In this document: positions 1 to 64,000 of the stretch, one piece after another | How the letters are laid out: every line of letters begins with the position of its first letter | Position numbering within the stretch: the stretch's first letter is position 1 | Assembly: GCA_009786825.1 (NCBI GenBank) | Contig: WQRI01000001.1 | Location: 15,266-79,265 of the forward strand | Reading direction: 5' to 3' | Source of the DNA: Bacillota bacterium | Lineage (GTDB): Bacteria > Bacillota > Clostridia > Christensenellales > WQRI01 | Length of the DNA stretch: 64,000 bases | The notes under the pieces: model-generated | Told to the model about the DNA's origin: nothing | Seen by the model: only the letters and a program-made list of their open reading frames with translations | Databases searched by the model: none | Position numbers and translations under genes: made by a program

Positions 1-36
1 CCCTGCCATTCCAACTAAAACTATTACCTTTGCCAT
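1..36 (-). CDS. 5' end of a CDS leaving the left edge; the N-terminus MAKVIVLVGMAG looks like the beta1/P-loop start of a small kinase (shikimate-kinase-like guess)
   Basis: The reverse complement of 1-36 reads ATG GCA AAG GTA ATA GTT TTA GTT GGA ATG GCA GGG. It is absent from the ORF track because it is truncated. It lies directly downstream of aroQ on the same strand. Confidence 0.25.
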   Translation of the reverse strand, partial: MAKVIVLVGMAG

Positions 37-89
37 AACCCTTTACAAAAATTTTCTCGCGGTGCGAGTTTAGCGTTATTCGTGTGCCA

Positions 90-521
90 CTATTCGTTAT
101 TCATTAACTTGATAATGCGCTCTAGCGCTATAAAATACCCATTAACGCCCCTGCCGTAAACAAAGTCTTTGCATACATCTTTCAGCACATTAACTTGTCT
201 GAACGGCTCTCTTGCAGACACATCAGATATATGAACTTCAATTACAGGTATGCCAACACTTGCAATCGCGTCCCTAATAGCATAAGAATAATGCGACAAA
301 GCCCCCGCGTTTAAAACCAAAAAGTCGTCGCTACACGTATGAATAATGTTTATAATCTCGCCCTCAAAACTAGTTTGGTGAAAGGTTAAACTTAACCCCT
401 TCTCTTTAGCAAAATCTAAAAGCCTACCATTTAAAGACTCTAAACTCTCTCTTCCGTAAATCTCAATTTCCCGCTGTCCCAACAAATTTAAGTTAGGACC
501 ATTTAAAATCGTAACTCTCAT
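90..521 (-). CDS. aroQ: 3-dehydroquinate dehydratase, type II
   Basis: MRVTILNGPNLNLLGQREIEIYG ... VLNAGALSHYSYAIRDAI ... IEVHISDVSAREPFR matches type II DHQase hallmarks. The start was moved to the internal Met (the track ORF extends to 665). Confidence 0.9.
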   Translation of the reverse strand: MRVTILNGPNLNLLGQREIEIYGRESLESLNGRLLDFAKEKGLSLTFHQTSFEGEIINIIHTCSDDFLVLNAGALSHYSYAIRDAIASVGIPVIEVHISDVSAREPFRQVNVLKDVCKDFVYGRGVNGYFIALERIIKLMNNE

Positions 522-705
522 ACCCATAATTATATCACATACACAAGAAAAAAGCAACGCACTTGTTGCTTTAAAAAAAGTTTTTTCGCAAAATCTACTG
601 TGAAAATATTTTGGCATATCTGTAAACGCTTGACTTCTTGCGTAAATTTTTGTATCATAGAACAAAAGGTGGTCTCACCACTTCTGTAGTTTAAGGCTGA
701 AAAAT

Positions 706-1089
706 TTGTTAGCACAAATTAAAAAAATTATGGGTAAGAAAAAACGTATAAAACTTGAAGTTCCTGAAAATAAGCCTGAGAGTTGGGCTAGTTATGTTGA
801 GATGGGAAATAGGGCTTTGAATATGGCACCTGTTAGTTTTGTTATGGGGATAACCGCTTTGCTACTTAGTATATTTTTTATGCCGAGTGACGTTTTTGGC
901 GAGCAAGCCTTATACTTTGGCTTTGTGTTTTTGTCTGTTATAATAGGTTGGTTTGCCTTTATGTTTATACGCGTGCAACTTAAAATGAACAACACGTACA
1001 AGTTTAAGTATTTGGTTCTAGCACTAATTTTTGGTGGCTTTGCGCTGTCTATAGCAAGCGCAGTTGTATTTGTAGTTAATAGTCTATAA
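706..1089 (+). CDS. small integral membrane protein (about 3 TM helices), unknown function
   Basis: Hydrophobic segments ITALLLSIFFM, LYFGFVFLSVIIGWFAFMFI and LVLALIFGGFALSIASAVVFVV. The track start is a TTG; an ATG (MGKKKR) lies 24 nt downstream, so the start is uncertain. Confidence 0.5.
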   Translation: MLAQIKKIMGKKKRIKLEVPENKPESWASYVEMGNRALNMAPVSFVMGITALLLSIFFMPSDVFGEQALYFGFVFLSVIIGWFAFMFIRVQLKMNNTYKFKYLVLALIFGGFALSIASAVVFVVNSL

Positions 1090-1141
1090 GGCGCTTATAG
1101 CACAAAGCAAAATAAACAAATAATTATTAAAACAAATTGAT

Positions 1142-1167
1142 AAAGGGATAGCTTTGCTATCCCTTTT
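1142..1167. terminator. bidirectional hairpin terminator between convergent genes
   Basis: AAAGGGATAGC-TTTG-CTATCCCTTT with flanking A and T runs. Confidence 0.6.
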
Positions 1168-1199
1168 TGTAGTTTGTTGCTAGATTGCTGCACCAATTA

Positions 1200-1640
1200 C
1201 TACTGATTAACTGGCGTTGCTTGAGCCAGCCACTCTCTTGTGTAGTCTGGGTTTGTAGAACCGTCTATAAGGTCTGACTTTAGTGTCCAAAAGTCTGCAC
1301 CTGCTAAACTTATAAGTTGTGTTCCGTTTCTTTCATAACTTTGAAACGCGTTTATGTCCGGCGTTGGAAGACCCGACTTAGACTTATTCCCACCCTTGCT
1401 AAGCGCTGTAACTTCTGCAGCCGCGCCACCTGATGTTCCGCCAAATATCATACCGCCCGCGGCTACTGCTAGACCTGCCATTGCTGTGCCTGCGGCTATC
1501 CATTTGGCTGCGTTCCTACTGCCGCCTTCAATGTCTTGCATTTCTGCCGTGTCTGTTTCTTGACCTATTTCTGGTAGAACTAGGTTTTCTGTTTGATTTT
1601 CTGACTGGCTTTTGTTGCCCTTGTTAATTTTGTTACTCAT
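1200..1640 (-). CDS. double-glycine-leader secreted protein (outlier copy); Gly/Ala-rich hydrophobic segment followed by a soluble domain
   Basis: The leader ...NLVLPEIGQETDTAEMQDIEGG|S is the same motif as the 7.5-13.8 kb array. The SD AAGGGGAAAA lies upstream. After GG comes WIAAGTAMAGLAVAAGGMIFGGTSGGAAA. Confidence 0.7.
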   Translation of the reverse strand: MSNKINKGNKSQSENQTENLVLPEIGQETDTAEMQDIEGGSRNAAKWIAAGTAMAGLAVAAGGMIFGGTSGGAAAEVTALSKGGNKSKSGLPTPDINAFQSYERNGTQLISLAGADFWTLKSDLIDGSTNPDYTREWLAQATPVNQ

Positions 1641-1806
1641 TTGCTTTTCCCCTTTTTTTGTTTTTTTGTGAATATTGTTACATATATATTAACACAAAGT
1701 TAAGAAAAAAGCAAGCGTTTTAACAAAATTTATTTAAAAAATTTTACAGCACTAGTTCGCTTAGTACGGCAAATATTAATACACCCAAAACGAGTAGAGC
1801 CTAAAA

Positions 1807-3312
1807 CTAATAGGCTTTAGCAAAAATTACAACCGTTACTGCTGGCTTTCCACAAATAGCGCAAGCCTTTTTTGGTTTAAATTTTTTGTCTAGCGCAATA
1901 TCTAGCGGAATTGCACGCGCCGAAGCCGCGTATTTTTGCTTTACAACTTCTTCGCACGCATTTAGCCCACACCAATTTGTTTTTGCAAACTGACCGCTTT
2001 CTACCGCCCCACCTAATTTTTCTAGCGTGTCTACTTCTATTGTTTTTTTGCTAAGCAAGTTTTTGTTTTGTGTATATAAAAAGTTTTGTACTTCTTTTAG
2101 TGCTTTGCTAACTTGTGTGGCTGCCTTGCTTAGCGGTATAATCTTTTTCTCTTTTTTTGGCTTGTCATCTTTTTCAGTCTTACCTTTATTGCCTTTGTCG
2201 CCTTGTTGTATGCTTTTTTCGCATACACCCCCTATCCTTTTAACTAAAACAAACTGCCCATTTTCTATATCTTTCGGACCTAACTCTATTCTAATCGGTA
2301 TGCCTAGCATTTCTGCTTGCGCAAATTTAAAGCCCGGCGTATTATCTGAAAAGTCGGCATCTGCCCTTATCCCCTTTTTAACAAGCGTTTCTACCAACTC
2401 GGCGCATTTTTCTTTAACGCCTTCTTTATGGCTTGCAACTGGTATAACCCTTACTTGCAAAGGCGCGACATTTGGCGGTAGCACAAGCCCGTTATCATCT
2501 GAGTGCGCCATTATAAGCGCGCCCATCATTCTAGTGCTTACCCCCCAACTTGTTTGGTGCGGATACTCGTGCTTGTTCGCTCTCGATAAATACTTTATAT
2601 CAAACGGCACGGAAAAATTTTGCGCCAAATAGTGCGATGTACCCGACTGAAGCGCCTTGCCATCTTGAGTTATGGTCTCTATAGTATAACTTGTGTGCGC
2701 ACCCGCAAATTTTTCCGACTCTGTTTTCTGCCCATAAAGCGCATCTATTGCCAAAATTTCTTTAAAAAAGTCTACATACACTTCAAGCATATCTAGCGTA
2801 TGCTTCTCTGCTTCGGTCTGCGACTCGTGAAGCGTATGCCCTTCTTGCCACAAAAACTCTGTTGTGCGCAAAAACGGACGCGTCGTTTTTTCCATTCTAA
2901 CAACATTAGCCCATTGGTTTATTAAAATTGGCAAATCTTTATAACTGTTAAGCCACTTAGCAAACGCGAAGCAAATAACAGTTTCTGAAGTTGGGCGAAC
3001 CGCCAAAGGCTCTGCTAGTTTCTCGTCACCCACGTGGGTCACAAGCGCAAGTTCTGGCGCAAAACCTTCTATGTGCTTTGCCTCTTTATCTATAAAACTT
3101 TTTGGGATAAACAGCGGAAAGTAAGCATTTTTATGCCCCTTTGCTTTTATGCGCCTATCAAGTTCTGCCCTTATAATCTCCCAAATCTCATAGCCGTAGG
3201 GTCTGATTATCATCGTACCCTTAACCGGACCATAATCTACAAGTTCTGTTTTTATTACTACATCTGTATACCAACGAGCAAAATCGTCAGCACGTTTTGT
3301 TATTTCTCTCAC
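1807..3312 (-). CDS. proS: proline--tRNA ligase (archaeal/eukaryotic-type class II)
   Basis: DDFARWYTDVVIKTELVDYGPVKGTMIIRPYGYEIWE, FLRTTEFLWQEGHT and SWGVSTR motifs. Start set to the GTG at 3312, 5 nt after AAAGGAG; the ATG at 3336 has no SD. There is a Lys-rich insertion (GDKGNKGKTEKDDKPKKEKK). Confidence 0.88.
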   Translation of the reverse strand: MREITKRADDFARWYTDVVIKTELVDYGPVKGTMIIRPYGYEIWEIIRAELDRRIKAKGHKNAYFPLFIPKSFIDKEAKHIEGFAPELALVTHVGDEKLAEPLAVRPTSETVICFAFAKWLNSYKDLPILINQWANVVRMEKTTRPFLRTTEFLWQEGHTLHESQTEAEKHTLDMLEVYVDFFKEILAIDALYGQKTESEKFAGAHTSYTIETITQDGKALQSGTSHYLAQNFSVPFDIKYLSRANKHEYPHQTSWGVSTRMMGALIMAHSDDNGLVLPPNVAPLQVRVIPVASHKEGVKEKCAELVETLVKKGIRADADFSDNTPGFKFAQAEMLGIPIRIELGPKDIENGQFVLVKRIGGVCEKSIQQGDKGNKGKTEKDDKPKKEKKIIPLSKAATQVSKALKEVQNFLYTQNKNLLSKKTIEVDTLEKLGGAVESGQFAKTNWCGLNACEEVVKQKYAASARAIPLDIALDKKFKPKKACAICGKPAVTVVIFAKAY

Positions 3313-3334
3313 GAAAACTCCTTTTTCAATTAAC

Positions 3335-3484
3335 ATTGAACACTGAATATTGAACAATGGCTTAGCCCCTTAATACAGAAACTTTTGAACAGCCAGAATT
3401 TAAATTTCAATGCAGTTTGCAAATAAACTTTGCTCGCGCTAGCGTGTAACAATTGTTCAGTATTCAATGTTAAGTGTTCAATTA
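3335..3484. repeat. intergenic hairpin element (core family), ATTGAACA arm flavour
   Basis: The arms ATTGAACACTGAATATTGAACAATGG and CAATTGTTCAGTATTCAATGTTAAGTGTTCAAT are inverted. The core holds TTGAACAGCC ... TTTGCAAA ... TTGCTCGCGCTAGCGTGTAAC. Confidence 0.75.
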
Positions 3485-6400
3485 TCAAACTGCATTTGCT
3501 AGTGCCAAAACAACTTGGTTAAATTCGTCGTCTGATAGCATTTGCAACTCTTTTCTTTGTCTGCCTTTAAAGTTATCTACTATGCGCAGTATATTATCTT
3601 GCGCTTCGAGTTCGTACCTGCCACTTGTAGACTTTACTAGCCTGCTTGTTGCTTTGTTTATAATTGTGTTAAGGCGCGCTGGTGATATTTGTTTGTCTAG
3701 CGCACCATTTTTAAGCGCCTTGTAAAGTTGCGCTGTAATCTCGCCATCTTTAGCAATTTGGTCTGATTCTGCCTTTATCTCGGCTAGCCTATCCGACGTC
3801 TTTTTAGCATCTGCAATTTGTTGCTTAAGCGACTCTACATCTAGTTTTGCTTGTATAATCTCGTCCGTTGTAGCCGTAATATTATACACAAGCCTATCTA
3901 ACTCTTTGCTCTCAATCGCTTTGCCGCGCTTGTTAGGCTTAAGGCTGTCTAACTTAGACTTAACAACCGCCGTCTCAATTTTGTGGCTTTCTATATCTTT
4001 GTTAAGCGCCCTAAGTTCTGCTTGCGATATTATAAAATCTTGTATGCTTTCTATATCCTCAAAGCCCTCGTCCTTTGCCCTTGTTTCTATCTCGCTCTCT
4101 AGCGCTATTAACTCGGCTTCTTTACGCGCTAGGTCTGCCGTGTTAAGCCTTAGTTTTTCGGCTTCTTTCAAGTATGCGTTTTCTGCCTTTGCCCTATCAT
4201 CTTTAAGTTTATTTTCTTTCTCGCTGTTTTTGGTTAGCGTATTTGTTATTGTGATTATCTCTGCGTGTGGTTGTTTGCCCATTATGCCTAGGTTGCGCTT
4301 AAGCACCTGAATCTCATCTATAACAGCCGCCGCTTGCTCGCCGTGCTTTTTTATGTTAGCAAGCTCTAACGCACACTCTGATATGTGGTTGTCGTTTTTA
4401 GCAATATCCAAAAGCAGTTTAGCCCTTAAATCTTCTTGCTCTTTTATTTTGGCTTCTATATCGAAGCGCTGACGCTCAGACTTCTTTATAAGAATATCTG
4501 CATCTTTAGCCGTGCCACCACCAAGCGCATCTGCATACTTATAATACTGCATATTAATCTGCGCGATGTCTGCGTTAAGTTGGCGCGATATTGTAGAGTT
4601 TGTGAATAACTCTTTATTTAAACTGTCTAGTTTTGTCCAGCGCTCTAGGTGGTTTTTCTCGTTTATATGAAGTTCGTTTTTAAGCGCAACGTAAGATGCC
4701 ACAAGGCTTTCTAGTTTTTCTACGCGCTCTGAATACATCTTAAGCGCTTCGTACATCTGCTCTGTATCGCCACCAATGTGCGACCACTTTGTAAGTAGGT
4801 TGTCGCGCTCTAATTCTTTTGCGCTTATAAGCGTTAGGTTGTTGTCTATTTGCCTTTTGTTTTCTTCAGAGCGCGCGGTAAGGGACGCAAACTTCTTTAT
4901 TGCGGCTTCTTTCTTGTGCTGAGTTTGTGATATTTGCGTGCGTAAGTCTTGCAACTCGCTGTCAAACGCTTCAAGCGGTATCATATGCTGTCTTACCGGA
5001 TTTTTTTGAAGCATAGTGCTACACACGGGACAACTATCGCCCTCGTTTAAATTTGCTGTGCGTATAGCAAAAGAATTTTTCTGTAAATAGTCTTCGCGCT
5101 GCATCAACTTAAAGGTAAGTTGTTCTTCTAGCCTTGCTATTGCCGAAGTTGCCGCTTTGTCTTCATCTAACATATCTAGTATTGTGTTAGAGCGCATATC
5201 TATTTTTTCTAGAAGTTTTTCGTTTTGCGAAGTTGTTAGTGCAATTGCATCATTTAGTATTTTAACTGTTGCAATTGCTTTTTCCATTTCGTAAGCCTCT
5301 TTTTGAGCGTTGGTTAATACTATGTGGCGGTCTGCTTTTTCATCTATGTCGTAGAGTTTTTCTATGGCGCTGTCTACGCGGGACAGGTCTGCTTCTATGC
5401 GCTTTACAACTGTTTTAATGGTGTCTATCTCTCTTGTTAGAGAGTTTCTCTGAGCGCCGCGCTTTACATCTTGCGCCTCTATTGCTTTTAGTTGAGCCTC
5501 TAAGTTGTCGCGCTTAATCTCTAACTCCCAAGCCCTTTTAATAGCCTCCATTATCTGCGGTGAGACAACAACCCTATTGTGCGCCGACCTAAGTTCTTTT
5601 AAATAGCGCTCTGACGCGTCTTTAAGTCGTCCGTACTCTGCACGGTTTTTTAACAGCCTTTCGTACTCGGCTTCTTTGTTAGCAAAATCTTTCAGTAAGT
5701 CTTGTCGCCTTTTTAAGTTTATTGCTTCTACTTCTAGGCGCGGAATAAAGTTTTGTATGTGCGCTTTTCTCTCAATTAACTCTATGCTAGTTTGTTTAAG
5801 TTGAGCCTCTCTTTCTAATATTGCTTCGTTTGCTTCTTCCAAGTTTTTTAGCAGTCCATCAAGTTTACTGCCCGCCTCGCTTGATGCTAGCCTATCTTTT
5901 AGCACAGCCCCGCGTAGTTTTTGTAGCCTTTTGCTTAGCGGTGTTAAACTTAAAGCAGCCCTTGCAAGTTTCAGTTTGTCTTCTTTGTCTGTAATATACT
6001 GCCCTTCGTACTCTAATTCTACTTGCCTTTGCGTTAGAATGTCGTAGTTTTCTGTATCTAGCAAAAAACTATTTGCTTTGGTTTTTTCTAAGTCTGCTAA
6101 TTTGCCTTTAAGCGTGCTAACTTCTTTCTCTCTCTCTTTTAGACCACGCTCTAGCGTCCCAATATTTAAAATAGAAAAAGCAGACAAAGCCTTCATCTCA
6201 CCCTCTAACATTGCCTTTTCTGTTTCTTTTTTTAGCATTTTGTCTAGCACATCTGCGCTAAACTCTGACGCGGTTATATTTAGTAGCGTAGCAAGCGTAA
6301 GGCTATCTGCGCCCGCACTCGCACCGATGTTCGCCCCGATATTCGCTTTGTTGTCCGCCCTGTTTTTTTCCCCTACAATGTTTTCTTTACTTTGAACTTT

Positions 6401-7213
6401 CATTTTGTTTGCCTCACCCATTGTATTTACTAGGCTAATATAATTTTTTGTATTGTTTTGTTTGTTTTGTTGGCTCGCTGTAGCATTCTGAGCGTTTTGC
6501 TGTTGCTCTATCTGTTGCCCCTGTGCTTGCTCTATTTGTTGCCCTAACTGTGTTTGTTGCTCTGAGATTGCTTTGTCGTGGTTTTCTTTAATCTCGCTCA
6601 TTCTTTTTTGAAGTTGCTCTAGCGTTGTGTTTTGCTTGCTTTGCACTTCGTTTTGCTGTTCGCTCTGTTGCTCGTTTTGCTGTAGCCCTTGTTGCCCCGC
6701 TTGTTGTCCCCCGTGATGTCCGCCTTGCTGTTCGCTTTGCTGTATGCCTTGTTGCCCCAATTGCTGTGTGCTTTTTTGCCTTTCTTCGTTTATATAATTT
6801 TTAAACTGCTCTCTCGTTTTTCCCAAAACATTTTTTATATACTGGCTTACAAGGCTAGAAGTATTTGCAAGCATAATTCTGCCGTTTTGTTTAATCTCAA
6901 AAAGTTCTGCCCCATACAGCTCGTTTGCCTTTGTTTCGTTTTTCTTTGCCCTGAATATTCGCTCTACCAAAAATGTATATTTGGGTTGCATATGTTGGTC
7001 TGTAACCGAAAAAGTAAAACTAACCCTTGCCGTTTTAGAGCCAGCCTTTACCAAAGTATCTACATCTATCTCGGGCTTCAAGCCATAAAGCGCAAGTTCT
7101 ACACAATTTATAATGCCTTGCGAGAATTCTACAATTCCGCCGTCTCCAAACTCTATTACTTGCTTGCCCTCAAAGCCCACAAGCCCATCTGTTTCTAACC
7201 TCAAACTTCTCAT
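3485..7213 (-). CDS. SbcC/Rad50-like long coiled-coil protein with a CxxC zinc hook and a degenerate ATPase head
   Basis: The N-terminus MRSLRLETDGLVGFEGKQVIEF..GIVEFSQGIINCVELALYG aligns to the SbcC head, but the GPxGxGKT Walker A is missing. A central DSCPVCST hook is flanked by about 1000 aa of heptad-like sequence. The C-terminus ends at LSDDEFNQVVLALANAV (signature-like), with no Walker B or H-loop. There is a Gln-rich tract near the N-terminus. Confidence 0.65.
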   Translation of the reverse strand: MRSLRLETDGLVGFEGKQVIEFGDGGIVEFSQGIINCVELALYGLKPEIDVDTLVKAGSKTARVSFTFSVTDQHMQPKYTFLVERIFRAKKNETKANELYGAELFEIKQNGRIMLANTSSLVSQYIKNVLGKTREQFKNYINEERQKSTQQLGQQGIQQSEQQGGHHGGQQAGQQGLQQNEQQSEQQNEVQSKQNTTLEQLQKRMSEIKENHDKAISEQQTQLGQQIEQAQGQQIEQQQNAQNATASQQNKQNNTKNYISLVNTMGEANKMKVQSKENIVGEKNRADNKANIGANIGASAGADSLTLATLLNITASEFSADVLDKMLKKETEKAMLEGEMKALSAFSILNIGTLERGLKEREKEVSTLKGKLADLEKTKANSFLLDTENYDILTQRQVELEYEGQYITDKEDKLKLARAALSLTPLSKRLQKLRGAVLKDRLASSEAGSKLDGLLKNLEEANEAILEREAQLKQTSIELIERKAHIQNFIPRLEVEAINLKRRQDLLKDFANKEAEYERLLKNRAEYGRLKDASERYLKELRSAHNRVVVSPQIMEAIKRAWELEIKRDNLEAQLKAIEAQDVKRGAQRNSLTREIDTIKTVVKRIEADLSRVDSAIEKLYDIDEKADRHIVLTNAQKEAYEMEKAIATVKILNDAIALTTSQNEKLLEKIDMRSNTILDMLDEDKAATSAIARLEEQLTFKLMQREDYLQKNSFAIRTANLNEGDSCPVCSTMLQKNPVRQHMIPLEAFDSELQDLRTQISQTQHKKEAAIKKFASLTARSEENKRQIDNNLTLISAKELERDNLLTKWSHIGGDTEQMYEALKMYSERVEKLESLVASYVALKNELHINEKNHLERWTKLDSLNKELFTNSTISRQLNADIAQINMQYYKYADALGGGTAKDADILIKKSERQRFDIEAKIKEQEDLRAKLLLDIAKNDNHISECALELANIKKHGEQAAAVIDEIQVLKRNLGIMGKQPHAEIITITNTLTKNSEKENKLKDDRAKAENAYLKEAEKLRLNTADLARKEAELIALESEIETRAKDEGFEDIESIQDFIISQAELRALNKDIESHKIETAVVKSKLDSLKPNKRGKAIESKELDRLVYNITATTDEIIQAKLDVESLKQQIADAKKTSDRLAEIKAESDQIAKDGEITAQLYKALKNGALDKQISPARLNTIINKATSRLVKSTSGRYELEAQDNILRIVDNFKGRQRKELQMLSDDEFNQVVLALANAV

Positions 7214-7350
7214 TCGACACTCGCCGTGTCGGGCTGTTAAGTTTGCTTAGCCCGACTATTTATGTTTTCTGTTCCGTGACATAGTTGATTTTTTTCTATG
7301 TATTTATACATTATACATTAAACCAAAAAAAAAATCAAGCAAACAACCAA

Positions 7351-7386
7351 AAAAGGTTTTTTGAAAATTTTTTCAAAAAACCTTTT
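7351..7386. repeat. perfect 17-bp-stem A/T-rich hairpin
   Basis: AAAAGGTTTTTTGAAAA-TT-TTTTCAAAAAACCTTTT. The word flavour is similar to the hairpins at 57475-57504 and 60255-60292. Confidence 0.7.
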
Positions 7387-7518
7387 GTTTTGTCTTTTTA
7401 AAACTCTTTGCTAATTTTCGCTTCGCTAGACCCTTCACTTCGTTCAGGGTGACTACTTAAAATCTTTTACCGCACAAGCGGTCGTAACCATTTAACATTT
7501 AAAACTTAACATTTAAAA

Positions 7519-8244
7519 TTAATAATTCGTATTAATTCTAATATTCGACATTATCCTTAGGTTGTCTATTACAAGTGTTGGTTGAGTTGGTTGTTCTATT
7601 ACTGGTGGTAAGTAGCCCTCACCGTACCCTACAAACTCGCGCGGTTGCGGTGTTATATACGGCTGAGTAATTGGCATACCATCTATTCGCCCGCCGATGT
7701 CTTGCACTTGTTGCGCCATATCTATCATCTGATGTTGAAGCACGCTTACGCTTTCTTGCAACTGTGCTATGTCATTCATCATTGTGTTTATTACGCTTGC
7801 AGACACCCCGTTTTCTACAGAGTTTTCTATTGCCCTTTCTATAACAAGCATTCTGCTCTCTAGTCCCCTTAAATGATATATCTCTTCAGCAGACAAGCCT
7901 TGCCCCGCCGGACCCGCCGGTCCTTGTGGACCCTGCAAGCCTTGAGCGCCCTGTGGCCCTTGCGGACCTTGCGCGCCAGTAGCCCCGTCCGCACCTATTG
8001 CACGCCTACCAGTATTTTGGTCACCAAACCACCAATAGCCCCTATCACAAATGTGCGGCGTTATGCCGTCTGTAACCTGCCCTAAAGTACGCAGCGCCGC
8101 ATCTATTGCGTTTATTCTGTCTAGCAAATATTGCGGACCAACAAGACCCGGACCTATAGTAGACCCACCCTCTATAGTTTGCATCTCGTACTTGTTCATT
8201 TCGCCGCCACTTATTGGCACTATTAAACTTTTTTCGTTATTCAT
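7519..8244 (-). CDS. double-glycine-leader protein with a collagen-like GXY tract and a coiled-coil C-terminal region
   Basis: Leader MNNEKSLIVPISGGEMNKYEMQTIEGG|S. There are 11 GXY triplets (GADGATGAQGPQGPQGAQGLQGPQGPAGPAGQG, nt 7897-7995), preceded by GYWWFGDQNTG. The SD is AAAGGGGA. Confidence 0.8.
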   Translation of the reverse strand: MNNEKSLIVPISGGEMNKYEMQTIEGGSTIGPGLVGPQYLLDRINAIDAALRTLGQVTDGITPHICDRGYWWFGDQNTGRRAIGADGATGAQGPQGPQGAQGLQGPQGPAGPAGQGLSAEEIYHLRGLESRMLVIERAIENSVENGVSASVINTMMNDIAQLQESVSVLQHQMIDMAQQVQDIGGRIDGMPITQPYITPQPREFVGYGEGYLPPVIEQPTQPTLVIDNLRIMSNIRINTNY

Positions 8245-8315
8245 AGCCTAATCCCCTTTATAGTTATTTGTTATTTTTCTGATTTATTACTTAACAAGCT
8301 TATCCGTTGTAGCCG

Positions 8316-8696
8316 TTACCCGTTGTAGCCATTGTAAAATATATCCCCGTGTATTATGCTGTTGTTGTCGCCCCTAAGCCAGCCTGCATCTATAAGTTCT
8401 TGCAACGCCCTATCACCCTCTGGGCTAAACCTACGGCGCACTTCGCCCGGTTGCTCTCTTTCTAATAGTCTAAAATTGCCCATATCAAAACCCGGCGGTG
8501 TCGCTACCGGCGTACCCGCTCGCCCGCCTAGCAATCTGTAAAGCCCTTCACCCGCAAGCATACCTAGGCTTCCAATTGCAAGCCCGCCCGCAATTATCAA
8601 GCCAGTAGCAAGCGCGCCACCTTCTATATACTGAATTTCATTTTCGTTTGTTTGTATGCCCCCCGTTGGCAATACTAACCCTTTGTTTTGTGTCAT
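8316..8696 (-). CDS. double-glycine-leader protein; GxxxG-rich hydrophobic helix plus a soluble tail
   Basis: Leader MTQNKGLVLPTGGIQTNENEIQYIEGG|A, then LATGLIIAGGLAIGSLGMLAGEG. The SD is GGGGGGA. Confidence 0.8.
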   Translation of the reverse strand: MTQNKGLVLPTGGIQTNENEIQYIEGGALATGLIIAGGLAIGSLGMLAGEGLYRLLGGRAGTPVATPPGFDMGNFRLLEREQPGEVRRRFSPEGDRALQELIDAGWLRGDNNSIIHGDIFYNGYNG

Positions 8697-8835
8697 AAAT
8701 CTATTCCCCCCGATGTAGTTTCATATTAAATATTTCTTTTCTGTTCCTTCTTTTCTGCCAAAGCCACAACTCACCATTAATGTTCTAAGTTATGTTGAGA
8801 CTGGTCGCTTATCCCTGAACGCTGACCCCTACCCT

Positions 8836-9261
8836 TTAGGGATAAGCTATACTTGTCCCCGGTAGTGCTGCGCGCATTACATTTGTTGCAGAGCGCGAGT
8901 CCATAACCACACGGCTTCCGCCACCCGCATTACAAGTTGTTATTCCGCCCCCGCCCGTAGCCCTTAAAACTTGTATAGGTTTTATGGTTAAAGAATATGT
9001 GTCTGCCGGCGCGTGATAAGGCAGTAAGTGTTGTAGGCTGTTTCCGCGAAGCGCGTCCGCTAAGCTGCCCCCATAAGTAGAAATCGTAACAGACTGCCAG
9101 CCATTTGCACCGCCAACCCTTTTTACATTAACACCCGTAGGCGCTAAACTAAATATGGCGTTAAACAGTTCTGCAGAGCCACCGCCCGTTAAGTACTGCG
9201 CCTCACACTCACTTACTTGCCGCCCGCTTGGCAAAATTAACCTTGTTTGTACTTTATCCAT
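8836..9261 (-). CDS. double-glycine-leader protein, cargo family 2
   Basis: Leader MDKVQTRLILPSGRQVSECEAQYLTGGG|S. The cargo shares L.Q/ALRG..L..L and other blocks with the genes at 9901 and 10988. Confidence 0.8.
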   Translation of the reverse strand: MDKVQTRLILPSGRQVSECEAQYLTGGGSAELFNAIFSLAPTGVNVKRVGGANGWQSVTISTYGGSLADALRGNSLQHLLPYHAPADTYSLTIKPIQVLRATGGGGITTCNAGGGSRVVMDSRSATNVMRAALPGTSIAYP

Positions 9262-9317
9262 TTTAAAATTCCCCTTCCGTTTTGTATCTCTTATCTTTTA
9301 TCTTTTATATTTCTCTC

Positions 9318-9695
9318 TTACCTGCGCCTATGGTGTTCCGGTAAAATAGTCCAACTGTCTGGCGTTAGCGGTGTTGTTGTATAGCCCGCGCATACCGGCT
9401 TACAAATAACAGCCGGCGCCGGTGCAGGTCTGTAATAAAACCGCGGAGAAACAACCAAGTTTGGTGGCTGTATAACTTCTACAGTTCTGTTAAGATATGC
9501 CCTAAAGTTTTCGCCCGTAAGCCCCGCATACACACCACCACCCGCAACATCTACACTACCGCCTATCGCATCTACGTATATGCTTTCTGTAATTTCTAAA
9601 TTGCGTATAGATATTCCGCTATTTCCGCCCTCTATGTATTGAAGCATTTCTGCATCTATCTCTCTACCACTCGGCAGTATTAAATTGTTACCCAT
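9318..9695 (-). CDS. double-glycine-leader protein, cargo family 3
   Basis: Start moved to MGNNLILPSGREIDAEMLQYIEGG|NS (SD AAGGGG). The cargo SGISIRNLEITE...VDVAGGGV is paralogous to the gene at 10437 (SGITIRNIEIME...VQVGGAGV). Confidence 0.8.
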   Translation of the reverse strand: MGNNLILPSGREIDAEMLQYIEGGNSGISIRNLEITESIYVDAIGGSVDVAGGGVYAGLTGENFRAYLNRTVEVIQPPNLVVSPRFYYRPAPAPAVICKPVCAGYTTTPLTPDSWTILPEHHRRR

Positions 9696-9710
9696 ATTAA
9701 CCCCTTTTTT

Positions 9711-9897
9711 AAAATTACAAATTACAGTGTACAAATTACAAATATTTAACTCATTATTACCGCAACATTTGAACATCTCAGCGTTAGAAATTTTTATTAG
9801 TTTTATTATGTTAAATTATCAATTTGTAACTGTTCAAGCGCTTGGCATTTAGTGAGTTCAACATTTGTACATTGTAATTTGTTATTTGTTATTTGTT
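9711..9897. repeat. intergenic hairpin element, TGTACAAATTACAA arm flavour
   Basis: Left arm AAAATTACAAATTACAGTGTACAAATTACAAAT; right arm ACATTTGTACATTGTAATTTGTTATTTGTTATTTG. The interior contains ACTGTTCAAGCGCTTGGCA (core 2). Confidence 0.7.
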
Positions 9898-9900
9898 CAA

Positions 9901-10323
9901 CTACCTAAGCCCTAGCAAAGTAGAAGCCCACGCACAAGTCATATACCACCTACCCGGCGTAGAACCTGCGCCCGCCCTTACTGTACCGCTTGCGTGCGCC
10001 GAATACGGAACAATAACTAAAGTATGAATACCCCTAAGCAAATTGCCATTATGGTTTAAGCTACCAAGTGGTGTGCCTGCAAGTTGTTGCGCTAGCCCGC
10101 CCGGCGCATTTGTGCTTAGAGTTACAAAATTTATATCAGCGTTTGGTCGTAAGTCTGCAAACGAAGATACACCCGATAAACTAGCCCCGTGGCTTTGCAA
10201 GGTTGAACCTACTCTGTTTACTACGTTGCCCCAGTTAGCACAACCGCCTATTACATATTGCATTTGATTATATTCTATTTGGTTGCCACTATTTGGCACT
10301 ACTAATTTAGATACGTTTCTCAT
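9901..10323 (-). CDS. double-glycine-leader protein, cargo family 2
   Basis: Leader MRNVSKLVVPNSGNQIEYNQMQYVIGG|C. The cargo contains GGLAQQLAGTPLGSL (compare MFAGTPLSRL in the gene at 10988). Confidence 0.8.
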   Translation of the reverse strand: MRNVSKLVVPNSGNQIEYNQMQYVIGGCANWGNVVNRVGSTLQSHGASLSGVSSFADLRPNADINFVTLSTNAPGGLAQQLAGTPLGSLNHNGNLLRGIHTLVIVPYSAHASGTVRAGAGSTPGRWYMTCAWASTLLGLR

Positions 10324-10340
10324 TCTAAATTTCCCCCTGT

Positions 10341-10430
10341 GTAAATGTTCAATTTTAAATTTTCAATGTTAAATTATTGCGCGCTAGCGATGAAACCATT
10401 AAACATTTAACATTTACAATTTAACATTTT
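10341..10430. repeat. intergenic hairpin element (short form), TAAATGTTAAAT arm flavour
   Basis: GTAAATGTTCAATTTTAAATTTTCAATGTTAAATT - ATTGCGCGCTAGCGATGAAACC - ATTAAACATTTAACATTTACAATTTAACATTTT. Confidence 0.75.
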
Positions 10431-10436
10431 AAGACT

Positions 10437-10859
10437 TTATCTTGCCCAATTTATAGTACCCGGCGCTGCATTTCTGCCCGCGTATGTTCTGTACCACAAA
10501 TTAGTTGGTGTACAAACTGCCGCAACCGCTCTAGACGGCACTTGTACCGCTGGCTGTCTTACTGCCGCGTTAAAAGTAATTACTGGTTGAACCACTTGCG
10601 TTGCGCGTGGCGCTACATTTACTGTTCTCTCAACCCCTATTCTAAGCGTTCCACACGCTTGTAAAAAGTCTACGCTAACCCCCGCGCCACCAACCTGAAC
10701 ATTCATTCCTGGCGCGTTAATATCTAGGTCTTCCATTATTTCTATGTTGCGTATAGTTATGCCACTGCCGCCCTCTATGTACTGCATTTCGTTTACGCAG
10801 AGTTCGCTTCCCGTTGGTAGAACAAGCGCCCCCCATTCATTTTGCTTAACTTTTTGCAT
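10437..10859 (-). CDS. double-glycine-leader protein, cargo family 3
   Basis: Leader MQKVKQNEWGALVLPTGSELCVNEMQYIEGG|S. The SD is AAGGGGGA. Confidence 0.8.
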   Translation of the reverse strand: MQKVKQNEWGALVLPTGSELCVNEMQYIEGGSGITIRNIEIMEDLDINAPGMNVQVGGAGVSVDFLQACGTLRIGVERTVNVAPRATQVVQPVITFNAAVRQPAVQVPSRAVAAVCTPTNLWYRTYAGRNAAPGTINWAR

Positions 10860-10987
10860 AAGTTGTATCCCCCTTATCTAGTTTGTTTGTTTTGGGTATG
10901 TTAAATATTTTTTTAAGTTTGCCCCTTAAGTTTGCTCTTTCCCTATAAGCATTCTGTGGTTACTGCCTCTGTTACCACTTTACTCTA

Positions 10988-11371
10988 TTACCTTGTTATC
11001 CACATAAAAGTGTCGCCCCTAGAAACCACGCCCGCAGCCCTATCTGCGCGTATGTTTAAAACGCCCGGAGCATCAATTCTGCCCCTTGCTGCAGTATAAA
11101 TATTAAGTTTTTGGACTGAGCCTAGATTTTCTGGTGGCATAAGCCTTGATAGCGGTGTACCCGCAAACATTTGCTGTAGGCTGATAGATTGGTCGGGCGA
11201 CTCGACCGTTATTGTCGCACCGTGAGACGGTGTAAAGCCACGCGTGTGGTTACCTAAATAATTAATTGTTTGAACAACTTCCGTATACCAACTTCCGCCG
11301 ATAATGTTTTGTTGCTCAGACAAACTGGCTTCTCTGCCCTCTTGTGGCAAAACCAAATTAGATTTTTGCAT
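10988..11371 (-). CDS. double-glycine-leader protein, cargo family 2
   Basis: Leader MQKSNLVLPQEGREASLSEQQNIIGG|S. The SD is AAAAGGGGAAG. Confidence 0.8.
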   Translation of the reverse strand: MQKSNLVLPQEGREASLSEQQNIIGGSWYTEVVQTINYLGNHTRGFTPSHGATITVESPDQSISLQQMFAGTPLSRLMPPENLGSVQKLNIYTAARGRIDAPGVLNIRADRAAGVVSRGDTFMWITR

Positions 11372-11676
11372 TTTTTCTTCCCCTTTTTGTTTTGTTATAT
11401 GTGCCTAGCGCCCCGCATCTCAGTTTTAGGTTTTCCAGTTTTCGTTTTTAAAGCCCTACCTTTTAAGCGCCACTCGTATTATATATTATATGTGTTTGCT
11501 TCGCGTTTGATTAATTTTTATGCGTTTGTTCATAAATTTGCCGTGTCTGCAATTTTTATGTAACAAAGAAAGCCCATCTTTCAATAAATGAAAATAATGC
11601 ACAAGACTTTTGCCCCCTTAGCATAAACCTTGTACATTATTTTAACATATTTTACTAAATTTAGCAAGTGTTTTTT

Positions 11677-11710
11677 ACAATTTTAACAAATTTTTATTTG
11701 TTAAAATTGT
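11677..11710. promoter_or_regulatory. 34-bp perfect palindrome (candidate operator) inside the array's only long gap
   Basis: ACAATTTTAACAAA-TTTTTA-TTTGTTAAAATTGT (14-bp arms). Confidence 0.35.
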
Positions 11711-11760
11711 TAATAGTTTTTTAACAATTGCAGAAAGCGCCTATTAGAAAAAATTACAAA

Positions 11761-11789
11761 GGGCGGCTTCATATTTTCTGAAGCCGCCC
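11761..11789 (-). terminator. rho-independent terminator after the gene at 11877-12209
   Basis: GGGCGGCTTC-loop-GAAGCCGCCC, followed on the minus strand by TTTGTAATTTTTT. Confidence 0.7.
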
Positions 11790-11876
11790 ATTGTATTTTT
11801 TGTAATTTTGTTTTTTAGTATTTGCGTTTTTTTGGTGATACTAATTTGTTTTTAAGTTCTTAGTATGATGTTTGCT

Positions 11877-12209
11877 TTAGCGCCTTGTAATTGGGCTTAG
11901 AGTTCCGTTTTGGTATATCCAGCCGTCTTCGTTTCTTGTTGCTATTCTGTGGGCGTGTAGAATATTGCCCTCGCCATCGAACCTTGCGTGCATTAATTGC
12001 GCCCCGCGCCAGTCTCTTATTACGTGTGAGGCTCTGCCTGCTTGGTTTACCGCCCAGCCAGGTCTTCTGTTTGCTTTGTCTGATAGGCGTTCCCACTCTG
12101 CTGCTACAAAGTTGCTTACTTCATTACTTCCGCCCTCTAACTCTTGCATTGCGTACTCATCAAGTTCTTCGCCAAACTCTGGCAAGTGTAATTTAAATTT
12201 CCTAGACAT
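11877..12209 (-). CDS. double-glycine-leader protein, cargo family 4
   Basis: Start moved to MSRKFKLHLPEFGEELDEYAMQELEGG|S (SD AGGGGAGGA). The cargo block FVAAEWERLSDKA..PGW is paralogous to the next three genes. Confidence 0.8.
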   Translation of the reverse strand: MSRKFKLHLPEFGEELDEYAMQELEGGSNEVSNFVAAEWERLSDKANRRPGWAVNQAGRASHVIRDWRGAQLMHARFDGEGNILHAHRIATRNEDGWIYQNGTLSPITRR

Positions 12210-12365
12210 AATATGTCCTCCCCTTTTGGATATGTAAATTCTTTTACACACCCAGCATTTTATAAATATTTTTGTTATTTACTTTAATTTTGTGGTAGGC
12301 TTATTTTAGCCCAACTATAAATTAACCTAACTATCTATTAAACTAACTATCAATTCAACTATCCG

Positions 12366-12704
12366 TTAGTTGAAATTTGGTGGTTGCAATGTAAACTTAC
12401 CATTAGAGTAAGCCCAACTCTCTTTTTTGTTGCTGTATTTTGTGGCGTTTAAAATGCGCCCGCTCTCGTTTGCAATTGCTTTAAACATAAGCCCTTTTTC
12501 ATCTTTAATAGAGGTTTTAATCTCACCCCAAACTTCATCGTGGTCTACAGAAAGTGTCCAACCGCTGTTGCTCTTCGCCGCCGCGCTAAGCCTTGTAAAC
12601 TCTGCCATTACAAAAGCACTATCGCACCCACCTACCACTTGTTGCATTTGTGAGTTTTGCATTTCCTTTCCCTCTTTTGGCAAAACCAAATTTGTTTTTT
12701 CCAT
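12366..12704 (-). CDS. double-glycine-leader protein, cargo family 4
   Basis: Start moved to MEKTNLVLPKEGKEMQNSQMQQVVGG|C (SD CAGGGGGAA). Cargo block FVMAEFTRLSAAAKSNSGW. Confidence 0.8.
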   Translation of the reverse strand: MEKTNLVLPKEGKEMQNSQMQQVVGGCDSAFVMAEFTRLSAAAKSNSGWTLSVDHDEVWGEIKTSIKDEKGLMFKAIANESGRILNATKYSNKKESWAYSNGKFTLQPPNFN

Positions 12705-12888
12705 AAGTAATTCCCCCTGACACATTATCTTAAAATATTTTGTTTAATATTATCAGTTCTAAGTTGTGTTGAATGATGGTGCGCAGGTACGTAAATTTTT
12801 TGACCTTGTGACTACGCCCGCACGCACACTGCTGAATGCTACCTTAAAACTGCGGAGGCACTCAGACAAAAAATTTACATATCAAGCA

Positions 12889-13239
12889 CTAGACATTGGT
12901 TGTTGGCGTAAACTGCCCATCTACATATATCCAGTTTTGTTTTGCGTTGCTTTGCTTTTTGCTGTTGCGCATTTGCGCGCTTATAACACAGCCCGAGTCT
13001 GTGCTTCTATGTATACCAAACATAAAGCCTTTGCCATCTTGAATTTGTGTGTGGACAGTAGCCCCGCCAAAAAACATTTTTCTATCTATGCTCCAGCCGT
13101 CTGTATTTGATGCTATCTCGCTTAGTCGAAGGTATTCAGACACTACGTAAGCATCACTTCCCCCTTCTACCCTTTGCATTTGCTTGTTACTTAATTCTTT
13201 ACCCAAGTTTGGTAAAATCAAATTAGTTGTTTTAGACAT
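12889..13239 (-). CDS. double-glycine-leader protein, cargo family 4
   Basis: Leader MSKTTNLILPNLGKELSNKQMQRVEGG|S. Cargo block YVVSEYLRLSEIASNTDGW ... VISAQMRNSKKQSNAKQNW. Confidence 0.8.
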   Translation of the reverse strand: MSKTTNLILPNLGKELSNKQMQRVEGGSDAYVVSEYLRLSEIASNTDGWSIDRKMFFGGATVHTQIQDGKGFMFGIHRSTDSGCVISAQMRNSKKQSNAKQNWIYVDGQFTPTTNV

Positions 13240-13442
13240 AATTTTTCCCCTTGTTTTTTTCGTGTACGTAAACGAATGCCTTACGCCCTTTTATTTGTTT
13301 TTTCGTTTTTTCTTATTTTGTTTTTTCTCGTACGTAAACGAATGCTTTACGTTTTTGTTTTAGTTATTTGTTTTGTGACTTAATCTTTACGTTTTAGGTT
13401 TTGATTTCTGTTTGTTTTTCGAAGTTGCCTATATAAGATAAC

Positions 13443-13790
13443 CTACATAGGTGTTACAATAAACGAGCCGCCTAAGTAATCCCAATTTTGATTAACATCG
13501 CTTGGCTTACTTGCGTTTACCATTTGTGCGCTTACTACATCGCCATTTTTGCTACACGTTTGCATACTAAATAAAAAACTTTTTCCATCACTTATTTCTG
13601 TATGCACAATGTTGCCCCTAGAAGTTGTAACCTTGTCGAATCTCCAGCCCGGCGTATTTACAGCAACTTCACTAAGCCTTGCGTACTCTGCCGTAATAAA
13701 ACTGCTATCGCTTCCGCCACTTATGCCCTCTAGTTGCGTATCACTTACTTCTCGCCCGCCCTCTGGTAAAATTAAATTAGTTTTTTCCAT
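13443..13790 (-). CDS. double-glycine-leader protein, cargo family 4 (first gene of the array)
   Basis: Leader MEKTNLILPEGGREVSDTQLEGISGG|S. Cargo block FITAEYARLSEVAVNTPGW ... VVSAQMVNASKPSDVNQNW. Confidence 0.8.
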   Translation of the reverse strand: MEKTNLILPEGGREVSDTQLEGISGGSDSSFITAEYARLSEVAVNTPGWRFDKVTTSRGNIVHTEISDGKSFLFSMQTCSKNGDVVSAQMVNASKPSDVNQNWDYLGGSFIVTPM

Positions 13791-13890
13791 TTCTCGTATC
13801 CCCCTTATTTGTTCTTTTGTTTGTTTGATTTTGATTTTTGTTTCTTTTGTTTTTCGAATTGCTTAAACCGAATATTTAAACTATATTTGT

Positions 13891-13919
13891 ATTCTATCAC
13901 AAATAAAAATAAAAAGCAA
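13891..13919 (-). promoter_or_regulatory. candidate sigma-A promoter for the double-glycine array
   Basis: The minus strand reads TTGCTT-17 nt-TAGAAT with a TG-extended -10 (TGATAGAAT), about 100 nt upstream of the ATG at 13790. Confidence 0.4.
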
Positions 13920-14043
13920 CTGTTTTTAACAACTTTTTCATATTTTTTCACATTTTTTTCACAACTATTTTCTTGTGCTATTCTTGCCTGTTAAAACCAA
14001 ATCTCTAAAACTACCGGCTTAATGAAAATTATTTGTTAACTTA

Positions 14044-14072
14044 TTGACTTCTTTTGGTTTTTGGTGTATACT
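14044..14072 (+). promoter_or_regulatory. candidate sigma-A promoter of the ParE-type TA operon
   Basis: TTGACT-17 nt-TATACT, then the SD GTGGGGG and the ATG at 14105. Confidence 0.55.
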
Positions 14073-14104
14073 ATTAGCATACAAAAAATAGTGGGGGCGA
14101 TAAA

Positions 14105-14365
14105 ATGAAAACAAACAAAAAACAATTTGCAAACGACCTTAAGCAACTTATGGCTAGTTATAGTATTACAAACTCTGACTTGGTAACAATTATTAAAACT
14201 AGTCTACTGACTTCCGACGAGGCTGAACTTTTATCTATTTTGCAAGATGAAACTTTTAACGAATTTTTGCTTGCTAAGGCAGAAAAGGGTATACACGACT
14301 TCGAGCTTGGTAAATATGTAGAATACTCGTTTGATTCTTTAAATGAGAGGTACGGTATTAAATAA
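14105..14365 (+). CDS. putative antitoxin of the ParE-family toxin
   Basis: An 86-aa acidic protein. Its stop overlaps the toxin ATG (TAATG). This is a position-based call. Confidence 0.55.
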   Translation: MKTNKKQFANDLKQLMASYSITNSDLVTIIKTSLLTSDEAELLSILQDETFNEFLLAKAEKGIHDFELGKYVEYSFDSLNERYGIK

Positions 14366-14691
14366 TGAAGCAAACTGTATTAACAGACGAAGCCCTTGCC
14401 GACATAGATAGCATTTATAACTACATTGCTTTAGACAGCGTAAATATTGCCTCTAAGCAAGTTACAAAAATTAACCTACAAATAAAAAAAGTTTCTGAAA
14501 ACCCAAACATCTATCCTATTGTGGAAGGGCATTCTGATAGGTTTGAAAATTTGAGAAAGTCGGTAATAAACCCATACATTATTTTATTTGATAACAGAGC
14601 CGATTTAATTGTTATAGTGGGCGTTGTTCATACAAAGCGAGATTACAAAAAGATATCAAAACAAAGAAAAACGCCAAAACAGTATACATAA
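14365..14691 (+). CDS. type II toxin, RelE/ParE family (ParE-like)
   Basis: LTDEALADIDSIYNYIALDS...A...V..I...I..VSENPNIYP ... VIVGVVHTKRDY is the typical ParE layout. Confidence 0.7.
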   Translation: MKQTVLTDEALADIDSIYNYIALDSVNIASKQVTKINLQIKKVSENPNIYPIVEGHSDRFENLRKSVINPYIILFDNRADLIVIVGVVHTKRDYKKISKQRKTPKQYT

Positions 14692-14698
14692 ATTTTAA

Positions 14699-14732
14699 AT
14701 ACTTCGGTAACATCTGCCGAAGTATTTTTTTA
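14699..14732. terminator. bidirectional terminator between the TA operon and the lipid-kinase gene
   Basis: ATACTTCGG-TAACATCTG-CCGAAGTAT followed by TTTTTTT. Confidence 0.7.
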
Positions 14733-14753
14733 GAAAGTTGTTTTAGCGGTTTG

Positions 14754-15722
14754 CTAGGCGGTGTTTTCGCCTACTATTAGCCTTATGTGTTTTGGAAGTA
14801 CTTTTATTTCTATGTTGTTGCTTTTGTTTAGGGTTTTAGATTTTTCGCCATCTATAGACCAGTTGGCGTTTTGGGTTTTTATTTTTAGGTTAGATGTTGT
14901 TGTTCTGCTTAGATTTTTTGTGTAAAAGTCGCCTTCTATTTTTGCGAAGCGTAAAAACATTAGAGCAGATGCGACAGACAAAAATTTTCTGATTTTGTTG
15001 TTGCTTGTTTTTTTAACTAGTATTAGTTGTGCGCTTCCGCTATCGTGCTTGTAGCCTCTGTTTATTTTAGCGCCCGCAACGTGCTTAGAATTTAAAACTA
15101 GTAGAAGGGAAGCGCCCTTTGAAGCGCTTGCCATATTTGTGTTATCTTTTAACTCTATGCTTTCTATATCAAGCCCTTTAATGTGCTTGTTAATATTAAG
15201 CGCACCCAAAAAATATGCCAGTCGCCCTATGCGGTTTTTTTTGTTTTGGCACGTTTTATAGCCTATAGACACTAAACTTCCTGCCCCCACAGCATACACG
15301 GCGTAAACTTCGTTTATTTTAAGCGCGTCTATCTCTAGCGCCTTTTTGCTGGCTATACCATTTTCTATAATCTCTAGCGCGCGCAATATGTTTCGCGGCA
15401 GTTTAAAGTTAGAGGCAATATCGCACGTTGTTCCGCTTGGTATGTAGCCCAAAATGGGACTAGGCTTATAGCAGGCTATGCCGTTTACAATCTCGTTAAA
15501 TGTGCCATCTCCCCCGCCAAAAATTATATATTCGTACCTACCACAAGCCTCTTTAGCAAACTCTAGGGCATCGCCCTTTTTGCTGGTCTCTTTAACATCT
15601 ACTTTGCCAAAGCGCTTGTTAAGCCTTATAATAATAAGCCCTAACCTTTTTTTTATTCGCCCCCTACCTGCAACAGGGTTGTATATAAATATAGCATTAC
15701 TTGGTGAATTGTATATAATCAT
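14754..15722 (-). CDS. diacylglycerol-kinase-family lipid kinase (YegS/DagK-like)
   Basis: IFIYNPVAGRGR ... YIIFGGGDGTFNEIVNGI ... LGYIPSGTTCDIA. Confidence 0.8.
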   Translation of the reverse strand: MIIYNSPSNAIFIYNPVAGRGRIKKRLGLIIIRLNKRFGKVDVKETSKKGDALEFAKEACGRYEYIIFGGGDGTFNEIVNGIACYKPSPILGYIPSGTTCDIASNFKLPRNILRALEIIENGIASKKALEIDALKINEVYAVYAVGAGSLVSIGYKTCQNKKNRIGRLAYFLGALNINKHIKGLDIESIELKDNTNMASASKGASLLLVLNSKHVAGAKINRGYKHDSGSAQLILVKKTSNNKIRKFLSVASALMFLRFAKIEGDFYTKNLSRTTTSNLKIKTQNANWSIDGEKSKTLNKSNNIEIKVLPKHIRLIVGENTA

Positions 15723-15814
15723 ACATTTAGTATTAACCGCCCGCCTAGTTATTATACGCAGAGCGCGCGCTACTACTACATTATATGCAAAACCACGAAC
15801 AAAGGCAATGTGCT

Positions 15815-15982
15815 AATGTTAAATTTTAAATGTTAAATGTTGAATGATTTCACCCGCTGTCGCGGAAAAAGCAAAACGAAAATTATATGCAAACAGCCCG
15901 CAATTATTACTGCGGGCTGTTCAAACGTTGTATCGTTAATGAATTAAACCATTAAAAATTTACCATTTAACATTTAACATTA
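15815..15982. repeat. intergenic hairpin element, TAAATGTTAAAT flavour, variant core
   Basis: Arms AATGTTAAATTTTAAATGTTAAATGTTGAATG and CCATTAAAAATTTACCATTTAACATTTAACATTA. The core holds TTTCACCCGCTGTCGCGG and a CAGCCCGCA..TGCGGGCTG hairpin, followed by TTCAAACG. Confidence 0.75.
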
Positions 15983-15986
15983 GATA

Positions 15987-18161
15987 CTAAATATCAAACA
16001 ACAACTCTACGTACGTAGGTATTGGCCAATGCTTTTTTGCAACTAACAACTCAAGTTCATCTGCCGCTTCCCTAAGTTCTACCATAAGTGGCACTATTTC
16101 GTCCTTGTAAAAAGTTGCAACACTTATTGGGTCAGAGCCTTTTTGGCTTGCCTCCTCTGTTTTTGCTTGTGCTTGCTCTAGCAAAATCTCAACTTCGTTT
16201 GTCACATTATAAAGCAGGCTTGTTAGGTTAGATATATTGTCTAGCAAGTCTTCTTCTGCGCAAACTGGGAAGTATGTGTCTTGTGCCTCTAAGCCCACTT
16301 CTTCTTTTTGCCCACCAAAAAACTTATCTAGTTTAAACTTTAGCCTTAAAAGTTCTGCTAACTCTTTTTGATATTGAAGCGCTGCTGGAAGTATTAGTTG
16401 GCGCGCCATATCAACCATACAAAGCGCCTCTATATTTAACTGCATACAGTAGCCTTCTACAAGTATGTTATACCTAGCAAGCAACTCTTCGCGGCTTAGT
16501 ACGCTATGCTTTGTAAACAGCCCAACCGCCTTTTTATCTTTATAAGCGGCAAGTGCTTCCGGCGTGGTTTTTAAGTTAGATAGCCCTCTCTGTGAAGCCT
16601 CTGCTTGCCACTCTTCCGCGTAGCCATCGCCGTTAAAGATAATGCGCTTGTGCTTTGTGTAGGTTTCTTTTATTAGGGCTGCTAAGTCTTGCTTGAAGTT
16701 TTTAGACTTCTCTAACTTATCTGCAAACTCTCTTAAAATTTCTGCAACCGCTGTGTTTATGATAGTTGTAGGACCAGCCGCACTAAAACTAGAGCCTAAC
16801 ATTCTGAACTCGAACTTGTTACCCGTAAACGCGAACGGCGACGTTCTGTTTCTGTCTGTGCTGTCTTTAGGGATTGGCGGAAGCACAGTTGTGCCAATTT
16901 CCATTTGCATTTTTTTCTTGCCTTTGTATGCGCTACCTAACTCTATCGCCTCTAAAACTTCTGCAAGCTCTGTGCCTATAAATACGCTTATGATAGCAGG
17001 TGGCGCTTCGTGTCCACCTAGGCGGTGGTCGTTACCAGCAGAGGCTGAACTAGCCCTTAATAAGTCTTGATACTCATCTATTGCTTTTACGATTGCCACC
17101 AAAAACAGTAAAAATTGCGCGTTGTCGTACGGCGTCTCACCCGGCTCTAAAAGGTTTGCGCCATCATAGGTTGCTAAAGACCAATTTATGTGCTTACCAC
17201 TTCCGTTAACATCTTTAAACGGCTTTTCGTGAAGCAAGCAAGCAAGCCCGTGCTTGCGCGCAAGATTTTTTAGAAGTTCCATTGTGATTTGGTTGTCGTC
17301 CGTTGCCAAATTTGCAGAAGTGTAAACTGGCGCAAACTCGTACTGACCGGGCGCAACTTCGTTATGCCTTGTTTTTGCAAAAACGCCCAACTTCCACAAC
17401 TTCTCATCTAACTCTTGCATAAACTTTAAAACGCGCGGCTTGATAGCACCAAAATAATGGTCGGACATCTCCTGACCCTTTGGCGGGCGCGCACCAAAAA
17501 CTGTTCTGCCTGCAAGACGTAGGTCAATACGCTTGTTGTAAAGCTCGCGGTCTACTAAAAAGTACTCTTGCTCTGGACCAACACTTACATCTACACGCTT
17601 TGGGCTTTTGTCGAACAACTTTAGTATGCGAAGGGCTTGCTTGTTTATAGTGTCCATACTTCTTAAAAGCGGCGTTTTCATATCTAGCGCGTGTCCGCCG
17701 TAAGAGCAATAAGCGGTTGGGATATACAGCGTGTTGTTTTTTATAAAAGCCGGGCTTGTCGTATCCCAAACTGTGTAGCCACGCGCCTCGAACGTTACGC
17801 GCAGGCCTCCGTGTGGAAAACTTGAAGCATCAGGCTCGCCCTTTACAAGTTCTTTGCCCGAAAACTCCATAATGACTTTGTCGTTAGACTGCGGGCTTAT
17901 AAAAGCCTCGTGCTTTTCTGCCGTTATGCCCGTTAGTGGCTGAAACCAATGAGTAAAGTGCGTAGCACCTTTTTCTACCGCCCACTCTTTCATAGCAGCA
18001 GCCACAACATTAGCCACGCTTAACTCTAGCCTACCGCCCTCTAGTTTGGTTTTTTGTAGTGCCTTGTAAATGTCCTTCGGAAGACGCTCTTTCATAACAC
18101 TATCAGAGAATACTCTCTCCCCAAAGACAGCGGGGATATTTTTGTTTTTTGCAATTTTCAT
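15987..18161 (-). CDS. glnN: glutamine synthetase, type III
   Basis: 724 aa. The N-terminus [23 protein letters not shown]...[12 protein letters not shown] and the length fit GS-III. The SD is AGGAGGG. Confidence 0.9.
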
Positions 18162-18174
18162 TGCGCCCTCCTTT

Positions 18175-18311
18175 TTAATGTTAAATTTTTAATTTTAAAT
18201 GTTTAATGGCTTTGCCCGCTTAAAGCGGTATAGGTTGATTTGCCAACCACTTCACTAAAACGCTTGTGTCAGCCTGCAAACATTTAAAATTTAACATTTA
18301 AAATTTAAAAT
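18175..18311. repeat. intergenic hairpin element, TAAATGTTAAAT flavour, variant core
   Basis: Arms TTAATGTTAAATTTTTAATTTTAAATGTTTAATGG and CAAACATTTAAAATTTAACATTTAAAATTTAAAATT. The core is GCCCGCTTAAAGCGG. Confidence 0.75.
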
Positions 18312-18316
18312 TGGTC

Positions 18317-19849
18317 CTATTCCCATTCTATCGTACTTGGTGGTTTAGATGATACATCGTAAACCACTCGGCTAACCGTTTTAATCTCGCTTGTAATTCT
18401 ATTAACTATGGTGTCTAAAATCTTGTACGGAATTTTCATATACGTAGCGGTCATAAAGTCTGTTGTAACAACCGCCCTAACCGCCACAACATAGTCGTAT
18501 ACTCTATCGTCGCCCTTAACACCAACGCTTTTGGTGTTGGTTAAAACCGCGAAATACTGGTTTGGCTTTTTGCTTAACTTATCTAGTTCTGCCCTAACTA
18601 TTGCATCTACTTCCCTTAGTGTGTCTAACTTCTCTTTAGTAATCTCGCCCACAACCCTAATAGCAAGCCCTGGTCCTGGGAAAGGCTGGCGGTTTACTAA
18701 AAAGTCTGGAAGCCCAAGTCGCTTACCGATTTTACGCACTTCATCTTTAAAAAGGCTGCTTAGAGGCTCTACAAGTTTAGAAAACTTTAAGTTGTCTGGC
18801 AAGCCCCCAACGTTGTGGTGGCTTTTAATTGTAGCGCCGTGCGCGCCCCCACTCTCTACTATATCGGGGTAAATTGTGCCTTGTGCCAAAAACGGAATGT
18901 CGCCAAGTTTTGCTGCCGCTTCTTCAAAAACCCTTATAAACTCTTCGCCTATAATCTTACGCTTTGTCTCTGGCTCTTCCACGCCCTCTACCTTGCGCAA
19001 AAAGCGCGACTGTGCATTAACCCTTATAAAGTCTAGGTCCATATTAGAGAACACTTGCTCTACCTCATCGCCCTCGCCCTGTCTCATAAAGCCGTGGTCT
19101 ACAAAAATACACGTTAACTGATTTGGAATAGCCTTAGATAAAAGCGCCGCGCAAACACTACTGTCTACACCGCCACTAAGCGCAAGCAAAACTTTTTTGT
19201 CGCCTATGCTATCTTTCAACTCTTTGATTATGCCCTTTATAAAATTGCCAAGTTTATAATCGCCGCGCGCCTCGCAAATGTTATACAAAAACTTTTGTAT
19301 GATTTGCTTGCCACCTTGCGTAAGCGACACTTCTGGGTGAAACTGCACGCCGTATATTTTTTTGTGGTGGTTGTCCATACTTGCTATGCACGTGTCTGTG
19401 TGAGAAGTTGGCACAAAGCCCGCCGGCACGCGAACAACCTTATCTCTGTGGCTCATAAGTGCTTTGAAAGGCTTTGCATTATGTACGCCGAACTTGTCCG
19501 TAACAAGCGCCCACTCGCGTGTTGGAAGCACGTTAAACTGACCATATTCGCCCGCGCCTTCGCCCGAAACCTCTCCCCCTAGCATATGTGCTATAAGTTG
19601 CATTCCATAACATATTCCTAAAATCGGTATGCCCAACTCAAAAATTGCAGGGTCTGGCTTAACGCTTTTTTCTAAATATACACTTTGAGGTCCGCCCGTT
19701 AGAATTATGCCGATAGGTGCTATTTTTTTAATCTCTTCTACGCTTATCGTACCCGGCTTAATTATAGAGTAAACCTTTAAACTTCTGATTGTTCTGGCGA
19801 TTAATTCTTTATACTGACCGCCAAAATCTAACACTAAAACTTTTTCCAT
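18317..19849 (-). CDS. guaA: GMP synthase (glutamine-hydrolysing)
   Basis: GATase (GICYGMQL, FHPE), the ATP-PPase SGGVDSS motif and a C-terminal dimerisation domain ending PPSTIEWE. Confidence 0.95.
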   Translation of the reverse strand: MEKVLVLDFGGQYKELIARTIRSLKVYSIIKPGTISVEEIKKIAPIGIILTGGPQSVYLEKSVKPDPAIFELGIPILGICYGMQLIAHMLGGEVSGEGAGEYGQFNVLPTREWALVTDKFGVHNAKPFKALMSHRDKVVRVPAGFVPTSHTDTCIASMDNHHKKIYGVQFHPEVSLTQGGKQIIQKFLYNICEARGDYKLGNFIKGIIKELKDSIGDKKVLLALSGGVDSSVCAALLSKAIPNQLTCIFVDHGFMRQGEGDEVEQVFSNMDLDFIRVNAQSRFLRKVEGVEEPETKRKIIGEEFIRVFEEAAAKLGDIPFLAQGTIYPDIVESGGAHGATIKSHHNVGGLPDNLKFSKLVEPLSSLFKDEVRKIGKRLGLPDFLVNRQPFPGPGLAIRVVGEITKEKLDTLREVDAIVRAELDKLSKKPNQYFAVLTNTKSVGVKGDDRVYDYVVAVRAVVTTDFMTATYMKIPYKILDTIVNRITSEIKTVSRVVYDVSSKPPSTIEWE

Positions 19850-19864
19850 AAAACTCCTTTTGTA

Positions 19865-20012
19865 TAATGTTAAATTTTAAATGCTAAATGTTAAATGGTT
19901 AAACACATTGAATGCTTTACTTTTGAGCAGTTGTAGTTGCTTGTTTACGCAACTTGCAAAACAAATATTGCCCGCGCTAGCGGTGAAACCATTTAAAATT
20001 TAAAATTTAACA
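19865..20012. repeat. intergenic hairpin element, TAAATGTTAAAT flavour, canonical core (inverted orientation)
   Basis: The core is ...TTGCAAAACAAATATTGCCCGCGCTAGCGGTGAAACC. The arms are TAATGTTAAATTTTAAATGCTAAATGTTAAATGG and CCATTTAAAATTTAAAATTTAACATTA. Confidence 0.8.
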
Positions 20013-21551
20013 TTAATTCCCGTATCCCGTGAAGCACGCTGTGCAGAATTTTCTTGTGCTGAACCTACACGCGTATAGCAAGCCTTCTAGGCTGATGTAG
20101 GCTAGCGTGTCTGCGCCTACGCTGTCTCTAATTTTTTGAATGGCTTTTTTGTTCTCTTCGCTTTTTATATTTCGTGCCAAATCGCTTGTTAAGCCCACTT
20201 TGTTTGCAATTAGGTTTTCTTCATTATCTATATCTGTGCCGAAATGGCAAGTGTATAAAAACGGCGGACTAGATATTCTAAGGTGAACCTCTTTTGCGCC
20301 TGCGTCTTTAAGCGCCCTTACTATCTTTTTGCTTGTTGTCCCCCTAACAATACTGTCATCTACAAGTATAACGCTTTTGCCTTTAACATTCATACTAACA
20401 GGGTTTAGTTTAAGCCTTACAATGCTCTCCCTTTGGCTTTGCGTTGGGTATATAAAACTTCTGCCTAGATATCTGTTTTTAACAAATCCACTCACAAGCG
20501 GTATGCCGCTTTCTAAACTGTAGCCATAAGCCGCATCTAGCCCACTATCTGGCACGCCGCAAACTATATCGGGCTTAACCTTAGCATCTAACTCTATGTT
20601 CTCTCTTGCCAAAGTCTTACCCATAGATACGCGCGCCCTATGCACGCTTTGATTGTCTACAATACTGTCGCCACGCGAAAAATAAACATACTCGAAAATG
20701 CATAGCCCAAAGCGCTTGCTACTGCCCTCTGCTTTAAGTTTTATTTTTTCGTATACAATCTGCCCGCTCTCTACAACCACAATCTCGCCCGGCAACACAT
20801 CGCGCTCTGGCTTAAAGCCCGTGCTGTCTAAAGCACAACTCTCAGAAGCCACCGCAATACCGCTCTCGTTCCTGCCTATAATAAGTGGTCTGAACCCTTG
20901 TGGGTCTCTTACAATAATCATTTTGCCACAGCCCGTTGCTATAACCAAACAAAAAGCCCCCTCTAGCAACTTACACGCTTTTGCTATACCGCCAACAATT
21001 GCCTTTAGTTGTAACTCGTCACCACCCTTATACCTAGAGTGCATTACATCTTTAAAGTTGCCCGTTCTGCCCTTTGTTATAACAAGTTTTTCTTGCTCGC
21101 GCGACACGAAGTAGGCAACAAGGCTTGCTATAACTTCGCTGTCTGTTGTTGCCCTAAAGGTTATGCCATAACTTTTAAGTTGCTCTTTAACTTCTGAGGC
21201 GTTTGTAACATTGCCGTTATGAGAAAGCGCGATTCTGCCCGTTAGATACTCTTTCAAAAACGGACCAACATTTTCTTTTACGTTGCCACCCGTTGTAGAA
21301 TATCTGTTATGACCAACAGCAACCCTGCCGCGCGGCATACCCGCAAGTTTGTGGGACAGCGCCTCGCCAACAAGCCCAACATCTTTTCTTATGGCTATGC
21401 GGTTGTCGTAAACAACGGCTATTCCTGCGCCTTCTTGCCCCCTGTGTTGCAACGCTAAAAGCCCGTTGTACGTTACGCCAACAGCATCATCACTAGAAAG
21501 CGAAACCCCAAACACCCCGCACTCTTCTTTTAGTTTATCTAAAAACATCAT
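20013..21551 (-). CDS. purF: amidophosphoribosyltransferase
   Basis: A propeptide followed by CGVFGV, and a PRTase fold (VILVDDSIVRGTT). Confidence 0.93.
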   Translation of the reverse strand: MMFLDKLKEECGVFGVSLSSDDAVGVTYNGLLALQHRGQEGAGIAVVYDNRIAIRKDVGLVGEALSHKLAGMPRGRVAVGHNRYSTTGGNVKENVGPFLKEYLTGRIALSHNGNVTNASEVKEQLKSYGITFRATTDSEVIASLVAYFVSREQEKLVITKGRTGNFKDVMHSRYKGGDELQLKAIVGGIAKACKLLEGAFCLVIATGCGKMIIVRDPQGFRPLIIGRNESGIAVASESCALDSTGFKPERDVLPGEIVVVESGQIVYEKIKLKAEGSSKRFGLCIFEYVYFSRGDSIVDNQSVHRARVSMGKTLARENIELDAKVKPDIVCGVPDSGLDAAYGYSLESGIPLVSGFVKNRYLGRSFIYPTQSQRESIVRLKLNPVSMNVKGKSVILVDDSIVRGTTSKKIVRALKDAGAKEVHLRISSPPFLYTCHFGTDIDNEENLIANKVGLTSDLARNIKSEENKKAIQKIRDSVGADTLAYISLEGLLYACRFSTRKFCTACFTGYGN

Positions 21552-21729
21552 AATTTTTACCTTTGCCCCAAAGTCTACCTATTTTACAAATCGATTGAGG
21601 TAGCAATCGTTACACCGCCAAGGGCGGTCGGATAATTTTAGCCACTTATGCTTGATGTTAAAATTTTGAGCCTTTGGCTTTGCCGTAGGCAAAACAACAG
21701 TGAAAAATTTTATACATCAAGCGTATACA

Positions 21730-23019
21730 TCAAGCATCACCACCAAGCAAGAAATAATCTGCTCTGTCTGGTCCGACTGATACATACTTTATTTTGCTGT
21801 TTGTTGCCTTTTGCAAAAACATAATATAGTCTAGCGCTTCTTTTGGCAAGTCACTCACACATCGGCACTTACTTATATCTTTTTTAAAGCCCGGCAAATA
21901 TTCGTATATTGGCTTTGCCCTTGCTAGTTTGTCGCCCGTTGGAAAATAGTCTATACGCTTGCCATCTACTTCGTAAGCAACACACACCGGTATTTTATCC
22001 ATATAAGAGAGAATATCTAACTTTGTAAGCGCAATTTCTGTTGCGCCCTGAACCTTTATTCCGTACCTACTCGCAACAACATCAAACGCCCCTACACGAC
22101 GCGGTCTACCCGTTGCCGCACCATATTCGCCGCCCGCTTCCCTTAATTTAGTGGCTTCATCGCCAGACATCTCAACTACAAACGGACCTTCCCCAACACA
22201 CGTAGAGAAAGCCTTCATAACCCCTATAACCTTGTCTAGCCTTGCAAACGGCACACCCGCACCCGTTGGCGCATACGCCGCAAGCGTTGTAGAACTTGTG
22301 GTGTATGGATAAATGCCATACTCTATATCCCTTAAAGCGCCCAACTGCCCTTCAAACAAAATGCGCTTTTTATCTGCCATCGCCTTTTCTAAAAAGTGAG
22401 TTGTGTCTGTTACGTAAGGCAGTATATTGTCTGCATAGGTGTTTAGCCACGCTAGCGTCTCTTTAGCGCACACCTTTTTTTTGTAACCCTTAAGCGTTAG
22501 GTTTTTCCACTCTACAAGGGATTCCACCTTTTCTTTAAGCGTTTCTTTATCTTGCAAGTCTGATATTCTAAGCGCCTTTTTTAAAAACTTATCTGAATAA
22601 GCGGGCGCGATTCCACGGCGGGTAGAGCCAAACTTTTTGTCTTTAAGGCGCTCTTCTTCTAGCACATCTTGCAAAATATGGTAAGGCAAAACTACAGTTG
22701 CCTTGTCAGACACCTTAACGTTTTCGGGCGTTACGCCTTTGCCTAAAGGCTTTAGTTTCTCGTTAAGGCTAGCAATCTCGTTACTTAAATGCTGTATGTC
22801 TATAACCATACCCGCGCCCAAAACGTTTACCGTACCCTTATGTATAACCCCGCTTGGCAAAAGGTTTAACACGAATTTGCCAAAGTCGTTTATAATGGTA
22901 TGCCCCGCGTTGTTGCCGCCCTGATACCTAACAATAACATCATAGTCTCTTGCAAAAAGGTCTACCATTCTGCCCTTCCCCTCGTCTCCCCAATTAATTC
23001 CTACTACTGCTGTAAGCAT
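21730..23019 (-). CDS. purA: adenylosuccinate synthase
   Basis: VVGINWGDEGKGRMVD, GNNAGHT and GTTRRGIAPAY-like motifs. Confidence 0.95.
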   Translation of the reverse strand: MLTAVVGINWGDEGKGRMVDLFARDYDVIVRYQGGNNAGHTIINDFGKFVLNLLPSGVIHKGTVNVLGAGMVIDIQHLSNEIASLNEKLKPLGKGVTPENVKVSDKATVVLPYHILQDVLEEERLKDKKFGSTRRGIAPAYSDKFLKKALRISDLQDKETLKEKVESLVEWKNLTLKGYKKKVCAKETLAWLNTYADNILPYVTDTTHFLEKAMADKKRILFEGQLGALRDIEYGIYPYTTSSTTLAAYAPTGAGVPFARLDKVIGVMKAFSTCVGEGPFVVEMSGDEATKLREAGGEYGAATGRPRRVGAFDVVASRYGIKVQGATEIALTKLDILSYMDKIPVCVAYEVDGKRIDYFPTGDKLARAKPIYEYLPGFKKDISKCRCVSDLPKEALDYIMFLQKATNSKIKYVSVGPDRADYFLLGGDA

Positions 23020-23036
23020 ATTATTTACTCCTTTTT

Positions 23037-23200
23037 AGTGTAGAGTGTAAAGTTTAAAGTGTAAAGTTGTTTCACCGCTAGCGCGGGCAATATTGCATTT
23101 TGCAAACTCTGAGTAAATAACAAATTTCAGGCTGTTCAAACGCTTTGCATTTAATGTACTTAACCACTCTACACTTTACACTTTACATTTTACACTAGTG
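23037..23200. repeat. intergenic hairpin element, GTAAAGTGTAAAG flavour, canonical core
   Basis: AGTGTAGAGTGTAAAGTTTAAAGTGTAAAGT - GTTTCACCGCTAGCGCGGGCAATATT ... GGCTGTTCAAACGCTTTGCA - CCACTCTACACTTTACACTTTACATTTTACACT. Confidence 0.85.
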
Positions 23201-23209
23201 TGAAACACA

Positions 23210-24631
23210 CTAAACTTTTATCTCTACTTCTGCCCCTATAAAACTTTTGTTTGTTTTTAACACTTGTTGCACATACGGCAAAAATTCTTCTACTTGCTGT
23301 GCTGCCCTACCCGTAAAGTTTGCTGATAATATTTTGTCTAACTCTGCCTTTGTTAGTTTAAAGGCTTTGTCTGCTAGTATTCTGTCTAGTAAGTCGTTAG
23401 TCTCGCCATTTCTAATTCTCTCGCCCGCGCGCATAGAATGCTCTTTAATTCTGTTGTGTAAATCTTGTCTGTCGCCACCCTTTGTAACACAATACATAAG
23501 TATATTTTCGGTTGCCAAAAACGGAATTTCTACGCGCAAGTTTTTTTCGATAACGCCCTTGTTAACCACAAGCCCGCCCGCAACATTTATGTATAAACTT
23601 AGTATAGCATCTACCGCCAAAAAACTTTGCGGAATAACGATACGGCGGTTTGCGCTGTCATCTAGCGTGCGCTCTAGCCATTGCGCACTTGCCGTTAAAG
23701 AGGTATTAAGCGTCCCTACGCTTACATATCTAGCAAGTGCGGCTATCCGCTCGCTTCGCATAGGGTTGCGTTTGTAAGGCATTGCAGAACTTCCCACCTG
23801 CGCTTTTTCAAACGGCTCTTCAATCTCTTTTAGGTTAGACAAAAGCCTTATATCGTTAGAAAATTTGTATGCACTTTGCGCTATTCCACTAAGCACGCTC
23901 AGCACAAAATAGTCTATTTTTCGGCTGTAGGTCTGCCCACTTATTTGGTGTATTTTGTCAAAGCCAAACTGCTTTGCTATTTTTTTCTCTAACTCTATAA
24001 CCTTTGCGTGCTTGCCGTTAAATAATTCTAGCATAGAAGCCGCCGTTCCGGTCGCGCCCTTACAGCCAAAAAACTTTAGTTTTGCTAGTGTCTCTTCCAG
24101 CCTTTCTAAGTCTAGCAACAAGTCGTTAAGCCAAAGCGACGCCCTTTTTCCAACAGTTGTTGGCTGTGCAGGCTGATAGTGCGTAAAGGCTAGTGTGGGC
24201 AAATCTTTATACTGCTTTGCAAATTTGGCAAGCACGTCTATCGTGCTAACCAAAAGCCTTTTAATGTGTAAAAGTGCATCGCGCTGCAAAATGATGTCTG
24301 TGTTGTCGCCAACGTAACAACTGGTTGCGCCAAGGTGAATGATTGGCTTGGCTTCTTTCGCCACCTCGCCATACGCCTTTATGTGCGCCATAACATCGTG
24401 GCGCGTCTCTTTCTCTATTTGGCTCGCGCGCTCGAAATCTATGTTTTCTGTGTGCTTTTCTAGTTGCTTAATTTGTTCACTCGTAATCTCTAAGCCCAAC
24501 TCTTTTTGCGCCTTTGCAAGCGCAACCCAAAGCCTGCGCCACAAAACAAACTTACTTTTGTCTGAGAAAATTGCTTGCATTGTTTTAGACGCATATCGCG
24601 TTATCAACGGATTTTGATACACATTGTGCAT
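23210..24631 (-). CDS. purB: adenylosuccinate lyase
   Basis: Fumarate-lyase superfamily signature GSSAMPYKRNP; the length and N-terminus are typical of PurB. Confidence 0.93.
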   Translation of the reverse strand: MHNVYQNPLITRYASKTMQAIFSDKSKFVLWRRLWVALAKAQKELGLEITSEQIKQLEKHTENIDFERASQIEKETRHDVMAHIKAYGEVAKEAKPIIHLGATSCYVGDNTDIILQRDALLHIKRLLVSTIDVLAKFAKQYKDLPTLAFTHYQPAQPTTVGKRASLWLNDLLLDLERLEETLAKLKFFGCKGATGTAASMLELFNGKHAKVIELEKKIAKQFGFDKIHQISGQTYSRKIDYFVLSVLSGIAQSAYKFSNDIRLLSNLKEIEEPFEKAQVGSSAMPYKRNPMRSERIAALARYVSVGTLNTSLTASAQWLERTLDDSANRRIVIPQSFLAVDAILSLYINVAGGLVVNKGVIEKNLRVEIPFLATENILMYCVTKGGDRQDLHNRIKEHSMRAGERIRNGETNDLLDRILADKAFKLTKAELDKILSANFTGRAAQQVEEFLPYVQQVLKTNKSFIGAEVEIKV

Positions 24632-24676
24632 ACTATCTATCTCCTTATTTTTTCAACAGCCCCTTAATCAAAGCGC

Positions 24677-25480
24677 TTACGCTTTAGGTTTTGCCTTGCT
24701 ACTCTCTAGCCTTGTCAAAACTTTTTTATAACCCTCTAGCACTTCGCCCAAATCTTTTCTGAACCTATCTTTGTCTAAAATCTCGTTAGTTTCTATATCC
24801 CAAAGCCTGCAACTGTCGGGCGAGATTTCATCTATTAAAATTATGCAAGTTGTAAGGCTACCCTTTTTATACTCTAGCCCAAACTCTAACTTAAAGTCTA
24901 CAAGCCGTATGCCCGCGCGCTTAAAAAGGCACGTAAGCAAACTGTTTATTCTTGTGGCTTCTTTTACCATTGTCTCAAGTTGATATTTTGGCGCAAGCCC
25001 CAGCGCTGTTATTTGGCTCTCGTTTATAAGTGGGTCGCCTAGTACGTCCGACTTTACGCTAAACTCGAACACAACATTATTAAGCGCGCTTCCCCACTTA
25101 ACGCCATACTTTTTAGCAAAAGAGCCAGCCGCCAAATTCCTAACAACTATCTCAACTGGAATAACTTGTGTCTTTTTAACAAGGCAAAATTCGCTTTGCC
25201 CGCCTTGGTCGCCTTGGTCGCCTTGGTCACCGCCCGCATACTTTTCTCTAAATTGCTTAAGCGTTAGTATGTTTGTAACCCTATGCGTTTTAACTCCATT
25301 ACTCTCTAGGTGGGCAAAAATAATATTAGATATGGCTCTGTTTAACTGCCCCTTGCCCGCTAACTCTTCGCGCTTCTCGCCATTAAAAGCAGTCGCCGTA
25401 TCTTTATACTTTATAATAACCGTGTCTTCGCACAGCCCCTCATAAATAATCTTAGATTTTCCTTCATATAAAAGTTTCAT
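24677..25480 (-). CDS. purC: SAICAR synthase with an in-frame low-complexity insertion
   Basis: LLYEGKSKIIYEG, VVRN..AGS and LIDEISPDSCRLWD motifs. There is an extra segment of roughly 24 aa containing GGDQGDQGDQGGQ. Confidence 0.9.
   Translation of the reverse strand: MKLLYEGKSKIIYEGLCEDTVIIKYKDTATAFNGEKREELAGKGQLNRAISNIIFAHLESNGVKTHRVTNILTLKQFREKYAGGDQGDQGDQGGQSEFCLVKKTQVIPVEIVVRNLAAGSFAKKYGVKWGSALNNVVFEFSVKSDVLGDPLINESQITALGLAPKYQLETMVKEATRINSLLTCLFKRAGIRLVDFKLEFGLEYKKGSLTTCIILIDEISPDSCRLWDIETNEILDKDRFRKDLGEVLEGYKKVLTRLESSKAKPKA
25212..25238. repeat. perfect 9-bp x3 tandem repeat inside purC
   Basis: GCCTTGGTC x3, encoding (DQG)3 on the minus strand. Confidence 0.9.
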
Positions 25481-26053
25481 AATTCTTTAATATTGTAAAG
25501 TGTAAAATGTAAAGTGTAAAGTAGTTAAACTAATTAAACGCTATACTTTTCAACAGTCTGCATTTGTTGTTTCACGCAGTTTGTATATTTAAAATTTTGT
25601 CTCGGTGTCGCACAACTAAATTTCGCACTAAAGCGGTTGCTCGCTATACAAACCGCCGCTTTGATATAATTTCTTGCAAACAAAAAAAGTATCCTTCCTT
25701 TTTGATGTTCTAAGCAAGTGTGTGCTTCGCCGAAGGGCTATCTCGCCGCCCCTGTCTTTTTGGGTTGCAACACATATATTTAATTGCTAAAAACATTTTA
25801 AAGGTTTGATACTTCCTTCAGTAAACTTATTTAAGGCAGACACCTGCGCTTCACGCTTCACTTGAAATCTTTGCATAAGGTTTAGTCTACGCCTGCTCCG
25901 CAAAACCACCCTAACAAAAATAATTCAAGCCCTACCTCTGAGTATTTATTATACCACATTTAAAACAATAATGCAACTGTTTTACATAAATTTCTACACT
26001 TCCCGCCAAATTACCCACCGCACAAACTACTTCTCTCTGCACATCTAGCCCTA

Positions 26054-26332
26054 CTACCTAAACTCTATGTGCAACGTTTTGCCTATGCCGTTAGCAACCT
26101 TGTGCAAAAACTGTACAGATGGGTTATATTCCCCCGTCTCTAGTTTGCTAATCAGGCTTTGGTCTATGCCTATTTTTTCTGCAAATTGTTTTTGTGTTAG
26201 ACTTAGGTCGTGCCTAATCGCATTAATGTGAATGCCCAACTGCAAACTCTGCATCTCTTGCTCGTAACCTGCCCTAAATTCCGGACACTCTAAAAGCCTT
26301 GCTCTATGTTTTTCATAATTAGTCATATTCAT
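26054..26332 (-). CDS. XRE-family HTH antitoxin (HigA-like)
   Basis: LSLTQKQFAEKIGIDQSLISKLETGEYNPSVQFLHKVA is an HTH_3-type motif. The gene overlaps the upstream toxin by 14 nt. Confidence 0.75.
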   Translation of the reverse strand: MNMTNYEKHRARLLECPEFRAGYEQEMQSLQLGIHINAIRHDLSLTQKQFAEKIGIDQSLISKLETGEYNPSVQFLHKVANGIGKTLHIEFR

Positions 26333-26672
26333 ACCTCCTTTTATAATCTTCTCTATAAATTTTTGCTTTCTCTATTTCTTGCCTTGGCACCTTATTTGTT
26401 TTTTTAACGAAGCCATTTGTGAGTATAATTTTAGAGCCTGTGTAAAAAAAATATAGCACCCTAGCGTGATTTGTGGAAAACTGTATTCTTAACTCAAAAA
26501 TCCCATCTTCCAAATGCTTACTTTTTGGCTCACCCAATCTGTTCCCAAGCATTTTAAGCGCGTCTATTGTTGCAATTGCTTTCTTTTTTAATTTATCATC
26601 AAGTTCGTAATCTATGAACTTCTCTACAGGGCTTTCACCGCTATCTTTTTCGTAGTATTCAATTTTCCACAT
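26319..26672 (-). CDS. type II toxin, RelE/ParE superfamily (Gp49/HigB-like)
   Basis: The pattern MWKIEYYEKDSGESPVEKFI ... DGIFELRIQFSTNHARVLYFFYTGSKIILTNGFVKKT. Start chosen at the Met 7 nt downstream of a consensus -10 element. Confidence 0.75.
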   Translation of the reverse strand: MWKIEYYEKDSGESPVEKFIDYELDDKLKKKAIATIDALKMLGNRLGEPKSKHLEDGIFELRIQFSTNHARVLYFFYTGSKIILTNGFVKKTNKVPRQEIEKAKIYREDYKRRYEYD

Positions 26673-26678
26673 ACTAAT

Positions 26679-26707
26679 ATTATAATGCATTATAATACAT
26701 ATGTCAA
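26679..26707 (-). promoter_or_regulatory. consensus sigma-A promoter giving a probably leaderless higB-like mRNA
   Basis: The minus strand reads TTGACA-17 nt-TATAAT-ATTAGT-ATG (ATG at 26672), with no SD. Confidence 0.6.
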
Positions 26708-26784
26708 CCCCTTTTGCAATATTTTTTAAAAATTATGATTTGGTGTTCTGCTTGTGCTTAATACAGAAAAATTGTCAATGCGTG

Positions 26785-26949
26785 TGTTGTCGCATTTTGT
26801 CGGTTGTTCTAGTTGAATAGCGTTGTCGGGTTTTGTCGGTTTGCGAAACACGAAAAAAGCCCGATGCGTTGCATCGGGCTTTTTGTGAAGCATTAAGAAT
26901 TTACTTTAGGAGGTTTTTTCTTATGCTTTTTGTTTTGGTTTAGTCCTTA
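26785..26949. repeat. direct repeat copy A (contains a terminator hairpin)
   Basis: TGTTGTCGCATTTTGTCGGTTG...AAAAAAGCCCGATGCGTTGCATCGGGCTTTTTGTGAAGCATTAAGAATTTACTTT...GGTTTAGTCCTTA. It is near-identical to 28172-28327 apart from a 12-bp indel and a few substitutions. Confidence 0.9.
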
Positions 26950-26960
26950 AAGAGTTGTTA

Positions 26961-28046
26961 TTAAGTTGACTCCTTTAAAAACTTCTCTCTTAGGATAGCC
27001 TCTTTTTCTCTCTGCAATTCTTTTGCCAGTTCTTCTTCCGTTGGCAGATGTGTGAAATACTTTGATGTAAATATCTGCGAATTTCCCCCTTCTGGAAGCG
27101 TATATTTTACTACGCTCTCGTGCTTATCTGCACACAAGATAATCCCGATGGGTGGATTATCCCCTTCGTTCATTAGCTCTCTAGTGTAATAATTCACATA
27201 CATCTGCATTTGCCCAATATCTTGATGTGTTAACTCCCCTGCTTTGATGTCTATTAGTACGAAGCATTTCAAAGAATAATTATAAAAAACCAAATCTATA
27301 TAGAAATGTTTGCCGTCTAACGTTATACGCTTTTGGCGAGACTCGAAAGCAAACCCTCTACCTAGCTCTAGTAAAAAATTTCTTAAATGGTCTATTAGCG
27401 CTTGCTCTATATTAGATTCCAAATAATCTTTATTCTCTTTTAAGCCTAAAAACTCTAGCACATATGGGTCTTTAACCATATCTAACGGACCCTTCTCTGG
27501 CTCCCTTTTTAACGTGTCATTTTTCACCAACTCCTTGTTCTGACTAGCGAGAATCCTCTCGTAAGACTGCGTACTTATTTGGCGTTCTAACTGCCTTGTA
27601 CTCCAGTTGCCTAGCATTGCTTCTTCTAAATAGAAGTTTCTAGCCTTATCTTTTTCTACTCGCATTAAAAGCCTATAATGAGTCCAACTTAATTCTCTAC
27701 GCACTGCGTTGAGAATTGGAAACGTTAGAAAAAATTGACGCATATTCCATAAATTTGCCTTGTCAAACCCTTTACCAAATTCGGTCGTAAGTTTTAAAGA
27801 CAAATTCTCTATGAGTCCGTCACCATATGCGGCGCGCTCTTCTCCGCCTTGTTTTTCTACTATAAGTTTGCCTATATTCCAATAAGCTTCGACCATTGCA
27901 AAATTTATAGCCGCATATGCCTTGCTTCTTGCGCCACTTATAATCTCTTTTATATTATTGAACAACTCAGCCTCTACTCCCGCTTTAGTTGCTTCTTTGT
28001 TCGCTCCTTCTAGCTTGGGCGCTTTATTTTTAATTTTTTTAGACAT
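26961..28046 (-). CDS. DUF1016/YhcG-family PDDEXK nuclease-domain protein
   Basis: AYWNIGKLIVE, LSWTHYRLLMRV, NFYLEEA..NWSTRQLERQI and DPYVLEFLGL, with a PD-(D/E)xK-like IDLVFYN...VLIDIKAGELTHQDIGQMQMYVNYY. Start at MSKKIKNK with the SD GAGAGGA. Confidence 0.8.
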   Translation of the reverse strand: MSKKIKNKAPKLEGANKEATKAGVEAELFNNIKEIISGARSKAYAAINFAMVEAYWNIGKLIVEKQGGEERAAYGDGLIENLSLKLTTEFGKGFDKANLWNMRQFFLTFPILNAVRRELSWTHYRLLMRVEKDKARNFYLEEAMLGNWSTRQLERQISTQSYERILASQNKELVKNDTLKREPEKGPLDMVKDPYVLEFLGLKENKDYLESNIEQALIDHLRNFLLELGRGFAFESRQKRITLDGKHFYIDLVFYNYSLKCFVLIDIKAGELTHQDIGQMQMYVNYYTRELMNEGDNPPIGIILCADKHESVVKYTLPEGGNSQIFTSKYFTHLPTEEELAKELQREKEAILREKFLKEST

Positions 28047-28171
28047 ACGATATCCTCTCAAAATTCAAACACAACAATAGATTTCTACTGTTATAATTAT
28101 ATCATATATCCACCATTGTTGCAAGCAAAATAATGCAAAAAAGGCATTCCGTTTTGGTTGGAATGCCTTTT

Positions 28172-28327
28172 TGTTGTCGCATTTTGTCGGTTGCTCTAGT
28201 TGCATAATGTTGTCGGGTTTTGTCGAGTTACGAAACACGAAAAAAGCCCGATGCGTTGCATCGGGCTTTTTGTGAAGCATTAAGAATTTACTTTCTTATG
28301 CTTTTTGTTTTTTTGGTTTAGTCCTTA
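28172..28327. repeat. direct repeat copy B
   Basis: See copy A. It includes the same GCCCGATGCGTTGCATCGGGC terminator, here placed just downstream of the giant lipoprotein gene. Confidence 0.9.
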
Positions 28328-28363
28328 TGGGATTTGTTGTGGGTTTTGTTTACGCAAGTTGTA

Positions 28364-31300
28364 TTACTCAATCACTATGTGTATTGTGTGTGTGAATGCC
28401 CCTACAACTACTTCAAGAACTAACTGATTGCCTACGTATAGTCCTGTGCCAAGTGTAACTGTAAGCGTTGCTGTGTCTTCACCTGTATATGCTACAGCTG
28501 TGCTTGCTGGATAACCTGTAACCTCTGGGCTACCAGTTATGCTTGCATCCGTGAAAGACCAAGTGATTGTAGCACCTAACTGTGCGCCTGCTGGAGTTGG
28601 TACAACTGTGAACACTATTGGCGTAGCGTGGTTGGCTGCAACCGTAACAGTTTGAACGCCACCTACTTCTGTAGATGTAAGGCCAGCAGCTTCTACAACT
28701 ATGCCAGTTAGTGCTGGTGGAGCTGTAGGAAGTGCTGCTATTGCTGCAAAGATTATTGCGTTGATTGCACTTGCTGTTGTAAACGTAGCGCCTGTTACTA
28801 CTCTGATTGCTGGTCTCTCGTATGCTGCTGTACCTTCTGCTGTGAAGAAGCCACCTGCCCTTGGTGCATCAGTAGTTGAGTGTGTAGCAAAAGTAGCCCA
28901 CTGTGCAACATCTGCAATGTTCTCGCCTAAGAAAGGCTCGAATGCTGCTGCAATAGTGTTTCCGCTGTTTGCTGCTGAACTACCGATTAGCATTTGAATA
29001 ACGTGACGAGTTCTGGTAGTAGTTATCCACCCGTTTGTTCTTGCGCCCGTGTACTGATTTCTCCAAAGAGTGTCTGGGTTGATTAAGATGTTTACAATGT
29101 AGCCATCTTCGTCTATAACTAGAGTTACTGGTGTTCTACCTGTATTATTCCAGCCACCGAAGTTATTCCAGTCTGCCGCTTCGTTATATGCGCTAACAAA
29201 CCTGTGGTCTGCTACTATTGCTTCTGCCCTTGCTAATAAGTACTCTGCCCACAATAGTGGTAAGAACCTTGCAGTAATTTGTGCTGAATTATCGCCAACT
29301 GCAGTTGAGCCATCTACAACCGCTAGTTGTTGTGCCCAAGTTGCGCTTTCGAACGCTGCTCTTGCTGCTAGTATAAGCGCTCTGTGCTGTATTGCGTTTG
29401 CAAGTGTTATTGTTGGTAAGTTTTCTATTAGATACGTAGCGTGAGCGGCTCTTGTTACAAGTGTAGCGCTTGTTCTTGCTGTGTCTAATGTTGTTCTTGC
29501 TGTGTTTATTTCAGCAACATCTGTTAGTAATAGTGCTGGCTCTGCCGCTGTTATAGCCGCCGCTAGCGCTGATGCGTCCCAAGATGCTGGCGTAACTGTT
29601 GGTTGAAGTGCTTGTGTAGTTGCTATAGATGCTTCTAATAATCTTCTTGCCTCTGCTAGTGTTGTTTCTAGTGCGTTTCTTGCTGCAGTTAGGCTTGCGA
29701 TTACTGGTGCTACTCTGAATGCAACTCTATTTGCCGCTGGTACTTCAGACACCTCAACTGCTGCTGCTCTTGCTGCTACGAAAGGAGTCCACGTTGCAGT
29801 TGTGTTGTAGCCTTGAACAGTTATAGCGTTTGATAGTGCTAATTCTGCCTCTAGTGCCACATTCACCGCTGTTAAAGTGCTGTTAAACGCCGCAATAATA
29901 ACAGCATTGATAGCACTTGCTGTTGTGAAAGTAGCGCCAGTTACTACTGGTATTGCTGGCCTTTGTGTTGCTAGTGCGCCTTGAGCTGTAAACACAGGTG
30001 GTGTTCCGCCCCTAGGAGCATTTGCTTCAGAGTGAGATACAAACACACCAAACTGAGCAACATCTGCAACACTTAAACCTCTAAATACCTCAAACGTAGC
30101 ATCTATTGTTCTGTCTGAGTTTGCAGCCGAACTTCCAATTAACATTTGAAGAACGTGCCTTACTCTGTCTGTAGTTATCCACGCTTGCGTTCTGTCTGCC
30201 TCTGGAAGTTGATTCCACCAAAGACGATTTGGCGTTATTAAAATGTCGTGTATTACACCTGCCTCTGTTACTATTATAGTAACCGGTGTTTGACCAGTTT
30301 GATTCCACACGCCAGCATTGTGACCCGTAGCTTGCATATTATAGCCTGTTATAGTAGTACTACCTGTTGGAGCATCTGCCCTTGCTAAGAAGTACTCTGC
30401 CCACAGTAGCGGTAAGAACCTTGTAGTGATTGCTGCTGCCGCTGCTGTATCTGTTGCAGCATTGTTCGGCATTGCTGTTGCATTTGCCATTACCCAAAGT
30501 TGCTCAGCCCACGTTCCTAGGTTGTCGAAAGCGTACCTTGCTGCTTCTATAGCCGCTCTGTTTTCAACTGCGTTTGCTGCCGTAATGTTTAGTGGACCTA
30601 GTGCTGCAATTAGAGCTAGGGCAAGGCTTTGGTACGTAACAAGAGCATTAGCGCCCTCAACAGCTTGCGCCGTAGTTAATGCACTTGTAAGTGCTGTTCT
30701 TGCTGCGTCTAGTTGCGCCGCTGTTAGCGCATCATTTTCAACCGCAGTTGTTGCAGTTAAAATGTGAGCTGTTATGCCTGAAGCTGTCCAAGAAGCCGCT
30801 GTATGAAGTGCCTCAAGGTTACTAATTCTAAGGATTTCTGCTTGAAGTAGCGCTCTTGCGTGCTCTTCAACTGTTACAAGTGCTTCGTGAGCCGCCCATA
30901 ACGCTTCCATCGCTTGAAGTAATCTGAAAGCTGTTCTGTTGTTGTTTTCTAGTAGTGCGGTTGCTGCTGTTCTTGCATTGTTGAAAGCAGTCCACGTTGC
31001 TGGTGAAAAGTCTGCAGAAGCGTAGTCTTCTACGTCTTCTAATAGCTCTTCCATATATTCTTCTGCTATTTCTAAGAATGTTGCGTTGAATGCTGCGAAA
31101 ATTATTGCGTTAATTGCACTTGCTGTTGTAAACGTAGCGCCACTTACAACTCTAACCGCCATTGTGTTTGTGCCTGTACCAACTGCAACAAAGTGTGAAT
31201 CACTTCTGTGTGCATTTGCTGCGTTGTTAGCGTGAGAACCGAACTTATTAAACTCTGCTACATCTTCGATGTATAAGCCTCTAAATGCTTCGAACGTAGC

Positions 31301-33760
31301 ATCTATTGTTCTGTTACCGAAAGCAGCTGAGCCACCAATGAATAGTTGAACAACGTGTTGCATTCTTGTTGTAGTTACCCAAGAATGGTCTGTGCCTGCT
31401 ACCGGGTCTGTAAACTGATTTCTCCATAAATGAAGTGGGTTGATTAAAATATCGTGTATTACGCCTGCCGGAGTTACTATTATTGTAAGTGGTGTTTGAC
31501 CAGTCTCACCCCACGGAGCTACTGCGTGACCCGTAGCTTGCATATTGTAGCCAGTTATAGTAGTACTACCTGTCGGAGCATCTGCCCTTGCTAAGAAGTA
31601 CTCTGCCCATAAAAGTGGCATAAATCTCTCGGTGAAAGCTGTTGCTTGCGCCGTTGCGCTGTTTCCACTTGGCATTGTTATTGTTATTACCCAAAGTTGC
31701 TGCGCCCACGTTAGGTTATCGAAAGCGTATCTTGCTGCGCGTATATCATCTGCGTTTGCTAGTGCGTTTGCTAGTGTTATAGTAGGTAGGTCTGCGATTA
31801 GACCTAAAGCACGCTCTTGCGCTATAACAACATCTTCCATTGCCTCGTTTAAGCTTGTTAGTGCTGTTGTTAGGCCTGCTGGTGTTCTTGCTGAGTTGAT
31901 TAACATAGCTTCTGCTTCTTGTCTTGCTGTGTTGAATGCAGCCCAACCGCTGAATACATCTACTTCAGCTAGTGGACGAAGTTCTACTAAGCGAGCGCTT
32001 AAAGCATTTTGAGCAACAACAAAAGGAGAAGTTTGTGTAGCAACTATAAAGCCGTTAACAAATGTTGTAGCAGTAATTGTTACGCCCGTGAATGCTGCAA
32101 TATTAACCCCTCTATCTTGAAGTGGTTGTCTGTAAGCAGCACCGTTATCCGCAGGTGTTCCAGTAGCACCTCTGTTTATACCTGTCCCCTCGGTGTTTGC
32201 CGCAATTGGCGTTAATGTTTGAAGAGTAGTAGTAGGAATTGCTAGTAATTGTGCGATTACTGCGCTTACATTTCCTTGAGATGTTGTAGCGTTAACACCT
32301 ATTAACCAATGCCTTGGCCATTGCGTTGAAGTAGTCCATCTACCTGAAATGTCAATCGTTCCCCCGCCCGTGCCTAAGCCTTGAAGTTGTGCGAAGTCCC
32401 AAGAGATTGCTACTGCTGCACCCGTTGTGTTTAAGAATGCTACGTGAACGTTACCCGCTCCGCCTCTGTCTGACTCCCAAGAAGAGTAGCCTGTTATTAT
32501 AGTGTGAGTTGTTGTAGGATGCTCGTATAAGAATATAGAATGCTCTGCTTGTAAGAATGCACCAAACCAAGCCCATATTTCTGCGCTAGGAGCACCAGCA
32601 TTTCCGCTTGGGTCTTCTGTTGGAGATAAAAGCCTTCTTTGTTGCTCCCAAGATAAGTTACCGAAGTAGTATCTGATGTAACCTACATCTTCTATGTCAT
32701 CTGCACTTGGAGTAGCACCGAAAGCACGTAAGTTTACTATTCTGTAAACTACATTTCTGATTTCTAAATCGTGTAGTGCGATGTTGTGTACTGGTGTGTC
32801 GTTTGCTAGTGGGTCTGCGATTATACCCGAGATAGCAATTGTGTTAGCACCTGCAACAAGAGTTGCTGTAAACGTTTGAGCAAGACCAGTTGCTGGTACG
32901 CCAGTTAGTGCTGTTGTGTTATGCGCTACAACTATTGCGTCGTCTATCATAAAGCCTAGTGCTGGAGCAACTGTGAAAGTGAAAGCACCTACTGGTAGCC
33001 TTGCTGGTATTGCTGGCGTTAGTACTGCATTTGCGCCTCCAGTTACTGTTACATCTACAAGCTCTGTTCCGTGATTCCACACAAATACTGTTACTGTTGC
33101 TGTGTGTGTTCCGATAGTTGCTGTAACTGTTGTGTAACCCTCGATTGCTAAAGAGTTAACTTGTACTGTTGCCGTTGCTGTAGTTCCGCTTCTTACTGCT
33201 GTAACTGTTGCTGGAACTGTTGCAACTGTTGGAGCAGAAGACGCTAGAGTCACTATTAGTGGGAACTCGCCTACACCTGTAAGTGTAAGTGTGAATGTAC
33301 CTGTGTTTGGTGTGTTTCCTGTTCCTAGAATTATTTCTAGTGTAGGAACACTTGCTGTAATGTTGCTTACAACACCCGGAACCGCTTCAACTGTGCGTAC
33401 AGCGTACATTGCTGTGTTTACAGTAGAAGTTGCTCTTACTGTGATGTTTCCAACTGCTGTTGCAGATAGAACACCTGCTTCTGTTATAGACGCGCGCTCT
33501 GCTTCAGCTGCGTTTGGTATAGACCACGTAACTGTTTGCGCAGGCTCGTGTTCTCCTTGTACAGTTGCACCAAACGTGATTGTTGTTCCAACGTTAAACT
33601 GATAGTTTGCCGCCGGACCAGTTATGGTTACACCTGTAACTGTTGGAGTTGGGTCTGGCTCGTCGCCATTGTCGTCGCCGTTGCCACAAGCAGCAAGTAC
33701 GAATATCATTGCTGTTGTAAGCGCTAGCGCTAATAGGATTCTAAATAATCTTTTTGACAT
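28364..33760 (-). CDS. giant surface lipoprotein with Ig-like (Big_2-like) domains at both ends and three tandem modules each ending in an FMN_bind-like domain
   Basis: Signal and lipobox MSKRLFRILLALALTTAMIFVLAAC|GNG. There is a Big_2-like segment VTGVTITGP...TVTWSI...VGNITVRATS. Three modules contain ITGYNMQATGH...TIIVT.AGVIHDILI ... VV(S/T)GATFTTASAINA(I/V)I. Confidence 0.75.
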   Translation of the reverse strand: MSKRLFRILLALALTTAMIFVLAACGNGDDNGDEPDPTPTVTGVTITGPAANYQFNVGTTITFGATVQGEHEPAQTVTWSIPNAAEAERASITEAGVLSATAVGNITVRATSTVNTAMYAVRTVEAVPGVVSNITASVPTLEIILGTGNTPNTGTFTLTLTGVGEFPLIVTLASSAPTVATVPATVTAVRSGTTATATVQVNSLAIEGYTTVTATIGTHTATVTVFVWNHGTELVDVTVTGGANAVLTPAIPARLPVGAFTFTVAPALGFMIDDAIVVAHNTTALTGVPATGLAQTFTATLVAGANTIAISGIIADPLANDTPVHNIALHDLEIRNVVYRIVNLRAFGATPSADDIEDVGYIRYYFGNLSWEQQRRLLSPTEDPSGNAGAPSAEIWAWFGAFLQAEHSIFLYEHPTTTHTIITGYSSWESDRGGAGNVHVAFLNTTGAAVAISWDFAQLQGLGTGGGTIDISGRWTTSTQWPRHWLIGVNATTSQGNVSAVIAQLLAIPTTTLQTLTPIAANTEGTGINRGATGTPADNGAAYRQPLQDRGVNIAAFTGVTITATTFVNGFIVATQTSPFVVAQNALSARLVELRPLAEVDVFSGWAAFNTARQEAEAMLINSARTPAGLTTALTSLNEAMEDVVIAQERALGLIADLPTITLANALANADDIRAARYAFDNLTWAQQLWVITITMPSGNSATAQATAFTERFMPLLWAEYFLARADAPTGSTTITGYNMQATGHAVAPWGETGQTPLTIIVTPAGVIHDILINPLHLWRNQFTDPVAGTDHSWVTTTRMQHVVQLFIGGSAAFGNRTIDATFEAFRGLYIEDVAEFNKFGSHANNAANAHRSDSHFVAVGTGTNTMAVRVVSGATFTTASAINAIIFAAFNATFLEIAEEYMEELLEDVEDYASADFSPATWTAFNNARTAATALLENNNRTAFRLLQAMEALWAAHEALVTVEEHARALLQAEILRISNLEALHTAASWTASGITAHILTATTAVENDALTAAQLDAARTALTSALTTAQAVEGANALVTYQSLALALIAALGPLNITAANAVENRAAIEAARYAFDNLGTWAEQLWVMANATAMPNNAATDTAAAAAITTRFLPLLWAEYFLARADAPTGSTTITGYNMQATGHNAGVWNQTGQTPVTIIVTEAGVIHDILITPNRLWWNQLPEADRTQAWITTDRVRHVLQMLIGSSAANSDRTIDATFEVFRGLSVADVAQFGVFVSHSEANAPRGGTPPVFTAQGALATQRPAIPVVTGATFTTASAINAVIIAAFNSTLTAVNVALEAELALSNAITVQGYNTTATWTPFVAARAAAVEVSEVPAANRVAFRVAPVIASLTAARNALETTLAEARRLLEASIATTQALQPTVTPASWDASALAAAITAAEPALLLTDVAEINTARTTLDTARTSATLVTRAAHATYLIENLPTITLANAIQHRALILAARAAFESATWAQQLAVVDGSTAVGDNSAQITARFLPLLWAEYLLARAEAIVADHRFVSAYNEAADWNNFGGWNNTGRTPVTLVIDEDGYIVNILINPDTLWRNQYTGARTNGWITTTRTRHVIQMLIGSSAANSGNTIAAAFEPFLGENIADVAQWATFATHSTTDAPRAGGFFTAEGTAAYERPAIRVVTGATFTTASAINAIIFAAIAALPTAPPALTGIVVEAAGLTSTEVGGVQTVTVAANHATPIVFTVVPTPAGAQLGATITWSFTDASITGSPEVTGYPASTAVAYTGEDTATLTVTLGTGLYVGNQLVLEVVVGAFTHTIHIVIE
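28745..32000. repeat. three tandem intragenic repeats of about 1.15-1.2 kb inside the lipoprotein gene
   Basis: Long near-identical stretches, e.g. 30320-30420 vs 31526-31625 (GTGACCCGTAGCTTGCATATT.TAGCC.GTTATAGTAGTACTACCTGT.GGAGCATCTGCCCTTGCTAAGAAGTACTCTGCCCA). The SGAT-coding blocks lie near 28790, 29935 and 31140. Confidence 0.8.
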
Positions 33761-34163
33761 TTAGTTTTTCCCTCCTTAAATAAATTTGTTTTTTAATGAT
33801 TAGGTTTCACCTAATCAGCGGTCAGGTTTCAGCGTTCAGGGATGAGGTTTTGGGGTTTTGTAACCTTTGGCTCATCGCTGGTTGCTGTTTGCTGGTCGCT
33901 GAATTTGGCGTTCCCGCCGAATTCGACGGGGTGGTTATTTTTGCCTTGTGGGCTTTTTTATGTAACCCACAAGGGCTACTGGTTTGTTGTTGTATAAATG
34001 TTTACTGGTATTTAGGTTATTGCCACAAATTTGTGCTTTTATAACTATTGCCCCGAATATGCACAAAGTTTTTTGTACATACACAAAGTCTTACTTTTTT
34101 AGCAACTAAAAAAGGGCAGACCTGTATCAGTATACAACTATACAGTAACATTTTACATTAAAA

Positions 34164-34197
34164 GAAAAAGTGTGTCAACTAAATTGGCACACTTTTT
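34164..34197 (-). terminator. hairpin terminator after the four-helix-bundle gene
   Basis: AAAAAGTGTGTCAA-CTAAA-TTGGCACACTTTTT (one mismatch), with T-rich sequence on the minus strand. Confidence 0.5.
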
Positions 34198-34380
34198 GGA
34201 ATATGAACGGGGTGTTAAAATTGTTAAAATTGCCCGTTGGGCAATTTCAGGGATGAGCGGAGAGCGAACAGGGACGAGTTTTTGGGTTCTCGGGCATAGG
34301 TGGCTTGCATTGAACTTTTGTTTTTGGTTTTTATACTGCCTCTTCCGCTCGGTGAGCGAACAGGGATGAGTTCTTGGGTC

Positions 34381-34746
34381 TTACAACTGCTCGTTTAGTT
34401 TCTTGATTATTGAAATAAGCATTTTTCTTGTTTCTTCTAGCAACGATATACTTTTTTCAACTTCTTTGTTTTTTAGCAAGCCCAAATTCACGCACGCTAG
34501 AATTTGTGTTTCTAGTTCGTATGCTGAACCTCTTGCAACTGATAAAAACTGCCTATACTCTTTAGGCGAGTTTCTGCCCCAGCCTTCTGCTATGTTTGAT
34601 GGGATAGACAGTGCAGAGCGTTGCATTTGGTTTGCTAGAATGTATTTTTGTTCTGGTGGCAGAAGGTTGCATATTTTATAGACTTCTGTTAGAAGGTCCA
34701 TAGATTTTTGCCACACGATAAGTTCTTTAAAACTTTTTATTTTCAT
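34381..34746 (-). CDS. four-helix-bundle protein (23S rRNA intervening-sequence protein family)
   Basis: FKELIVWQKSMDL..EVYK....LP..E.Y.L..QMQRSALSIPSNIAEGWGR.S.KEY.QFL.VARGSAYELETQ. Confidence 0.85.
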   Translation of the reverse strand: MKIKSFKELIVWQKSMDLLTEVYKICNLLPPEQKYILANQMQRSALSIPSNIAEGWGRNSPKEYRQFLSVARGSAYELETQILACVNLGLLKNKEVEKSISLLEETRKMLISIIKKLNEQL

Positions 34747-34877
34747 AATGCTTTTGTTGAGGGATGAGCGGCGAGCGAACAGCGATGAGTTTTTGGCTTT
34801 TGCGTTTTAGCGCTTAAGTCTTTTGCTCGGGTTTAGTTTCGCTGAAGTCTGGTCTCTGGTCGCTGAACCCTGAACGC

Positions 34878-35144
34878 TTAAAATAGGTCTGAGTGTGTGC
34901 CGACCGCCATAAAGTAGATAGCGTTGTCGTCTATATCCCAAACTAGCAGTAAGTCGTTTGATACGTGGCACTCCCATAGCCCTTTATAGTTTCCTTTTAG
35001 TTTGTGTGGTCTGTGAACCTTATCTAAAGGCACTTGGTTTGCCAACTTGTCCATAATCTCTTCTAGTTTTGTAAGGTCTACGCCTCTTTTAACTAGCCTT
35101 TTTAAGTCTCTTTTGAAATTGTTGGTCTGTACAACATTTAGCAT
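34878..35144 (-). CDS. yafQ: type II toxin, YafQ family mRNA interferase
   Basis: FKRDLKRLVKRGVDLTKL ... HKLKGNYKGLWECHVSNDLLLVW ... GTHSDLF. Start moved to MLNVVQ, 1 nt after the dinJ stop. Confidence 0.85.
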   Translation of the reverse strand: MLNVVQTNNFKRDLKRLVKRGVDLTKLEEIMDKLANQVPLDKVHRPHKLKGNYKGLWECHVSNDLLLVWDIDDNAIYFMAVGTHSDLF

Positions 35145-35145
35145 A

Positions 35146-35421
35146 TTAGTCCTCCATAGCCTCTGCAAAAATTGCTTCTATGGTTGTATAGTTCTTTGGG
35201 ATTTTGCCCGCTTTCATTAACTCGACTTCTCGCCTTGCGCTTAGAATGTCGGACTTAGGCTCTAGCGTAACCGGGAACGGCAAGCCTTTGTGTATTGTAA
35301 CTTGCCTTAAAAATACATTTACTGCCTCGCCGGTAGACAGCCCAAGTTGTTTAAGAACACTATCCGCTTCTTTTTTTAGGTCTGGGGATAGCCTAATGTG
35401 TAGTACTTCACTTTTTGCCAT
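35146..35421 (-). CDS. dinJ: type II antitoxin, RelB/DinJ family
   Basis: IRLSPDLKKEADSVLKQLGLSTGEAVNVFLRQVTIHKGLPFPV. Confidence 0.85.
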   Translation of the reverse strand: MAKSEVLHIRLSPDLKKEADSVLKQLGLSTGEAVNVFLRQVTIHKGLPFPVTLEPKSDILSARREVELMKAGKIPKNYTTIEAIFAEAMED

Positions 35422-35451
35422 AAATTTACCTCCGCTTTAATAGCATATGTA

Positions 35452-35481
35452 ATTGTATCACATTTAGTATACATTTGTCAA
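35452..35481 (-). promoter_or_regulatory. candidate promoter of dinJ-yafQ
   Basis: The minus strand reads TTGACA-18 nt-TACAAT with a TG extension, followed by the SD GCGGAGGT. Confidence 0.5.
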
Positions 35482-35608
35482 ACATTTTGCATAAAGTTTT
35501 TTATGGTTGCTCGAACTGGCTTGGTCGCTGAAACCTGAACGCTTATCCCTAAACCCTGAGCGCTGGTCGCTGGTCGTTGCTAAATTGTTCGCCTATCGGG
35601 TGAACAAA

Positions 35609-36838
35609 TTAGCCCGGGGCTTTGAAGTTGTAGAGTACTCTTAGGCGGCGGGTGATTTCGGCGGTTGGGGGGATGTGGGCGGTGATTTCGTTTAGGGGTT
35701 TGTAGGCGAATGGGGCTTCATCTAGGGTAGAGCGTTTGATTGTTGTTGAGTGAATGCCTTGCATTGCCTTTTGGAAGTCTTCCATTTTTAAGTTTTTTAG
35801 GGCGGCGGTACGGCTCATTATTCTGCCCGCGCCGTGTGGGGCTGAGTTGTTCCAGTCTGGGTTTCCTTTGCCTACTGCTATAATGCTTCCGTCTCGCATA
35901 TTGAATGGGATAAGCACTTGCTCGCCTTTATGGGCTGAGATTGCGCCTTTGCGCAGTATCATATCGCGCGGGTCTATAAAGTTATGTACTGTTGTAAAAC
36001 TTTCTGCCGCCTGAAGCCCTACGCGGCGCGTTATATCTTCTACAATTGCACGGCGGTTTATTGCCGCGTACTCTTGTAGGATTGTCATATCGTGAATGTA
36101 GTCGTTGAACCCCTCGCCAATTAAAAACTCTAGCCCGCTGTCTATTCGATAGTCTGCTTTTAGAGTTTTGCGCGTTTGGTGAAGTTGCTTTACCGCAAGG
36201 CGCTGATAATACTCGCACGTTTTGTGACCAATATTACGCGAGCCGGAATGAACCACTAAGTAGATATCGCCACACGATGTGCCGTTACCTTTTTCATCTG
36301 CCTCACACCCGCACGGCATTTTGCCAACAAGCCCTGAGAGTGTACCGCCTGCTGTCTTTGGTTTTGTAGCATCACAGCGGTTAAGTTCTATGAAGTGGTT
36401 GCCGCCGCCTAGCGTACCCATAGATAAAACTGCCCTGTCTATCGCTTTGCTGCCTAGTATTTTGGCAATTTTAAGTTTGTTTAGGCTTGCTTTTTCTATG
36501 TATGGGTGTGGGGCTTTTCGCACGTTATGGCCACTCGGTATGTTTCTGTGAATCTCGCGGTCTAGTTTTTCTAGGTCTATATCTTTTTGTTTTAAGCGGA
36601 CAGTTTCCATTCCGCAGCCGATGTCTACGCCTACCATATTTGGCACGACCTTATCTTTTACTGTGATTGTTGTGCCTATTGTAGAGCCGGCGCCCGCGTG
36701 AGTGTCTGGCATTATTCTGATTGTTGCGCCCTGAACAAACCCTTGCTCTAGTAGGGTTTTGATTTGTTCCATTGTTTTTTCTTCTACTTTGTCTGTGAAA
36801 ATTTTTGCTGTGCCGTATGTTCCTTTAACTTCTATCAT
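35609..36838 (-). CDS. rtcB: RNA-splicing ligase RtcB
   Basis: MPDTHAGAGSTIG, GGGNHFIE, VHSGSRNIGH, TVHNFI and APHGAGR motifs. There is a Cys-containing insertion (GKMPCGCEADEKGNGTSCG). Confidence 0.9.
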   Translation of the reverse strand: MIEVKGTYGTAKIFTDKVEEKTMEQIKTLLEQGFVQGATIRIMPDTHAGAGSTIGTTITVKDKVVPNMVGVDIGCGMETVRLKQKDIDLEKLDREIHRNIPSGHNVRKAPHPYIEKASLNKLKIAKILGSKAIDRAVLSMGTLGGGNHFIELNRCDATKPKTAGGTLSGLVGKMPCGCEADEKGNGTSCGDIYLVVHSGSRNIGHKTCEYYQRLAVKQLHQTRKTLKADYRIDSGLEFLIGEGFNDYIHDMTILQEYAAINRRAIVEDITRRVGLQAAESFTTVHNFIDPRDMILRKGAISAHKGEQVLIPFNMRDGSIIAVGKGNPDWNNSAPHGAGRIMSRTAALKNLKMEDFQKAMQGIHSTTIKRSTLDEAPFAYKPLNEITAHIPPTAEITRRLRVLYNFKAPG

Positions 36839-37173
36839 TGCACCTCCTCTTTAGCACGCTCTACTACTTCTGTTAATACTTGTAATTTCTCTAGTAGGCT
36901 TTTGTGCTGAATTTCTGTGATGTGTTTTTCTTCTAGGATTTTGTCTATTATCATACGCGTAAAGCCGAAGCCATTTGCGATATCTTCTAGATTTTTTTTA
37001 AATTCTTGTACTGTGTTTATTTGGTAGAAGATTGAACCTATGCCTGTTCCTGCAAACATAAGTGCATCTATAACATCCATATTTTTATCTGGCTTTGCAT
37101 TTAATTCTTTGCAAAACTCTAAAATTTCTACACCGAAGTGTATAGCGGCATCTTTTGCTTTTTTAAAACCCAT
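36835..37173 (-). CDS. hypothetical helical protein translationally coupled to rtcB
   Basis: A 112-aa ORF with a 4-nt overlap (ATGA) with the rtcB start. It is not archease-like by eye. Confidence 0.5.
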   Translation of the reverse strand: MGFKKAKDAAIHFGVEILEFCKELNAKPDKNMDVIDALMFAGTGIGSIFYQINTVQEFKKNLEDIANGFGFTRMIIDKILEEKHITEIQHKSLLEKLQVLTEVVERAKEEVQ

Positions 37174-37207
37174 AGTCTTTTATCTCCTTTTGGTTGCTTT
37201 TGTTGAT

Positions 37208-39223
37208 TTAAGACGCTTCCTCTGAGAACTGGCTTTGGTGCAGGCGGGCGTAGTAGCCACCTTTTGCTAGAAGTTGGTTATGGTTGCCTTGTTCTACAAT
37301 GTCGCCGTTGTTTACTACTAGTATTATGTCGGCACTTCTGATTGTGCTTAGGCGGTGGGCAATTACAAATGATGTTCTGCCGCGGGATAGGCTTTGCAGG
37401 GCTTGTTTTATGCTGACTTCTGTGCGCGTGTCTACGCTTGATGTTGCTTCATCTAGTATTATGATTGCGGGGTTGGCTAAAAACACCCTTGCTATTGTAA
37501 GAAGTTGTTTTTGACCGGCAGAGATGTTTGTTGCATCTTCGTTTAGTATTGTGTTGTAGCCATCTGGCATTTTTTCTATGAAGTAGTGGGCTTGGGCTTT
37601 TGTTGCGGCTTTTATAATTTCTTCGTCTGTTGCATCTTCTTTGCCGTAGGCTATGTTGTCGCGTATGCTTCCGTTGAACAGCCACGTGTCTTGCAAAACC
37701 ATACCGAAGCACTTGCGAAGTGTGTAGTGGTCTAGCGTTGAGATGTCTGTGCCATCTAGCGTTATTTTACCGCTGTTAATCTCGTAAAAGCGCATAAGCA
37801 AGTTTACGATTGTGGTTTTGCCAGCACCCGTTGGTCCGACAATTGCTATGGTCTGACCCGCTTTTGCCGTTAGGTTCATATTGTTTATTATAATTTTTTC
37901 TGGCTCGTAGCCGAATGTTACGTTGTTGAATTCTATGTCGCCTTTTATACTTGAGGGTTCAGCGAACAGCGATGAGCGATGAGGTTTTTGGGTTTCTTTA
38001 TTAATTGCGGTCTCCGTTTCAATCTGACCGCTGGTCGCTTCCCGCTGGTCGCTCTTATACTGTTCGCTGGTCGCTGACCGCTGGTCGCTGACAACGTCCG
38101 CTATCTCTTCTTCATCTAGTATCTCAAACACGCGCTCGGCGCTTGCTATTGTGCTTTGTATTACGCCGATTATTTGTGCGGCTTGCGAAATTGGCATTCC
38201 TAGCGTGCGTACGTACTGTACAGACGCTTGAATATCACCCGCGCTTATTCTGCCCGCGCGCAAGTGTATTGCGCCCACAACAACTACAAGCACGTATGTC
38301 ACGTTGGATAAAAAGCGCATAAGGGGCATTATAAGGGCTGTTAAAAACTGGGCGCGCTTGGACGCATCGTATAAGTCTGCGTTTATATTATCGAATTGCT
38401 CTATCGCTTTTTGCTCGTACGAGAATGCTTTTACTACTGTGTGAGAGCCGTACATCTCTTCTATGTGTGCGTTGATTTGACCCGTGTGCATTGCGCTTCG
38501 CTTGAATTGTTTTTGGCTACGCTTTGCTATAAAAGCGGTTGCTAAAAGGGAGATGGGTATGCTTCCAACAACAATTAGCGCAAGCAACCAATGAATTGTA
38601 AACATCATTATTACAGAGCCTACAACTTGTATTACTGCAGAAATTACTTGCAGTAGGGTTTGTTGAAGCGTTGTGCTTATTGTGTCTATGTCGTTGGTCA
38701 TTCGGCTTAGGGTTTCGCCGTAACTGTTTTTGTCGTAGAATTTTAGCGGGACGCGGTCTAGTTTTTGCTTCATCTCGCGGCGCATTCTGAATACTATGCG
38801 CTGAGCCACGCCCGATATTAAAAAAGAGGCGATGTACGATATTATAGAACTTGATGTGTAGAGTATGCCCGCAATTACTAGTAGGCGCACAACGTTTTGT
38901 AGGGTTGATAGCCCTTCCGCCATTAAGAATATATTTGTGGTTGCCTCGCCTGAGATGCGCGGACCAACTATCCAAACGCCCGTGCCGACTATTGTTATAA
39001 AAATTACAAAAGCCAATAGATAAGCCTCGCGCCCCATATATGTTGTGAGACGGCGGAATGTGCCTTTAAAATCTTTTGCCTTTTGCGCAAAGCCCATACC
39101 CGCACGACCAAAGCCCCTAGGTTGCGCTTGCCCCGCCTTTTGTTGCTGGCGGACAAGGTCTAGGTCTTTTTGGTCTTGAGTGTTTTCAGGTTTGCCCTGC
39201 TTGTTGTTTTTATTTTTGCTCAT
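37208..39223 (-). CDS. ABC exporter, fused permease/ATPase (heterodimer partner 2) with an element-derived insertion in the TMD-NBD linker
   Basis: Six-TM exporter fold. Walker A GPTGAGKTT, signature ISAGQKQ, Walker B IIILDEATS. There is no N-terminal C39 peptidase domain. Confidence 0.88.
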   Translation of the reverse strand: MSKNKNNKQGKPENTQDQKDLDLVRQQQKAGQAQPRGFGRAGMGFAQKAKDFKGTFRRLTTYMGREAYLLAFVIFITIVGTGVWIVGPRISGEATTNIFLMAEGLSTLQNVVRLLVIAGILYTSSSIISYIASFLISGVAQRIVFRMRREMKQKLDRVPLKFYDKNSYGETLSRMTNDIDTISTTLQQTLLQVISAVIQVVGSVIMMFTIHWLLALIVVGSIPISLLATAFIAKRSQKQFKRSAMHTGQINAHIEEMYGSHTVVKAFSYEQKAIEQFDNINADLYDASKRAQFLTALIMPLMRFLSNVTYVLVVVVGAIHLRAGRISAGDIQASVQYVRTLGMPISQAAQIIGVIQSTIASAERVFEILDEEEIADVVSDQRSATSEQYKSDQREATSGQIETETAINKETQKPHRSSLFAEPSSIKGDIEFNNVTFGYEPEKIIINNMNLTAKAGQTIAIVGPTGAGKTTIVNLLMRFYEINSGKITLDGTDISTLDHYTLRKCFGMVLQDTWLFNGSIRDNIAYGKEDATDEEIIKAATKAQAHYFIEKMPDGYNTILNEDATNISAGQKQLLTIARVFLANPAIIILDEATSSVDTRTEVSIKQALQSLSRGRTSFVIAHRLSTIRSADIILVVNNGDIVEQGNHNQLLAKGGYYARLHQSQFSEEAS
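37955..38100. repeat. intergenic-type repeat element read through in frame inside the ABC exporter gene
   Basis: GGGTTCAGCGAACAGCGATGAGCGATGAGGTTTTTGGGTT...CTGACCGCTGGTCGCT...CTGTTCGCTGGTCGCTGACCGCTGGTCGCTGAC. The same words occur as in the intergenic copies at 33810-33900, 34230-34380 and 34750-34877 (e.g. GAGCGAACAGCGATGAGTTTTTGGCTT). Confidence 0.75.
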
Positions 39224-39237
39224 AGTTTTATTTTTTG

Positions 39238-39394
39238 AATGTACAAATTACAATGTACAATGTACAAATGTTTCACCGCTAGCGCGGGCAATATTTTGCG
39301 TTTGCAAATGCTCTAAAAATCATAACGCAGACTGTTCAAACGCTTTGCAATTAACGAATTTAACATTTGTAATTTGTACACTGTAATTTGTAAT
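39238..39394. repeat. intergenic hairpin element, TGTACAAATTACAA flavour, canonical core
   Basis: AATGTACAAATTACAATGTACAATGTACAAAT - GTTTCACCGCTAGCGCGGGCAATATT ... GACTGTTCAAACGCTTTGCA - ACATTTGTAATTTGTACACTGTAATTTGTAATTT. Confidence 0.85.
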
Positions 39395-39398
39395 TTGG

Positions 39399-41150
39399 CT
39401 AGTTCTCTTGTGAGTTTACTATCTCTCTATACACGCTACAACTCTGAAGTAATTGCTCGTTCGTGCCTTGTGAGACTATTTGCCCTTCTTCTAGTACTAT
39501 AATGTTATCTGCTTCTTTTATTGTGGATACGCGCTGGGCTACTATTATTGTGATTGCTTCTTTGCCCGCCTCTCTCTTTGTGGTTTCTGTTTTTAAGTTT
39601 GCGCGTACTTGGGCGTCTGTTGTGTAGTCTAGCGCCGAGAAAGTGTCGTCAAACAAGTATATGCTGGGGCTTCCTACAACTGCGCGCGCTATGCTTAGCC
39701 TTTGCTTTTGCCCACCGCTAAAGTTTTTGCCGCCTTGCGCAACCGGTGCATCTAAGCCTTTTTCTAGCGCGAACTCTGCACTAGCAACATCTAGCGCGTG
39801 TAAAATTTCGCTCTCCGATGCATCTGCCTTACCTACTAAAATGTTGCTTACTATATCACCCTTAAACAGCATTGCTTTTTGAGATGTATAGCCAATTTGG
39901 CTTCTGTAGTCTTTCACGTTAAACTCGCGTATGTTTGTGCCACTTACGCTTATGCTTCCGCTGTCTATATTGTAAAAGCGCATAAGTATATTTGCTAGGG
40001 TTGTTTTTCCGCTTCCGGTCGGACCAATTATTGCTGTGGTTTGCCCCGCGTGCGCGCTAAAACTTATATCTCTAAGGGCTGGTTTGCTTGCGCGCGGATA
40101 TGTAAACGTAACATTTTCAAACACAAGCGTGCCACCGCATAACTCGCCCCGCCCTAAAGGCTTACCGCCGTTGTCGTTAATTTCTGGCTGTATTTTTAAA
40201 ATCTCGTTTATTCTGTTTGCGCTGGCTTGAGAGCGCGGCCATTGTATAAACAGCATAGTGAACATCATAAACGCGAACATAATCTGCATAGAGTACTGGA
40301 ACACGGCGAATACGCGCGCTAGTTCTGCGCGTGAGATTGTCTCGCCCGCATCTACTTGACCTTGTGTTGTGTGCGCCGTTAAAAATATAATGCCTAGTTG
40401 CATTCCAAACATCACAAGCATTGCGACGGGGTTTGTTATGCTGGCTATTCTGTTAACCCTAAGGGTTGTGCGCGTTAGGTTTACGTTGCTCTCGTGAAAG
40501 CGCTGTTGCTCTCTGGCTTGTCTGTTAAAGGCGCGTGTTACGCGTACGCCCGTAAGCCCTTCGCGCGCGACAAGTGTCAGTTTATCTAAGCGCTTTTGAA
40601 TGCGGTTGTACATCGGGAATACCACAAACATAACTGCCGCAACAATCAGTAGCATTATGCCTAGCGCGCCACCTATAACTAGCATATAGTCGCCGCCAAA
40701 CTCGCTTGCGTATATTATACCAAAAACAAAGGTGATAGGGGCGGAAGCCATTGTTGTAAACATCAGCACAAAAAACTGTTGCACTTGCTGAACATCGTTT
40801 GTTGTGCGCGTAATTAGGCTTGCCGTGCCTACTTCATCAAACTCTTTTAGCGAAAAACCCTCTACTTTTTCGAAAACCCTTTTGCGTAAGTTTCTAGAAA
40901 AGCCCACCGCCATTCTAGAAGCAAAAAACGCAACAAACACATTCGCAACAATCGCGCCAAACGCAAGCCCAAACATCCACCCGCCGCGCTCTATAATTTG
41001 CGCAACGCTCTCGTATTCTGTTGCGCCTATTGTTGCCGCCATTCTGCGCGGAAGTTCTAAGTCTAGAAGTGCCGCCGCCGCAACGAAAATAAGTGTCAGC
41101 AACGCTAACACTATTAAACGCGGGGTGAAGATTTTTAAAAGTTTGAACAT
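39399..41150 (-). CDS. ABC exporter, fused permease/ATPase (heterodimer partner 1)
   Basis: Walker A GPTGSGKTT, signature FSGGQKQ, Walker B IYLFDDTFS (a degenerate D instead of E, typical of heterodimeric exporters). Confidence 0.88.
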   Translation of the reverse strand: MFKLLKIFTPRLIVLALLTLIFVAAAALLDLELPRRMAATIGATEYESVAQIIERGGWMFGLAFGAIVANVFVAFFASRMAVGFSRNLRKRVFEKVEGFSLKEFDEVGTASLITRTTNDVQQVQQFFVLMFTTMASAPITFVFGIIYASEFGGDYMLVIGGALGIMLLIVAAVMFVVFPMYNRIQKRLDKLTLVAREGLTGVRVTRAFNRQAREQQRFHESNVNLTRTTLRVNRIASITNPVAMLVMFGMQLGIIFLTAHTTQGQVDAGETISRAELARVFAVFQYSMQIMFAFMMFTMLFIQWPRSQASANRINEILKIQPEINDNGGKPLGRGELCGGTLVFENVTFTYPRASKPALRDISFSAHAGQTTAIIGPTGSGKTTLANILMRFYNIDSGSISVSGTNIREFNVKDYRSQIGYTSQKAMLFKGDIVSNILVGKADASESEILHALDVASAEFALEKGLDAPVAQGGKNFSGGQKQRLSIARAVVGSPSIYLFDDTFSALDYTTDAQVRANLKTETTKREAGKEAITIIVAQRVSTIKEADNIIVLEEGQIVSQGTNEQLLQSCSVYREIVNSQEN

Positions 41151-41155
41151 ACTTG

Positions 41156-41216
41156 ATTAATTATGAATTCGGAATTATGAATTATGAATTGTTGCACACT
41201 AGCGCGGGCAAAGTTT
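41156..41216. repeat. half hairpin element, ATTATGAATT flavour
   Basis: ATTAATTATGAATTCGGAATTATGAATTATGAATT - GTTGCACACTAGCGCGGGCAAAGTTT. No matching right arm was seen. Confidence 0.6.
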
Positions 41217-41435
41217 GTTTTGGTCTACTTTATGTAGTTTTGGTTTCACGTGATTGCTTTTGGTTTCCTTAAATAATTTGATTTCTCTTAATTTTATCAC
41301 ATAACCCGCCGTAAGTCAATAATTTGACACTAAAATAATATGCCAAATTGCTTGACTAAATTGTGAAAATATTGTAAACTATTATGTAGGGGGTATACAA
41401 ATTTTTTCGCCTGCCATACTGTCAATGCTCTTGCA

Positions 41436-41618
41436 TTTAAAGCCCTAGATGCAAGAAAGCCACTCGCCTTTTGACGCTTTTGCTACGCAAAAGGCTAAAA
41501 CCTTACGGTTTACGGCTCGTCGGAAAGGTGCGCATTTGCGAAGGGCGCGTACTAGGCGTACGCAACTGAGCAAAGCGTAAACCTTGACGCAGTATTGCGC
41601 AGCATATAGGGCTTTAAA
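41436..41618. ncRNA. structured about 180-nt element, copy 1 (candidate ncRNA, leader or MITE)
   Basis: Closing inverted repeat TTTAAAGCCCTA...TAGGGCTTTAAA. Internal hairpins are GCCTTTT..AAAAGGC, AAACC-TTAC-GGTTT, GCGTAC..GTACGC and CGCA-GTAT-TGCG. It is homologous to 47374-47553. Confidence 0.45.
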
Positions 41619-41622
41619 TGTT

Positions 41623-42366
41623 ATGTTTATTGATTTAATAATTGTCGCGGTAATTATTTTGAGCGCTCTGGTTGGTTTTGCCAGAGGTTTTTTGCCTTCC
41701 ATTATGTCTCTTTTTGGGTGGGCTGCTTCTTTAATTATTGCTGTTTGGCTTGGTGGTAGATTTATAGATTTACTAGATAGTTTTTTTGATGTTAGAGAAA
41801 TGGTTTCTGAGGCTTTTATCACGCGTCTTGAGAGTATGAACCCCACGCTTTTTGCACAGCCACCAACAGAAGAAAACATTATTCAGGGGCTTTACGAGTT
41901 TGGGCTACCGGGCTTTATAAATAACTTGCTTGTGCCGGTTTTGTACCCGGGCGACCCGACTGTTGATATAGCGCTATCTCACTTGTTAGGACCAGCACTA
42001 GCAAACATTGTTTTGCGCGTTTTAAGTATGCTTATTTTGTTTACGCTTTTAAGTGTTTTAACCACCCTTTTAAATATGGGCGTAAACAGTTTATTACTAG
42101 ACAGAGATGGCGAGCGCAAAACGCTTGGGCAAGTAGACCGCGCCGTTGGCGTGCTGTTTGGTATTGGGCGCGGAATTGTTATGGTTGTTGCGGGCTTCTT
42201 TATACTAATAATAGCGCTATCTCTTCCGTTTGGTGCCGAGTTCGGTCATAACATAGAGCCGTCTCTAGACCAATCGTTCATCGCCCGCCACGTACTCTAC
42301 AACCTATACGACCAAATAATACAAATGCTAGACCTAGAAAATATTCTTACCAATGTTCAATTTTAG
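41623..42366 (+). CDS. cvpA: CvpA-family membrane protein
   Basis: MFIDLIIVAVIILSALVGFARGFLPSIMSLFGWAASLIIAVWLG is a typical CvpA N-terminus. Start moved to the internal Met. Confidence 0.75.
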   Translation: MFIDLIIVAVIILSALVGFARGFLPSIMSLFGWAASLIIAVWLGGRFIDLLDSFFDVREMVSEAFITRLESMNPTLFAQPPTEENIIQGLYEFGLPGFINNLLVPVLYPGDPTVDIALSHLLGPALANIVLRVLSMLILFTLLSVLTTLLNMGVNSLLLDRDGERKTLGQVDRAVGVLFGIGRGIVMVVAGFFILIIALSLPFGAEFGHNIEPSLDQSFIARHVLYNLYDQIIQMLDLENILTNVQF

Positions 42367-42497
42367 AATGGTAAATGTTAAATTGTTTCACCGCTAGCGC
42401 TGGCAATTTGATTGAAGTTGGAAAACGCAGACTGTTCAAAGGCAATATATATAATTGTGCTTCGCCATTAAAAATTTAAAATTTACCATTAAACATT
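42367..42497. repeat. intergenic hairpin element, TAAATGTTAAAT flavour, canonical core
   Basis: AATGGTAAATGTTAAATT - GTTTCACCGCTAGCGCTGGCAATTTG ... GACTGTTCAAAGGC - CCATTAAAAATTTAAAATTTACCATTAAACATT. Confidence 0.8.
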
Positions 42498-42525
42498 AAA
42501 AAAAGTGGCAATGCCACTTTTTTTA
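42498..42525. terminator. bidirectional terminator between cvpA and potD
   Basis: AAAAAAGTGGC-AAT-GCCACTTTTTT. Confidence 0.75.
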
Positions 42526-44013
42526 GTTTGCGTTTCGCCTGCGTCTTATGGCTAGTAGGATTAGGGCTGCGGCTATTAGGGTTATTGCGCTGGTGGTTAC
42601 TGCGAGCCATACGATGTCCATTGTGTTTAGCCCGCTCTCGCCCCCGCCCCTTGCTACGTTCCACACGTGCAGAACAAGGGCGTCTTGTGCTGGTGTGAAG
42701 TCTGCTAGTATTGCGAATGCTTCGTAGTGTGGCGCTCTGTGCGGAAAGAAAACATAGTTGCTATAAAACTCTGGGTCTGCTAAAGAAATTGGCTGACCCG
42801 CCGCATTTGTCTCACCAAAGATGTTTGGTATGCTGTGTACCAAAAAGTAAGTCAGATAGTCGTAAATCTCTTGCCCCAAATATTCTACTGTGTAAAACTT
42901 TGGGTCTACTGTTGTTGTGTAAAAGTGTGTAAGTATATTAGATGCCGCAGCCCACGGGTTGAACATCCAATTTATAAATTTATGCGCCGCATCTACATTT
43001 CTTGCGTTTTGCGGAATAACAAACATATCCATCCAAAAGTTAGCGCCCTCTGGTGGCAGAAAATAATATAAGTCTGGGTTTTGGAACATCGCAAAAACTG
43101 CTTGCCCACTCCACTCCATATTCATAATAATCTCGTTAGCAACCATTGCGTGCGTGTCTGTATCTACACCAAAGCGCGGGTTTTGAGAATCTGCCCCGCT
43201 TCCTAAAAGCCTATTAAAAGCCGCTTGAACCGCTTGCAAGTTTTCTGGCGAAGTACTATTATAAAAGTAGGTTGCTTTTGCCCCGCGCTCTATTTGGTCT
43301 GGTATTGCCAAAAGTGCATCTCTATTTGCATACAGCGCACCAACGCCAAACGCAAGGCGAAAACTGTCTTTAACCGCAATTTGTCCCCTAAGGCGCGAGT
43401 CCCACAGTATGCCCCAACCCTCTCTTTCTTTCCACTCTTGCAGTTGCAAATCTGTATAGCCTAGCCTTTCTTGCAAAAGTCTTCTGTTAAACATTATGCC
43501 CGTTGTGCCTTGTGTGTACGGCACGGCAAACCTATTTTGCGGGTTCCAATCTTCGAAATGCCCTAGCGGGTTGCCGTTATGCTGTATTATATAGTTTGTT
43601 ACGTTTGGCAACAAGTCGTAATTTAACTCGACTAGATGCCCTTCGCGCGCAAGCCTACTTGCCATATAATCAGATGGCACAAAAACATCGAAGTCTGTGC
43701 GCTGGTGAACAAGCAAGTTATACGCCGCCTCGTTTGTCTCGAATGTAGAAATTTCTACGCGAAGCCCGTAGTTTTCTTCAAACGCTTGAACTGTTGCAAT
43801 ACATAAATATCCCGTCCAGTTTAACACGCGCAAAATATTGTCGCGCGAAGCACAACCCGACAAAGAAAATGTAAACACAAAACTGCTTGCCACTAAAGCA
43901 AGTGATAATAGCGTAACCTTTATTTTTGTAAACAACCCCTTATTTGCCACTAGGGTTGTGCTTAAACTTTGTGTAATTGTTTGGGACGACCCGCCCCCAT
44001 TAGATTTAATCAT
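42523..44013 (-). CDS. potD: spermidine/putrescine ABC transporter substrate-binding lipoprotein with an extra C-terminal TM anchor
   Basis: Lipobox FSLSGC|ASRD and a PotD-like body. The C-terminus IVWLAVTTSAITLIAAALILLAIRRRRNAN is a TM helix plus a basic stop-transfer sequence. Confidence 0.8.
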   Translation of the reverse strand: MIKSNGGGSSQTITQSLSTTLVANKGLFTKIKVTLLSLALVASSFVFTFSLSGCASRDNILRVLNWTGYLCIATVQAFEENYGLRVEISTFETNEAAYNLLVHQRTDFDVFVPSDYMASRLAREGHLVELNYDLLPNVTNYIIQHNGNPLGHFEDWNPQNRFAVPYTQGTTGIMFNRRLLQERLGYTDLQLQEWKEREGWGILWDSRLRGQIAVKDSFRLAFGVGALYANRDALLAIPDQIERGAKATYFYNSTSPENLQAVQAAFNRLLGSGADSQNPRFGVDTDTHAMVANEIIMNMEWSGQAVFAMFQNPDLYYFLPPEGANFWMDMFVIPQNARNVDAAHKFINWMFNPWAAASNILTHFYTTTVDPKFYTVEYLGQEIYDYLTYFLVHSIPNIFGETNAAGQPISLADPEFYSNYVFFPHRAPHYEAFAILADFTPAQDALVLHVWNVARGGGESGLNTMDIVWLAVTTSAITLIAAALILLAIRRRRNAN

Positions 44014-44034
44014 TTTATCTGCCCCCGCCTTATT

Positions 44035-44916
44035 TTAAGTTTTTTTGAACTTGCTACGTGCAAGCCTGTTTTGCGCAAGTGTACCGATAGCAATTATGCT
44101 TATTGCGCCTACAAACATTACTGTTGCTAAAGCCCTGATAGCGCCCATAGTCTCGGCGTTACCAAATCGCGCCGCCGAATAGATGTATAGGGATAGCGTC
44201 TCTACAACCCCGCTGTTAAACCTTGTTATTAAAAAGTCGTCTAAACTAAGCGTGATAGACAGAACAAACGCCCCTAGCATTGCCGGAAAAATCTCAGGTA
44301 TAATTACTCGCCTTAATGCGTGAAATGGGCTTGCCCCTAAGTCTAGCGCGGCCTCGTAATTGTTTGGGTTTATTCGCCTAAGTCGCGGTAAAATGTTTAA
44401 AACTACAAACGGCGTGCATAACGCTACGTGACCTATAATTATTGTTACAAACCCAAAGGCAAAGTTATGTGGCAGAATTAAGTCGCCAAGTGGCATAAAC
44501 GCAACAGTAAAAAATAAGAATAGCCCCATTGCCGTTACTACTTCTGGGTTAACTACATTTATTTGGTTACCAAAAAGCATAACTCTTTTTGGGTTTCTGT
44601 TCATATAGAAAATACCTATTGCGCCAAGCGTGCCTAGTATGGTTGCTATTGTTGCTGATGTTAGTGTGATTATAAGTGTATTTCTTAGCGCGCGCCTAAG
44701 GGTTGGGTCGTTAAACATAAAGCGGTAGTTATCAAAAGTGAAGTTGCCGTCCATACCCATAAACCTAACGTCCATAAAACTGAAAAAGACCATATAAAAT
44801 ATTGGCGCGTACAATATTAAAAGCACAAGGGCAAGATAACTGCGCGCTAAAACTTTTTTAGGTGAGACTTTTTTAAACCACTCTGAGATAGCGGTTGTGC
44901 GTGTTTTTGTATCCAT
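44035..44916 (-). CDS. potC: spermidine/putrescine ABC transporter permease
   Basis: BPD-transporter permease with an EAA-like loop (EAALDLGASPFHALRRVIIPE). Named by operon position. Confidence 0.75.
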   Translation of the reverse strand: MDTKTRTTAISEWFKKVSPKKVLARSYLALVLLILYAPIFYMVFFSFMDVRFMGMDGNFTFDNYRFMFNDPTLRRALRNTLIITLTSATIATILGTLGAIGIFYMNRNPKRVMLFGNQINVVNPEVVTAMGLFLFFTVAFMPLGDLILPHNFAFGFVTIIIGHVALCTPFVVLNILPRLRRINPNNYEAALDLGASPFHALRRVIIPEIFPAMLGAFVLSITLSLDDFLITRFNSGVVETLSLYIYSAARFGNAETMGAIRALATVMFVGAISIIAIGTLAQNRLARSKFKKT

Positions 44917-45686
44917 TATATACTTGCCCCCCTACCTGTTTTTTCTTCTTTGCTTAGCAGTAAACTAACAAACACAAGCATAAATAATACAAGCGACAGC
45001 GCCGCGCCCACATTGTGTTGCCTGCCCTCGAAGTAGTTAAATATCAAGTCGCCCAAAAGCCTTACTCGCCCAGAACTTAGTATATCTGATATTACAAAAG
45101 TAGATATTGCCGGCGTTAGAACCATAACTGTACCCGCCATAATTCCCGGCACAGACATCGGCACTATTACCCTTGTAAAAGTTTGCATATTGGTTGCACC
45201 CAAATCTGAAGACGCCTCTTGCAAACTATAGTCCATACGCATAAGGCTAGAGTAAATCGGAAAAATCATAAACGGCAAAAAGTTATAAACAAGCCCGAAC
45301 AATACCGCAAAGTACGAAAACTCTAACAGCCCAAAGTTTTGAAGTAACTCTCGCGTTGCAATTGTGCGCAGTAAAAAGTGTACCCACATCGGCACTAAAA
45401 ACAAAATTATAAGCACGCTTATTTTGTTGTACTTTCTGTTGCTTAAAATGTATGCAACGGGGTAGCCTATAAGTAAGCAAATGGCCGTTGCGCTTATGCC
45501 CATACCAACAGAGCGAAGTATTGCAGAGCGGCGATACTGCTCTGTGAATAGCCCTGTCACGTTCTCTAAAGTGAAGTTTCCGTCTGCATTTGTAAAGGCG
45601 TAGAATATAATCAGCAATATCGGCATTAAAACAAATATCACCATAAACACAGCATACGGAATTCCAAAATGTTTGCGTTTAATCAA
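44916..45686 (-). CDS. potB: spermidine/putrescine ABC transporter permease
   Basis: Permease with QEASSDLGATNMQTFTRVIVP. Its start and stop overlap the neighbouring genes. Confidence 0.75.
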   Translation of the reverse strand: MIKRKHFGIPYAVFMVIFVLMPILLIIFYAFTNADGNFTLENVTGLFTEQYRRSAILRSVGMGISATAICLLIGYPVAYILSNRKYNKISVLIILFLVPMWVHFLLRTIATRELLQNFGLLEFSYFAVLFGLVYNFLPFMIFPIYSSLMRMDYSLQEASSDLGATNMQTFTRVIVPMSVPGIMAGTVMVLTPAISTFVISDILSSGRVRLLGDLIFNYFEGRQHNVGAALSLVLFMLVFVSLLLSKEEKTGRGASI

Positions 45687-47325
45687 CCTTTTCTACCTCC
45701 TCCAACTTCAAAACCATTTTGCTTGGCACAAGCACTAAGCCTACCCTATCGCCATCATCGTAACTGTAGTTTGTGCTTACAAAAAACTCGTAGCCCTTAT
45801 CTGCTTTTACGCGCGCTTGATAGTGCGTACCCTTATAAAACGATGTTATCACCGTGCCTTTAATGTCGCCCTCACTCTCGTTATCTTTAAGTTCTATATC
45901 GCCAAACGCCATAGTAACCTCTACATTTTTGCCGTAAAGGTCTAACTCGTTTGCGATTCTCTCGCCCGCCGCGTTTACTAAATAACCGCTATCGTCATAA
46001 GCCGAGTTTTCTATAAGGGCTGTTAGGTCTACCTTTATTTTTGCGCCCTGAAGTAGAATAGCATCGTCATCTATAATTTTGCCCTTAATTACGTTAGCCT
46101 CTTTTTCTTTTTCCATTATGTGTATGTAGTCGGGCTTTATGTATAAGTTTACATTCTCGCCAACGCTATAGCCCGTAGTAGACTGCACCAAAAAGCCAAC
46201 GCCGTTAGCCTCTACTTCCATCTCGTAATGAACACCCTTAAACAAACTGCTTACTACTAGTCCTTGCAGAGTGTTATCACCTGCCGGCTTATCTTTTGCT
46301 GGTCGACTGTCGCCGTTTACAAATAGTTCTATATCCTCTGGTCTTATAACTACATCTACCCTTTCATTCTTGTCGAAGCCATAGTCTATGCACGTAAAAG
46401 TTTTGCCCGCAAACGTAACTTTATAGTCGGCTTCCATAACACCACTTATGATGTTACTCTCGCCAATAAAGTTTGCAACAAAGCCATTCTCTGGCTCATC
46501 GTAAATTTGCTTTGGCGTACCTACTTGCAGTATCTTGCCCATATTCATAACTACGATTCTGTCAGACATTGTAAGTGCTTCTTCTTGGTCGTGCGTTACG
46601 TATATGAAAGTTATGCCCAATTCTTTATGCATTTGGCGCAGTTCTAATTGCATCTCTTGTCTGAGTTTCAAGTCTAAAGCCCCTAGTGGCTCATCTAGCA
46701 GTAAAACGGCTGGCTCGTTAACAATTGCCCTAGCAATTGCTATGCGCTGTTGCTGACCGCCCGACAAACTTTCTATGTGCCTTTTTGCAAAGTCTGGTAA
46801 GTCTACAAGTTTAAGCGCTTTTTGCACTTTTTCATCTATCTCTTCTTTTCGAAGTTTGCGCATAACGGGAATTGTGTTGCCGTTTGCATCTAACACCGGC
46901 TCGTAAGAGATAACCTTTTGCTTTGCGCCCGTACTCTCACACACCACAACTTCAACCTTTTTCTTTTCTTTAATGCCCTCTACGCGCTTTAGTTTTAACC
47001 CGAATGCGATGTTGTTTTCTACATTCATATGCGGAAAAAGAGCGTACTTTTGGAACACTGTATTAAGCGGGCGCTTGTTTGGCGGCAGTTTAGAAATATC
47101 CTCGCCGTTAAGTAAAATCTCGCCACTTGTAATATTTTCAAAGCCCGCAAGCATTCTAAGCGTGGTGGTTTTACCGCACCCGCTCGGACCAAGCAGAGTA
47201 ACAAACTCGCCCCGCTTAACTTGCAGGCTAAAGTCTTCTACTGCTAAAGATGTGCCATACTGTTTGGTCACACCCTTAAACTCAATTAAAATTTCTTTCT
47301 TTAAATTATCTTTATTATTTTCCAT
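45679..47325 (-). CDS. potA: spermidine/putrescine ABC transporter ATPase, enlarged (NBD insertion and duplicated TOBE-like C-terminus)
   Basis: GPSGCGKTT, LSGGQQQR and LLLDEPLGALD. There is an insert of roughly 45 aa (VEGIKEKKKVEVVVCESTGAKQKVISYEPVLDANGNTIPVMRKL). Two C-terminal repeats are FKGVHYEMEVEANG and YKGTHYQARVKADKG. Confidence 0.85.
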   Translation of the reverse strand: MENNKDNLKKEILIEFKGVTKQYGTSLAVEDFSLQVKRGEFVTLLGPSGCGKTTTLRMLAGFENITSGEILLNGEDISKLPPNKRPLNTVFQKYALFPHMNVENNIAFGLKLKRVEGIKEKKKVEVVVCESTGAKQKVISYEPVLDANGNTIPVMRKLRKEEIDEKVQKALKLVDLPDFAKRHIESLSGGQQQRIAIARAIVNEPAVLLLDEPLGALDLKLRQEMQLELRQMHKELGITFIYVTHDQEEALTMSDRIVVMNMGKILQVGTPKQIYDEPENGFVANFIGESNIISGVMEADYKVTFAGKTFTCIDYGFDKNERVDVVIRPEDIELFVNGDSRPAKDKPAGDNTLQGLVVSSLFKGVHYEMEVEANGVGFLVQSTTGYSVGENVNLYIKPDYIHIMEKEKEANVIKGKIIDDDAILLQGAKIKVDLTALIENSAYDDSGYLVNAAGERIANELDLYGKNVEVTMAFGDIELKDNESEGDIKGTVITSFYKGTHYQARVKADKGYEFFVSTNYSYDDGDRVGLVLVPSKMVLKLEEVEKVD

Positions 47326-47373
47326 AAATTCCTTTATATAGTTGAGAGTTGAGTCCCCCCCTTTTTTTTATTT

Positions 47374-47553
47374 TTAAGCGCTAGGTGCAAGCAAGCCACC
47401 TCGCCTTTTGGCGCTTTTGCTTCGCAAAAGGCTACCGCCTTTGGCGGACGGCTCGGTCGGCGAACGGCGGATTTTCAAGGGAGCGTACTCTGTGTACGTG
47501 ACCGCAGAAAACCGTAACGTTCAACGCAGTATTGCGCAGTACATAGCGCTTAA
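47374..47553. ncRNA. structured about 180-nt element, copy 2
   Basis: Closing inverted repeat TTAAGCGCTA...TAGCGCTTAA. The hairpin order matches copy 1, with compensatory changes (CCGCC-TTTG-GCGG replaces AAACC-TTAC-GGTTT). It lies 50 nt upstream of the potA ATG. Confidence 0.45.
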
Positions 47554-48080
47554 AAATTTGGTGGCGTTGATATCCATAATATTCTCGCCTCAGTATCCAG
47601 CAAGTTTTCTAGAAAGTGTGTTTTGTCTGCCTTAAAATAAAAACTGTCTCCTGCATCTAATTTATATTTTCGCTTGCCTACTACAAGCCTTATTTTGCCT
47701 TGAAGCACATAGCCGAATTCTTCCCCCTCGTGTGGCAAATCTTGCGTTGATATTGCCCCCGCTTTTAGTGTAAAAAGTATTGGCTCTAGTTGGTTTTTTT
47801 GAGCGGACGGGACGAGCCACGCGGTTGTAGAATTCTCTTCTTCTTTTATGTAGTGGTCGCGCCTATGAAATACAATGCTGTCTACTTCATCAGAGAAAAA
47901 GTCTTTCAAGTTTGTTCCTAAAACTTCTAGCATATTAGATAGCGCCGGAACAGTCAAATTAACAATATCGTTCTCAACTTGCGATATAAAGCCCTTAGAA
48001 TACTCTAAACGGCTCGCTAACTCTTCTTGAGTTAGTCCAGCCACCAACCTTAAACTCTTAATTTTCTCACCTATAAGCAT
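47550..48080 (-). CDS. XRE-family HTH plus cupin-domain transcriptional regulator
   Basis: N-terminal IKSLRLVAGLTQEELASRLEYSKGFISQVEN. C-terminal cupin HEGEEFGYVLQG...GDSFYF. Confidence 0.8.
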   Translation of the reverse strand: MLIGEKIKSLRLVAGLTQEELASRLEYSKGFISQVENDIVNLTVPALSNMLEVLGTNLKDFFSDEVDSIVFHRRDHYIKEEENSTTAWLVPSAQKNQLEPILFTLKAGAISTQDLPHEGEEFGYVLQGKIRLVVGKRKYKLDAGDSFYFKADKTHFLENLLDTEARILWISTPPNF

Positions 48081-48335
48081 ACACCTTACCCCACCCTGTT
48101 TGTTTAAAAAAGCGCGTATTATAAAAATTTATGCACTAAGGTAAACTTGCCGTGCGCTAGCACATAGCCCTACCAACAAGCAATTCAACCTTAGTGTCTT
48201 TTATCCGCAAGTTTAGTATTACTAAACTCGAAAACATTATTAATTATAGAACATTATAAAAAATTTGTCAACTGTTTTGACAAAAATTTTTTATTTGGGT
48301 GCTTATTTTTTTGTGTGGTTACATACATATAGAGT

Positions 48336-48611
48336 ATGGAAAACAGAGAAATTAAACAGCGCCTGCACAGCGTTACTTTAGAAAACAGAAAAAAAATGTC
48401 GTTAACGGGCATCTCAAAAGTAGATACCTTTAACGACAAAACTATAACGCTTCACTCGTCTCACGGGCGAATGGTGGTTGAGGGTAGCGAATTAAACGTA
48501 AAGCGCTTCGCCGAAGAAGAGGGGCTACTTAACATAGAGGGCAACATAAAAGCGCTTAAGTATATAGATGCGACAGAGAAAAAGTCGCTAGGAAAAAAAT
48601 TATTTCGCTAA
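48336..48611 (+). CDS. yabP: sporulation protein YabP
   Basis: HSVTLENRKKMSLTGISKVDTFNDKTITLHSSHGRMVVEGSELNVKRF..EEGLLNIEGNIKAL is the YabP pattern. Confidence 0.8.
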   Translation: MENREIKQRLHSVTLENRKKMSLTGISKVDTFNDKTITLHSSHGRMVVEGSELNVKRFAEEEGLLNIEGNIKALKYIDATEKKSLGKKLFR

Positions 48612-48633
48612 AAAATTATTTAGATAATTTTTT

Positions 48634-48771
48634 TAGTGTAAAGTGTAGAGTGGTTAAACTCATTAAATACAAAGCGTTTGAACGGCTCAAAAAAAGTTCT
48701 GGTTAATTTTGCCCGCGCTAGCGGTGTAAACACTTTACACTTTACACTTTACACTCTACACTTTACACTCT
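48634..48771. repeat. intergenic hairpin element, GTAAAGTGTAAAG flavour, canonical core (inverted)
   Basis: TTAGTGTAAAGTGTAGAGTGG ... GCGTTTGAACGGC ... TTTTGCCCGCGCTAGCGGTGTAAAC - ACTTTACACTTTACACTTTACACTCTACACTTTACACTC. Confidence 0.85.
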
Positions 48772-48773
48772 CT

Positions 48774-49124
48774 ATGTCTCAATTTATCCCCTTCACAATC
48801 TGTATTGGGCTTGGCTTTGTAGTTGGCATAATTTATGTGCTTATTACAAGTGTTGCCACCCTAACAAAAAAAAGGTTTGTATATATTTTTACAGACCTAA
48901 TTTTCTTTTTATTTTTGGCGGGTGTGGTTGTTTTTTCAATTTATTTTGTCTCACTCGGGCAACCGCGGTGGTATTTGTTTTTGGGGCTAGCGACCGGGCT
49001 TGTGGCTCAGCACGTAACGCTTGGCGGTGTTTTAGGGCGGTTAGTTACTAAAATTTCTGCGCGAAAAAAGAAGCCTAAGCAACCACCTAAAAAGTTAAGT
49101 CAACAGACCCAAGGTGAACTCTAG
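48774..49124 (+). CDS. yabQ: spore cortex biosynthesis protein YabQ-like membrane protein
   Basis: It follows yabP, has about 4 TM helices and a basic tail. Start moved to MSQFIPF; the upstream part of the track ORF is the hairpin element. Confidence 0.65.
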   Translation: MSQFIPFTICIGLGFVVGIIYVLITSVATLTKKRFVYIFTDLIFFLFLAGVVVFSIYFVSLGQPRWYLFLGLATGLVAQHVTLGGVLGRLVTKISARKKKPKQPPKKLSQQTQGEL

Positions 49125-50630
49125 CCTTTTAAGGCTTTCATCTTTGCCTAAAACTTCTGCTAACTCTAGCGCTCCGCCGGCTGATGCTTCTTTGCTTGAT
49201 AGGGCTAGCCTAAGAGTCGAATATACTTGCCCCGCCTTGTACACTACGCCTTGTGCTTCGACTTCTGCGCCCCCCTTTATGTCCATTTTTGAGCCTTTAT
49301 TCGCACTTGTAAGTGGTTTTAATGCCTCGCCTAAGTTTTGCGCCGTAAAGCCTTTAGCATCTGTTTTGCTAAGTAGTGGTAGCGCTTTTTGTATAATGTC
49401 TTTTGCAATACCAGGCGTAGTTTTCATCTTTTCGTTTTTAAAAAGGTTTGTATCAAACGCGCCAAACTCTTCTATAAAATTTATTAAGGTTGGAATATCC
49501 GCAAGGGTATCCAGCCTTTTTTGTAGTATTGCGGGTAGCGCTTTTTTGTTGTAAACCCCTTTGCTTAGTTTAGCGTAAGGCTTAGATTTTTCTAAAAATG
49601 GTTGTGCAATTTTTAAAAAGTCACTCTCACTCAACTCTTTTATATAAAGCGAATTTAGCCATTTAAGTTTGTCTGCATCAAAAATTGATGGCGACTTAGA
49701 AAGCCCTTTTAAACTAAACAGCGCTTGCAACTCGGCAAAACTTAGTTTCTCTTTATTGTCTTTTGGCGACCAGCCAAGTAGCGCTACGTAGTTTATAATC
49801 GCGTCCTTTAAATAGCCCGCCGCTATAAAGTCTTCAAATGTGGCTGCGCCGTCTCTCTTAGATAACTTCTTGCGCTCGTCTTTCATTATGGGCTGCAGGT
49901 GTATATACGTTGGTCGCTTCCACTTAAACGCATCGTATAGCAAGTTAAATTTTGGTGTAGAACTTAAGTACTCAACGCCCCGAATAACGTGCGTTACGCT
50001 CATTAGGTGGTCGTCTACCACGTTAGCAAAATTGTATGTGGGGAAGCCATCTGCCTTAAGCATAACCCCATCTTCAATCTCGTGCTTTGGCACAGACACC
50101 TTGCCAAATAGCAAATCGTCGTACTCTGAGGCTATGCCATCTTGCACAACATTTTGCCTTATAACATACGGCTCGCCCGTACTAACTTTGTCCTTAGCGC
50201 CCGAGATGTCTAGCCCTAAACAATGCTTGTCGTACTTTGCAAAGGGGTCTGATTTTTTAAGTGCTTCTATTCTGTCTTTGGTGCAAAAGCAAAAATAAGC
50301 CCCGCCAAGCTCTACTAATTTGTGGGCGTACTCTTTATATATGTGCGTGCGTTTGCTTTGCACGTATGGTCCGCGCTTGCCTTTTTCTACAAGTTTGCCG
50401 CTCGACAAAAACAAGCCTTCGTGGTATAATATGCCCGCGTCCCCTAATGCCTTAACAATGGCTTCAGTCGCCCCTTCAACTTCTCTAGTTTGGTCTGTGT
50501 CTTCTATCCGTAATATAAACACCCCACCGTTTTGCTGAGCAAATAAAGAGCCATAAAGGGCTGTTCTTAAATGCCCAATATGCAAATAGCCCGTTGGTGA
50601 GGGCGCAAACCTTGTTGTGATTTTTTCCAT
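49095..50630 (-). CDS. gltX: glutamate--tRNA ligase
   Basis: RFAPSPTGYLHIGHLRTAL (HIGH motif) and KLSKRDG (KMSKS motif). The 3' end overlaps yabQ convergently by 30 nt. Confidence 0.93.
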   Translation of the reverse strand: MEKITTRFAPSPTGYLHIGHLRTALYGSLFAQQNGGVFILRIEDTDQTREVEGATEAIVKALGDAGILYHEGLFLSSGKLVEKGKRGPYVQSKRTHIYKEYAHKLVELGGAYFCFCTKDRIEALKKSDPFAKYDKHCLGLDISGAKDKVSTGEPYVIRQNVVQDGIASEYDDLLFGKVSVPKHEIEDGVMLKADGFPTYNFANVVDDHLMSVTHVIRGVEYLSSTPKFNLLYDAFKWKRPTYIHLQPIMKDERKKLSKRDGAATFEDFIAAGYLKDAIINYVALLGWSPKDNKEKLSFAELQALFSLKGLSKSPSIFDADKLKWLNSLYIKELSESDFLKIAQPFLEKSKPYAKLSKGVYNKKALPAILQKRLDTLADIPTLINFIEEFGAFDTNLFKNEKMKTTPGIAKDIIQKALPLLSKTDAKGFTAQNLGEALKPLTSANKGSKMDIKGGAEVEAQGVVYKAGQVYSTLRLALSSKEASAGGALELAEVLGKDESLKRLEFTLGLLT

Positions 50631-50759
50631 TTTTTTCTCTGTTTTTCGTGTACGTAAACGAATGCTTTACGCTCTATTTAATTTTTTTGTTATTTTTAGT
50701 CTTTTTGCAACATTTGTGATTTGTACATTGTAATTTGTAATTTAAACTAGCCTAGCGCT

Positions 50760-51536
50760 TTAAGCATTAACCTTAGCATCTGACCGCGCCCTTAATTTTT
50801 GCGGTAGCACAATCATAACCAGCACACCTAAAACCGGCACAAGCATAAACACAAAGTATAGTATTGCCGTTTTAGCAAATGGGTGTACATCGTGTATAAA
50901 TGGCAAGTTAAGCGGGAAGTCTAAAAACCTTGCAAAGTCTGCATTAAGCAAATGAGCCATTACTGCCGATATAAGCAGTAGGGAAGCGTAAATTATAAAC
51001 ACCCACTTTATGTCTCTGTTGTTTGGCGCGTACGGCTTAAGCGCAATTGCTAGCATAAAAAACAGCACTTTTATAAGGTGATAGATTGTGGTGTGGTGGT
51101 TGTAAAAAGAGCCTTGCGCGGTGAATATGTACGTGAACGAATCGGCAACAATTGCAACGGGCGCAACATAAAGCGCAAGCCCCGCAACAAACTGAATACT
51201 TAAAGAAGAGGCAAAGCCAATTTGCGATACGCGGCTATCAGGCTTTGCAAATGTGGCTAGCGCAAATGTAAGCATTGCGTAACTTGATATATGAAAGGGC
51301 AGGTGGCGCAAGTTAAAGTCTGAGCCGTAAATTATAAGTAGTCTGCTGATTTTGATAATCTCAAAAATTATCATAAAAATTGTGATAATCAAAAATGGCA
51401 GGTTGCGCATTCGCCCTTTTTTATTAGAAAAGCCCTTGTAACACGCAAGCGTTATTACAAGAAAAACGATTGTAAAAGTAAACAGCCAAAGCACATCGTA
51501 AGCCGAGTGCGCTATTGTAACACCACGATTTTCCAT
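50760..51536 (-). CDS. multi-pass membrane protein (YwaF/TIGR02206-like guess)
   Basis: Seven or eight hydrophobic helices and an LPFHISS motif. Start moved to MENRGV. Confidence 0.45.
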   Translation of the reverse strand: MENRGVTIAHSAYDVLWLFTFTIVFLVITLACYKGFSNKKGRMRNLPFLIITIFMIIFEIIKISRLLIIYGSDFNLRHLPFHISSYAMLTFALATFAKPDSRVSQIGFASSLSIQFVAGLALYVAPVAIVADSFTYIFTAQGSFYNHHTTIYHLIKVLFFMLAIALKPYAPNNRDIKWVFIIYASLLLISAVMAHLLNADFARFLDFPLNLPFIHDVHPFAKTAILYFVFMLVPVLGVLVMIVLPQKLRARSDAKVNA

Positions 51537-51728
51537 TGCCCTACAATTATAACAAAAACCGCACAACTTGTAAAGCGTTTTTAAGGCAATAAGGCAAGTA
51601 GGGGTATGGGGGTAAAGGTGTAGGTGGCTAAAAAGGGGCAAGCGTTTTTGTGTTTGGTCGGTTGGGTGCTTGGTTGGTTGGGTGCTTGGTAGCGCGCTTG
51701 TTTAAAAATCCCACCGCTACGGCTGCCA

Positions 51729-51748
51729 ATAGTTATTATGATAACTAT
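51729..51748. promoter_or_regulatory. 20-bp palindrome ATAGTTAT-N4-ATAACTAT upstream of parB
   Basis: ATAGTTATTATGATAACTAT. The same half-sites occur at 53146-53165. Confidence 0.4.
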
Positions 51749-51815
51749 CAGCGTGGGTTTGCAAAATTTTTGGTTTTTAGTTGCTTTTGTACCTGTTTTG
51801 TGCTACAATAAATTT

Positions 51816-52898
51816 ATGAGTAAAAACAGAGGATTGGGCAGGGGGCTAGGTAGCCTTTTTGCCAACACACAAGAAGAATACGAAACACAACTAGAGCAGG
51901 CGAGAGACGACCTATCAAGTGACACGCTTGCTACTATAACTGGGGTATCTCAAACTAAGTCCGGGGGCAATAATAAGGCTAAGTCTAAGGCAGGTACGGG
52001 GGCAGGCGCAAATAATTTGGCTAGCCACTCAAACACCGCAAGTGGTACTACACCCTTAGCATCGGCACACCAAAATGTTTCACGTGAAACATTGGCTGGT
52101 GGCACTAATAATACAAGCGGGGTACAGCAAATATCGCTAAGTTTAATACGCGCAAACAAAAATCAGCCACGCAAAACCTTTAATGATGAGAGGCTGGAAG
52201 AGTTAGCATCATCTATAAAAACTCACGGCGTTATCCAACCCATTTTAGTGCAAAAGAAAGGCGCGGGCTTTGAGATTATAGCGGGTGAGCGACGCTTTAG
52301 GGCTGCGCAATTAACAGAACTAGACTATATCCCTGTAATTGTGCAAAACCTAGAGGCTCAAAGCGCAAAGGAAGTTGCGCTTATAGAAAACCTACAGCGC
52401 GAAGACCTTAACGCTATAGATTCAGCCCTTGCAATACAGTCGCTAATGCAAGAGTTTAGCCTAACACAAGAGACAATCGCAAAAAGAATAGGCAAATCGC
52501 GCCCGGCAGTCGCAAACTTGCTTAGGCTTTTGGGTTTGCCCAAGTTTGTAATGCAGTCGGTTAGAGACGGCACTTTGTCGGCTGGTCACGCAAGAAGCCT
52601 TGCATCTATTTCTGACAGCCAAGCGCAAGTGCGCCTTGCAAAAAAGGCAATAGAGGGCGAGTGGTCTGTGCGCGCGCTAGAGCAAGCGGTTAAAAATTAT
52701 CTAGAGCCGAAGCCAAAAACAAAGGACACGCTAAAACCACCAAAGTCTAAAGAACTTGCAAACCTTGTAAACAACCTAAAGCGCACGCTCTCAACAAAAG
52801 TCTATGCGCTAGGCACAGAAAATAAAGGCAAAATAATAATTGAATACTACAGCACAGACGACCTTGAGAGAATAGAGCAGTTTATGACTGGTAAGTAG
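51816..52898 (+). CDS. parB: chromosome partitioning protein ParB/Spo0J with an N-terminal low-complexity insertion
   Basis: MSKNRGLGRGLGSLF, the QPRK..FNDERLEELASSIKTHGVIQPILV box, GERRFRAA and an HTH (LTQETIAKRIGKSRPAVANLLRLL). The candidate promoter TTGCTT-17-TACAAT ends 6 nt before the ATG. Confidence 0.9.
   Translation: MSKNRGLGRGLGSLFANTQEEYETQLEQARDDLSSDTLATITGVSQTKSGGNNKAKSKAGTGAGANNLASHSNTASGTTPLASAHQNVSRETLAGGTNNTSGVQQISLSLIRANKNQPRKTFNDERLEELASSIKTHGVIQPILVQKKGAGFEIIAGERRFRAAQLTELDYIPVIVQNLEAQSAKEVALIENLQREDLNAIDSALAIQSLMQEFSLTQETIAKRIGKSRPAVANLLRLLGLPKFVMQSVRDGTLSAGHARSLASISDSQAQVRLAKKAIEGEWSVRALEQAVKNYLEPKPKTKDTLKPPKSKELANLVNNLKRTLSTKVYALGTENKGKIIIEYYSTDDLERIEQFMTGK
52076..52091. 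promoter_or_regulatory. parS site (perfect) inside parB
   Basis: TGTTTCACGTGAAACA matches the Firmicute parS consensus TGTTNCACGTGAAACA. Confidence 0.85.
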
Positions 52899-52940
52899 GT
52901 CTGCTCGCACTAACTCAAAGCCTGCTCGCGCCAACTCGCA

Positions 52941-52963
52941 AAGAAGCCCGAAAGGGCTTTTTT
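52941..52963 (+). terminator. rho-independent terminator of parB
   Basis: AAGAAGCCCG-AAA-GGGCTTTTTTT. Confidence 0.75.
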
Positions 52964-52979
52964 TGTTTCACGTGAAACA
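52964..52979. promoter_or_regulatory. parS site (perfect) immediately downstream of parB
   Basis: TGTTTCACGTGAAACA. Confidence 0.85.
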
Positions 52980-52985
52980 ATGTTT

Positions 52986-53142
52986 GATTTTAAATGTTAA
53001 ATTTTAAATGTTAAATGGCTGCACCGCTAGCGCGGGCAAAGTTTATCTGCAAGTTATTAAAAGGCGCAACTACAAACCGTTCAACACCAAATGAAATAAT
53101 GAGTTTAACCATTTAACATTTAAAATTTAGCATTCAACATTT
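52986..53142. repeat. intergenic hairpin element, TAAATGTTAAAT flavour, canonical core
   Basis: GATTTTAAATGTTAAATTTTAAATGTTAAATGG - CTGCACCGCTAGCGCGGGCAAAGTTT ... ACCGTTCAAC - CCATTTAACATTTAAAATTTAGCATTCAACATTT. Confidence 0.85.
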
Positions 53143-53170
53143 GCAATAGTTATCACAATAACTATTGCAA
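53141..53170. promoter_or_regulatory. 30-bp perfect palindrome just upstream of the tRNA promoter
   Basis: TTGCAATAGTTAT-CACA-ATAACTATTGCAA. Confidence 0.45.
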
Positions 53171-53185
53171 ATTGCACCAAAATAC

Positions 53186-53214
53186 TTGACTTCTTGGGCT
53201 TCGTGTTATATAAT
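53186..53214 (+). promoter_or_regulatory. consensus sigma-A promoter for the tRNA pair
   Basis: TTGACT-17 nt-TATAAT. Confidence 0.7.
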
Positions 53215-53284
53215 TATAAAGTTACAGTTTGAAAAGCAAAGTTTGGGCGCGCCAAATTTTCTGTAACAAAAATGGTTGGGACAC

Positions 53285-53361
53285 GGGTGCATAGCTCAGT
53301 CGGTTAGAGCACCACCCTGATAAGGTGGGGGTCGGTGGTTCGAGTCCACTTGCACCCACCA
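53285..53361 (+). tRNA. tRNA-Ile (anticodon GAU), CCA encoded
   Basis: Manual cloverleaf: acceptor GGGTGCA/TGCACCC, anticodon arm CCACC-CTGATAA-GGTGG, T arm GGTGG-TTCGAGT-CCACT. Confidence 0.9.
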
Positions 53362-53499
53362 TTTCGTAATAGGCACAAAGCCTTTGCTTACGTGAAGCCT
53401 TTGCTTAGGTATTTTACAACAATACTTGTAATGCTAGGTTGAGAGCTGAGACTTTAAAAACTCGCTTAGCGCCTGACAACCTTTTAAACTTTTTGCTGT

Positions 53500-53576
53500 G
53501 GGGGTGTAGCTCAGTTGGCTAGAGCGCCTGCCTTGCAAGCAGGAGGTCAGCGGTTCGACTCCGCTCATCTCCACCA
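53500..53576 (+). tRNA. tRNA-Ala (anticodon UGC), CCA encoded
   Basis: Acceptor GGGGGTG/CATCTCC with a G3:U70 pair, anticodon arm CCTGC-CTTGCAA-GCAGG, T arm AGCGG-TTCGACT-CCGCT. Confidence 0.9.
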
Positions 53577-53728
53577 TAGCGCAAAGTTCGGCTTAGTTCG
53601 TTTTTACTTGTAGTTGCTTTTGGCAACTACTGCATAAAAAACTTCCTATGCCTTACTTTGCTTTTTTGTTTCGCTGAGCGGATTAACAATTTCAGGTACT
53701 CCCTTCGGGAGTTTGCCCTTTGGGCAAA

Positions 53729-53751
53729 TCGACTTCCGCTCATCTCCACCA
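53729..53751 (+). repeat. direct duplication of the tRNA-Ala 3' end
   Basis: TCGACTTCCGCTCATCTCCACCA vs TTCGACTCCGCTCATCTCCACCA at 53554-53576. Confidence 0.8.
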
Positions 53752-53905
53752 CAACGCAAATGTCGTCGTTTTTTGACGGCATTTTTTCTTTGGTTGAAAT
53801 TTGGTTGACAAATCGATTTAAATACTGTAAAATGGTTTTATAAACACTAGAGTTGCAAGCGTTACGTGTGCTAAAGCAACTCTACATAATAGGAGAAACT
53901 ATTTT

Positions 53906-56134
53906 ATGTCTAACAGGGTTAAGTTTATTATTTTTGGTGTTGTGGCTTTTATGGTTTTAGCGCCCGGCATCATCTTTGCTATTGTTACACTTGTTATAAG
54001 CCCGTCTTATGCACGTGTAATTTCACAAAAGTGGGAGGCTACGCTGGATAGCGACGGCAGCCTACTTATTACAGAGCGTCTCGTGTGGGACGTTCACGCG
54101 CGCGCTGACAACCCAAATACTGTTGGCGGGACAAACTTCTTTTACTTATACAGAGAAATGCACGAGGCGGAAGTATGGCTTCCTAACGGCAGTTTTGCAG
54201 TACTATCAGAGTTTGAAGTTTACTCTGTTAGGCGCATTAGCGTAAACGGATACTATGGCGATGCCATTCACGAAAGAGATGGAATGCCTTTCACATTCGA
54301 GTTAGGTAGGGCAGAGCGCCTTTACGGAACGCCGCGCTGGGTAAACTATGGCTATCCGTGGGGGTGGTTTAACTACGGCGGAAATGGTTTTAACACAGAC
54401 TTTGTTGTTAGAACAACCGCAGCGCAAGACTTAAGCACACCCGGGCTTGGACCTAACCGCTGGTATCACGACGGCGGGCGAAACGAGCAAGGTGGCTACG
54501 CGTGGCAATGCTTGTTTATATACGTAGATGGGCTTTATAGAGGCAAGTACGAGTTTGAGATTACTTACAGAATGACAAACGCGGTAACGCTGTGGCAAGA
54601 CTGTGCAGAACTTTACGTATACTTGTGGAGCGGACCAACATCGCGCTTTTTAGAAAGCGTAGATGCGCGCCTGCACATACCAAACGCGCAAATGCCAACA
54701 AACTACAACTTTTTTACAGCCGGCACAACAAACCACAACCCGCCATTTACTAAAACGACAGATGCCAACTACACAACGTTCCGCTTAAACCTTAGCGGGC
54801 GCGATTTGCGCTTCAGGCAATACAACCGCTATATAGGCTTTGCGCTTGTGGGCTATGCAAGCGATACGCAAAACGCCCATTTACTAGCCCCTGACGGCAA
54901 CACAACCATTATAGACCGCTTTGGTCAGCAAGTAGCGGGCGGCAACACGCAACACCTACAGCAAGCAATGCACAGCCACATACTAGATGAGTGGGCGCGC
55001 TATAACCGCTTGCCACGATTATTTTTCTGGATAAAAATTGCCGTGCTTGTTGGCGTGATTATAATTGTTGCGCTTATTTGGTTTATAATCTGGCGCGTGT
55101 TTCAGTCTAAGAAAAAGCGCAATAACATACCAACCCCCGTTATGCCATTTACAAGTTTTAGAGAAATACCAGAAGACCGCGATGTAACGCTTGCAGCCAC
55201 GCTCGCGTTTGCAAGGCGCAGACAAGGCTACGACGCGCGCGGTAAATACGCCGCAATACTTATGGGGCTTGTTAAAAAAGGCTATATACGGATAGAGCGC
55301 ATAACAGAAACGCGCGACTGGGCGCTGAACAACACGCACATCATAATAGAAAACATATTTAACTCGGAAGGGCAAATAGACCCGTCCTTGCCAAAAATGC
55401 ACGCGTCAGAAGAGGGTTACTTCAACTTGATAAGGCGCTACGCACCAAGCGGAACAATTACTATGGAGCAGTTCCAGCGCTCTATTTCAACTGACGCGTC
55501 CCACACAACAAACTTCTATAGGTGGCTAAAACAACTTCCAAAGCGTAAGGGTGTGTCGTTCGGCTTATTTAGGGTAGAAAACTTTAAAAAGTTAAAGTGG
55601 CAGTTTGCGGCGGGCTTTACAGCGTTTTCTATAATCGGTGTAATTGCACTTGCGGCTAACCCGTTTGTTCAGATGAGCAGACTAGACTTTGCTTTTGGTG
55701 CGTTTTTCGTGCTGGGCGCGGGGCTTATTGGCGCAGGCTTTTTTATGAGATTTTTATCTAACCGCTTACTGCTTCTAACACAACAAGGGGCAGAAGAGCA
55801 ATCTAAATGGGAAGGGCTTTACAACTTCTTAAACGATGAGACTATGATGAACGAGCATAGCGTAGAACACGTACACTTGTGGGAAGAGTTTTTAGTTTAC
55901 GCAACAGCATTCAACATAGCCGATAAAGTTATAAAGTCTATACGCCATAAATTCCCGAACGTGCCACAATTCCAAAACAGTAGGATAATGGGGCACCCAT
56001 TCTTAATGACGGGCATATTTATACGCTCTACAAATCGCTCTTTTGCAAGCGCAGGCAGAGCAGGCGGTGGTGGCTTTGGTGGCGGCTTCGGCGGTGCAGG
56101 ACGCGGTGGCGGTGGCGGAGGCGGCGGACATTAA
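53906..56134 (+). CDS. DUF2207-family membrane protein with a Gly-rich C-terminal tail
   Basis: An N-terminal TM helix, a large extracytoplasmic domain and three or more TM helices. The tail GRAGGGGFGGGFGGAGRGGGGGGGGH is typical of DUF2207. Confidence 0.75.
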   Translation: MSNRVKFIIFGVVAFMVLAPGIIFAIVTLVISPSYARVISQKWEATLDSDGSLLITERLVWDVHARADNPNTVGGTNFFYLYREMHEAEVWLPNGSFAVLSEFEVYSVRRISVNGYYGDAIHERDGMPFTFELGRAERLYGTPRWVNYGYPWGWFNYGGNGFNTDFVVRTTAAQDLSTPGLGPNRWYHDGGRNEQGGYAWQCLFIYVDGLYRGKYEFEITYRMTNAVTLWQDCAELYVYLWSGPTSRFLESVDARLHIPNAQMPTNYNFFTAGTTNHNPPFTKTTDANYTTFRLNLSGRDLRFRQYNRYIGFALVGYASDTQNAHLLAPDGNTTIIDRFGQQVAGGNTQHLQQAMHSHILDEWARYNRLPRLFFWIKIAVLVGVIIIVALIWFIIWRVFQSKKKRNNIPTPVMPFTSFREIPEDRDVTLAATLAFARRRQGYDARGKYAAILMGLVKKGYIRIERITETRDWALNNTHIIIENIFNSEGQIDPSLPKMHASEEGYFNLIRRYAPSGTITMEQFQRSISTDASHTTNFYRWLKQLPKRKGVSFGLFRVENFKKLKWQFAAGFTAFSIIGVIALAANPFVQMSRLDFAFGAFFVLGAGLIGAGFFMRFLSNRLLLLTQQGAEEQSKWEGLYNFLNDETMMNEHSVEHVHLWEEFLVYATAFNIADKVIKSIRHKFPNVPQFQNSRIMGHPFLMTGIFIRSTNRSFASAGRAGGGGFGGGFGGAGRGGGGGGGGH

Positions 56135-56165
56135 CGTGTAAAAAATTATGCAAAGTTTTTTGGTT

Positions 56166-56383
56166 GTATTCAGTAGGTTTGATGGATTGAATGCACATAA
56201 TTTTCTCTCGGTTGCCCTTACAAAACTATATGCAACGAATTTCGGCTACGCTTCGCTTCGCAAGGAAATTCTTTTGCATATAGTTTCGTACACAGGAGTT
56301 ACACCCGCTTCGCGATAAAAAAAAATTCGAAAATTATATGTATTCAATCCCTTCAGACACCAAAGGTACATCTACCCGAATAC
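56166..56383. repeat. about 220-bp nested imperfect palindrome
   Basis: GGATTGAATGCACATAATTTTC pairs with GAAAATTATATGTATTCAATCC. AAACTATATGCAACGAATTTC pairs with GAAATTCTTTTGCATATAGTTT. The central loop is GGCTACGCTTCGCTTCGCAAG. Confidence 0.7.
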
Positions 56384-56472
56384 AAACTTAATTAAAAAAA
56401 CTCTTGCATAAAACTTTTTAGCCTGTCAATAAGCCCGCTAGAGTATAAAAATAAAATGGTTTGTTAAAAGAG

Positions 56473-56503
56473 AAAAGTGGCTTGCGTAACGTAGCCACTT
56501 TTT
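56473..56503. terminator. bidirectional hairpin terminator
   Basis: AAAAGTGGCT-loop-AGCCACTTTTTGTTTTTT. Confidence 0.6.
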
Positions 56504-56547
56504 GTTTTTTATTTAATTTATTGTTTTGCTTAACTGGGTGGGGGTTT

Positions 56548-56898
56548 TTAATAGTCGCGTCTGCTTTTGTTCAGTTCTTGTACAAATGCTATAAAGCGTT
56601 CTTTTTCTGCTTGTGTTAAGCGGTCGAACTCTTTAAGCGCTCTTTTTTGTATGTCTGTTAAAACCGTAACATCTTCGTCTTCTTCGAAAAATGTTTGCAT
56701 TGACACGCCAAATGCTTTGCAAAGGTTTTCTAGTGCGTTGATTTTTGGCACTACGTTACGCGCAAACCAATTTAAAACAGTAGCCGGCGCTAAGCCAGAC
56801 TCTACCGCTAGACGATTGTTATTCCAACCCCTATCATCGCGAAGGGTTGCTATTTTTCTGATAACTGGGTTTAATTTAGACTTAGAAATTTCTGCCAT
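56548..56898 (-). CDS. XRE-family HTH transcriptional regulator
   Basis: WNNNRLAVESGLAPATVLNWFARNVVPKINALENLCKAFGVSMQTFF. Start moved to MAEISKS, behind the SD AAGGTGG. Confidence 0.75.
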   Translation of the reverse strand: MAEISKSKLNPVIRKIATLRDDRGWNNNRLAVESGLAPATVLNWFARNVVPKINALENLCKAFGVSMQTFFEEDEDVTVLTDIQKRALKEFDRLTQAEKERFIAFVQELNKSRRDY

Positions 56899-57181
56899 TT
56901 GAACCACCTTATTTTATAGTACTTTTTTAAATTTAAATGCTTTAGTAAATGCTATAGTCAATTTTTTTTGTTAAGTTTGTGTTTGTTTTTGTACATATCT
57001 ATTATAGCACATTTATAAATAAAAGACAAGTATTTTTGTGGTATTTTTAAATTTTTTTTGTGTTGACTTTAATCAATTAAAAAATACAAAACTTTAAATA
57101 AACAAATCAAAATATATTACCTTACAACAAAAAGAAGTAGTTATTAGTTAGTTAATAGATAGTATTAGTAATAGTAGGCAG

Positions 57182-57395
57182 TGTGGATATGTGGATAACT
57201 TTTGCAATATAATATTAGGTTAATAAAATTAATTGTGTATTAAAATAAAAAACAAAAAAATAGCTAGTAAACAAACAATTTTTAATCAAAAAGTAGCATT
57301 TTTGCACAGTTTTTGGTATAATACTTAAAAAACCAAATGTTAATAACTTTGTGGACAAAGTTTTTCTTCCTTGGGGTTACTCGCACTTATCCACA
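57182..57395. promoter_or_regulatory. DnaA-box cluster in an AT-rich intergenic region
   Basis: TGTGGATAT (57182-57190, 8/9), TGTGGATAA (57190-57198, perfect), TGTGGACAA (57350-57358, 8/9) and TTATCCACA (57387-57395, perfect, opposite orientation). Confidence 0.6.
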
Positions 57396-57543
57396 ACACC
57401 AAATTTCAAAAACCACAAATCAAATTTTAAAACAAACAACACCCCACAACTCAAAAAGTTTTGAAAGGGGGTCTGGGGGAAAACTTTTTCAAAAGTTTTC
57501 CCCCAACAAACAAACCTTCCCCCAAAAAACAATTACAAATACT

Positions 57544-58803
57544 ATGAGAATTAAAAATATAATTTGTGTTAAGGGCGTCTCGGGATATTTTTTTGACGAC
57601 CAAAAAGCTGTTAAGACATCTGCTAAGGCAGATGGAGAATTTTATATTGGTGAAGCTGTTACTAAAGGCTTTTCTAAGGTTAGACAACCGGGGGAATGCG
57701 TTAGTGTTATGCTTATAATGGAGAGCGGGGCAGTTGCTATTGGGGACTGCTGTGCGGTACAATATTCGGGCGCAGGCGGCAGGGATGACCTTTTTAGAGC
57801 GGATAAGTATATTGACGAGATAAAAAAGTATGTGACACCAAAACTAGTGGGTGAGAAAGTAGACAGCTTTAAAAGACTAGCAAAATTGCTGGATAACATT
57901 AGAGTAGGTGGTAAAAGATTACACAAGGCAATAACTTATGGGTTTTCGCAAGCACTATTGAAAGCGGTTGCACTTACGCAACATAATCAGATGGCACAAG
58001 TTGTTGCGAATGAATATGATTTGGAGATAGATTTAGATAACCCACCTAAGATATTGGCACAAAGCGGCGATAATAGATATTTAAATACGGATAAGATGCT
58101 TATAAAACGCGTGGATACACTTCCGCACGCACTTTTTAATACGGTAGATAAGATAGGTAAGAAGGGTGAGAAATTGGAAGAGTATGTGGGCTGGCTTAGA
58201 GAAAGAGTTAAAATACTTAATGACAAAAATTATATGCCAACGTTTCATATAGATGTTTACGGCACAGTTGGTCAGATTTTTGATAACGATATTAAAAAGG
58301 TGGCAAAATATTTAGAAAAATTAGCGGACATTGCACAACCGCATAAACTGTATGTAGAAGGACCGATAGATACGGGGGATAGGGAAAGCACACTAGAAAA
58401 ATTGAGTGGACTAGTAAAAATATTAGATAAGAATAAAAAGGTGAAAATTGTTGCGGACGAGTGGTGTAATACGCTAGAGGATATTAAAGAGTTTGCGGAT
58501 AAAAAAGCGGCACATATGATACAGATAAAAACGCCGGATTTGGGAAGCATATCGAATTCGATAAAGGCGGTGTTATACTGTAAAGAAAAGGGTGTGGAAG
58601 CGTATCTGGGTGGCACGTGTAACGAAACAGACCAATCTGCTAGAGTGTGTGTTCATATAGCAATAGCAACAGCACCACACCTAATAATGTCTAAACCGGG
58701 AATGGGCGTAGATGAAGGGCTTATGATTACAAGAAACGAACTTAATAGAACACTAGCGGTTTTGAAAGAAGAGATGCTAGAGTATGATTTTTACTTAGAC
58801 TAA
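57544..58803 (+). CDS. methylaspartate ammonia-lyase (enolase superfamily)
   Basis: MRIKNIICVKGVSGYFFDDQKAVK...GFSKVRQPGECVSVMLIMESGAVAIGDCCAVQYSGAGGRDDLF closely parallels clostridial MAL (..GFYFDDQ..VRQ.GE..SV.L.L..G....GDC.AVQYSGAGGRD.LF). Start moved to the Met at 57544. Confidence 0.85.
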   Translation: MRIKNIICVKGVSGYFFDDQKAVKTSAKADGEFYIGEAVTKGFSKVRQPGECVSVMLIMESGAVAIGDCCAVQYSGAGGRDDLFRADKYIDEIKKYVTPKLVGEKVDSFKRLAKLLDNIRVGGKRLHKAITYGFSQALLKAVALTQHNQMAQVVANEYDLEIDLDNPPKILAQSGDNRYLNTDKMLIKRVDTLPHALFNTVDKIGKKGEKLEEYVGWLRERVKILNDKNYMPTFHIDVYGTVGQIFDNDIKKVAKYLEKLADIAQPHKLYVEGPIDTGDRESTLEKLSGLVKILDKNKKVKIVADEWCNTLEDIKEFADKKAAHMIQIKTPDLGSISNSIKAVLYCKEKGVEAYLGGTCNETDQSARVCVHIAIATAPHLIMSKPGMGVDEGLMITRNELNRTLAVLKEEMLEYDFYLD

Positions 58804-58898
58804 AACGCTTAAACTATATGGAATTGGTCGACAGAAAAAATAAATTCTGCGGGGTGTTTTTTTGGCGGGCTTTATTTAAAAGCCGGTCACGTAAAGAT

Positions 58899-61214
58899 AT
58901 GAAACTGATAAAAATACCTAATGAAAAGTACGATGAGTATAGACTTGATGTGATTTTTAAAGCATACAAGTGGGACCCACAGTATATAGACAGAAATACT
59001 GTGGGTAATTTTGTTTTGGTGCTGAAAGAGAGTGAGGTTAAAGAATTAGAGAGACTAACGCAAGAGTTATATAACGAGACTGTGGCGGCAGAAAATGTGA
59101 TATTAAAAGATGATGGGCTTATAAAAAAACTTAAACTGCCACGAAAAATCAGAAAGCATATAAATAAGTCTAAACAGGCTTACACCAAAGAGAGCCATAT
59201 AAGGCTAATGAGATTTGACTTTCACCCGATAGAGAGTGGTGTAGAAAACGAAAATGTAAAAACTGGCGCAACGGGTGCGGTAGTTAATGGGTCAGAAATT
59301 ACAAACGCAACGGGCAAGACAAACACCCAAACACAATGTCCATCTAAAAGGTGGGCTATAAGTGAAGTTAACTCTGATGTGCCGGGCGGCTTTGCAGAGG
59401 CTAGCATTCTGCCAGATTTAGTTAACGAAGTGCTGGGCGGGGTGTTTGCAAAACCCAAAAATTTTGCAAGGGTGCTTGTGGATAGTTTTTTAGAAAAGAC
59501 TAATAGCGGGGACACAATTGCTATAAACCATTGCACGTGCTTTAGCGACGACAGACAACCTATGCAACTTATAGGCGATATGCTAGAGCAAAGTGATAGG
59601 CACGCGCTGTATTGTGCGGCAGACCATATCGTATTTAAAGAAAGGCAAGCATATAGTATACTAGATGGCAATGAAGGGCGTGTGGACGCGTTTTTTCGGT
59701 TTATACCGCTAGAATGGATGCTTAAACTGCCAAAAATGTGGGCGGGCTATTTTGATACTAGCACGCCAAGTTGTAATCACCCGGTAGCCGTATTTTTTCA
59801 GACAAAGCGTGTAGCACTTATTTTTGACGAACTTATAAGGCGGGGCGTAAACCTAGAGTGGTGGAAAAAACTGCTTCCGCATACAGTTAAAGCGCGCGGT
59901 AGGGTAGACAATAAAAAAGATTACATATATAAAATTGCGTTTGGCAGAACGGGCGAGAATATATCCATTAAAGAGGCGCTAAAACCAAAAGACTATAACC
60001 AGATTGTGAGAGAGGCGCTGTTAAGACCAAAACACTACATAAAGCAAAAGCGGTTTATAAGTAAGCCCGTTAGGTCTGAGTGCGGGGCAGAGTATCACGT
60101 GTGTATCGGCACGTATATTGTAGAGGGCAAACTTGCGGGAATGTATTCTAGAATATCGCCCACCGCGCTTATCGGCAGCAGTAGTATTGAAGTTCCGATT
60201 TTGGTAGAGCGTGAGAGTGAGCAAGGTGGGCAAGGAGAGCAAGGTGGGCAAGGTGGGGGGGAACTTTTACCAGATTGTAAAAGTTTCCCCCCACACCCCC
60301 CTTCAAAAGAATCGGGTAGGGTAGAGTTTGGGGCTACGACAGCAAAGCAAAAAGAGAGTGAGAGCGTAAGCAAAAATAGAGAGAGTAGCGATAAAGAGAT
60401 TTTTAAGTTGTGGACACCCAAGGGTTGCGTATGGAGTCCGTGGGTTTTGCCCGTGCCGTTTGTTAACATAAAGCAAAGCGCAGAATATGCCGTTAGTTTA
60501 GATACAGAGCATTGCACTAAATGGGCTGAGAGAATTGTTGCTAAAAGAAGTGTTGCCCCGATAAAAGTTGTCCCAAAAGGTGTGGCTAAAAAAAATGTTA
60601 CCCCTAGTAATGTGGCTATTATAATAGACGAGTGCGCGCAAGACAGTTTTGGTATGGGTATGGCGCTTTACGCACTATACAAAAATGGTAGTGGGGATAA
60701 TGTAGATATTAATAGTGATATTAAGGGGGGCTTCAGAGCAATTCCGTCGTTTTCTGGCACAAAACAGCCAAAGGGCGCAAAGGCTACAACCAACAACGAG
60801 ATTGTAGAAAGCCTTTTGTTGCAAGCCACAGAGTTATTGAAAAGGGATAACTTAAATAGGGTAGAAGCGCCCGCAGAGAACACAAGCGCTTTGGTTGGGG
60901 AAGCACCCACGCAAACAGAAATACCCACACCAGTTTTTATGCTAGATAGTAACCGCCTAAACAAAAAGCGTAGCATAAAAATATTTGATAACTCTTACGA
61001 TACGCTACCGCAAGATTATCCAAGCGCCGCTTTTTTTAAACAGCAGGGTATAGACACAATAGTTGTTAAAACACGAAAACTTCAAAGGGATATAAAACTT
61101 GTGCTTTATAGGCTTCAAAAAGATGGAATGAAAATTTTACACTTAAAGCCAAACAAAGAAAAACCAAAAAGGGTAAGGCTTATAAAAATATTCAAATGGC
61201 ACATAGCGCTATAG
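58899..61214 (+). CDS. glutathionylspermidine-synthase-like (YgiC/YjfC-type) ATP-grasp ligase fused to an uncharacterised C-terminal domain of about 330 aa
   Basis: VLKESEVKELERLTQELYNETVAAENVILKDDGLIKKLKLPRKI ... IRLMRFDFHP ... WAISEVNSDVPGGFAEAS parallels the GspS/YgiC layout (RxDxxxD...LE.NADTP...EA). The linker is EQGGQGEQGGQGGGELLPDCKSFPPHPP. The start is ambiguous (58818 or 58899). Confidence 0.65.
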   Translation: MKLIKIPNEKYDEYRLDVIFKAYKWDPQYIDRNTVGNFVLVLKESEVKELERLTQELYNETVAAENVILKDDGLIKKLKLPRKIRKHINKSKQAYTKESHIRLMRFDFHPIESGVENENVKTGATGAVVNGSEITNATGKTNTQTQCPSKRWAISEVNSDVPGGFAEASILPDLVNEVLGGVFAKPKNFARVLVDSFLEKTNSGDTIAINHCTCFSDDRQPMQLIGDMLEQSDRHALYCAADHIVFKERQAYSILDGNEGRVDAFFRFIPLEWMLKLPKMWAGYFDTSTPSCNHPVAVFFQTKRVALIFDELIRRGVNLEWWKKLLPHTVKARGRVDNKKDYIYKIAFGRTGENISIKEALKPKDYNQIVREALLRPKHYIKQKRFISKPVRSECGAEYHVCIGTYIVEGKLAGMYSRISPTALIGSSSIEVPILVERESEQGGQGEQGGQGGGELLPDCKSFPPHPPSKESGRVEFGATTAKQKESESVSKNRESSDKEIFKLWTPKGCVWSPWVLPVPFVNIKQSAEYAVSLDTEHCTKWAERIVAKRSVAPIKVVPKGVAKKNVTPSNVAIIIDECAQDSFGMGMALYALYKNGSGDNVDINSDIKGGFRAIPSFSGTKQPKGAKATTNNEIVESLLLQATELLKRDNLNRVEAPAENTSALVGEAPTQTEIPTPVFMLDSNRLNKKRSIKIFDNSYDTLPQDYPSAAFFKQQGIDTIVVKTRKLQRDIKLVLYRLQKDGMKILHLKPNKEKPKRVRLIKIFKWHIAL

Positions 61215-61263
61215 TTTTTTGGGTAAAAAAATTAAGGTGGAAAATAATTAAGTATTCCAAAAC

Positions 61264-61292
61264 TTGACTTACAATTAAAAATATAGTATAAT
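61264..61292 (+). promoter_or_regulatory. consensus sigma-A promoter of the E2-like gene
   Basis: TTGACT-17 nt-TATAAT, then the SD AGGGGGT and the ATG at 61345. Confidence 0.7.
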
Positions 61293-61344
61293 AGGTTCGG
61301 CACGGCAGTAAAAGTAAATATTTATTAGATGGCAGGGGGTGCGT

Positions 61345-64000
61345 ATGGCACAGTACGATATAAATAAAACCAAAGGTAAGGTAAGACCTACGGCAGAGAG
61401 TGATAGTAAAGAAGCAAAGGCAAGCAAGGCAGTATTTGAAAGCCAGCGTGCTAAGTTTTTGGCTGCCTCTCACGGAATAGATGCGGGGCTTATAAAGCCA
61501 ACGGGCAAGGGCAAAAAAATTACAGAGCAAGATGTTGTTGCATATTTAAAAACGGGCAGAAAGGCAGAAGAGCAAGCAAAAAAGACAGCAGAAAAAGAGC
61601 AAGAAAAAGCAAGGCTTGCAAGTATGAGCAAAGCAGAAAGAGACGCCCTAAAAGAAGCAGAGAAAAAAGAAAAACAGCGCCTAGCAAAAGAAGCAGAAAA
61701 GCAAAAAAAGGCTGCAGAAAAAGTAAGAAAAGAAATAGAGGCGGCAGAAATAGCGCTTAAAGAAAGACAAAAAGGCAAGCGTGGCGCACTAAGTGCAGCG
61801 GCCGCAAGAAAAGAATTAGAAAAGGCAAAGAAAGAAGCAGACAAAGAAAAGAAAGAAGCAGCAAAGGCTGCTAAGGCTGTAAAGGCAACTAAGGGGGTAA
61901 CTAAAGAGACAGCAAAGGTAGCAACTAAGGTAGAAACCAAGGGGGCAAGTAAGGCGACTAGTAAAGCAAGTGAGACCAAGGCTGATACAAATGTTGCTAG
62001 CGAGATTAACGAAGCAAACGTGGCTAGTGAGATTAAGAGTGCTAGTGAGACAAAGGAAGCAAGCGTTAAGCAAATTATAAGCGGGGTGTCTACAACGGCA
62101 GAGAGCGTAGAGATAGATGTTGCTAGTGAACTTTTTGCTGATGTTCAGCGAGTGGCGGCAAAGGGTGGCTTTAAAAAACTAGATGAGAGTGAAATAGCAA
62201 GCGAGCAGTCTGCTGAGCAAGAAATTAACGAAGCACAAGATGTAGATAATGAAGCCCAAGCAATAGAAACAGAGCAAGATATTGTAGCCGAGAAACAAGC
62301 ACAAGTTGCAGAAGTAGAGAGTGAAACGCAAACGGAAACGGAAGCACAAATTATAGAAAATGAGAATGAAATAGAAGCCCAAACTGAAGTACAAGATGCA
62401 GAAAAAGAACAAGAAGTTGCAACAGAAACTGAGACACAAACAATAGAAAAAGAGCAAGTGGCAGAGCCACAAGAGAGTGCTAGAGAAAGCACAACAGATA
62501 GTGGCGACCTTTTTGCTGATGTTCAGCGCGTGGCTGCTAAGGGTGGTTTTAAGGGCTTAGAAGGCAAAGAAAATGAAGGGGCAGAGCAAGCAAGCGAGAT
62601 TGAAAGGCTAAAACAGCAACTAGAGCAACTGCAAAAAGAGAAAGAAGAAGCCTACAAAAAAGCAGAGGAAATAGCAAAAAGAGAGCAAGAGCAACTAGAA
62701 AAAGAAAGGCACCAGAGGGCAGAGCAAGAGAGAGAGGAAAAAGAGCAAGCCGAAAAATTAGAAGCAGAGAGGCTAGAAAAAGAAAAGGCAGAAAGAGAGA
62801 GAATAGAGCGCGATAAAAAAGAAAAAGAGAGATTAGAGCAAGAAAAAAACGAGCAAGAAAGGTTAGAAAAAGAAAAGGCGGAAGCAGAAAGACAAGAGCA
62901 AGAGAGGCAAGAAAAAGAAAAATTAAAGAAAGAGTTAGAAGCGATAGAGGCAGAAAAGTTGGCAATGCGCCTAGAGTATGAGAGGCGTGAGCAAGAAAGG
63001 CTAGAAAAAGAAAGCCAAGAAAGAGACAGGATAGACGCCCTGCGCCAAGAAAAAGAAAGGCAAGAGAGAGAAAAACTAGAGCAAGAAAAGAATGAGTTAG
63101 AGCGCCAACTAGAAGCAGAAAGAGAGCGCACAAAAGAGTTAGAGCGCCAAAAACAGCAAGAGAGACAGCACCTAGATGAACTAGCAAGGCTAGCAAGTTT
63201 GGCAAACGAGCAAGCGGTAGAGCATAGCGCGCAAGACCAGCCTACAGATGATAGGACAGAGAATGAAATAGGCGAGCAAGATGCAGATACCTTAGCAGAC
63301 TATGTGGACACAGATATAAGCGACGACGACACTACAAGCCAAGACCCAACTACAGACACCGACACATCAGAGAACGAAGCCGAGACACTTGTGTTAAAGC
63401 GCGACGACCTAAACCTAGAAGCCCTAAACAAAATAGAGCATAAAACAATGCAGGTTACTGTAGATGTGTCTAAACTGATAGAGTGGCTAGAAGACAAAAA
63501 AGAGCAAGGCATAACGCTTGATAACGTTGTGCTAAGCGTTGTCTCACGCGCGCTAGATACCCACCCGCAATTTAACGCAAGCCTAGAAGGCGCACACACA
63601 AAGCACCAACCAGACATCAACTTAGGCTATACAATACAAGTTAACGGCAACTCTAAAACAATTGTTATACCAGACTGTCGCGACAAAAACGTAGAGCAAA
63701 TTGCAAGCGAGTTATCAGCAATAAAAATGCTTTACGAAGTGGGCGAGAGTCTAAGCCAAACCCCGCCGACATTTACTGTGGTCTCCCTATCAGACTACGG
63801 CATAGAAAGTTTTAAGCCAGACATCGCGGGCAACAATGTTGCGGCACTAGGCGTTGGGGCTGTGGGCGTAAAAATAAAAGTAGAGGGCGGCTCTACTGTG
63901 CCGTACCCATCAGTTAACCTAACCTTAAGTTACAACCCGCTAGGCATAAACGACTTTCAAGCCGCACAATTTATGAAAACCATAAGCACTACGTTAAATG
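61345..64000 (+). CDS. E2 (2-oxoacid dehydrogenase acyltransferase)-like protein: a PSBD, a charged linker of roughly 680 aa and a catalytic-fold domain lacking the active-site His; 3' end outside the window
   Basis: Hand translation (not in the ORF track because it is open-ended): MAQYDINKTKGK...SQRAKFLAASHGIDAGLIKPTGKGKKITEQDVVAYL is the E3-binding domain. A very long E/K/Q-rich tract follows. The C-terminal LDNVVLSVVSRALDTHPQFNASLEG...TFTVVSLSDYGIESF...VNLTLSYNPLGINDFQAAQF aligns to E2 catalytic domains, with NPL..ND in place of DHR..DG. Confidence 0.75.
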   Translation, partial: MAQYDINKTKGKVRPTAESDSKEAKASKAVFESQRAKFLAASHGIDAGLIKPTGKGKKITEQDVVAYLKTGRKAEEQAKKTAEKEQEKARLASMSKAERDALKEAEKKEKQRLAKEAEKQKKAAEKVRKEIEAAEIALKERQKGKRGALSAAAARKELEKAKKEADKEKKEAAKAAKAVKATKGVTKETAKVATKVETKGASKATSKASETKADTNVASEINEANVASEIKSASETKEASVKQIISGVSTTAESVEIDVASELFADVQRVAAKGGFKKLDESEIASEQSAEQEINEAQDVDNEAQAIETEQDIVAEKQAQVAEVESETQTETEAQIIENENEIEAQTEVQDAEKEQEVATETETQTIEKEQVAEPQESARESTTDSGDLFADVQRVAAKGGFKGLEGKENEGAEQASEIERLKQQLEQLQKEKEEAYKKAEEIAKREQEQLEKERHQRAEQEREEKEQAEKLEAERLEKEKAERERIERDKKEKERLEQEKNEQERLEKEKAEAERQEQERQEKEKLKKELEAIEAEKLAMRLEYERREQERLEKESQERDRIDALRQEKERQEREKLEQEKNELERQLEAERERTKELERQKQQERQHLDELARLASLANEQAVEHSAQDQPTDDRTENEIGEQDADTLADYVDTDISDDDTTSQDPTTDTDTSENEAETLVLKRDDLNLEALNKIEHKTMQVTVDVSKLIEWLEDKKEQGITLDNVVLSVVSRALDTHPQFNASLEGAHTKHQPDINLGYTIQVNGNSKTIVIPDCRDKNVEQIASELSAIKMLYEVGESLSQTPPTFTVVSLSDYGIESFKPDIAGNNVAALGVGAVGVKIKVEGGSTVPYPSVNLTLSYNPLGINDFQAAQFMKTISTTLN

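What the first reader, a model, noticed from the sequence alone, without database searches (positions are those of the whole stretch)
41436..47553. Two copies of an about 180-nt multi-hairpin element with compensatory stem changes, both upstream of ABC-transporter operons
Copy 1 (41436-41618) and copy 2 (47374-47553) share the order closing stem, hairpin 1, hairpin 2, hairpin 3, hairpin 4.
- Hairpin 1 is GCCTTTTG.CGCTTTTGCT.CGCAAAAGGC.
- Hairpin 3 is GCGTAC...GTACG.
- The 3' block is CAACGCAGTATTGCGCAG.
- The closing stem differs but stays complementary: TTTAAAGCCCTA/TAGGGCTTTAAA vs TTAAGCGCTA/TAGCGCTTAA.
- Hairpin 2 also differs but stays complementary: AAACC-TTAC-GGTTT vs CCGCC-TTTG-GCGG.

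That is covariation, as expected for a functional RNA or DNA structure. Read on the minus strand, both lie upstream of transporter operons: 50 nt before potA, and in the divergent region upstream of the ABC exporter pair. Copy 1 also abuts the cvpA start on the plus strand.
Basis: seen in the sequence. Interest (0 to 1): 0.6.

Follow-up and report, generated by a model that had tools for sequence, protein, structure and literature searches.

The report
Structured mobile repeat, not a riboswitch
The two look-alike 180-nt hairpin clusters are real, but they belong to a small family of non-coding, transposon-like repeats scattered through one uncultured Bacillota genome, not a dedicated control element for transporter genes. 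The unusual part is how strictly their folded shape has been kept while the sequence changed.

Summary
Copy 1 (41436-41618) and copy 2 (47372-47555) share about 80% identity and one multi-helix fold.

I found two more copies in the same genome:
- a 183-nt copy between an ABC ATPase gene and a permease gene (L024);
- a 128-nt copy lacking hairpins 1-2, between a signal-peptidase gene and degV, 2.7 kb beyond the window end.

Across the four copies, 18 of 60 base pairs carry compensated double changes and 98% of pair cells still pair. Slid controls give 0-4. Stem positions diverge as fast as unpaired ones.

The rest of the evidence points to a MITE-like mobile repeat:
- Homology stops exactly at terminal inverted repeats that end in TTAA or TTAG.
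- Three copies begin inside the upstream gene's stop codon.
- The nearest relative has the same regulator (ending PPNF-TAA) only 23 bp from potA, with no element.
- Short-read contigs break inside copies.
- There is a long and a short form.
- Nothing matches in Rfam, phages, plasmids or other genomes.

The transporter-leader reading fails. Copy 4 is not next to a transporter, the exporter's best promoter lies between copy 1 and that gene, and orthologous loci lack the element.

Closest analogues are bcr1 (Bacillus cereus) and Correia/RUP elements. No transposase was found, and the target duplication (TA or TTAA) is ambiguous. Interest is modest.

The parts
41436..41618 (+). Copy 1, long form (183 nt), in the divergent region between the ABC exporter gene and cvpA
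   Evidence: Sequence. Covariance model score 208.5 bits. RNA fold -71.7 kcal/mol, z -4.7.
41437..41452 (+). Copy 1, 5' arm of the closing stem / terminal inverted repeat (TTAAAGCCCTA.ATGC)
   Evidence: Pairs with 41602-41617 in the folds.
41602..41617 (+). Copy 1, 3' arm of the closing stem / terminal inverted repeat. It contains AGGG, a possible Shine-Dalgarno sequence for cvpA.
   Evidence: The Shine-Dalgarno reading is inference from the sequence.
41466..41495 (+). Copy 1, hairpin 1. It is invariant in the three long copies and contains two alternative 5' partners (GCCTTTTG or CGCTTTTGC) for GCAAAAGGC.
   Evidence: The two copies fold it differently.
41498..41511 (+). Copy 1, hairpin 2 (AAACC-TTAC-GGTTT). 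Three of its five pairs are compensated in copy 2.
41525..41585 (+). Copy 1, long central hairpin with the conserved apex GCGTAC-N5-GTACGC. Most of the covariation lies here.
   Evidence: helices 6-8: 9 pairs with double changes.
41588..41599 (+). Copy 1, hairpin 4 (CGCA-GTAT-TGCG), inside the conserved 3' block
   Evidence: It is broken (A.A) in copy 4.
47372..47555 (+). Copy 2, long form (core 47374-47553), between the stop codon of the HTH-cupin regulator gene and potA
   Evidence: Covariance model score 207.9 bits. RNA fold -80.6 kcal/mol, z -5.2.
47403..47432 (+). Copy 2, hairpin 1
47435..47447 (+). Copy 2, hairpin 2 (CCGCC-TTT-GGCGG)
47462..47522 (+). Copy 2, long central hairpin
47525..47536 (+). 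Copy 2, hairpin 4
47550..48080 (-). HTH-cupin regulator gene. Its TAA stop (47550-47552) lies inside the terminal TTAA of copy 2.
   Evidence: The orthologue in L025 ends with the same PPNF-TAA.
45679..47325 (-). potA, the first gene of potABCD, 48 nt downstream of copy 2 in the direction of transcription
41623..42366 (+). cvpA, whose called start is 5 nt after copy 1
39399..41150 (-). ABC exporter gene, divergent from cvpA, 286 nt from copy 1
41291..41319 (-). Best promoter-like site for the exporter (TTGACT-17-TAAAAT, TG-extended, 10 of 12 matches). It lies between copy 1 and the exporter gene.
   Evidence: a consensus match only.
41352..41380 (+). Promoter-like site (TTGACT-17-TAAACT) upstream of copy 1. 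It would place copy 1 in the cvpA 5' UTR.
   Evidence: a consensus match only.
56219..56290 (-). A 72-nt palindrome whose arms (CTATATGCAA.../...TTGCATATAG) resemble the family's subterminal motifs. It is a doubtful miniature relative and is not counted as a copy.
   Evidence: Covariance model scores of 18-20 bits, no better than the reverse-strand self-hits.

Best explanation
This is a lineage-specific family of small, non-coding, non-autonomous mobile repeats (MITE-like) in an uncultured spore-forming Bacillota genome.

**Anatomy.** Each copy is bounded by an 11-15 bp terminal inverted repeat ending in T-T-A-R. A long form (about 183 nt) has a closing stem, hairpin 1, hairpin 2, a long central hairpin and hairpin 4. 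A short form (about 128 nt) lacks hairpins 1 and 2.

**Insertion.** Copies inserted at TA/TTAA sites in intergenic DNA. Three of four sit on the stop codon of the upstream gene. They are then carried passively in neighbouring transcripts: copy 1 probably as + strand RNA in the cvpA leader, copies 2-4 as the complementary RNA between co-directional genes.

**Fold.** The interior keeps its multi-helix single-stranded fold through compensated substitutions while the primary sequence drifts at the same rate as unpaired positions. So the fold, not the stem sequence, is under selection. The most likely reason is that propagation by a trans-acting enzyme, or tolerance inside operon mRNAs, depends on it.

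**Shown:** the repeat family, its boundaries, its dispersal, the covariation, and its absence from the orthologous locus of the nearest relative.

**Inferred:** mobility itself, the TA/TTAA target duplication, the trans-acting enzyme, and the level (RNA or ssDNA) at which the fold is selected.

It is not a ligand-sensing leader of transporter operons.
For: 1. **Four copies in about 97 kb of one genome, in four unrelated contexts.** Window copies 1 and 2; L024/L034 between an ABC ATPase gene and an ABC-2 permease gene; L028 17927-18056 between an S26 peptidase gene and degV. Protein accessions come from one NCBI MAG.
2. **Sharp boundaries.** Homology ends exactly at the inverted termini, and the flanks are unrelated.
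3. **Consistent termini.** All termini end TTAA (copies 1-3) or TTAG/CTAA (copy 4). The stop codons of the HTH-cupin gene, the ABC ATPase gene and the peptidase gene lie inside the terminus.
4. **Empty site.** In L025 the orthologous regulator (53% identity, aligned end to end, same C-terminus PPNF, same TTT TAA) is followed by potA after 23 bp, against 224 bp in the window. The covariance model finds nothing in L025 or L026.
5. **Long and short forms**, and the L024 copy is a mosaic of a copy-2-like 5' end and a copy-1-like remainder.
6. **Assembly breaks.** Three of three short-read Logan contigs break inside a copy.
7. **No internal signals or coding.** No promoter or terminator inside the element, no conserved reading frame, no Rfam match.
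8. **Repeat-rich genome.** The genome also holds a second, more abundant palindromic repeat family.
9. **Precedent.** bcr1 of the Bacillus cereus group is about 155 bp, MITE-like and transcribed, with compensatory changes that keep its RNA structure (PMC3184786). bcr1-3 often sit in UTRs or inside operons (PMC3446304).
Against: - No transposase, reverse transcriptase or HUH enzyme was found in the window or in about 33 kb of extra DNA. No autonomous element with matching ends was seen.
- The outermost bases of the termini differ among copies (TTTAAAGCC, TTAAGCG, CTTAGGGG). That is unusual for transposase-bound inverted repeats.
- The TTAA is palindromic, so a target duplication cannot be told from part of the inverted repeat. 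In copy 4 the flanks are inverted (TTAG/CTAA), which leaves at most TA as a duplication.
- The only empty site is in a distant relative (53% protein identity). All strain-level contigs are identical, so recent movement is not shown.
- Only four copies are known.
- Three of four copies are next to ABC-transporter genes.
- All four copies have the same orientation relative to the prevailing direction of transcription and replication. Pure random insertion does not predict either of the last two points, although neither is statistically significant at this sample size.
Confidence: 0.62

Rival explanations
1. Mobile in origin but exapted. Once inside an operon transcript, the stable multi-helix RNA acts in cis as an mRNA stabiliser, a processing site, or a device that uncouples expression of the upstream and downstream genes. 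Selection for that role keeps the fold. This overlaps with the best explanation and differs only in why the fold is kept.
For: - Copies 2-4 lie between co-directional genes and must be co-transcribed.
- In the nearest relative, regulator and potA are 23 bp apart, so they form one operon.
- The folds are very stable, -62 to -82 kcal/mol.
- The upstream stop codon lies in the closing stem, so terminating ribosomes would open it (the consequence is inference).
- For cvpA, a possible Shine-Dalgarno sequence (AGGG) lies in the 3' arm of the closing stem.
- bcr3 presence correlates with mRNA decay rate in Bacillus cereus (PMC3446304).
Against: - Copy 1 would be transcribed as the opposite strand from copies 2-4.
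- G.U pairs occur only on the model-sense strand (8 cells at 4 positions, against 0 A.C cells). In copies 2-4 that strand is not the mRNA strand.
- There are no expression data.
Confidence: 0.2
2. One reading: a cis-regulatory leader, riboswitch-like, that controls ABC-transporter operons when read on the minus strand.
For: - Three of four copies are adjacent to ABC-transporter genes.
- Covariation is strong.
- Hairpin 1 offers two mutually exclusive pairings, like a switch.
Against: - Copy 4 is between a signal-peptidase gene and degV.
- The transporters involved are functionally unrelated: a polyamine importer, a multidrug-type exporter and an ABC-2 exporter.
- Copy 3 lies between the ATPase and permease genes, not in a leader.
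- The exporter's best promoter lies downstream of copy 1 relative to that gene.
- The element is absent from the orthologous potA loci.
- There is no terminator and no RBS sequestration at potA.
- The sharp inverted-repeat boundaries and stop-codon insertions are not features of riboswitches.
- No Rfam match.
Confidence: 0.04
3. A multi-copy family of independently transcribed small RNA genes, made from the model-sense strand and antisense to the flanking genes in copies 2-4.
For: - The G.U asymmetry favours the model-sense strand.
- That strand has 2 broken pairs against 7 on the other strand in the three-copy consensus folds.
- All four copies share one orientation relative to neighbouring genes.
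Against: - No conserved promoter upstream and no terminator downstream. Homology stops at the closing stem, and the promoter scan finds nothing at copy 2.
- Folding energies do not consistently favour one strand.
- The asymmetry rests on only 4 pair positions.
Confidence: 0.07
4. The complementarity is kept by DNA-level mechanics of palindromes, namely intrastrand template switching or gene conversion that copies one arm from the other. No selection on any function would then be needed.
For: - 94.6% of pairs are Watson-Crick and only 3.6% are G.U.
- About 12 of 21 compensated changes are transversion-type, which cannot pass through a G.U intermediate (counted by me).
- Stems diverge as fast as loops.
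- The fold is equally convincing with DNA parameters.
Against: - Template-switch correction is known for simple quasi-palindromes. It would have to act independently on five separate helices, including a closing stem whose arms are 150 nt apart.
- Internal loops and bulges are conserved rather than being corrected to perfect palindromes.
Confidence: 0.07

Closest known systems
bcr1 (and bcr2/bcr3) repeats of the Bacillus cereus group
   Same: - Firmicute host and a size of about 155 bp.
- Non-coding, dispersed in intergenic regions, with the properties of a non-autonomous mobile element.
- Often part of UTRs or operon spacers.
- Compensatory base changes maintain a cruciform-like RNA structure (PMC3184786, PMC3446304).
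   Different: - No sequence relationship is known; I did not align them.
- bcr1 is flanked by 5-bp direct repeats. Here the flank is a palindromic TTAA/TA.
- This element has a branched 4-5 helix fold, not a mainly single-stem cruciform.
- It belongs to a different, uncultured lineage.
Correia elements (CREE) of Neisseria
   Same: - Small inverted-repeat elements with long (about 157 bp) and internally deleted short (about 104 bp) forms (sizes from PMC3184786).
- Insertion at TA, co-transcription with neighbouring genes, and stable transcript hairpins (from my own knowledge of the Correia literature).
   Different: - Correia termini are well conserved 26-bp repeats and carry promoter elements and an IHF site.
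- Here the outermost termini vary, and no promoter-like sites lie inside the element.
- The host is a proteobacterium.
RUP and BOX elements of Streptococcus pneumoniae
   Same: - Firmicute MITE-like or modular repeats with predicted stable secondary structures.
- They are transcribed and sometimes extend or disrupt gene ends (PMC3184786).
- The optional hairpin 1-2 module seen here resembles the modular make-up of BOX.
   Different: - RUP is 107 bp with classic conserved inverted repeats, linked to an IS630-family element (the link is from my own knowledge).
- No cognate IS has been identified here.
REPIN/REP elements mobilised by RAYT (IS200/IS605-like HUH) transposases
   Same: - Structure rather than sequence is preserved.
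- Single-stranded hairpins are the recognised form.
- There is an orientation bias.
   Different: - REPs are 20-40 bp palindromes tagged by GTAG or CGTC (PMC3733652).
- No such tag, no RAYT gene and no paired-REP architecture are seen here.
- This element is a 130-180 nt branched structure with inverted termini.
Riboswitches and other cis-regulatory leader RNAs
   Same: Multi-helix fold with strong covariation, located in non-coding DNA next to genes.
   Different: - No conserved position or orientation relative to one class of genes.
- Absent at orthologous loci.
- Bounded by inverted repeats at TTAA.
- No expression platform and no Rfam match.

Membership tests
Bacterial MITE (miniature inverted-repeat transposable element) | Small (under about 400 bp) and without coding capacity | tested here: met
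   Size is 128-184 nt. Stops occur in most frames, and the one open frame in copy 1 is not conserved because of indels. The overlapping 144-aa ORF has no Pfam hit.
Bacterial MITE (miniature inverted-repeat transposable element) | Terminal inverted repeats | tested here: met
   An 11-15 bp closing stem in every copy. However, the outermost 7-9 bp differ among copies while the inner CTAGRTGC/GCAYATAG part is conserved.
Bacterial MITE (miniature inverted-repeat transposable element) | Flanking target-site duplication (direct repeat) | tested here: inconclusive
   TTAA lies at both ends of copies 1-3 and at the empty site in L025. TTAA is a palindrome, so it fits equally well as part of the inverted repeat. 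Copy 4 has TTAG...CTAA, so only TA could be a direct repeat there.
Bacterial MITE (miniature inverted-repeat transposable element) | Several dispersed copies in unrelated contexts | tested here: met
   Four copies in about 97 kb, with four different flanking gene pairs. Short-read contigs break inside copies.
Bacterial MITE (miniature inverted-repeat transposable element) | Presence/absence polymorphism between related genomes | tested here: inconclusive
   Absent at the orthologous regulator-potA junction of the nearest relative, but that relative is only 53% identical in protein. All strain-level contigs carry the copies unchanged.
Bacterial MITE (miniature inverted-repeat transposable element) | A cognate autonomous IS with matching ends, or demonstrated mobilisation in trans | not testable with these tools
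   No transposase in the DNA held. The full MAG could not be scanned, and the species is absent from the genome collection.
Riboswitch / cis-regulatory leader of ABC-transporter operons | Constant position and orientation in the 5' UTR of functionally related genes | tested here: not met
   Copy 4 lies between a peptidase gene and degV. Copy 3 lies between the ATPase and permease genes. Copy 1 lies behind the exporter's best promoter and abuts cvpA on the other strand.
Riboswitch / cis-regulatory leader of ABC-transporter operons | Conserved at orthologous loci in other species | tested here: not met
   L025 and L026 (PotA 53% and 51% identical) lack it. There are no hits elsewhere in the genome, metagenome or viral collections apart from the same genome.
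Riboswitch / cis-regulatory leader of ABC-transporter operons | An expression platform (terminator or RBS sequestration) coupled to the fold | tested here: not met
   No terminator-like site in or after the copies, and the potA RBS lies about 40 nt outside the element. Only for cvpA could the closing stem cover a possible Shine-Dalgarno sequence (inference).
Any described RNA family (Rfam 15) | A covariance-model match | tested here: not met
   No hit at gathering score. Within the two copies, no hit even at E up to 10, apart from one that overlaps copy 2 by chance (BcKCsr2, 12 bits against a cut-off of 40).
IS200/IS605-derived elements (PATE) and REP/REPIN | No terminal inverted repeats; subterminal hairpins; insertion 3' of a fixed tetra- or pentanucleotide; a GTAG/CGTC tag for REPs; a Y1 HUH transposase in the genome | tested here: not met
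   Clear inverted termini are present, and there is no GTAG/CGTC tag at the hairpin foot. No Y1 transposase in the DNA held. The whole genome was not testable.
Retron non-coding RNA (msr-msd) | An adjacent reverse transcriptase gene, with a1/a2 repeats flanking msr-msd | tested here: not met
   The architecture is superficially similar (closing stem, short hairpins, one long hairpin). However, no reverse transcriptase lies next to any of the four copies.

The most novel reading that the evidence does not exclude
The element is a structure-dependent mobile element: a non-autonomous transposon or retro-element whose whole branched single-stranded fold, not a fixed terminal sequence, is what its trans-acting enzyme recognises.

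That would be analogous in principle to REPIN/RAYT or SINE-like systems, but with a 130-180 nt multi-helix substrate. It would explain four things together:
- the outermost termini vary yet stay complementary;
- stems drift at the neutral rate but remain paired;
- G.U pairs occur on one strand only;
- all four copies share one orientation relative to replication and transcription.
Probability: 0.2. Interest if true: 0.6.

Novelty: new member of a known kind. Interest (0 to 1): 0.3.

Why it matters
- **A practical caution for genome scans.** Strong covariation in a two-copy comparison does not by itself indicate a riboswitch or regulator. Mobile repeats can show it too. Here the deciding evidence was the boundaries, the insertion sites and the orthologous loci.
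- **A tractable case for an open question.** The family preserves a branched fold almost perfectly (98% of pair cells) while its stems diverge as fast as its loops. That bears on what selects for structure in bacterial MITE-like repeats: the transposition machinery, mRNA-level effects, or DNA mechanics.
- **Effects on specific genes.** Copy 2 pushes a regulator and potA about 200 nt apart with a structure of about -70 to -80 kcal/mol. Copy 1 places the cvpA start against a closing stem. Either could alter expression of those genes.

Tried and rejected
1. **Rfam.** Gathering-score scan of the window and permissive scans of both copies found nothing relevant.
2. **Phage and plasmid blastn** (distant mode) found no match.
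3. **Genome-contig scan** with the hairpin-1 core gave 20 hits, all chance palindromes in unrelated taxa. The source species is evidently not among the representative genomes.
4. **Metagenome-contig scan** with the 3' block gave a single hit, L024, which is the third copy.
5. **Three viral-contig scans** gave nothing or chance matches.
6. **Six-frame pseudo-protein.** I searched the element's concatenated frame translations against 5.8 billion proteins, hoping for spurious ORF calls across other copies. There were no hits.
7. **Second empty-site test** through the ABC-2 permease of L024. That protein has no homologue other than itself.
8. **Strain-level presence/absence** at the copy 1 and copy 2 sites. 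All contigs are identical.
9. **Pre-existing palindromic target.** I tested whether the variable outer stem is a palindrome the element inserted into. No empty palindromes of those types exist in about 100 kb, and there is none at the L025 site.
10. **Retron, IS200/IS605, REP and sRNA-gene readings.** All were rejected on missing defining features (see the membership tests).
11. **The 72-nt palindrome at 56219-56290.** It scores no better than the reverse-strand self-hits, so I did not count it.
12. **Sample identifiers** were not found in the paper library.

Full report

Yes. Copy 1 (window 41436-41618) and copy 2 (core 47374-47553; pairing extends to 47372-47555) align over their whole length at about 77-83% identity. 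Their ends are nearly identical and the middle is more diverged. The hairpin-1 block occurs exactly twice in the window, against 0.00 expected. Both copies fold far better than dinucleotide shuffles. As RNA, z is -4.7 and -5.2 on the + strand and -5.4 and -2.9 on the - strand. With DNA parameters, z is -5.1 and -4.6. The gene context is as described.

**2. More copies**

No Rfam family matches, and nothing similar exists in the phage, plasmid or viral collections. The genome-collection scan returned only chance palindromes.

The metagenome scan found a third copy, L024 690-872. It is 89% identical to copy 1 and sits in an unrelated context, between an ABC ATPase gene and an ABC-2 permease gene. 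Protein accessions show that L024 and the window belong to one NCBI MAG labelled Firmicutes/Bacillota bacterium. The genome encodes YabP/YabQ and GerA, so the organism is a spore former.

A covariance model built from three copies found a fourth copy 2.7 kb beyond the window end, at L028 17927-18056 (window-equivalent about 66744-66873). It is only 126-130 nt long because hairpins 1 and 2 are missing. Its termini are different but still complementary (GAACTTAGGGGCTA/TAGCCCCTAAGTTC). It lies between an S26 signal-peptidase gene and degV.

Unfiltered searches of all DNA held from this genome (about 97 kb), with models built from three and from four copies, found no further members. All three short-read Logan contigs that reach a copy break inside it, as expected for a repeat.

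**3. Covariation**

With three copies, 14 of 60 predicted pairs show changes on both sides and 98.9% of cells are paired. With four copies, aligned to the model, 18 of 60 pairs show such changes and 98.2% of cells are paired. Sliding the 3' partner by 1-3 columns gives 0-4 such pairs and 26-41% pairing. None of 500 column shuffles reaches the observed values. The four-copy alignment is fitted to the model, which favours the structure, but the three-copy MAFFT alignment gives the same picture.

Paired columns have diverged as much as unpaired ones, for example 0.23 against 0.20 between copies 1 and 2. So the stems are not conserved in sequence; they are kept complementary. By my count, about 12 of 21 compensated events are transversion-type. 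94.6% of pairs are Watson-Crick. G.U occurs in 8 cells at 4 pair positions, and no A.C cell occurs. That is a weak asymmetry favouring the strand shown as + in the window. Folding energies do not consistently favour either strand.

Two exceptions matter. Hairpin 4 is broken (A.A) in copy 4.

**4. Marks of a mobile repeat**

- Homology ends precisely at the inverted termini.
- All termini end in TTAA (copies 1-3) or TTAG/CTAA (copy 4).
- In copies 2, 3 and 4 the stop codon of the upstream gene lies inside the terminus. Copy 1 abuts the cvpA start.
- The nearest relative available, L025, has PotA 53% identical. Its HTH-cupin regulator is also 53% identical, aligns end to end and has the same C-terminus ...PPNF. 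In L025 the sequence reads TTT TAA and is followed by potA after 23 bp. In the window the same TTT TAA is followed by the element, a second TTAA, and then 44 nt to potA, a 224-bp spacer.
- This fits insertion at a TTAA (or TA) with duplication. Because TTAA is a palindrome, and copy 4 has inverted TTAG/CTAA, only TA can be claimed as a possible direct repeat.
- The family has a long form and an internally deleted short form. Extra 5'-end fragments lie next to copy 4, at L028 18057-18125.
- The genome also carries a second, more abundant palindromic repeat family.

**5. Why it is not a transporter leader**

- Copy 4 is not next to a transporter.
- The three transporters near copies 1-3 are functionally unrelated.
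- Copy 3 is inside an operon, not in a leader.
- The best promoter-like site for the ABC exporter (10 of 12 matches, TG-extended) lies between copy 1 and the exporter gene. A + strand site upstream of copy 1 would put it in the cvpA leader. Copy 1 would then be transcribed as the opposite strand from copies 2-4.
- No terminator-like or promoter-like sites lie within the copies.
- The potA ribosome-binding site is outside the element.
- Related potA loci lack the element.

**6. Unexplained regularities**

Gene orientation switches from - to + at about 51.7 kb, together with the GC skew and next to parB. This suggests a replication origin. Copies 1 and 2 (left of it, + orientation) and copy 4 (right of it, - orientation) therefore share one orientation relative to replication and the prevailing direction of transcription. 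The L024 copy is likewise antisense to its flanking genes. Four of four is suggestive (p = 0.125 for all four agreeing), not significant. Three of four copies are adjacent to ABC genes, which is also unproven as a bias. The orientation would fit either selection within mRNAs or a replication-coupled single-strand mechanism.

**7. Mechanism**

Best supported (confidence about 0.6): a non-autonomous, MITE-like mobile repeat whose branched single-stranded fold is under selection. It inserted at TA/TTAA sites that often coincide with stop codons, and it is carried passively in neighbouring transcripts.

- Shown: the family, its boundaries, its dispersal, the covariation, and its absence at the orthologous locus.
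- Inferred: mobility, the duplication, the enzyme, and whether RNA or ssDNA is the selected form.

No transposase, reverse transcriptase or HUH gene occurs in the DNA available.

Rivals are an exapted RNA-level role in operons (about 0.2, and not exclusive of the best explanation), an antisense sRNA family (0.07), DNA-level palindrome correction without selection (0.07), and the transporter riboswitch (0.04).

**8. Comparison with known systems**

It works most like bcr1 of the Bacillus cereus group: about 155 bp, MITE-like, transcribed, with compensatory changes preserving structure (PMC3184786), and often found in UTRs or operon spacers (PMC3446304). It also resembles Correia, RUP and BOX elements, which have long and short or modular forms and stable transcript hairpins (PMC3184786).

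It meets the MITE criteria of size, non-coding nature, inverted termini and dispersal. The target duplication and polymorphism criteria are inconclusive, and the cognate IS could not be tested. It fails the defining features of riboswitches, REP/REPIN, IS200/IS605 derivatives and retrons.

**9. Verdict**

This is a new member of a known kind, a structured MITE-like repeat confined, as far as the searches reach, to one uncultured Bacillota lineage. Interest is modest (0.3). The most novel reading not excluded is a mobile element recognised through its fold, at probability about 0.2.

Noticed in passing
window 3451-3495, 7479-7529, 10343-10437, 15814-15990, 18176-18314, 19865-20023, 23032-23192, 25487-25549, 39233-39392, 42348-42506, 48705-48753, 52981-53150; also L024 1884-2045: A second, more abundant repeat family of about 150 nt. 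AT-rich arms built of AAATGTTAAAT-like short repeats lie in inverted orientation around a GC-rich core (GTTTCACCGCTAGCGCGGGCAAT...). Copies lie in intergenic spacers, for example between the convergent cvpA and potD ends. It is probably another MITE-like or terminator-like family.
   Followed up: partly
L028 18057-18125 (window-equivalent about 66874-66942, beyond the window end): Next to copy 4 there are extra fragments of the family's 5' end. GAACTTAGGGGCTAGGTGCA occurs twice, 34 nt apart, and a further TAGGTGCAAGCCCCC piece is present. This suggests nested or abortive insertions at one spot.
   Followed up: partly
window 56219-56290: A 72-nt palindrome between convergent genes. Its arms (CTATATGCAA / TTGCATATAG) resemble the family's subterminal motifs. 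The covariance model scores it at only 18-20 bits, so membership is doubtful.
   Followed up: partly
window 26785-26922 and 28172-28309, flanking 26961-28061: Two 138-nt direct repeats (91% identical) flank a gene for a YhcG/DUF1016 PDDEXK-nuclease protein. This may be a small inserted cassette.
   Followed up: no
window about 50000-53600: A probable replication origin region. Gene orientation switches from - to + near 51.7 kb, the GC skew changes sign, and parB (51738-52898) and two tRNA genes (53285-53358, 53500-53573) lie nearby.
   Followed up: partly
window 28364-33760: A 1798-aa ORF with no Pfam match contains internal repeats of about 1.15-1.2 kb (repeat families D7, D10, D15, D20).
   Followed up: no
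window 61318-64000 (runs off the end): A large Glu/Lys-rich protein with 30-nt periodic repeats (GAAAAAGAAAAGGCAGAAAGAGAG...). The gene caller gives 886 aa with no Pfam match.
   Followed up: no
window about 7400-14000: A tandem series of about a dozen small paralogous ORFs (110-150 aa, no Pfam match) with conserved 5' regions (repeat family D14).
   Followed up: no
window 13256-13385 and 50642-50705: A 64-nt repeat (TTTTTCGTGTACGTAAACGAATGCCTTACG...) in three copies, two in tandem and one 37 kb away. It was not examined.
   Followed up: no
window 45679-47325: PotA here is 548 aa and its closest relatives are about 500 aa. From general knowledge, typical PotA proteins are about 370 aa. The nearest homologue outside this genome is only 53% identical, which shows how isolated this lineage is.
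   Followed up: no

What the first reader, a model, noticed from the sequence alone, without database searches (positions are those of the whole stretch)
56908..57543. DnaA-box cluster in a very AT-rich 630-bp gap, close to parB/parS and the gene-orientation switch
Four DnaA boxes lie within 215 bp. Two are perfect (TGTGGATAA at 57190-57198 and TTATCCACA at 57387-57395). Two match 8/9 (TGTGGATAT at 57182-57190, which overlaps the first perfect box by one nucleotide, and TGTGGACAA at 57350-57358). They are preceded by about 270 bp of extremely AT-rich sequence (56910-57180) that could act as an unwinding region.

In this window nearly all genes left of about 51.65 kb are on the minus strand and nearly all to the right are on the plus strand. 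Two perfect parS sites lie 4-5 kb away. This is the context expected near a replication origin, yet no dnaA or dnaN gene is present in the window. The alternatives are a secondary DnaA-box cluster that titrates DnaA, or DnaA-dependent regulation of the downstream MAL/ATP-grasp operon, since the extended -10 promoter TGGTATAAT at 57314-57322 lies between the boxes.
Basis: partly seen in the sequence, partly recalled or inferred. Interest (0 to 1): 0.6.

Follow-up and report, generated by a model that had tools for sequence, protein, structure and literature searches.

The report
Chromosome replication origin far from dnaA
This AT-rich gap is very probably the bacterium's chromosome replication origin: it carries the standard DnaA-box, DnaA-trio and unwinding module, but unusually for a Firmicute it is not next to the dnaA and dnaN genes.

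Summary
On the minus strand the sequence reads TTATCCACA-TATCCACA-CTGC-CTA CTA TTA CTA ATA CTA, then about 250 bp of AT-rich DNA. That is a complete basal unwinding system (BUS): tandem boxes, a 12-bp spacer, six DnaA-trios and an unwinding element. Two more boxes lie 152-197 bp upstream.

The 27-nt core (22 fixed bases) occurs in at least 120 species genomes, against about 0.07 expected by chance. In 56 of 57 Firmicutes it lies directly upstream of dnaN, with dnaA on the other side wherever that flank was in the stored stretch.

Over 108 kb of the source contig the cumulative G-C skew has one minimum, at about 49.5-50.5 kb. It is flat to 57 kb, then rises. Genes run 44:3 on the minus strand to the left and mostly on the plus strand to the right. 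The least stable DNA abuts the trios.

No dnaA or dnaN lies within 75.7 kb to the left or 32 kb to the right.

Verdict: a genuine chromosomal oriC of canonical mechanism, apparently single-part and in an atypical gene context (XRE regulator | oriC | methylaspartate-lyase operon). Titration-only or promoter-only roles are unlikely.

The parts
56899..57159 (.). AT-rich DNA unwinding element (18% GC), distal to the trios. It also holds the promoter of the HTH gene.
   Evidence: Composition. Lowest-GC 200-mer (56920-57119) and least stable 100-mer (57076-57176) of 80 kb.
57001..57029 (-). Sigma-70-like promoter (TTGTCT, 17 nt, TG-TATAAT) for the HTH gene, firing away from the boxes.
   Evidence: Consensus scan, 10 of 12 matches with a TG extension. 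Consensus match only.
57160..57177 (+). DnaA-trio array. The plus strand reads 5'-TAG TAT TAG TAA TAG TAG-3', which is 3'-GAT-5'-type trios counted outward from the boxes. There are six units in register.
   Evidence: Sequence. It is the only TAG-rich six-trio run on either strand of 71 kb. Definition.
57178..57181 (.). Short spacer rich in G and C (GCAG; CTGC on the box strand) between the trios and the boxes.
   Evidence: Other origins have GCCC or GGCC at this position.
57182..57190 (-). Proximal DnaA box, ATATCCACA (1 mismatch). It shares one base with the next box, as in Bacillus.
57190..57198 (-). Proximal consensus DnaA box TTATCCACA, 12 bp from the first trio. It is the counterpart of B. 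subtilis box 6.
   Evidence: Spacer mode of 13 and peak of 10-13.
57314..57322 (+). Extended -10 element TGGTATAAT, the likely promoter of the MAL operon, firing away from the unwinding element.
   Evidence: Sequence. The -35 is poor, so the consensus scan did not list it.
57350..57358 (-). Distal DnaA box TTGTCCACA (1 mismatch).
   Evidence: A distal box subregion is required in B. subtilis incC.
57387..57395 (+). Distal consensus DnaA box TTATCCACA, in the opposite orientation.
   Evidence: Distal boxes work in either orientation in B. subtilis.
56548..56898 (-). XRE-family HTH gene (116 aa; NCBI MCL2176390.1). It occupies the position that dnaN holds in canonical Firmicute origins.
   Evidence: Pfam HTH_26 and HTH_3. 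Gene call, accession.
57544..58803 (+). Methylaspartate ammonia-lyase gene (MCL2176391.1), first gene of the right replichore. It lies on the side where dnaA would normally be, but points away from the origin.
   Evidence: Pfam MAAL_N and MAAL_C. Accession.
51738..52898 (+). Orphan parB; no parA is present in 80 kb. It contains one perfect parS at 52076-52091.
   Evidence: Pfam, parS, no ParA by tblastn.
52964..52979 (.). Second perfect parS, TGTTTCACGTGAAACA.

Best explanation
The gap between the HTH gene and the MAL gene is the chromosomal replication origin (oriC) of an uncultured spore-forming Firmicute (NCBI 'Bacillota bacterium' MAG).

Inferred mechanism, by analogy with B. subtilis incC and C. 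difficile oriC2:
1. DnaA-ATP binds the consensus box at 57190-57198 and its overlapping partner at 57182-57190.
2. The two distal boxes at 57350-57395 raise the local DnaA concentration.
3. From the tandem boxes, DnaA polymerises leftwards onto the six DnaA-trios carried by the plus strand (57177 back to 57160). This stretches that strand.
4. The adjoining 18%-GC element (57159 back to about 56900) melts.
5. The helicase is loaded and forks leave in both directions.

Shown here: the sequence anatomy, its identity with oriC modules in other genomes, the skew and strand-bias switch, and the absence of dnaA and dnaN nearby. Inferred: DnaA binding, unwinding and firing.

The origin appears to be in one part. 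It has been separated from dnaA and dnaN, which is atypical for Firmicutes.
For: 1. The minus strand reads TTATCCACA TATCCACA CTGC CTA CTA TTA CTA ATA CTA, followed by AT-rich DNA. This meets every rule of the published BUS search: a box with at most 2 mismatches, a spacer of at most 16 bp with a mode of 13 (here 12), and at least 3 NAN trios (here 6).

2. It is the only such trio run on either strand of 71 kb.

About 0.07 hits are expected by chance. In those loci, 73 are dnaA-BUS-dnaN, 13 are BUS-dnaN and 2 are dnaA-BUS. In 56 of 57 Firmicute loci dnaN lies immediately downstream.

4. On the 23 positions the pattern did not fix, the window scores 15.1 bits. The median for real origins is 18.7, the null mean is -20, and 5e-5 of random window 45-mers reach 15.1. 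The trio run is 6 against a Firmicute median of 6. Distal boxes number 2 against a median of 2.

5. The lowest-GC and least stable DNA of 80 kb abuts the trios.

6. Over 108 kb the cumulative G-C skew has one global minimum, at about 49.5-50.5 kb. Mean skew is -0.25 and -0.15 on the left, 0.04 across 50.5-57.1 kb, and +0.145 and +0.11 on the right.

7. The strand tally is 44:3 minus on the left and 7:1 plus on the right. Plus-strand genes continue to 89 kb apart from a three-gene block.

8. Two perfect parS sites and parB lie 4-5 kb away. Relatives keep cvpA, yabP, yabQ and parB within about 10 kb of rpmH and dnaN.

9. HTH and MAL have consecutive NCBI accessions (MCL2176390 and MCL2176391), so they are adjacent in an independent MAG assembly as well.
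Against: No dnaA or dnaN lies within 75.7 kb to the left or 32 kb to the right. In Firmicutes the unwinding module is almost always between those two genes.

No second DnaA-box cluster (an oriC1 or incAB equivalent) is seen in the 71 kb scanned for box clusters, although both halves are essential in B. subtilis.

The skew minimum and the main strand switch are at 50-51.7 kb, 5.5-7 kb left of the module. parB, two tRNA genes and a DUF2207 gene would therefore be transcribed head-on to replication. Per-gene skew could not settle this.

Only 108 kb of one contig was seen, so a second origin next to dnaA elsewhere cannot be excluded.

No close relatives exist for a conservation test. A BUS-like site outside the dnaA context exists in Sporomusa, next to an SSB-like gene, so the motif alone is not fully specific.
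Confidence: 0.8

Rival explanations
1. It is a secondary DnaA-box cluster near the origin that binds or titrates DnaA without firing, like the B. subtilis DnaA-box clusters or E. coli datA. The real oriC would lie next to dnaA elsewhere in the genome.
For: dnaA and dnaN are absent from 108 kb. A relative with 55% ParB identity (L002) has a cluster of five DnaA boxes just downstream of parB while rpmH lies 10 kb away, so parB-linked secondary clusters exist in this part of the tree.
Against: The L002 cluster has no trio array. The cluster here has tandem boxes, six trios at the canonical 12-bp spacing and the least stable DNA of 80 kb, which a titration site does not need. The skew and strand-bias switch over 108 kb maps here. 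The exact core is an oriC marker in 88 of 120 genomes.
Confidence: 0.1
2. The boxes act mainly as operators. DnaA would repress or activate the divergent HTH and MAL promoters, and the AT-richness would be ordinary promoter DNA.
For: The MAL extended -10 (57314-57322) lies between the proximal and distal boxes. The distal boxes fall in the transcribed leader. The HTH promoter lies inside the AT-rich stretch.
Against: Transcriptional control does not explain the trio array, its exact spacing and orientation, or the match on unconstrained positions to oriC modules from many phyla. It also does not explain the replichore-scale skew switch. Regulation may coexist with origin function, as at dnaA promoters.
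Confidence: 0.05
3. It is the DnaA-dependent origin of an integrated element or of a secondary replicon that carries its own parB and parS, not the main chromosome origin.
For: parB is an orphan with no parA in 80 kb. A BUS-like site in Sporomusa silvacetica lies beside an SSB-like ORF, 0.95 Mb into the chromosome and far from dnaA, which suggests mobile elements can carry such modules.
Against: No integrase, rep, relaxase or phage gene lies near the gap. Both flanks are housekeeping genes: gltX, purA, purB, purC, purF, guaA, proS, argS, tilS and dnaB helicase. The skew V spans at least 108 kb.
Confidence: 0.05

Closest known systems
B. subtilis oriC unwinding region incC (the basal unwinding system: DnaA boxes 6 and 7, DnaA-trios, AT-rich 27-mer), and C. 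difficile oriC2
   Same: Same order and orientation of parts. A consensus box overlaps a weaker box by one base, followed by a 4-bp G+C-rich spacer, CTA/TTA-type trios, AT-rich DNA, and distal boxes 150-200 bp upstream. B. halotolerans reads TTATCCACAAATCCACAAGCCCTACTATTACTTCTACTA. The C. difficile trios read CACCTACTACTATTACTACTATGA. The window reads TTATCCACATATCCACACTGCCTACTATTACTAATACTA.
   Different: Those modules lie between dnaA and dnaN and work with a second box cluster upstream of dnaA. Here the flanking genes are an XRE regulator and a MAL operon, and no second cluster is seen in the 71 kb scanned for clusters. The AT-rich tract is about 250 bp before the next gene, instead of about 60-110 bp.
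oriCs not linked to dnaA (E. coli gidA-mioC; Synechococcus lividus PCC 6715; Chloroflexi loci found here)
   Same: An origin in a gene context without dnaA or dnaN. This is known to be compatible with function. Chloroflexi and a few other genomes carry the same 27-nt core away from dnaA and dnaN.
   Different: Those lineages are not Firmicutes. E. coli oriC lacks the simple tandem-box plus trio layout. In Firmicutes the linkage held in 56 of 57 sampled loci.
B. subtilis DnaA-box clusters and E. coli datA (sites that titrate or inactivate DnaA)
   Same: Several high-affinity boxes in an intergenic region near the origin. A parB-linked cluster of this kind occurs in relative L002.
   Different: Those sites have no DnaA-trio array or unwinding element and do not coincide with the skew minimum (general description from my own knowledge; L002 checked).

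Membership tests
Bacterial oriC with a basal unwinding system (BUS) | A DnaA box with at most 2 mismatches, usually paired in tandem with a weaker box in the same orientation | tested here: met
   TTATCCACA (0 mismatches) and ATATCCACA (1 mismatch), same orientation, overlapping by 1 nt. Rule.
Bacterial oriC with a basal unwinding system (BUS) | Spacer of at most 16 bp (mode 13, peak 10-13) from the better box to the first trio | tested here: met
   12 bp from the perfect box and 4 bp from the weaker box. Rule.
Bacterial oriC with a basal unwinding system (BUS) | At least 3 in-register DnaA-trios (NAN, consensus 3'-GAT-5'), on the correct strand relative to box orientation | tested here: met
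   Six trios, five of type TAG or TAA. It is the only such run on either strand of 71 kb. The orientation equals that of 120 reference origins.
Bacterial oriC with a basal unwinding system (BUS) | AT-rich unwinding element beyond the trios | tested here: met
   83% AT in the next 100 nt, against a mean of 71% in reference loci. Least stable 100-mer and lowest-GC 200-mer of 80 kb.
Bacterial oriC with a basal unwinding system (BUS) | Distal DnaA-box subregion upstream of the proximal boxes | tested here: met
   Boxes at 57350 and 57387. The Firmicute median is 2 boxes in 300 bp. Requirement.
Bacterial oriC with a basal unwinding system (BUS) | Located at the minimum of cumulative GC skew and at the switch in gene strand bias | tested here: met
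   Single minimum at 49.5-50.5 kb in 108 kb, flat to 57 kb, then rising. Strand tally. The offset of 5.5-7 kb is explained by a block of head-on genes. Only part of the genome was visible.
Bacterial oriC with a basal unwinding system (BUS) | DnaA-dependent unwinding and initiation of replication | not testable with these tools
   Needs strand-separation or P1-nuclease assays, DnaA ChIP, or marker-frequency analysis.
Canonical Firmicute bipartite oriC (rpmH-oriC1-dnaA-oriC2-dnaN) | Unwinding module lies between dnaA and dnaN | tested here: not met
   No DnaA or DnaN by Pfam or by tblastn over -18.5 to +89.4 kb.
Canonical Firmicute bipartite oriC (rpmH-oriC1-dnaA-oriC2-dnaN) | A second DnaA-box cluster within a few kb | tested here: not met
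   No other cluster in the 71 kb scanned. The stretches added later hold only isolated perfect boxes.
DnaA-titrating box cluster (B. subtilis DnaA-box clusters, E. coli datA) | A box cluster that binds DnaA but has no unwinding module and does not fire | tested here: inconclusive
   An unwinding module is present here, which argues against membership. Whether it fires cannot be tested with these tools.
DnaA-regulated promoter | Boxes overlapping or just downstream of a promoter, with DnaA-dependent expression | tested here: inconclusive
   The geometry is compatible for the MAL promoter. Expression cannot be tested here.

The most novel reading that the evidence does not exclude
The chromosome has two DnaA-dependent origins: this free-standing, single-part BUS origin, and a conventional one still attached to dnaA-dnaN somewhere in the unseen part of the genome. 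A related reading is that the single origin has been captured between an XRE regulator and an amino-acid-catabolic operon, so that their divergent transcription gates firing.
Probability: 0.08. Interest if true: 0.8.

Novelty: new member of a known kind. Interest (0 to 1): 0.38.

Why it matters
It pins the replication origin of an uncultured Firmicute lineage to a 300-bp module. That helps with genome orientation, growth-rate estimates from peak-to-trough coverage, and checks on MAG assembly.

It is also a natural case of a Firmicute whose unwinding module is physically separated from dnaA and dnaN and has no visible second box cluster. B. subtilis and C. difficile need both halves of their two-part origins, so a natural single-part, unlinked version is a ready test of which elements suffice in this phylum. 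It also tests whether the dnaA-oriC linkage matters for autoregulation.

The mechanism itself is textbook.

Tried and rejected
1. A ParB-based scan of 185,579 species genomes found no relative. The homolog search found only the same MAG at 100% identity, then hits of 56% or less. Footprinting across close relatives was therefore impossible.

2. A MAL-based scan of JGI metagenomes gave one hit at 50% identity, with no DnaA boxes upstream.

3. I compared per-gene coding-strand skew to decide whether parB and DUF2207 lie left or right of the origin. Their value (0.05) is nearer the lagging-strand genes (0.036) than the leading-strand genes (0.10-0.18), but the scatter is too large to count.

4. 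I suspected that the plus-strand block from 51.7 kb was only a local inversion, because argS, tilS and a lipid-kinase gene at 75.7-79.4 kb are on the minus strand. Walking further showed plus-strand genes and positive skew resuming to 89 kb, so I rejected this.

5. I walked the contig to look for dnaA. This reached -18.5 and +89.4 kb. The next step failed because a homolog search with the P-type ATPase did not return the identical protein.

6. Rfam found no RNA family in the gap.

7. There are no Spo0A boxes and no GATC sites in the gap.

8. A weak BUS-like site at 48201 (a single 1-mismatch box plus 4 trios) was set aside as probably chance.

Full report
**1. Observation**

- TGTGGATAT at 57182-57190 (1 mismatch)
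- TGTGGATAA at 57190-57198 (perfect)
- TGTGGACAA at 57350-57358 (1 mismatch)
- TTATCCACA at 57387-57395 (perfect)

The window holds 26 boxes with at most one mismatch, against 12.6 +/- 3.2 in shuffles. This gap contains 4 of them and 2 of the 3 perfect ones. A weighted scan of 71 kb finds no other cluster: the score is 13.5 here and at most 6.0 elsewhere.

Positions 56908-57159 are 18% GC. The lowest-GC 200-mer (56920-57119) and the least stable 100-mer (57076-57176) of 80 kb both lie here.

Two perfect parS sites are at 52076 and 52964. Pfam annotation shows a chromosomal region with aroQ, proS, glnA type III, guaA, purF, purA, purB, purC, ABC transporters, cvpA, yabP, yabQ, gltX, an orphan parB, tRNA-Ile, tRNA-Ala, a DUF2207 gene, an XRE-type HTH gene, the gap, MAL, a glutathionylspermidine-synthase-like protein and an E2-like acyltransferase. 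There is no dnaA or dnaN.

**2.

Read on the minus strand, the proximal boxes are followed by TTATCCACA TATCCACA CTGC CTA CTA TTA CTA ATA CTA, and then by the AT-rich tract. On the plus strand this is 5'-TAG TAT TAG TAA TAG TAG-3', an array of six DnaA-trios of 3'-GAT-5' type. It sits 4 bp from the weaker box and 12 bp from the consensus box.

The published search rules for the basal unwinding system (BUS) are a box with at most 2 mismatches, a spacer of at most 16 bp with a mode of 13 and a peak at 10-13, and at least three NAN trios (PMC8287927). All are met.

It is the only TAG-rich six-trio run on either strand of 71 kb. B. subtilis also needs a distal box subregion, which works in either orientation (PMC6669920). 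The boxes at 57350 and 57387 fit that role. The C. difficile oriC2 trio sequence CACCTACTACTATTACTACTATGA is closely similar (PMC7561715).

**3. Test against other genomes**

I searched one genome per species (185,579 species, 596 Gb) for TTATCCACANATCCACANNNNCTACTA, which has 22 fixed bases and a chance expectation of about 0.07. These came from Bacillus, Clostridia, Negativicutes, Thermus, Cyanobacteria, Poribacteria, Chloroflexi and others.

I took DnaA and DnaN from the B. halotolerans locus and used them as tblastn probes:

| Arrangement | Loci |
|---|---|
| dnaA-BUS-dnaN | 73 |
| BUS-dnaN (most cut off upstream) | 13 |
| dnaA-BUS | 2 |
| Neither gene, with room on both sides | 17 |
| Neither gene, but cut off by the end of the stored stretch on at least one side | 15 |

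The 17 loci with neither gene are mostly Chloroflexi, plus Balneola, Aridibacter and Sporomusa silvacetica.

Of the 57 Firmicute loci, 56 have dnaN directly downstream. The composite motif is therefore a highly specific oriC signature.

The window matches it on independent positions too. It scores 15.1 bits on the 23 unconstrained positions, against a median of 18.7 for real origins, a null mean of -20, and a fraction of 5e-5 of random window 45-mers reaching 15.1. Its trio run of 6 and its 2 distal boxes both equal the Firmicute medians.

**4. Is it the chromosome's origin?**

The window comes from ENA contig ERZ27257340:k141_953906 (187 kb). I extended the view to window coordinates -18,525 to +89,406.

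Over these 108 kb the cumulative G-C curve has one global minimum, at about 49.5-50.5 kb. Mean GC skew by segment:

| Segment (window coordinates) | Mean GC skew |
|---|---|
| -18.5 to 0 kb | -0.25 |
| 1 to 28 kb | -0.15 |
| 28 to 44 kb | +0.02 |
| 44 to 50.5 kb | -0.10 |
| 50.5 to 57.1 kb | +0.04 |
| 57.1 to 75.5 kb | +0.145 |
| 75.5 to 79.4 kb | -0.02 |
| 79.4 to 89.4 kb | +0.11 |

Genes run 44:3 on the minus strand left of 51.7 kb and 7:1 on the plus strand right of 57.1 kb. All called genes from -18.5 to 0 kb are on the minus strand apart from one 119-aa ORF.

Beyond a three-gene minus-strand block (argS, tilS, a lipid kinase), plus-strand genes resume, including the replicative helicase dnaB at about 89 kb. 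This is the polarity expected of an origin, not of a terminus.

The steep positive slope begins exactly at the gap. Immediately around the gap, the HTH gene (minus) and the MAL gene (plus) diverge from it.

The 5.5-7 kb offset between the skew minimum and the BUS is occupied by parB, two tRNA genes and DUF2207 on the plus strand. If the origin is at 57.1 kb these genes are head-on to replication, which would give the near-zero skew observed. Per-gene skew is compatible with this but too noisy to count.

No other intergenic region between 50 and 58 kb has a box with at most 1 mismatch.

**5. The anomaly**

tblastn with DnaA and DnaN finds nothing at E <= 0.01 in 108 kb and no relic near the gap. 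dnaA and dnaN are therefore at least 75.7 kb away on the left and at least 32 kb away on the right. In the 71 kb scanned for box clusters there is none that could serve as an oriC1 or incAB counterpart, and the stretches added later contain only isolated perfect boxes.

The arrangement is not an assembly artefact. The NCBI MAG numbers gltX to MAL consecutively (MCL2176386 to MCL2176391, with HTH as ...390 and MAL as ...391). The same proteins also occur on JGI, Logan and ENA contigs of up to 285 kb.

The nearest ParB relatives (55-56% identity) keep the canonical neighbourhood of rpmH, rnpA, yidC, jag, mnmE, mnmG, rsmG, parA and parB, with cvpA, yabP and yabQ close by. This organism retains cvpA, yabP, yabQ and parB beside the origin but has lost the rest of that neighbourhood from the area. 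The context is therefore derived.

**6. Rival explanations**

*Secondary titration cluster.* This deserves consideration, because relative L002 has five DnaA boxes and at least seven parS-like palindromes just after parB. That cluster has no trios, however, and lies on a monotonic skew slope. Such a site needs neither trios nor an unwinding element.

*Promoter regulation.* DnaA may well influence the MAL promoter (extended -10 at 57314-57322), because the distal boxes lie in its leader. The HTH promoter lies inside the AT-rich tract. Neither fact explains the BUS or the replichore-scale asymmetry.

*Mobile-element or secondary-replicon origin.* This is suggested by the orphan parB and by the Sporomusa BUS-like site beside an SSB-like ORF. 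No mobility genes are present here, and both flanks are housekeeping genes.

**7. Comparison with known systems and novelty**

Mechanistically this is the B. subtilis and C. difficile type of unwinding module. It passes every sequence-level criterion of that family that could be tested. It fails the two criteria for the canonical Firmicute two-part layout: flanking dnaA and dnaN, and a second box cluster.

Origins away from dnaA are well known in other phyla (E. coli; Synechococcus lividus PCC 6715) and are common in the Chloroflexi loci sampled here. This is a new member of a known kind in an unusual context for its phylum, which is moderately interesting.

The location of dnaA in this genome remains unknown, so a second origin linked to dnaA cannot be excluded.

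Noticed in passing
window 7519-13790 (-): Eleven tandem paralogous small genes (115-241 aa, no Pfam hit). Each begins with a double-glycine-type leader, roughly L(V/I)LP..G.E....(E/Q)MQ.(I/V)EGG. This looks like an array of bacteriocin-like precursors. The ABC exporters at 37208-41150 show no detected C39 peptidase domain.
   Followed up: partly
window 53285-53576 (+): A tRNA-Ile(GAT) and tRNA-Ala(TGC) pair, the classic content of a 16S-23S spacer, stands alone with no rRNA gene anywhere in the window. A gene for a 23S-rRNA-intervening-sequence protein is at 34381-34746.
   Followed up: no
window 57544-64000, continuing to 64005 in L001: An unusual operon: methylaspartate ammonia-lyase, a 798-aa glutathionylspermidine-synthase-like protein, and an 886-aa E2-type acyltransferase. 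The E3-binding and catalytic domains of the last are separated by a low-complexity region of roughly 500 aa or more, rich in E, K, Q and A.
   Followed up: partly
window 57396-57543 (+): The MAL leader has a perfect 15-bp hairpin (57474-57488 with 57491-57505), alternative pairing partners upstream, and C-rich direct repeats TTCCCCCAA(C/A)AAACAA. There is no Shine-Dalgarno sequence before the ATG and no Rfam family matches. The fold z-score is -2.5.
   Followed up: partly
L002 10976-12147: In a relative with 55% ParB identity (GCA_944377435.1), the 1.1-kb gap after parB holds five DnaA boxes (11004-11136) and at least seven parS-like palindromes TGTTTCA(C/T)(A/G)TGAAACA, with no trio array. 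This is a parB-linked DnaA-box and parS cluster.
   Followed up: partly
L062 6046-6134 (Sporomusa silvacetica chromosome, about 0.958 Mb): A BUS-like TTATCCACACATCCACAGCCCCTACTACTATTATT lies directly after an SSB-like ORF. More boxes follow about 150 bp further on, and no dnaA or dnaN lies within the 8-kb stretch. It may be the DnaA-dependent origin of an integrated element.
   Followed up: partly
L011, L019, L033, L044, L053, L060, L072, L079, L083, L089, L098, L113, L114, L125: In Chloroflexi genomes the same 27-nt BUS core is usually not adjacent to dnaA or dnaN, unlike in Firmicutes, Thermus and Poribacteria.
   Followed up: no
L003 14747-15072: In another relative with 56% ParB identity, dnaN ends 62 bp upstream of rpmH on the same strand. 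This differs from the usual divergent rpmH | dnaA arrangement and suggests origin-region rearrangements are frequent in this part of the Clostridia.
   Followed up: no
window 48201-48224 (+): A weak BUS-like string, TTATCCGCA AGT TTA GTA TTA CTA, lies in the low-GC gap upstream of yabP. It has a single 1-mismatch box and is probably chance.
   Followed up: no
window 28364-33760 (-) and 3485-7213 (-): Two very large ORFs (1798 aa and 1242 aa) have no Pfam match. The 28-44 kb segment also has near-zero GC skew, unlike its neighbours, so it may be acquired DNA.
   Followed up: no

What the first reader, a model, noticed from the sequence alone, without database searches (positions are those of the whole stretch)
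61345..64000. E2 acyltransferase-like pseudoenzyme: a PSBD, a charged linker of roughly 680 aa and a His-less catalytic domain, missed by the ORF track
The plus-strand ORF from 61345 is open to the window end, so it was not listed. The listed minus-strand ORFs at 61470-63620 are its antisense shadows. It has its own perfect TTGACT-17-TATAAT promoter.
- It has no lipoyl domain.
- It has a clear E3-binding domain (SHGIDAGLIKPTGKGKKITEQDVVAYL).
- An extraordinarily long E/K/Q/A-rich segment follows, with two copies of a 16-aa motif ((E/D)LFADVQRVAAKGGFK; DNA repeats at 62131-62174 and 62509-62552) and REQE/KEKE coiled-coil-like repeats.
- The E2 catalytic fold comes last, and the DHRxxDG active-site motif reads NPLGIND there.

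E2 cores self-assemble into 24- or 60-mers. A catalytically dead core decorated with long charged arms and E3-binding domains suggests a scaffold or compartment-like assembly rather than an enzyme.
Basis: partly seen in the sequence, partly recalled or inferred. Interest (0 to 1): 0.65.

Follow-up and report, generated by a model that had tools for sequence, protein, structure and literature searches.

The report
Dead E2-like trimer hub with long arms
An uncultured spore-forming Bacillota bacterium encodes an 886-residue relative of the pyruvate-dehydrogenase E2 core that has lost its lipoyl domain, both catalytic residues and the tail needed to build large cages, so it most likely acts as a non-enzymatic three-armed tether rather than an enzyme or a compartment shell.

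Summary
One open frame runs from 61345 to the window end. The source contig shows the gene is 886 aa, so only one codon and the stop lie outside the window. It has a near-consensus promoter and a ribosome-binding site.

Pfam finds a weak E3_binding domain (PSBD, aa 36-64) and a solid 2-oxoacid_dh core (aa 692-884). An AlphaFold model of the core (pLDDT 88) matches solved E2 cores at TM about 0.8. No lipoyl domain, E1 or E3 occurs in any frame across 71 kb.

The active site is dismantled: His to Pro865 and Ser/Thr to Val813.

- The core ends right after its last helix and lacks the C-terminal "knob" that links trimers into 24- or 60-mers. A trimer is therefore more likely than a cage.
- The REQE/KEKE block has no heptad signal and looks like an ER/K single alpha-helix, not a coiled coil.

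The duplicated 15-aa motif differs only by synonymous changes, so the peptide is under selection.

No orthologue exists in any collection searched. Looser analogues (PSBD plus a His-less core) sit next to E3 or E1 genes, which suggests a bacterial E3BP-like recruiting role. I rate it a new variant of a known kind, of moderate interest.

The parts
61264..61292 (+). Sigma-70-type promoter, TTGACT (61264-61269), 17-nt spacer, TATAAT (61287-61292)
   Evidence: Sequence read. Consensus scan gives 11 of 12 matches (L001 12447-12475 equals window 61264-61292). This is a consensus match only; no expression data exist.
61334..61347 (+). Ribosome-binding site AGGGGG (61334-61339), 5-nt spacer, ATG start (61345-61347)
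   Evidence: Read directly from the sequence.
61345..64000 (+). Coding sequence of the 886-aa E2-like protein. Codons 1-885 are in the window; codon 886 (Val) and the TAA stop lie just beyond it.
61441..61548 (+). PSBD-like (E3_binding) domain, aa 33-68
   Evidence: Pfam PF02817 covers aa 36-64 at 24.9 bits, cut-off 23.7. A custom HMM hits aa 33-66 and scores above all N-terminal shuffles. By hand alignment, two of the three Arg used by the Geobacillus PSBD to bind E1/E3 are Lys here and one is Ala.
61555..61944 (+). Basic K/A/E-rich block, aa 71-200, net charge +17. The first ~90 aa are helix-like and ER/K-like; the rest is K/A/T-rich.
   Evidence: Composition and salt-pair density.
61945..62130 (+). 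S/T/A/E-rich low-complexity spacer, aa 201-262
62131..62175 (+). Motif copy 1, LFADVQRVAAKGGFK (aa 263-277)
62179..62508 (+). Acidic E/Q/T/A block, aa 279-388, net charge -33
62509..62553 (+). Motif copy 2, LFADVQRVAAKGGFK (aa 389-403). It differs from copy 1 at 5 nucleotides, all third-position and synonymous.
   Evidence: P about 6e-4 that 5 random changes are all synonymous, while the flanks are only 10-17% identical.
62605..63264 (+). ER/K-rich block, aa 421-640, with a 10-aa (30-nt) repeat. Predicted to be a single alpha-helix spacer, about 30 nm if fully helical.
   Evidence: 30-nt spacing of repeat family D1. E+K+R 56%, hydrophobic 13.6%, 0.46 opposite-charge i/i+3,4 pairs per residue, no heptad signal. 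The helical state is inferred, not modelled.
63265..63414 (+). Acidic D/T-rich junction, aa 641-690, net charge -16
   Evidence: This part has low pLDDT in the model.
63415..64000 (+). E2-type (CAT-like) core domain, aa 691-886, catalytically dead and lacking the C-terminal knob helix
   Evidence: Pfam PF00198, 72 bits. AF2 pLDDT 88, pTM 0.81. Foldseek top hits are E2 cores such as 4n72, 3mae and 6zzn, with TM 0.78-0.80. Tail length.
63781..63783 (+). Val813 at the position of the catalytic Ser/Thr (GGTFTxxNLG reads PPTFTVVSLS)
   Evidence: the column is T70/S58 in the 150 nearest relatives.
63934..63954 (+). NPLGIND (aa 864-870) in place of DHRxxDG. Pro865 replaces the catalytic His.
   Evidence: the column is His in 126 of 141 aligned relatives.

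Best explanation
The gene encodes a non-catalytic descendant of a 2-oxoacid-dehydrogenase E2 subunit that works as a three-armed tether.

Core: the C-terminal CAT-like domain folds like an E2 core and most likely forms the obligate homotrimer of that fold. It cannot transfer acyl groups, because the catalytic His is Pro, the catalytic Ser/Thr is Val, and the flanking Asp, Arg and Gly are also replaced.

Assembly: because the protein lacks the C-terminal knob helix, the trimers probably do not join into 24- or 60-mers.

Arms: each subunit projects an arm of about 620 residues built of charge blocks. These are, in order:
- a basic K/A/E block;
- an S/T-rich spacer;
- an acidic E/Q block flanked by two copies of a selected 15-aa peptide;
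- an ER/K single alpha-helix of about 200 residues;
- an acidic D/T junction.

Tip: each arm ends in a PSBD-like domain. The PSBD, and probably the two peptide motifs, recruit client proteins. By analogy with its nearest analogues, the clients would be an E3-type flavoprotein or an E1-type ThDP enzyme encoded elsewhere in the genome. The spacer would hold them tens of nanometres from the hub.

What is shown and what is inferred:
- Shown: domain identities, loss of the catalytic residues, absence of a lipoyl domain, absence of the knob, selection on the motif, and the lack of a heptad pattern.
- Inferred: the trimeric state, the single-helix state of the ER/K block, and the identity of the clients.
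For: Domains and fold.

Dead active site.

No lipoyl domain, E1 or E3 in six frames of 71 kb.

Missing knob: together with bioRxiv 10.1101/2020.07.24.212647 and PMC12995895. These papers state that the core is an obligate CAT-like trimer and that 24-/60-mers depend on the C-terminal helix.

ER/K block without heptads. SAH properties come from PMC5347031, PMC4183817 and PMC5378345.

The gene looks functional: an intact 886-codon frame, a promoter and an RBS, and only synonymous differences between the motif copies.

Analogues with a PSBD and a His-less, lipoyl-less core are co-encoded with PSBD clients:
- P0092, the NJ sister in 122 of 200 bootstraps, overlaps the start of a full E3 gene.
- P0075 precedes an E3-type gene.
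- P0202 precedes a fused E1 alpha-beta gene.
- P0157 follows a transketolase-C-like 3' end.

P0075 and P0202 also have unusually long acidic PSBD-to-core spacers of about 100 aa, against the usual short linker.
Against: No E1, E3 or lipoyl protein gene lies within 61 kb upstream or 7 kb downstream, so the client is unknown and may not be a dehydrogenase component at all.

The PSBD match is marginal (24.9 bits), and one of the three canonical basic contact residues is Ala.

No orthologue was found anywhere. Conservation of the architecture therefore cannot be tested, and the protein is known from a single MAG lineage.

The oligomeric state and the helicity of the spacer are not modelled. The sister relation to P0092 could be long-branch attraction. 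Overall the query is no closer to His-less relatives than to His-bearing ones (26.2% against 27.0% identity).
Confidence: 0.5

Rival explanations
1. One reading: the dead core self-assembles into a 24- or 60-mer shell decorated with charged arms and PSBDs, forming a scaffold or compartment-like particle.
For: The core fold is that of cage-forming E2s. Trimer-based cages are the norm for this family.
Against: The C-terminal trimer-trimer interaction helix is absent. The tail is 10 aa against a median of 16 and is the shortest of 145 relatives. Loss or re-orientation of this helix gives trimers in Corynebacterium E2p. 24-60 arms of 620 highly charged residues around a small core would also be sterically and electrostatically demanding (inference).
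Confidence: 0.08
2. A substitution model like mammalian E3BP: the dead subunit does not act alone but joins trimers or cores formed by a genuine E2 encoded elsewhere, adding a specialised PSBD on a very long arm.
For: Mammalian E3BP is an inactive E2 paralogue that substitutes for E2 in the core (PMC10156792). The analogues P0092, P0075 and P0202 sit in E3/E1 gene clusters.
Against: No E2, E1 or E3 gene is found in 71 kb around the gene. The core is at most about 30-34% identical to any E2 in 1.84 billion representatives, which makes mixed trimers less likely. The knob needed to integrate into a cage is missing.
Confidence: 0.12
3. A repurposed structural protein unrelated to 2-oxoacid dehydrogenases. 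The K/A-rich basic block (histone-H1-like composition) and the PSBD-like helical module would bind a polyanion such as DNA, RNA or polyphosphate, or another cellular structure. The trimeric core and ER/K helix would serve as spacer and cross-linker.
For: Net +17 K/A/T-rich block at aa 71-200. Orphan genomic location with its own promoter. The PSBD match is only marginal. SAH domains can themselves bind DNA or microtubules (PMC10335832, PMC4571873).
Against: Most of the arm is strongly acidic (net -33, -16, -16). The closest analogues are all linked to E3/E1 genes. No nucleic-acid-binding domain was detected.
Confidence: 0.13
4. A decaying or neutrally drifting remnant of an E2 gene in a lineage that lost its dehydrogenase complex, with expanded low-complexity repeats and no maintained function.
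For: There is no orthologue anywhere and the sequence is extremely divergent. All catalytic features are lost. The low-complexity repeats could expand by slippage.
Against: A 2.66-kb frame without a stop in a 42% GC genome. A near-consensus promoter and RBS. A confidently folded core (pLDDT 88). Five of five differences between the motif copies are synonymous while the flanks have diverged.
Confidence: 0.07
5. It is still an acyltransferase that uses other residues or another acceptor, as distant CAT-superfamily members do.
For: The CoA-dependent acyltransferase fold is retained.
Against: Both the general-base His and the oxyanion Ser/Thr are replaced by residues that cannot substitute (Pro, Val). 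The surrounding conserved residues are also replaced: D to N, R to L, G to D, N to S, and GG to PP. There is no lipoyl domain to deliver a substrate.
Confidence: 0.04

Closest known systems
E2 dihydrolipoamide acyltransferase cores of PDH/OGDH/BCKDH complexes (Pfam PF00198 with PF02817 and PF00364), e.g. E. coli AceF (PDB 4n72), Listeria E2 (3mae), M. tuberculosis E2b (6zzn)
   Same: The same order of PSBD followed by a C-terminal CAT-like core. The core model superposes at TM 0.78-0.80 and rmsd about 2-2.6 A. Pfam scores are above the gathering thresholds.
   Different: No lipoyl domain. Catalytic His, Ser/Thr, Asp and Arg are replaced. There is no C-terminal knob helix. The PSBD-to-core spacer is about 583 aa by my HMM-offset measure, about twice the longest (300) among 230 relatives. 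The gene is not in an E1/E3 operon.
Eukaryotic E3-binding protein (E3BP / protein X) of mitochondrial PDH
   Same: An E2 paralogue whose core has lost the catalytic His and which serves to recruit a peripheral enzyme through its PSBD (PMC10156792). Human E3BP (6h60) is among the sequence and fold matches.
   Different: E3BP keeps a lipoyl domain and lives inside or within an E2 core. This protein is bacterial, lacks the lipoyl domain, is not detectably closer to E3BP than to ordinary E2s, and has no E2 partner in view. Any similarity would be convergent.
Uncharacterised bacterial 'PSBD + His-less core' proteins found here (P0092, P0075, P0202, P0157, P0215, P0129)
   Same: Lipoyl-less, with a PSBD and a His-less core. 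P0075 and P0202 have long acidic spacers. P0092 shares Val at the Ser/Thr site, LSD[YF], HPQFNASL and [ND]FQxAxFM with the query and is its NJ sister.
   Different: They are 270-430 aa and mostly keep a hydrophobic C-terminal tail. Where context is available, they abut E3 or E1 genes. The query is 886 aa, tail-less and an orphan. Identity is only about 27%.
Trimer-only E2p of Corynebacterium glutamicum (PDB 6zzi)
   Same: An E2 core in which the canonical knob-and-socket contact between trimers is disabled, giving a trimeric hub.
   Different: In Corynebacterium the helix is present but folds back in cis because of a 3-residue insertion, and the enzyme is active and lipoylated. Here the helix is simply absent and the enzyme is dead.
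ER/K single alpha-helix (SAH) domains, e.g. in myosins, INCENP, CAF-1
   Same: E/K/R-rich composition, dense i to i+3/i+4 opposite-charge pairs, few hydrophobic residues, no heptads, and a position between two functional modules as a spacer (PMC5347031, PMC4183817, PMC5378345).
   Different: Not shown experimentally here. Q and L are more frequent than in classic SAHs, there is a 10-residue repeat, and at about 200 residues it would be among the longer examples.

Membership tests
Functional E2 acyltransferase of a 2-oxoacid dehydrogenase complex | At least one N-terminal lipoyl domain (PF00364) carrying the lipoyl-lysine | tested here: not met
   No PF00364 hit. A custom lipoyl HMM finds nothing in six frames of the window plus L001. 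The upstream gene is unrelated.
Functional E2 acyltransferase of a 2-oxoacid dehydrogenase complex | Peripheral subunit-binding domain (PF02817) | tested here: met
   24.9 bits against a cut-off of 23.7, aa 36-64. The same residues are found by an independent HMM and score above all N-terminal shuffles. The signal is weak.
Functional E2 acyltransferase of a 2-oxoacid dehydrogenase complex | C-terminal CAT-like catalytic domain fold (PF00198) | tested here: met
   72 bits, E 5e-20. AF2 pLDDT 88. TM about 0.8 to E2 cores.
Functional E2 acyltransferase of a 2-oxoacid dehydrogenase complex | Catalytic His in DHRxxDG and Ser/Thr in (T/S)xxNLG | tested here: not met
   His is Pro865, Ser/Thr is Val813, and Asp, Arg and Gly are also replaced.
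Functional E2 acyltransferase of a 2-oxoacid dehydrogenase complex | C-terminal 3-10 'knob' helix for trimer-trimer contacts (24-/60-mer) | tested here: not met
   The tail after the conserved Phe is 10 aa against a median of 16, the shortest of 145. The true stop codon is seen in L001.
Functional E2 acyltransferase of a 2-oxoacid dehydrogenase complex | Encoded with E1 and/or E3 genes | tested here: not met
   None is found by Pfam in any ORF of 150 aa or more in the window, nor by phmmer in six frames. The rest of the genome was not available.
E3-binding protein (E3BP), criteria of PMC10156792 | Domain topology as in E2 (lipoyl, PSBD, core) | tested here: not met
   The lipoyl domain is absent.
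E3-binding protein (E3BP), criteria of PMC10156792 | Catalytically inactive acetyltransferase-homologous core (no His) | tested here: met
E3-binding protein (E3BP), criteria of PMC10156792 | E3-specific PSBD that binds E3 | not testable with these tools
   Two of the three basic contact positions are kept as Lys and one is Ala (hand alignment to the Geobacillus PSBD, from my own knowledge). No E3 gene is available to model against.
E3-binding protein (E3BP), criteria of PMC10156792 | Orthology with the eukaryotic mitochondrial E3BP lineage | tested here: not met
   The host is bacterial (Bacillota MAG). E3BP 6h60 ranks below many ordinary E2s in both sequence and fold searches.
ER/K single alpha-helix (SAH) domain | E/K/R-rich sequence with dense i,i+4 salt-bridge pattern and no hydrophobic heptad seam | tested here: met
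   E+K+R 56%, 0.46 pairs per residue, hydrophobic 13.6%, a/d occupancy 27%, 3.5-period power 0.13.
ER/K single alpha-helix (SAH) domain | Monomeric, stable helix in solution | not testable with these tools
   This needs CD, SAXS or AUC.
Bacterial lipoyl-less, His-less 'PSBD + dead core' proteins (undescribed class seen here) | PSBD plus His-less core, no lipoyl domain | tested here: met
Bacterial lipoyl-less, His-less 'PSBD + dead core' proteins (undescribed class seen here) | Gene adjacent to E3 or E1 | tested here: not met
   The analogues are adjacent to such genes. The query is not.

The most novel reading that the evidence does not exclude
The protein is a free-standing trivalent scaffold of a kind not described in bacteria. 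A dead E2 trimer would carry three ~620-residue block-polyampholyte arms (blocks of +17, -33, -16 and -16 net charge, plus an ER/K helix). These arms would self-associate or phase-separate and, through the PSBD tips and six copies of a selected 15-aa docking peptide, concentrate client enzymes into a membraneless assembly. In effect this would be an E3BP-like recruiter that has left the dehydrogenase complex altogether.
Probability: 0.1. Interest if true: 0.75.

Novelty: new variant of a known kind. Interest (0 to 1): 0.5.

Why it matters
Non-catalytic E2 paralogues that recruit partners are textbook only for eukaryotic mitochondria (E3BP). In bacteria the single PSBD of E2 is thought to serve both E1 and E3.

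This gene, and the looser set of bacterial PSBD-plus-dead-core proteins found next to E3 or E1 genes while chasing it, suggest that bacteria have also repeatedly turned E2 into a pure recruiting module.

The present case is the extreme. It has no lipoyl domain, no active site, no cage-forming tail, and a spacer of about 620 residues that includes what would be one of the longer natural ER/K helices. If the hub-and-tether model holds, it gives a compact natural example of how a multienzyme core is exapted into a spacing device, and a defined 15-residue peptide to fish for partners.

The value is limited because the protein is known from one uncultured lineage with no orthologues.

Tried and rejected
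**Searches that found nothing or were uninformative**
- Full-length homology search: swamped by E/K low-complexity matches, so uninformative.
- Word-indexed search with the core alone: no hit.
- Exhaustive phmmer of the core against 1.84 billion representatives: 2827 E2-family hits, none better than 75 bits or 34% identity, and no self hit. The exact protein is not in the 15-billion collection.
- Scans with the core of GTDB genomes, JGI metagenomes and IMG/VR: no relative.
- GTDB scan with the MAAL neighbour, to place the organism and test synteny: nothing.
- Degenerate DNA search for the motif in metagenomes and viral contigs: nothing. The motif is also absent from all fetched proteins and loci.
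- Profile search with the dead-core class: returned mainly canonical Chloroflexota-type E2s. It was useful only as an MSA source.
- The second contig carrying the neighbourhood has the same proteins, so it gives no diverged orthologue. The NCBI MAG protein P0339 is not on record for context.

**Structure and alignment attempts**
- Single-sequence AF2 of the core: pLDDT 44, discarded.
- Full-length MSA (A3): MAFFT aligned the homologues' PSBDs to the acidic junction instead of the true PSBD, so I did not use it for prediction.

**Analyses that did not support an idea**
- A Biopython NJ run with bootstraps timed out. I replaced it with a numpy NJ.
- The hydrophobic moment of the motif is only mildly above shuffles (8% of shuffles reach it), so I make no claim of a membrane-binding amphipathic helix.

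**Ideas rejected**
- A frame error or two genes: a single frame links both Pfam domains with no stop.
- A lipoyl domain upstream in another frame: none is found.
- An intact His elsewhere: the alignments are unambiguous.
- A mobile-element or phage origin: the neighbours are housekeeping and sporulation genes.


Full report

Frame 1 from 61345 is open for 885 codons to the window end. An exact-match look-up of the upstream neighbour returned the source contig, ENA ERZ27257340 k141_953906 (187 kb; L001). There the gene is called at 886 aa. Translation shows ...TISTTLNV followed by TAA, so the window misses one codon and the stop.

The promoter is TTGACT-17-TATAAT at 61264-61292, with 11 of 12 matches. 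An AGGGGG ribosome-binding site sits 5 nt before the ATG.

Eight minus-strand ORFs overlap the gene. The two largest have no Pfam hit. The plus frame carries Pfam domains at both ends, so the minus-strand ORFs are shadows of a purine-rich coding strand.

**2. Domains**

Pfam gives 2-oxoacid_dh (PF00198) at aa 692-884, with 72.4 bits and E 4.9e-20. It gives E3_binding (PF02817) at aa 36-64 with 24.9 bits, just above the 23.7 cut-off. NCBIfam E2 equivalogs match far below their cut-offs.

Because the PSBD call is marginal, I built a PSBD HMM from homologues. It hits the same residues (33-66) at 15.4 bits, against a maximum of 10.1 in 2000 shuffles of the N-terminal 90 residues. The signal is weak but real.

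No lipoyl domain is detected in the protein. A lipoyl HMM finds nothing in any frame of the window plus L001. The upstream gene is a GSP_synth-like protein, so the refutation criterion of a lipoyl domain upstream in another frame fails.

With a 111-sequence MSA, AlphaFold2 models aa 660-885 at pLDDT 88.1 and pTM 0.81, above 90 from aa ~700 onwards. Foldseek against the PDB returns only E2 cores at the top: E. coli 4n72, Listeria 3mae, Mtb E2b 6zzn and A. vinelandii 1dpb, with TM 0.78-0.80 and rmsd about 2-2.6 A. Human E3BP 6h60 appears lower down.

**3. The active site is dismantled**

Alignments to PDB E2 chains place lsYNPLGINDf against lsfDHRviDG. In an alignment with the 150 nearest relatives from an exhaustive search, the key columns compare as follows:

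| Position in canonical E2 | Relatives (of 141 aligned) | Query |
|---|---|---|
| Catalytic His | H in 126 | Pro865 |
| Catalytic Ser/Thr | T in 70, S in 58 | Val813 |
| Asp of DHRxxDG | D in 131 | Asn |
| Arg of DHRxxDG | R in 120 | Leu |
| Gly of DHRxxDG | G in 127 | Asp |
| GGTFTxxNLG | consensus | PPTFTVVSLS |

The roles of Ser558, His610 and Asn614 in A. vinelandii E2p are established knowledge; the titles of PDB entries 1dpb/1dpc/1dpd name them. The protein is therefore a pseudoenzyme.

**4.

The query ends directly after the last helix. After the conserved Phe of aAxF(L/M) it has 10 residues. The median in 145 relatives is 16 and the 5th percentile is 13.2, so the query's tail is the shortest of all.

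Two papers bear on this:
- E2 cores are obligate CAT-like homotrimers, and 24-, 42- and 60-mers all depend on a C-terminal hydrophobic 3-10 helix that inserts into a pocket of the neighbouring trimer. When this contact is disabled, as in Corynebacterium E2p, the protein stays trimeric (bioRxiv 10.1101/2020.07.24.212647).
- In Mtb E2b the inserted helix is aa 387-393 of 393, and in human E2p it is aa 642-647 of 647 (PMC12995895).

The alignment to 6zzn puts the query's end about two residues before that helical turn. I therefore infer a trimer and not a cage. This is an inference, because the oligomer was not modelled.

**5. The spacer**

The stretch between the PSBD and the core is about 620 aa, not about 680. 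It consists of the following blocks:
- aa 71-200: K/A/E-rich, net +17.
- aa 201-262: S/T/A-rich.
- aa 263-277: motif copy 1.
- aa 279-388: E/Q/T-rich, net -33.
- aa 389-403: motif copy 2.
- aa 421-640: ER/K-rich.
- aa 641-690: D/T-rich, net -16.

The ER/K block has a 30-nt (10-aa) repeat. It has 56% E+K+R, 13.6% hydrophobic residues and 0.46 opposite-charge i/i+3,4 pairs per residue. There is no 3.5-residue periodicity, and a/d occupancy is at best 27%. That is the signature of a single alpha-helix (SAH) spacer rather than a coiled coil (PMC5347031, PMC4183817, PMC5378345). If fully helical, it would span about 30 nm.

By my HMM-offset measure the spacer is about 583 aa. That is about twice the longest value (300 aa, in the canonical E2 P0138) among 230 relatives with both domains. 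The usual linker is far shorter.

**6. The motif**

LFADVQRVAAKGGFK occurs twice and nowhere else in the window, the fetched loci or the 337 fetched proteins. It is also absent from JGI metagenomes and IMG/VR under a fully degenerate back-translation.

The two copies differ at five nucleotides, all third-position and synonymous. The chance of that under random substitution is about 6e-4. The 30 residues on either side are only 10-17% identical. The peptide itself is therefore under selection, as expected for a docking motif. Its amphipathicity is unremarkable.

**7. Relatives and context**

No orthologue exists in any collection searched, and the exact protein is not in the 15-billion-protein collection. 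The best hits are ordinary E2s at 30-34% identity.

About a tenth of the 150 nearest relatives lack the His. Six of these also lack a lipoyl domain but keep a PSBD: P0075, P0092, P0129, P0157, P0202 and P0215.

The query is not globally closer to the His-less set (26.2% against 27.0% identity). Its NJ sister in 122 of 200 bootstraps is P0092. P0092 shares Val at the Ser/Thr site, LSD[YF], HPQFNASL and [ND]FQxAxFM with the query.

Where context could be fetched, the analogues sit beside genes for proteins that PSBDs normally bind:
- P0092 overlaps the start of a full E3 gene.
- P0075 precedes an E3-type flavoprotein gene.
- P0202 precedes an 814-aa fused E1 alpha-beta gene.
- P0157 follows a transketolase-C-like 3' end.

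P0075 and P0202 also have acidic spacers of about 100 aa.

The query's neighbourhood is unrelated. Upstream lie a DUF2207 membrane protein, methylaspartate ammonia-lyase and a GSP_synth-like protein. Downstream lie an AXE1 esterase, signal peptidase, DegV, PrmA and GerA. No E1, E3 or lipoyl protein is found in 71 kb.

The host is an uncultured spore-former. YabP, YabQ and GerA are present, and its MAAL is at least 90% identical to a protein from an NCBI 'Bacillota bacterium' MAG.

**8. Interpretation**

The best-supported model is a non-catalytic, probably trimeric E2-derived hub. Its three long, charge-patterned and partly rigid arms end in PSBD-like domains, and each arm carries two copies of a selected docking peptide. 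In effect it is a tether for client proteins. By analogy with the analogues these would be an E3- or E1-type enzyme encoded elsewhere.

- Shown: the domains, the dead site, the absence of a lipoyl domain, the absence of the knob, the selected motif and the lack of heptads.
- Inferred: the trimer, the SAH state and the clients.

Rivals, in order:
1. A repurposed structural or polyanion-binding protein.
2. An E3BP-like substitute subunit within a real E2 core.
4. A decaying relic.
5. A residual enzyme.

**9. Comparison and novelty**

It works most like eukaryotic E3BP, a dead E2 paralogue that recruits a partner via its PSBD (PMC10156792). It fails E3BP membership because it has no lipoyl domain, is bacterial and shows no specific affinity to the E3BP lineage. 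It also fails the definition of a functional E2 on four of six features.

Four literature searches found no described bacterial counterpart; the library is limited to open-access texts.

I rate it a new variant of a known kind. Interest is moderate (0.5). The architecture is striking, and the wider class of bacterial dead-core PSBD proteins next to E3/E1 deserves a survey. This particular gene, however, is a singleton from one MAG lineage, with no partner in view.

Noticed in passing
window 9318-13790 (-): Eight tandem small ORFs (115-152 aa, about 500-bp spacing) share an N-terminal leader of the form NLVLP-x-x-G-x-E...QMQxIEGGS, with invariant L, P, G and GG. Their C-terminal parts are divergent and none has a Pfam hit. 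This looks like an array of double-glycine-leader peptide or bacteriocin precursors. Two ABC exporters (37208-39223 and 39399-41150, minus strand) and a CvpA gene (41584-42366, plus strand) lie 24-28 kb away.
   Followed up: partly
L005 10001-12255; L003 332-2399; L002 8001-11744; L006 3-976: A recurrent, apparently undescribed bacterial gene pair: a lipoyl-less, His-less E2-like protein (PSBD plus dead core) directly adjacent to an E3 gene (P0092, P0075), a fused E1 alpha-beta gene (P0202) or a transketolase-C-like gene (P0157). It may be a bacterial analogue of E3BP.
   Followed up: partly
window 57337-61214 (+): The methylaspartate ammonia-lyase has a ~69-aa N-terminal extension. It is followed 15 nt later by a 798-aa protein whose only Pfam hit is the glutathionylspermidine-synthase pre-ATP-grasp domain, with an internal GGQGEQGGQGGG linker. 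This is an unusual pairing, with no other glutamate-fermentation genes nearby.
   Followed up: no
window 28364-33760 (-): A 1798-aa Ala/Thr-rich predicted lipoprotein (N-terminal ...LAACGNG lipobox) with no Pfam family at E <= 1e-4.
   Followed up: no
window 3485-7213 (-): A 1242-aa L/E/K/Q-rich protein with no Pfam hit at E <= 1e-4. By eye, its N-terminus resembles SbcC/Rad50-type ATPases.
   Followed up: no
P0138: A canonical, His-bearing, lipoylated E2 of 739 aa with a ~300-320-aa extremely acidic PSBD-to-core linker. Very long acidic linkers are therefore not restricted to dead cores.
   Followed up: no
window 53285-53358 and 53500-53573 (+): Two tRNA genes are the only Rfam gathering-level hits in the window. 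parB (51738-52898) and yabP/yabQ lie nearby, which suggests an origin-proximal region.
   Followed up: no
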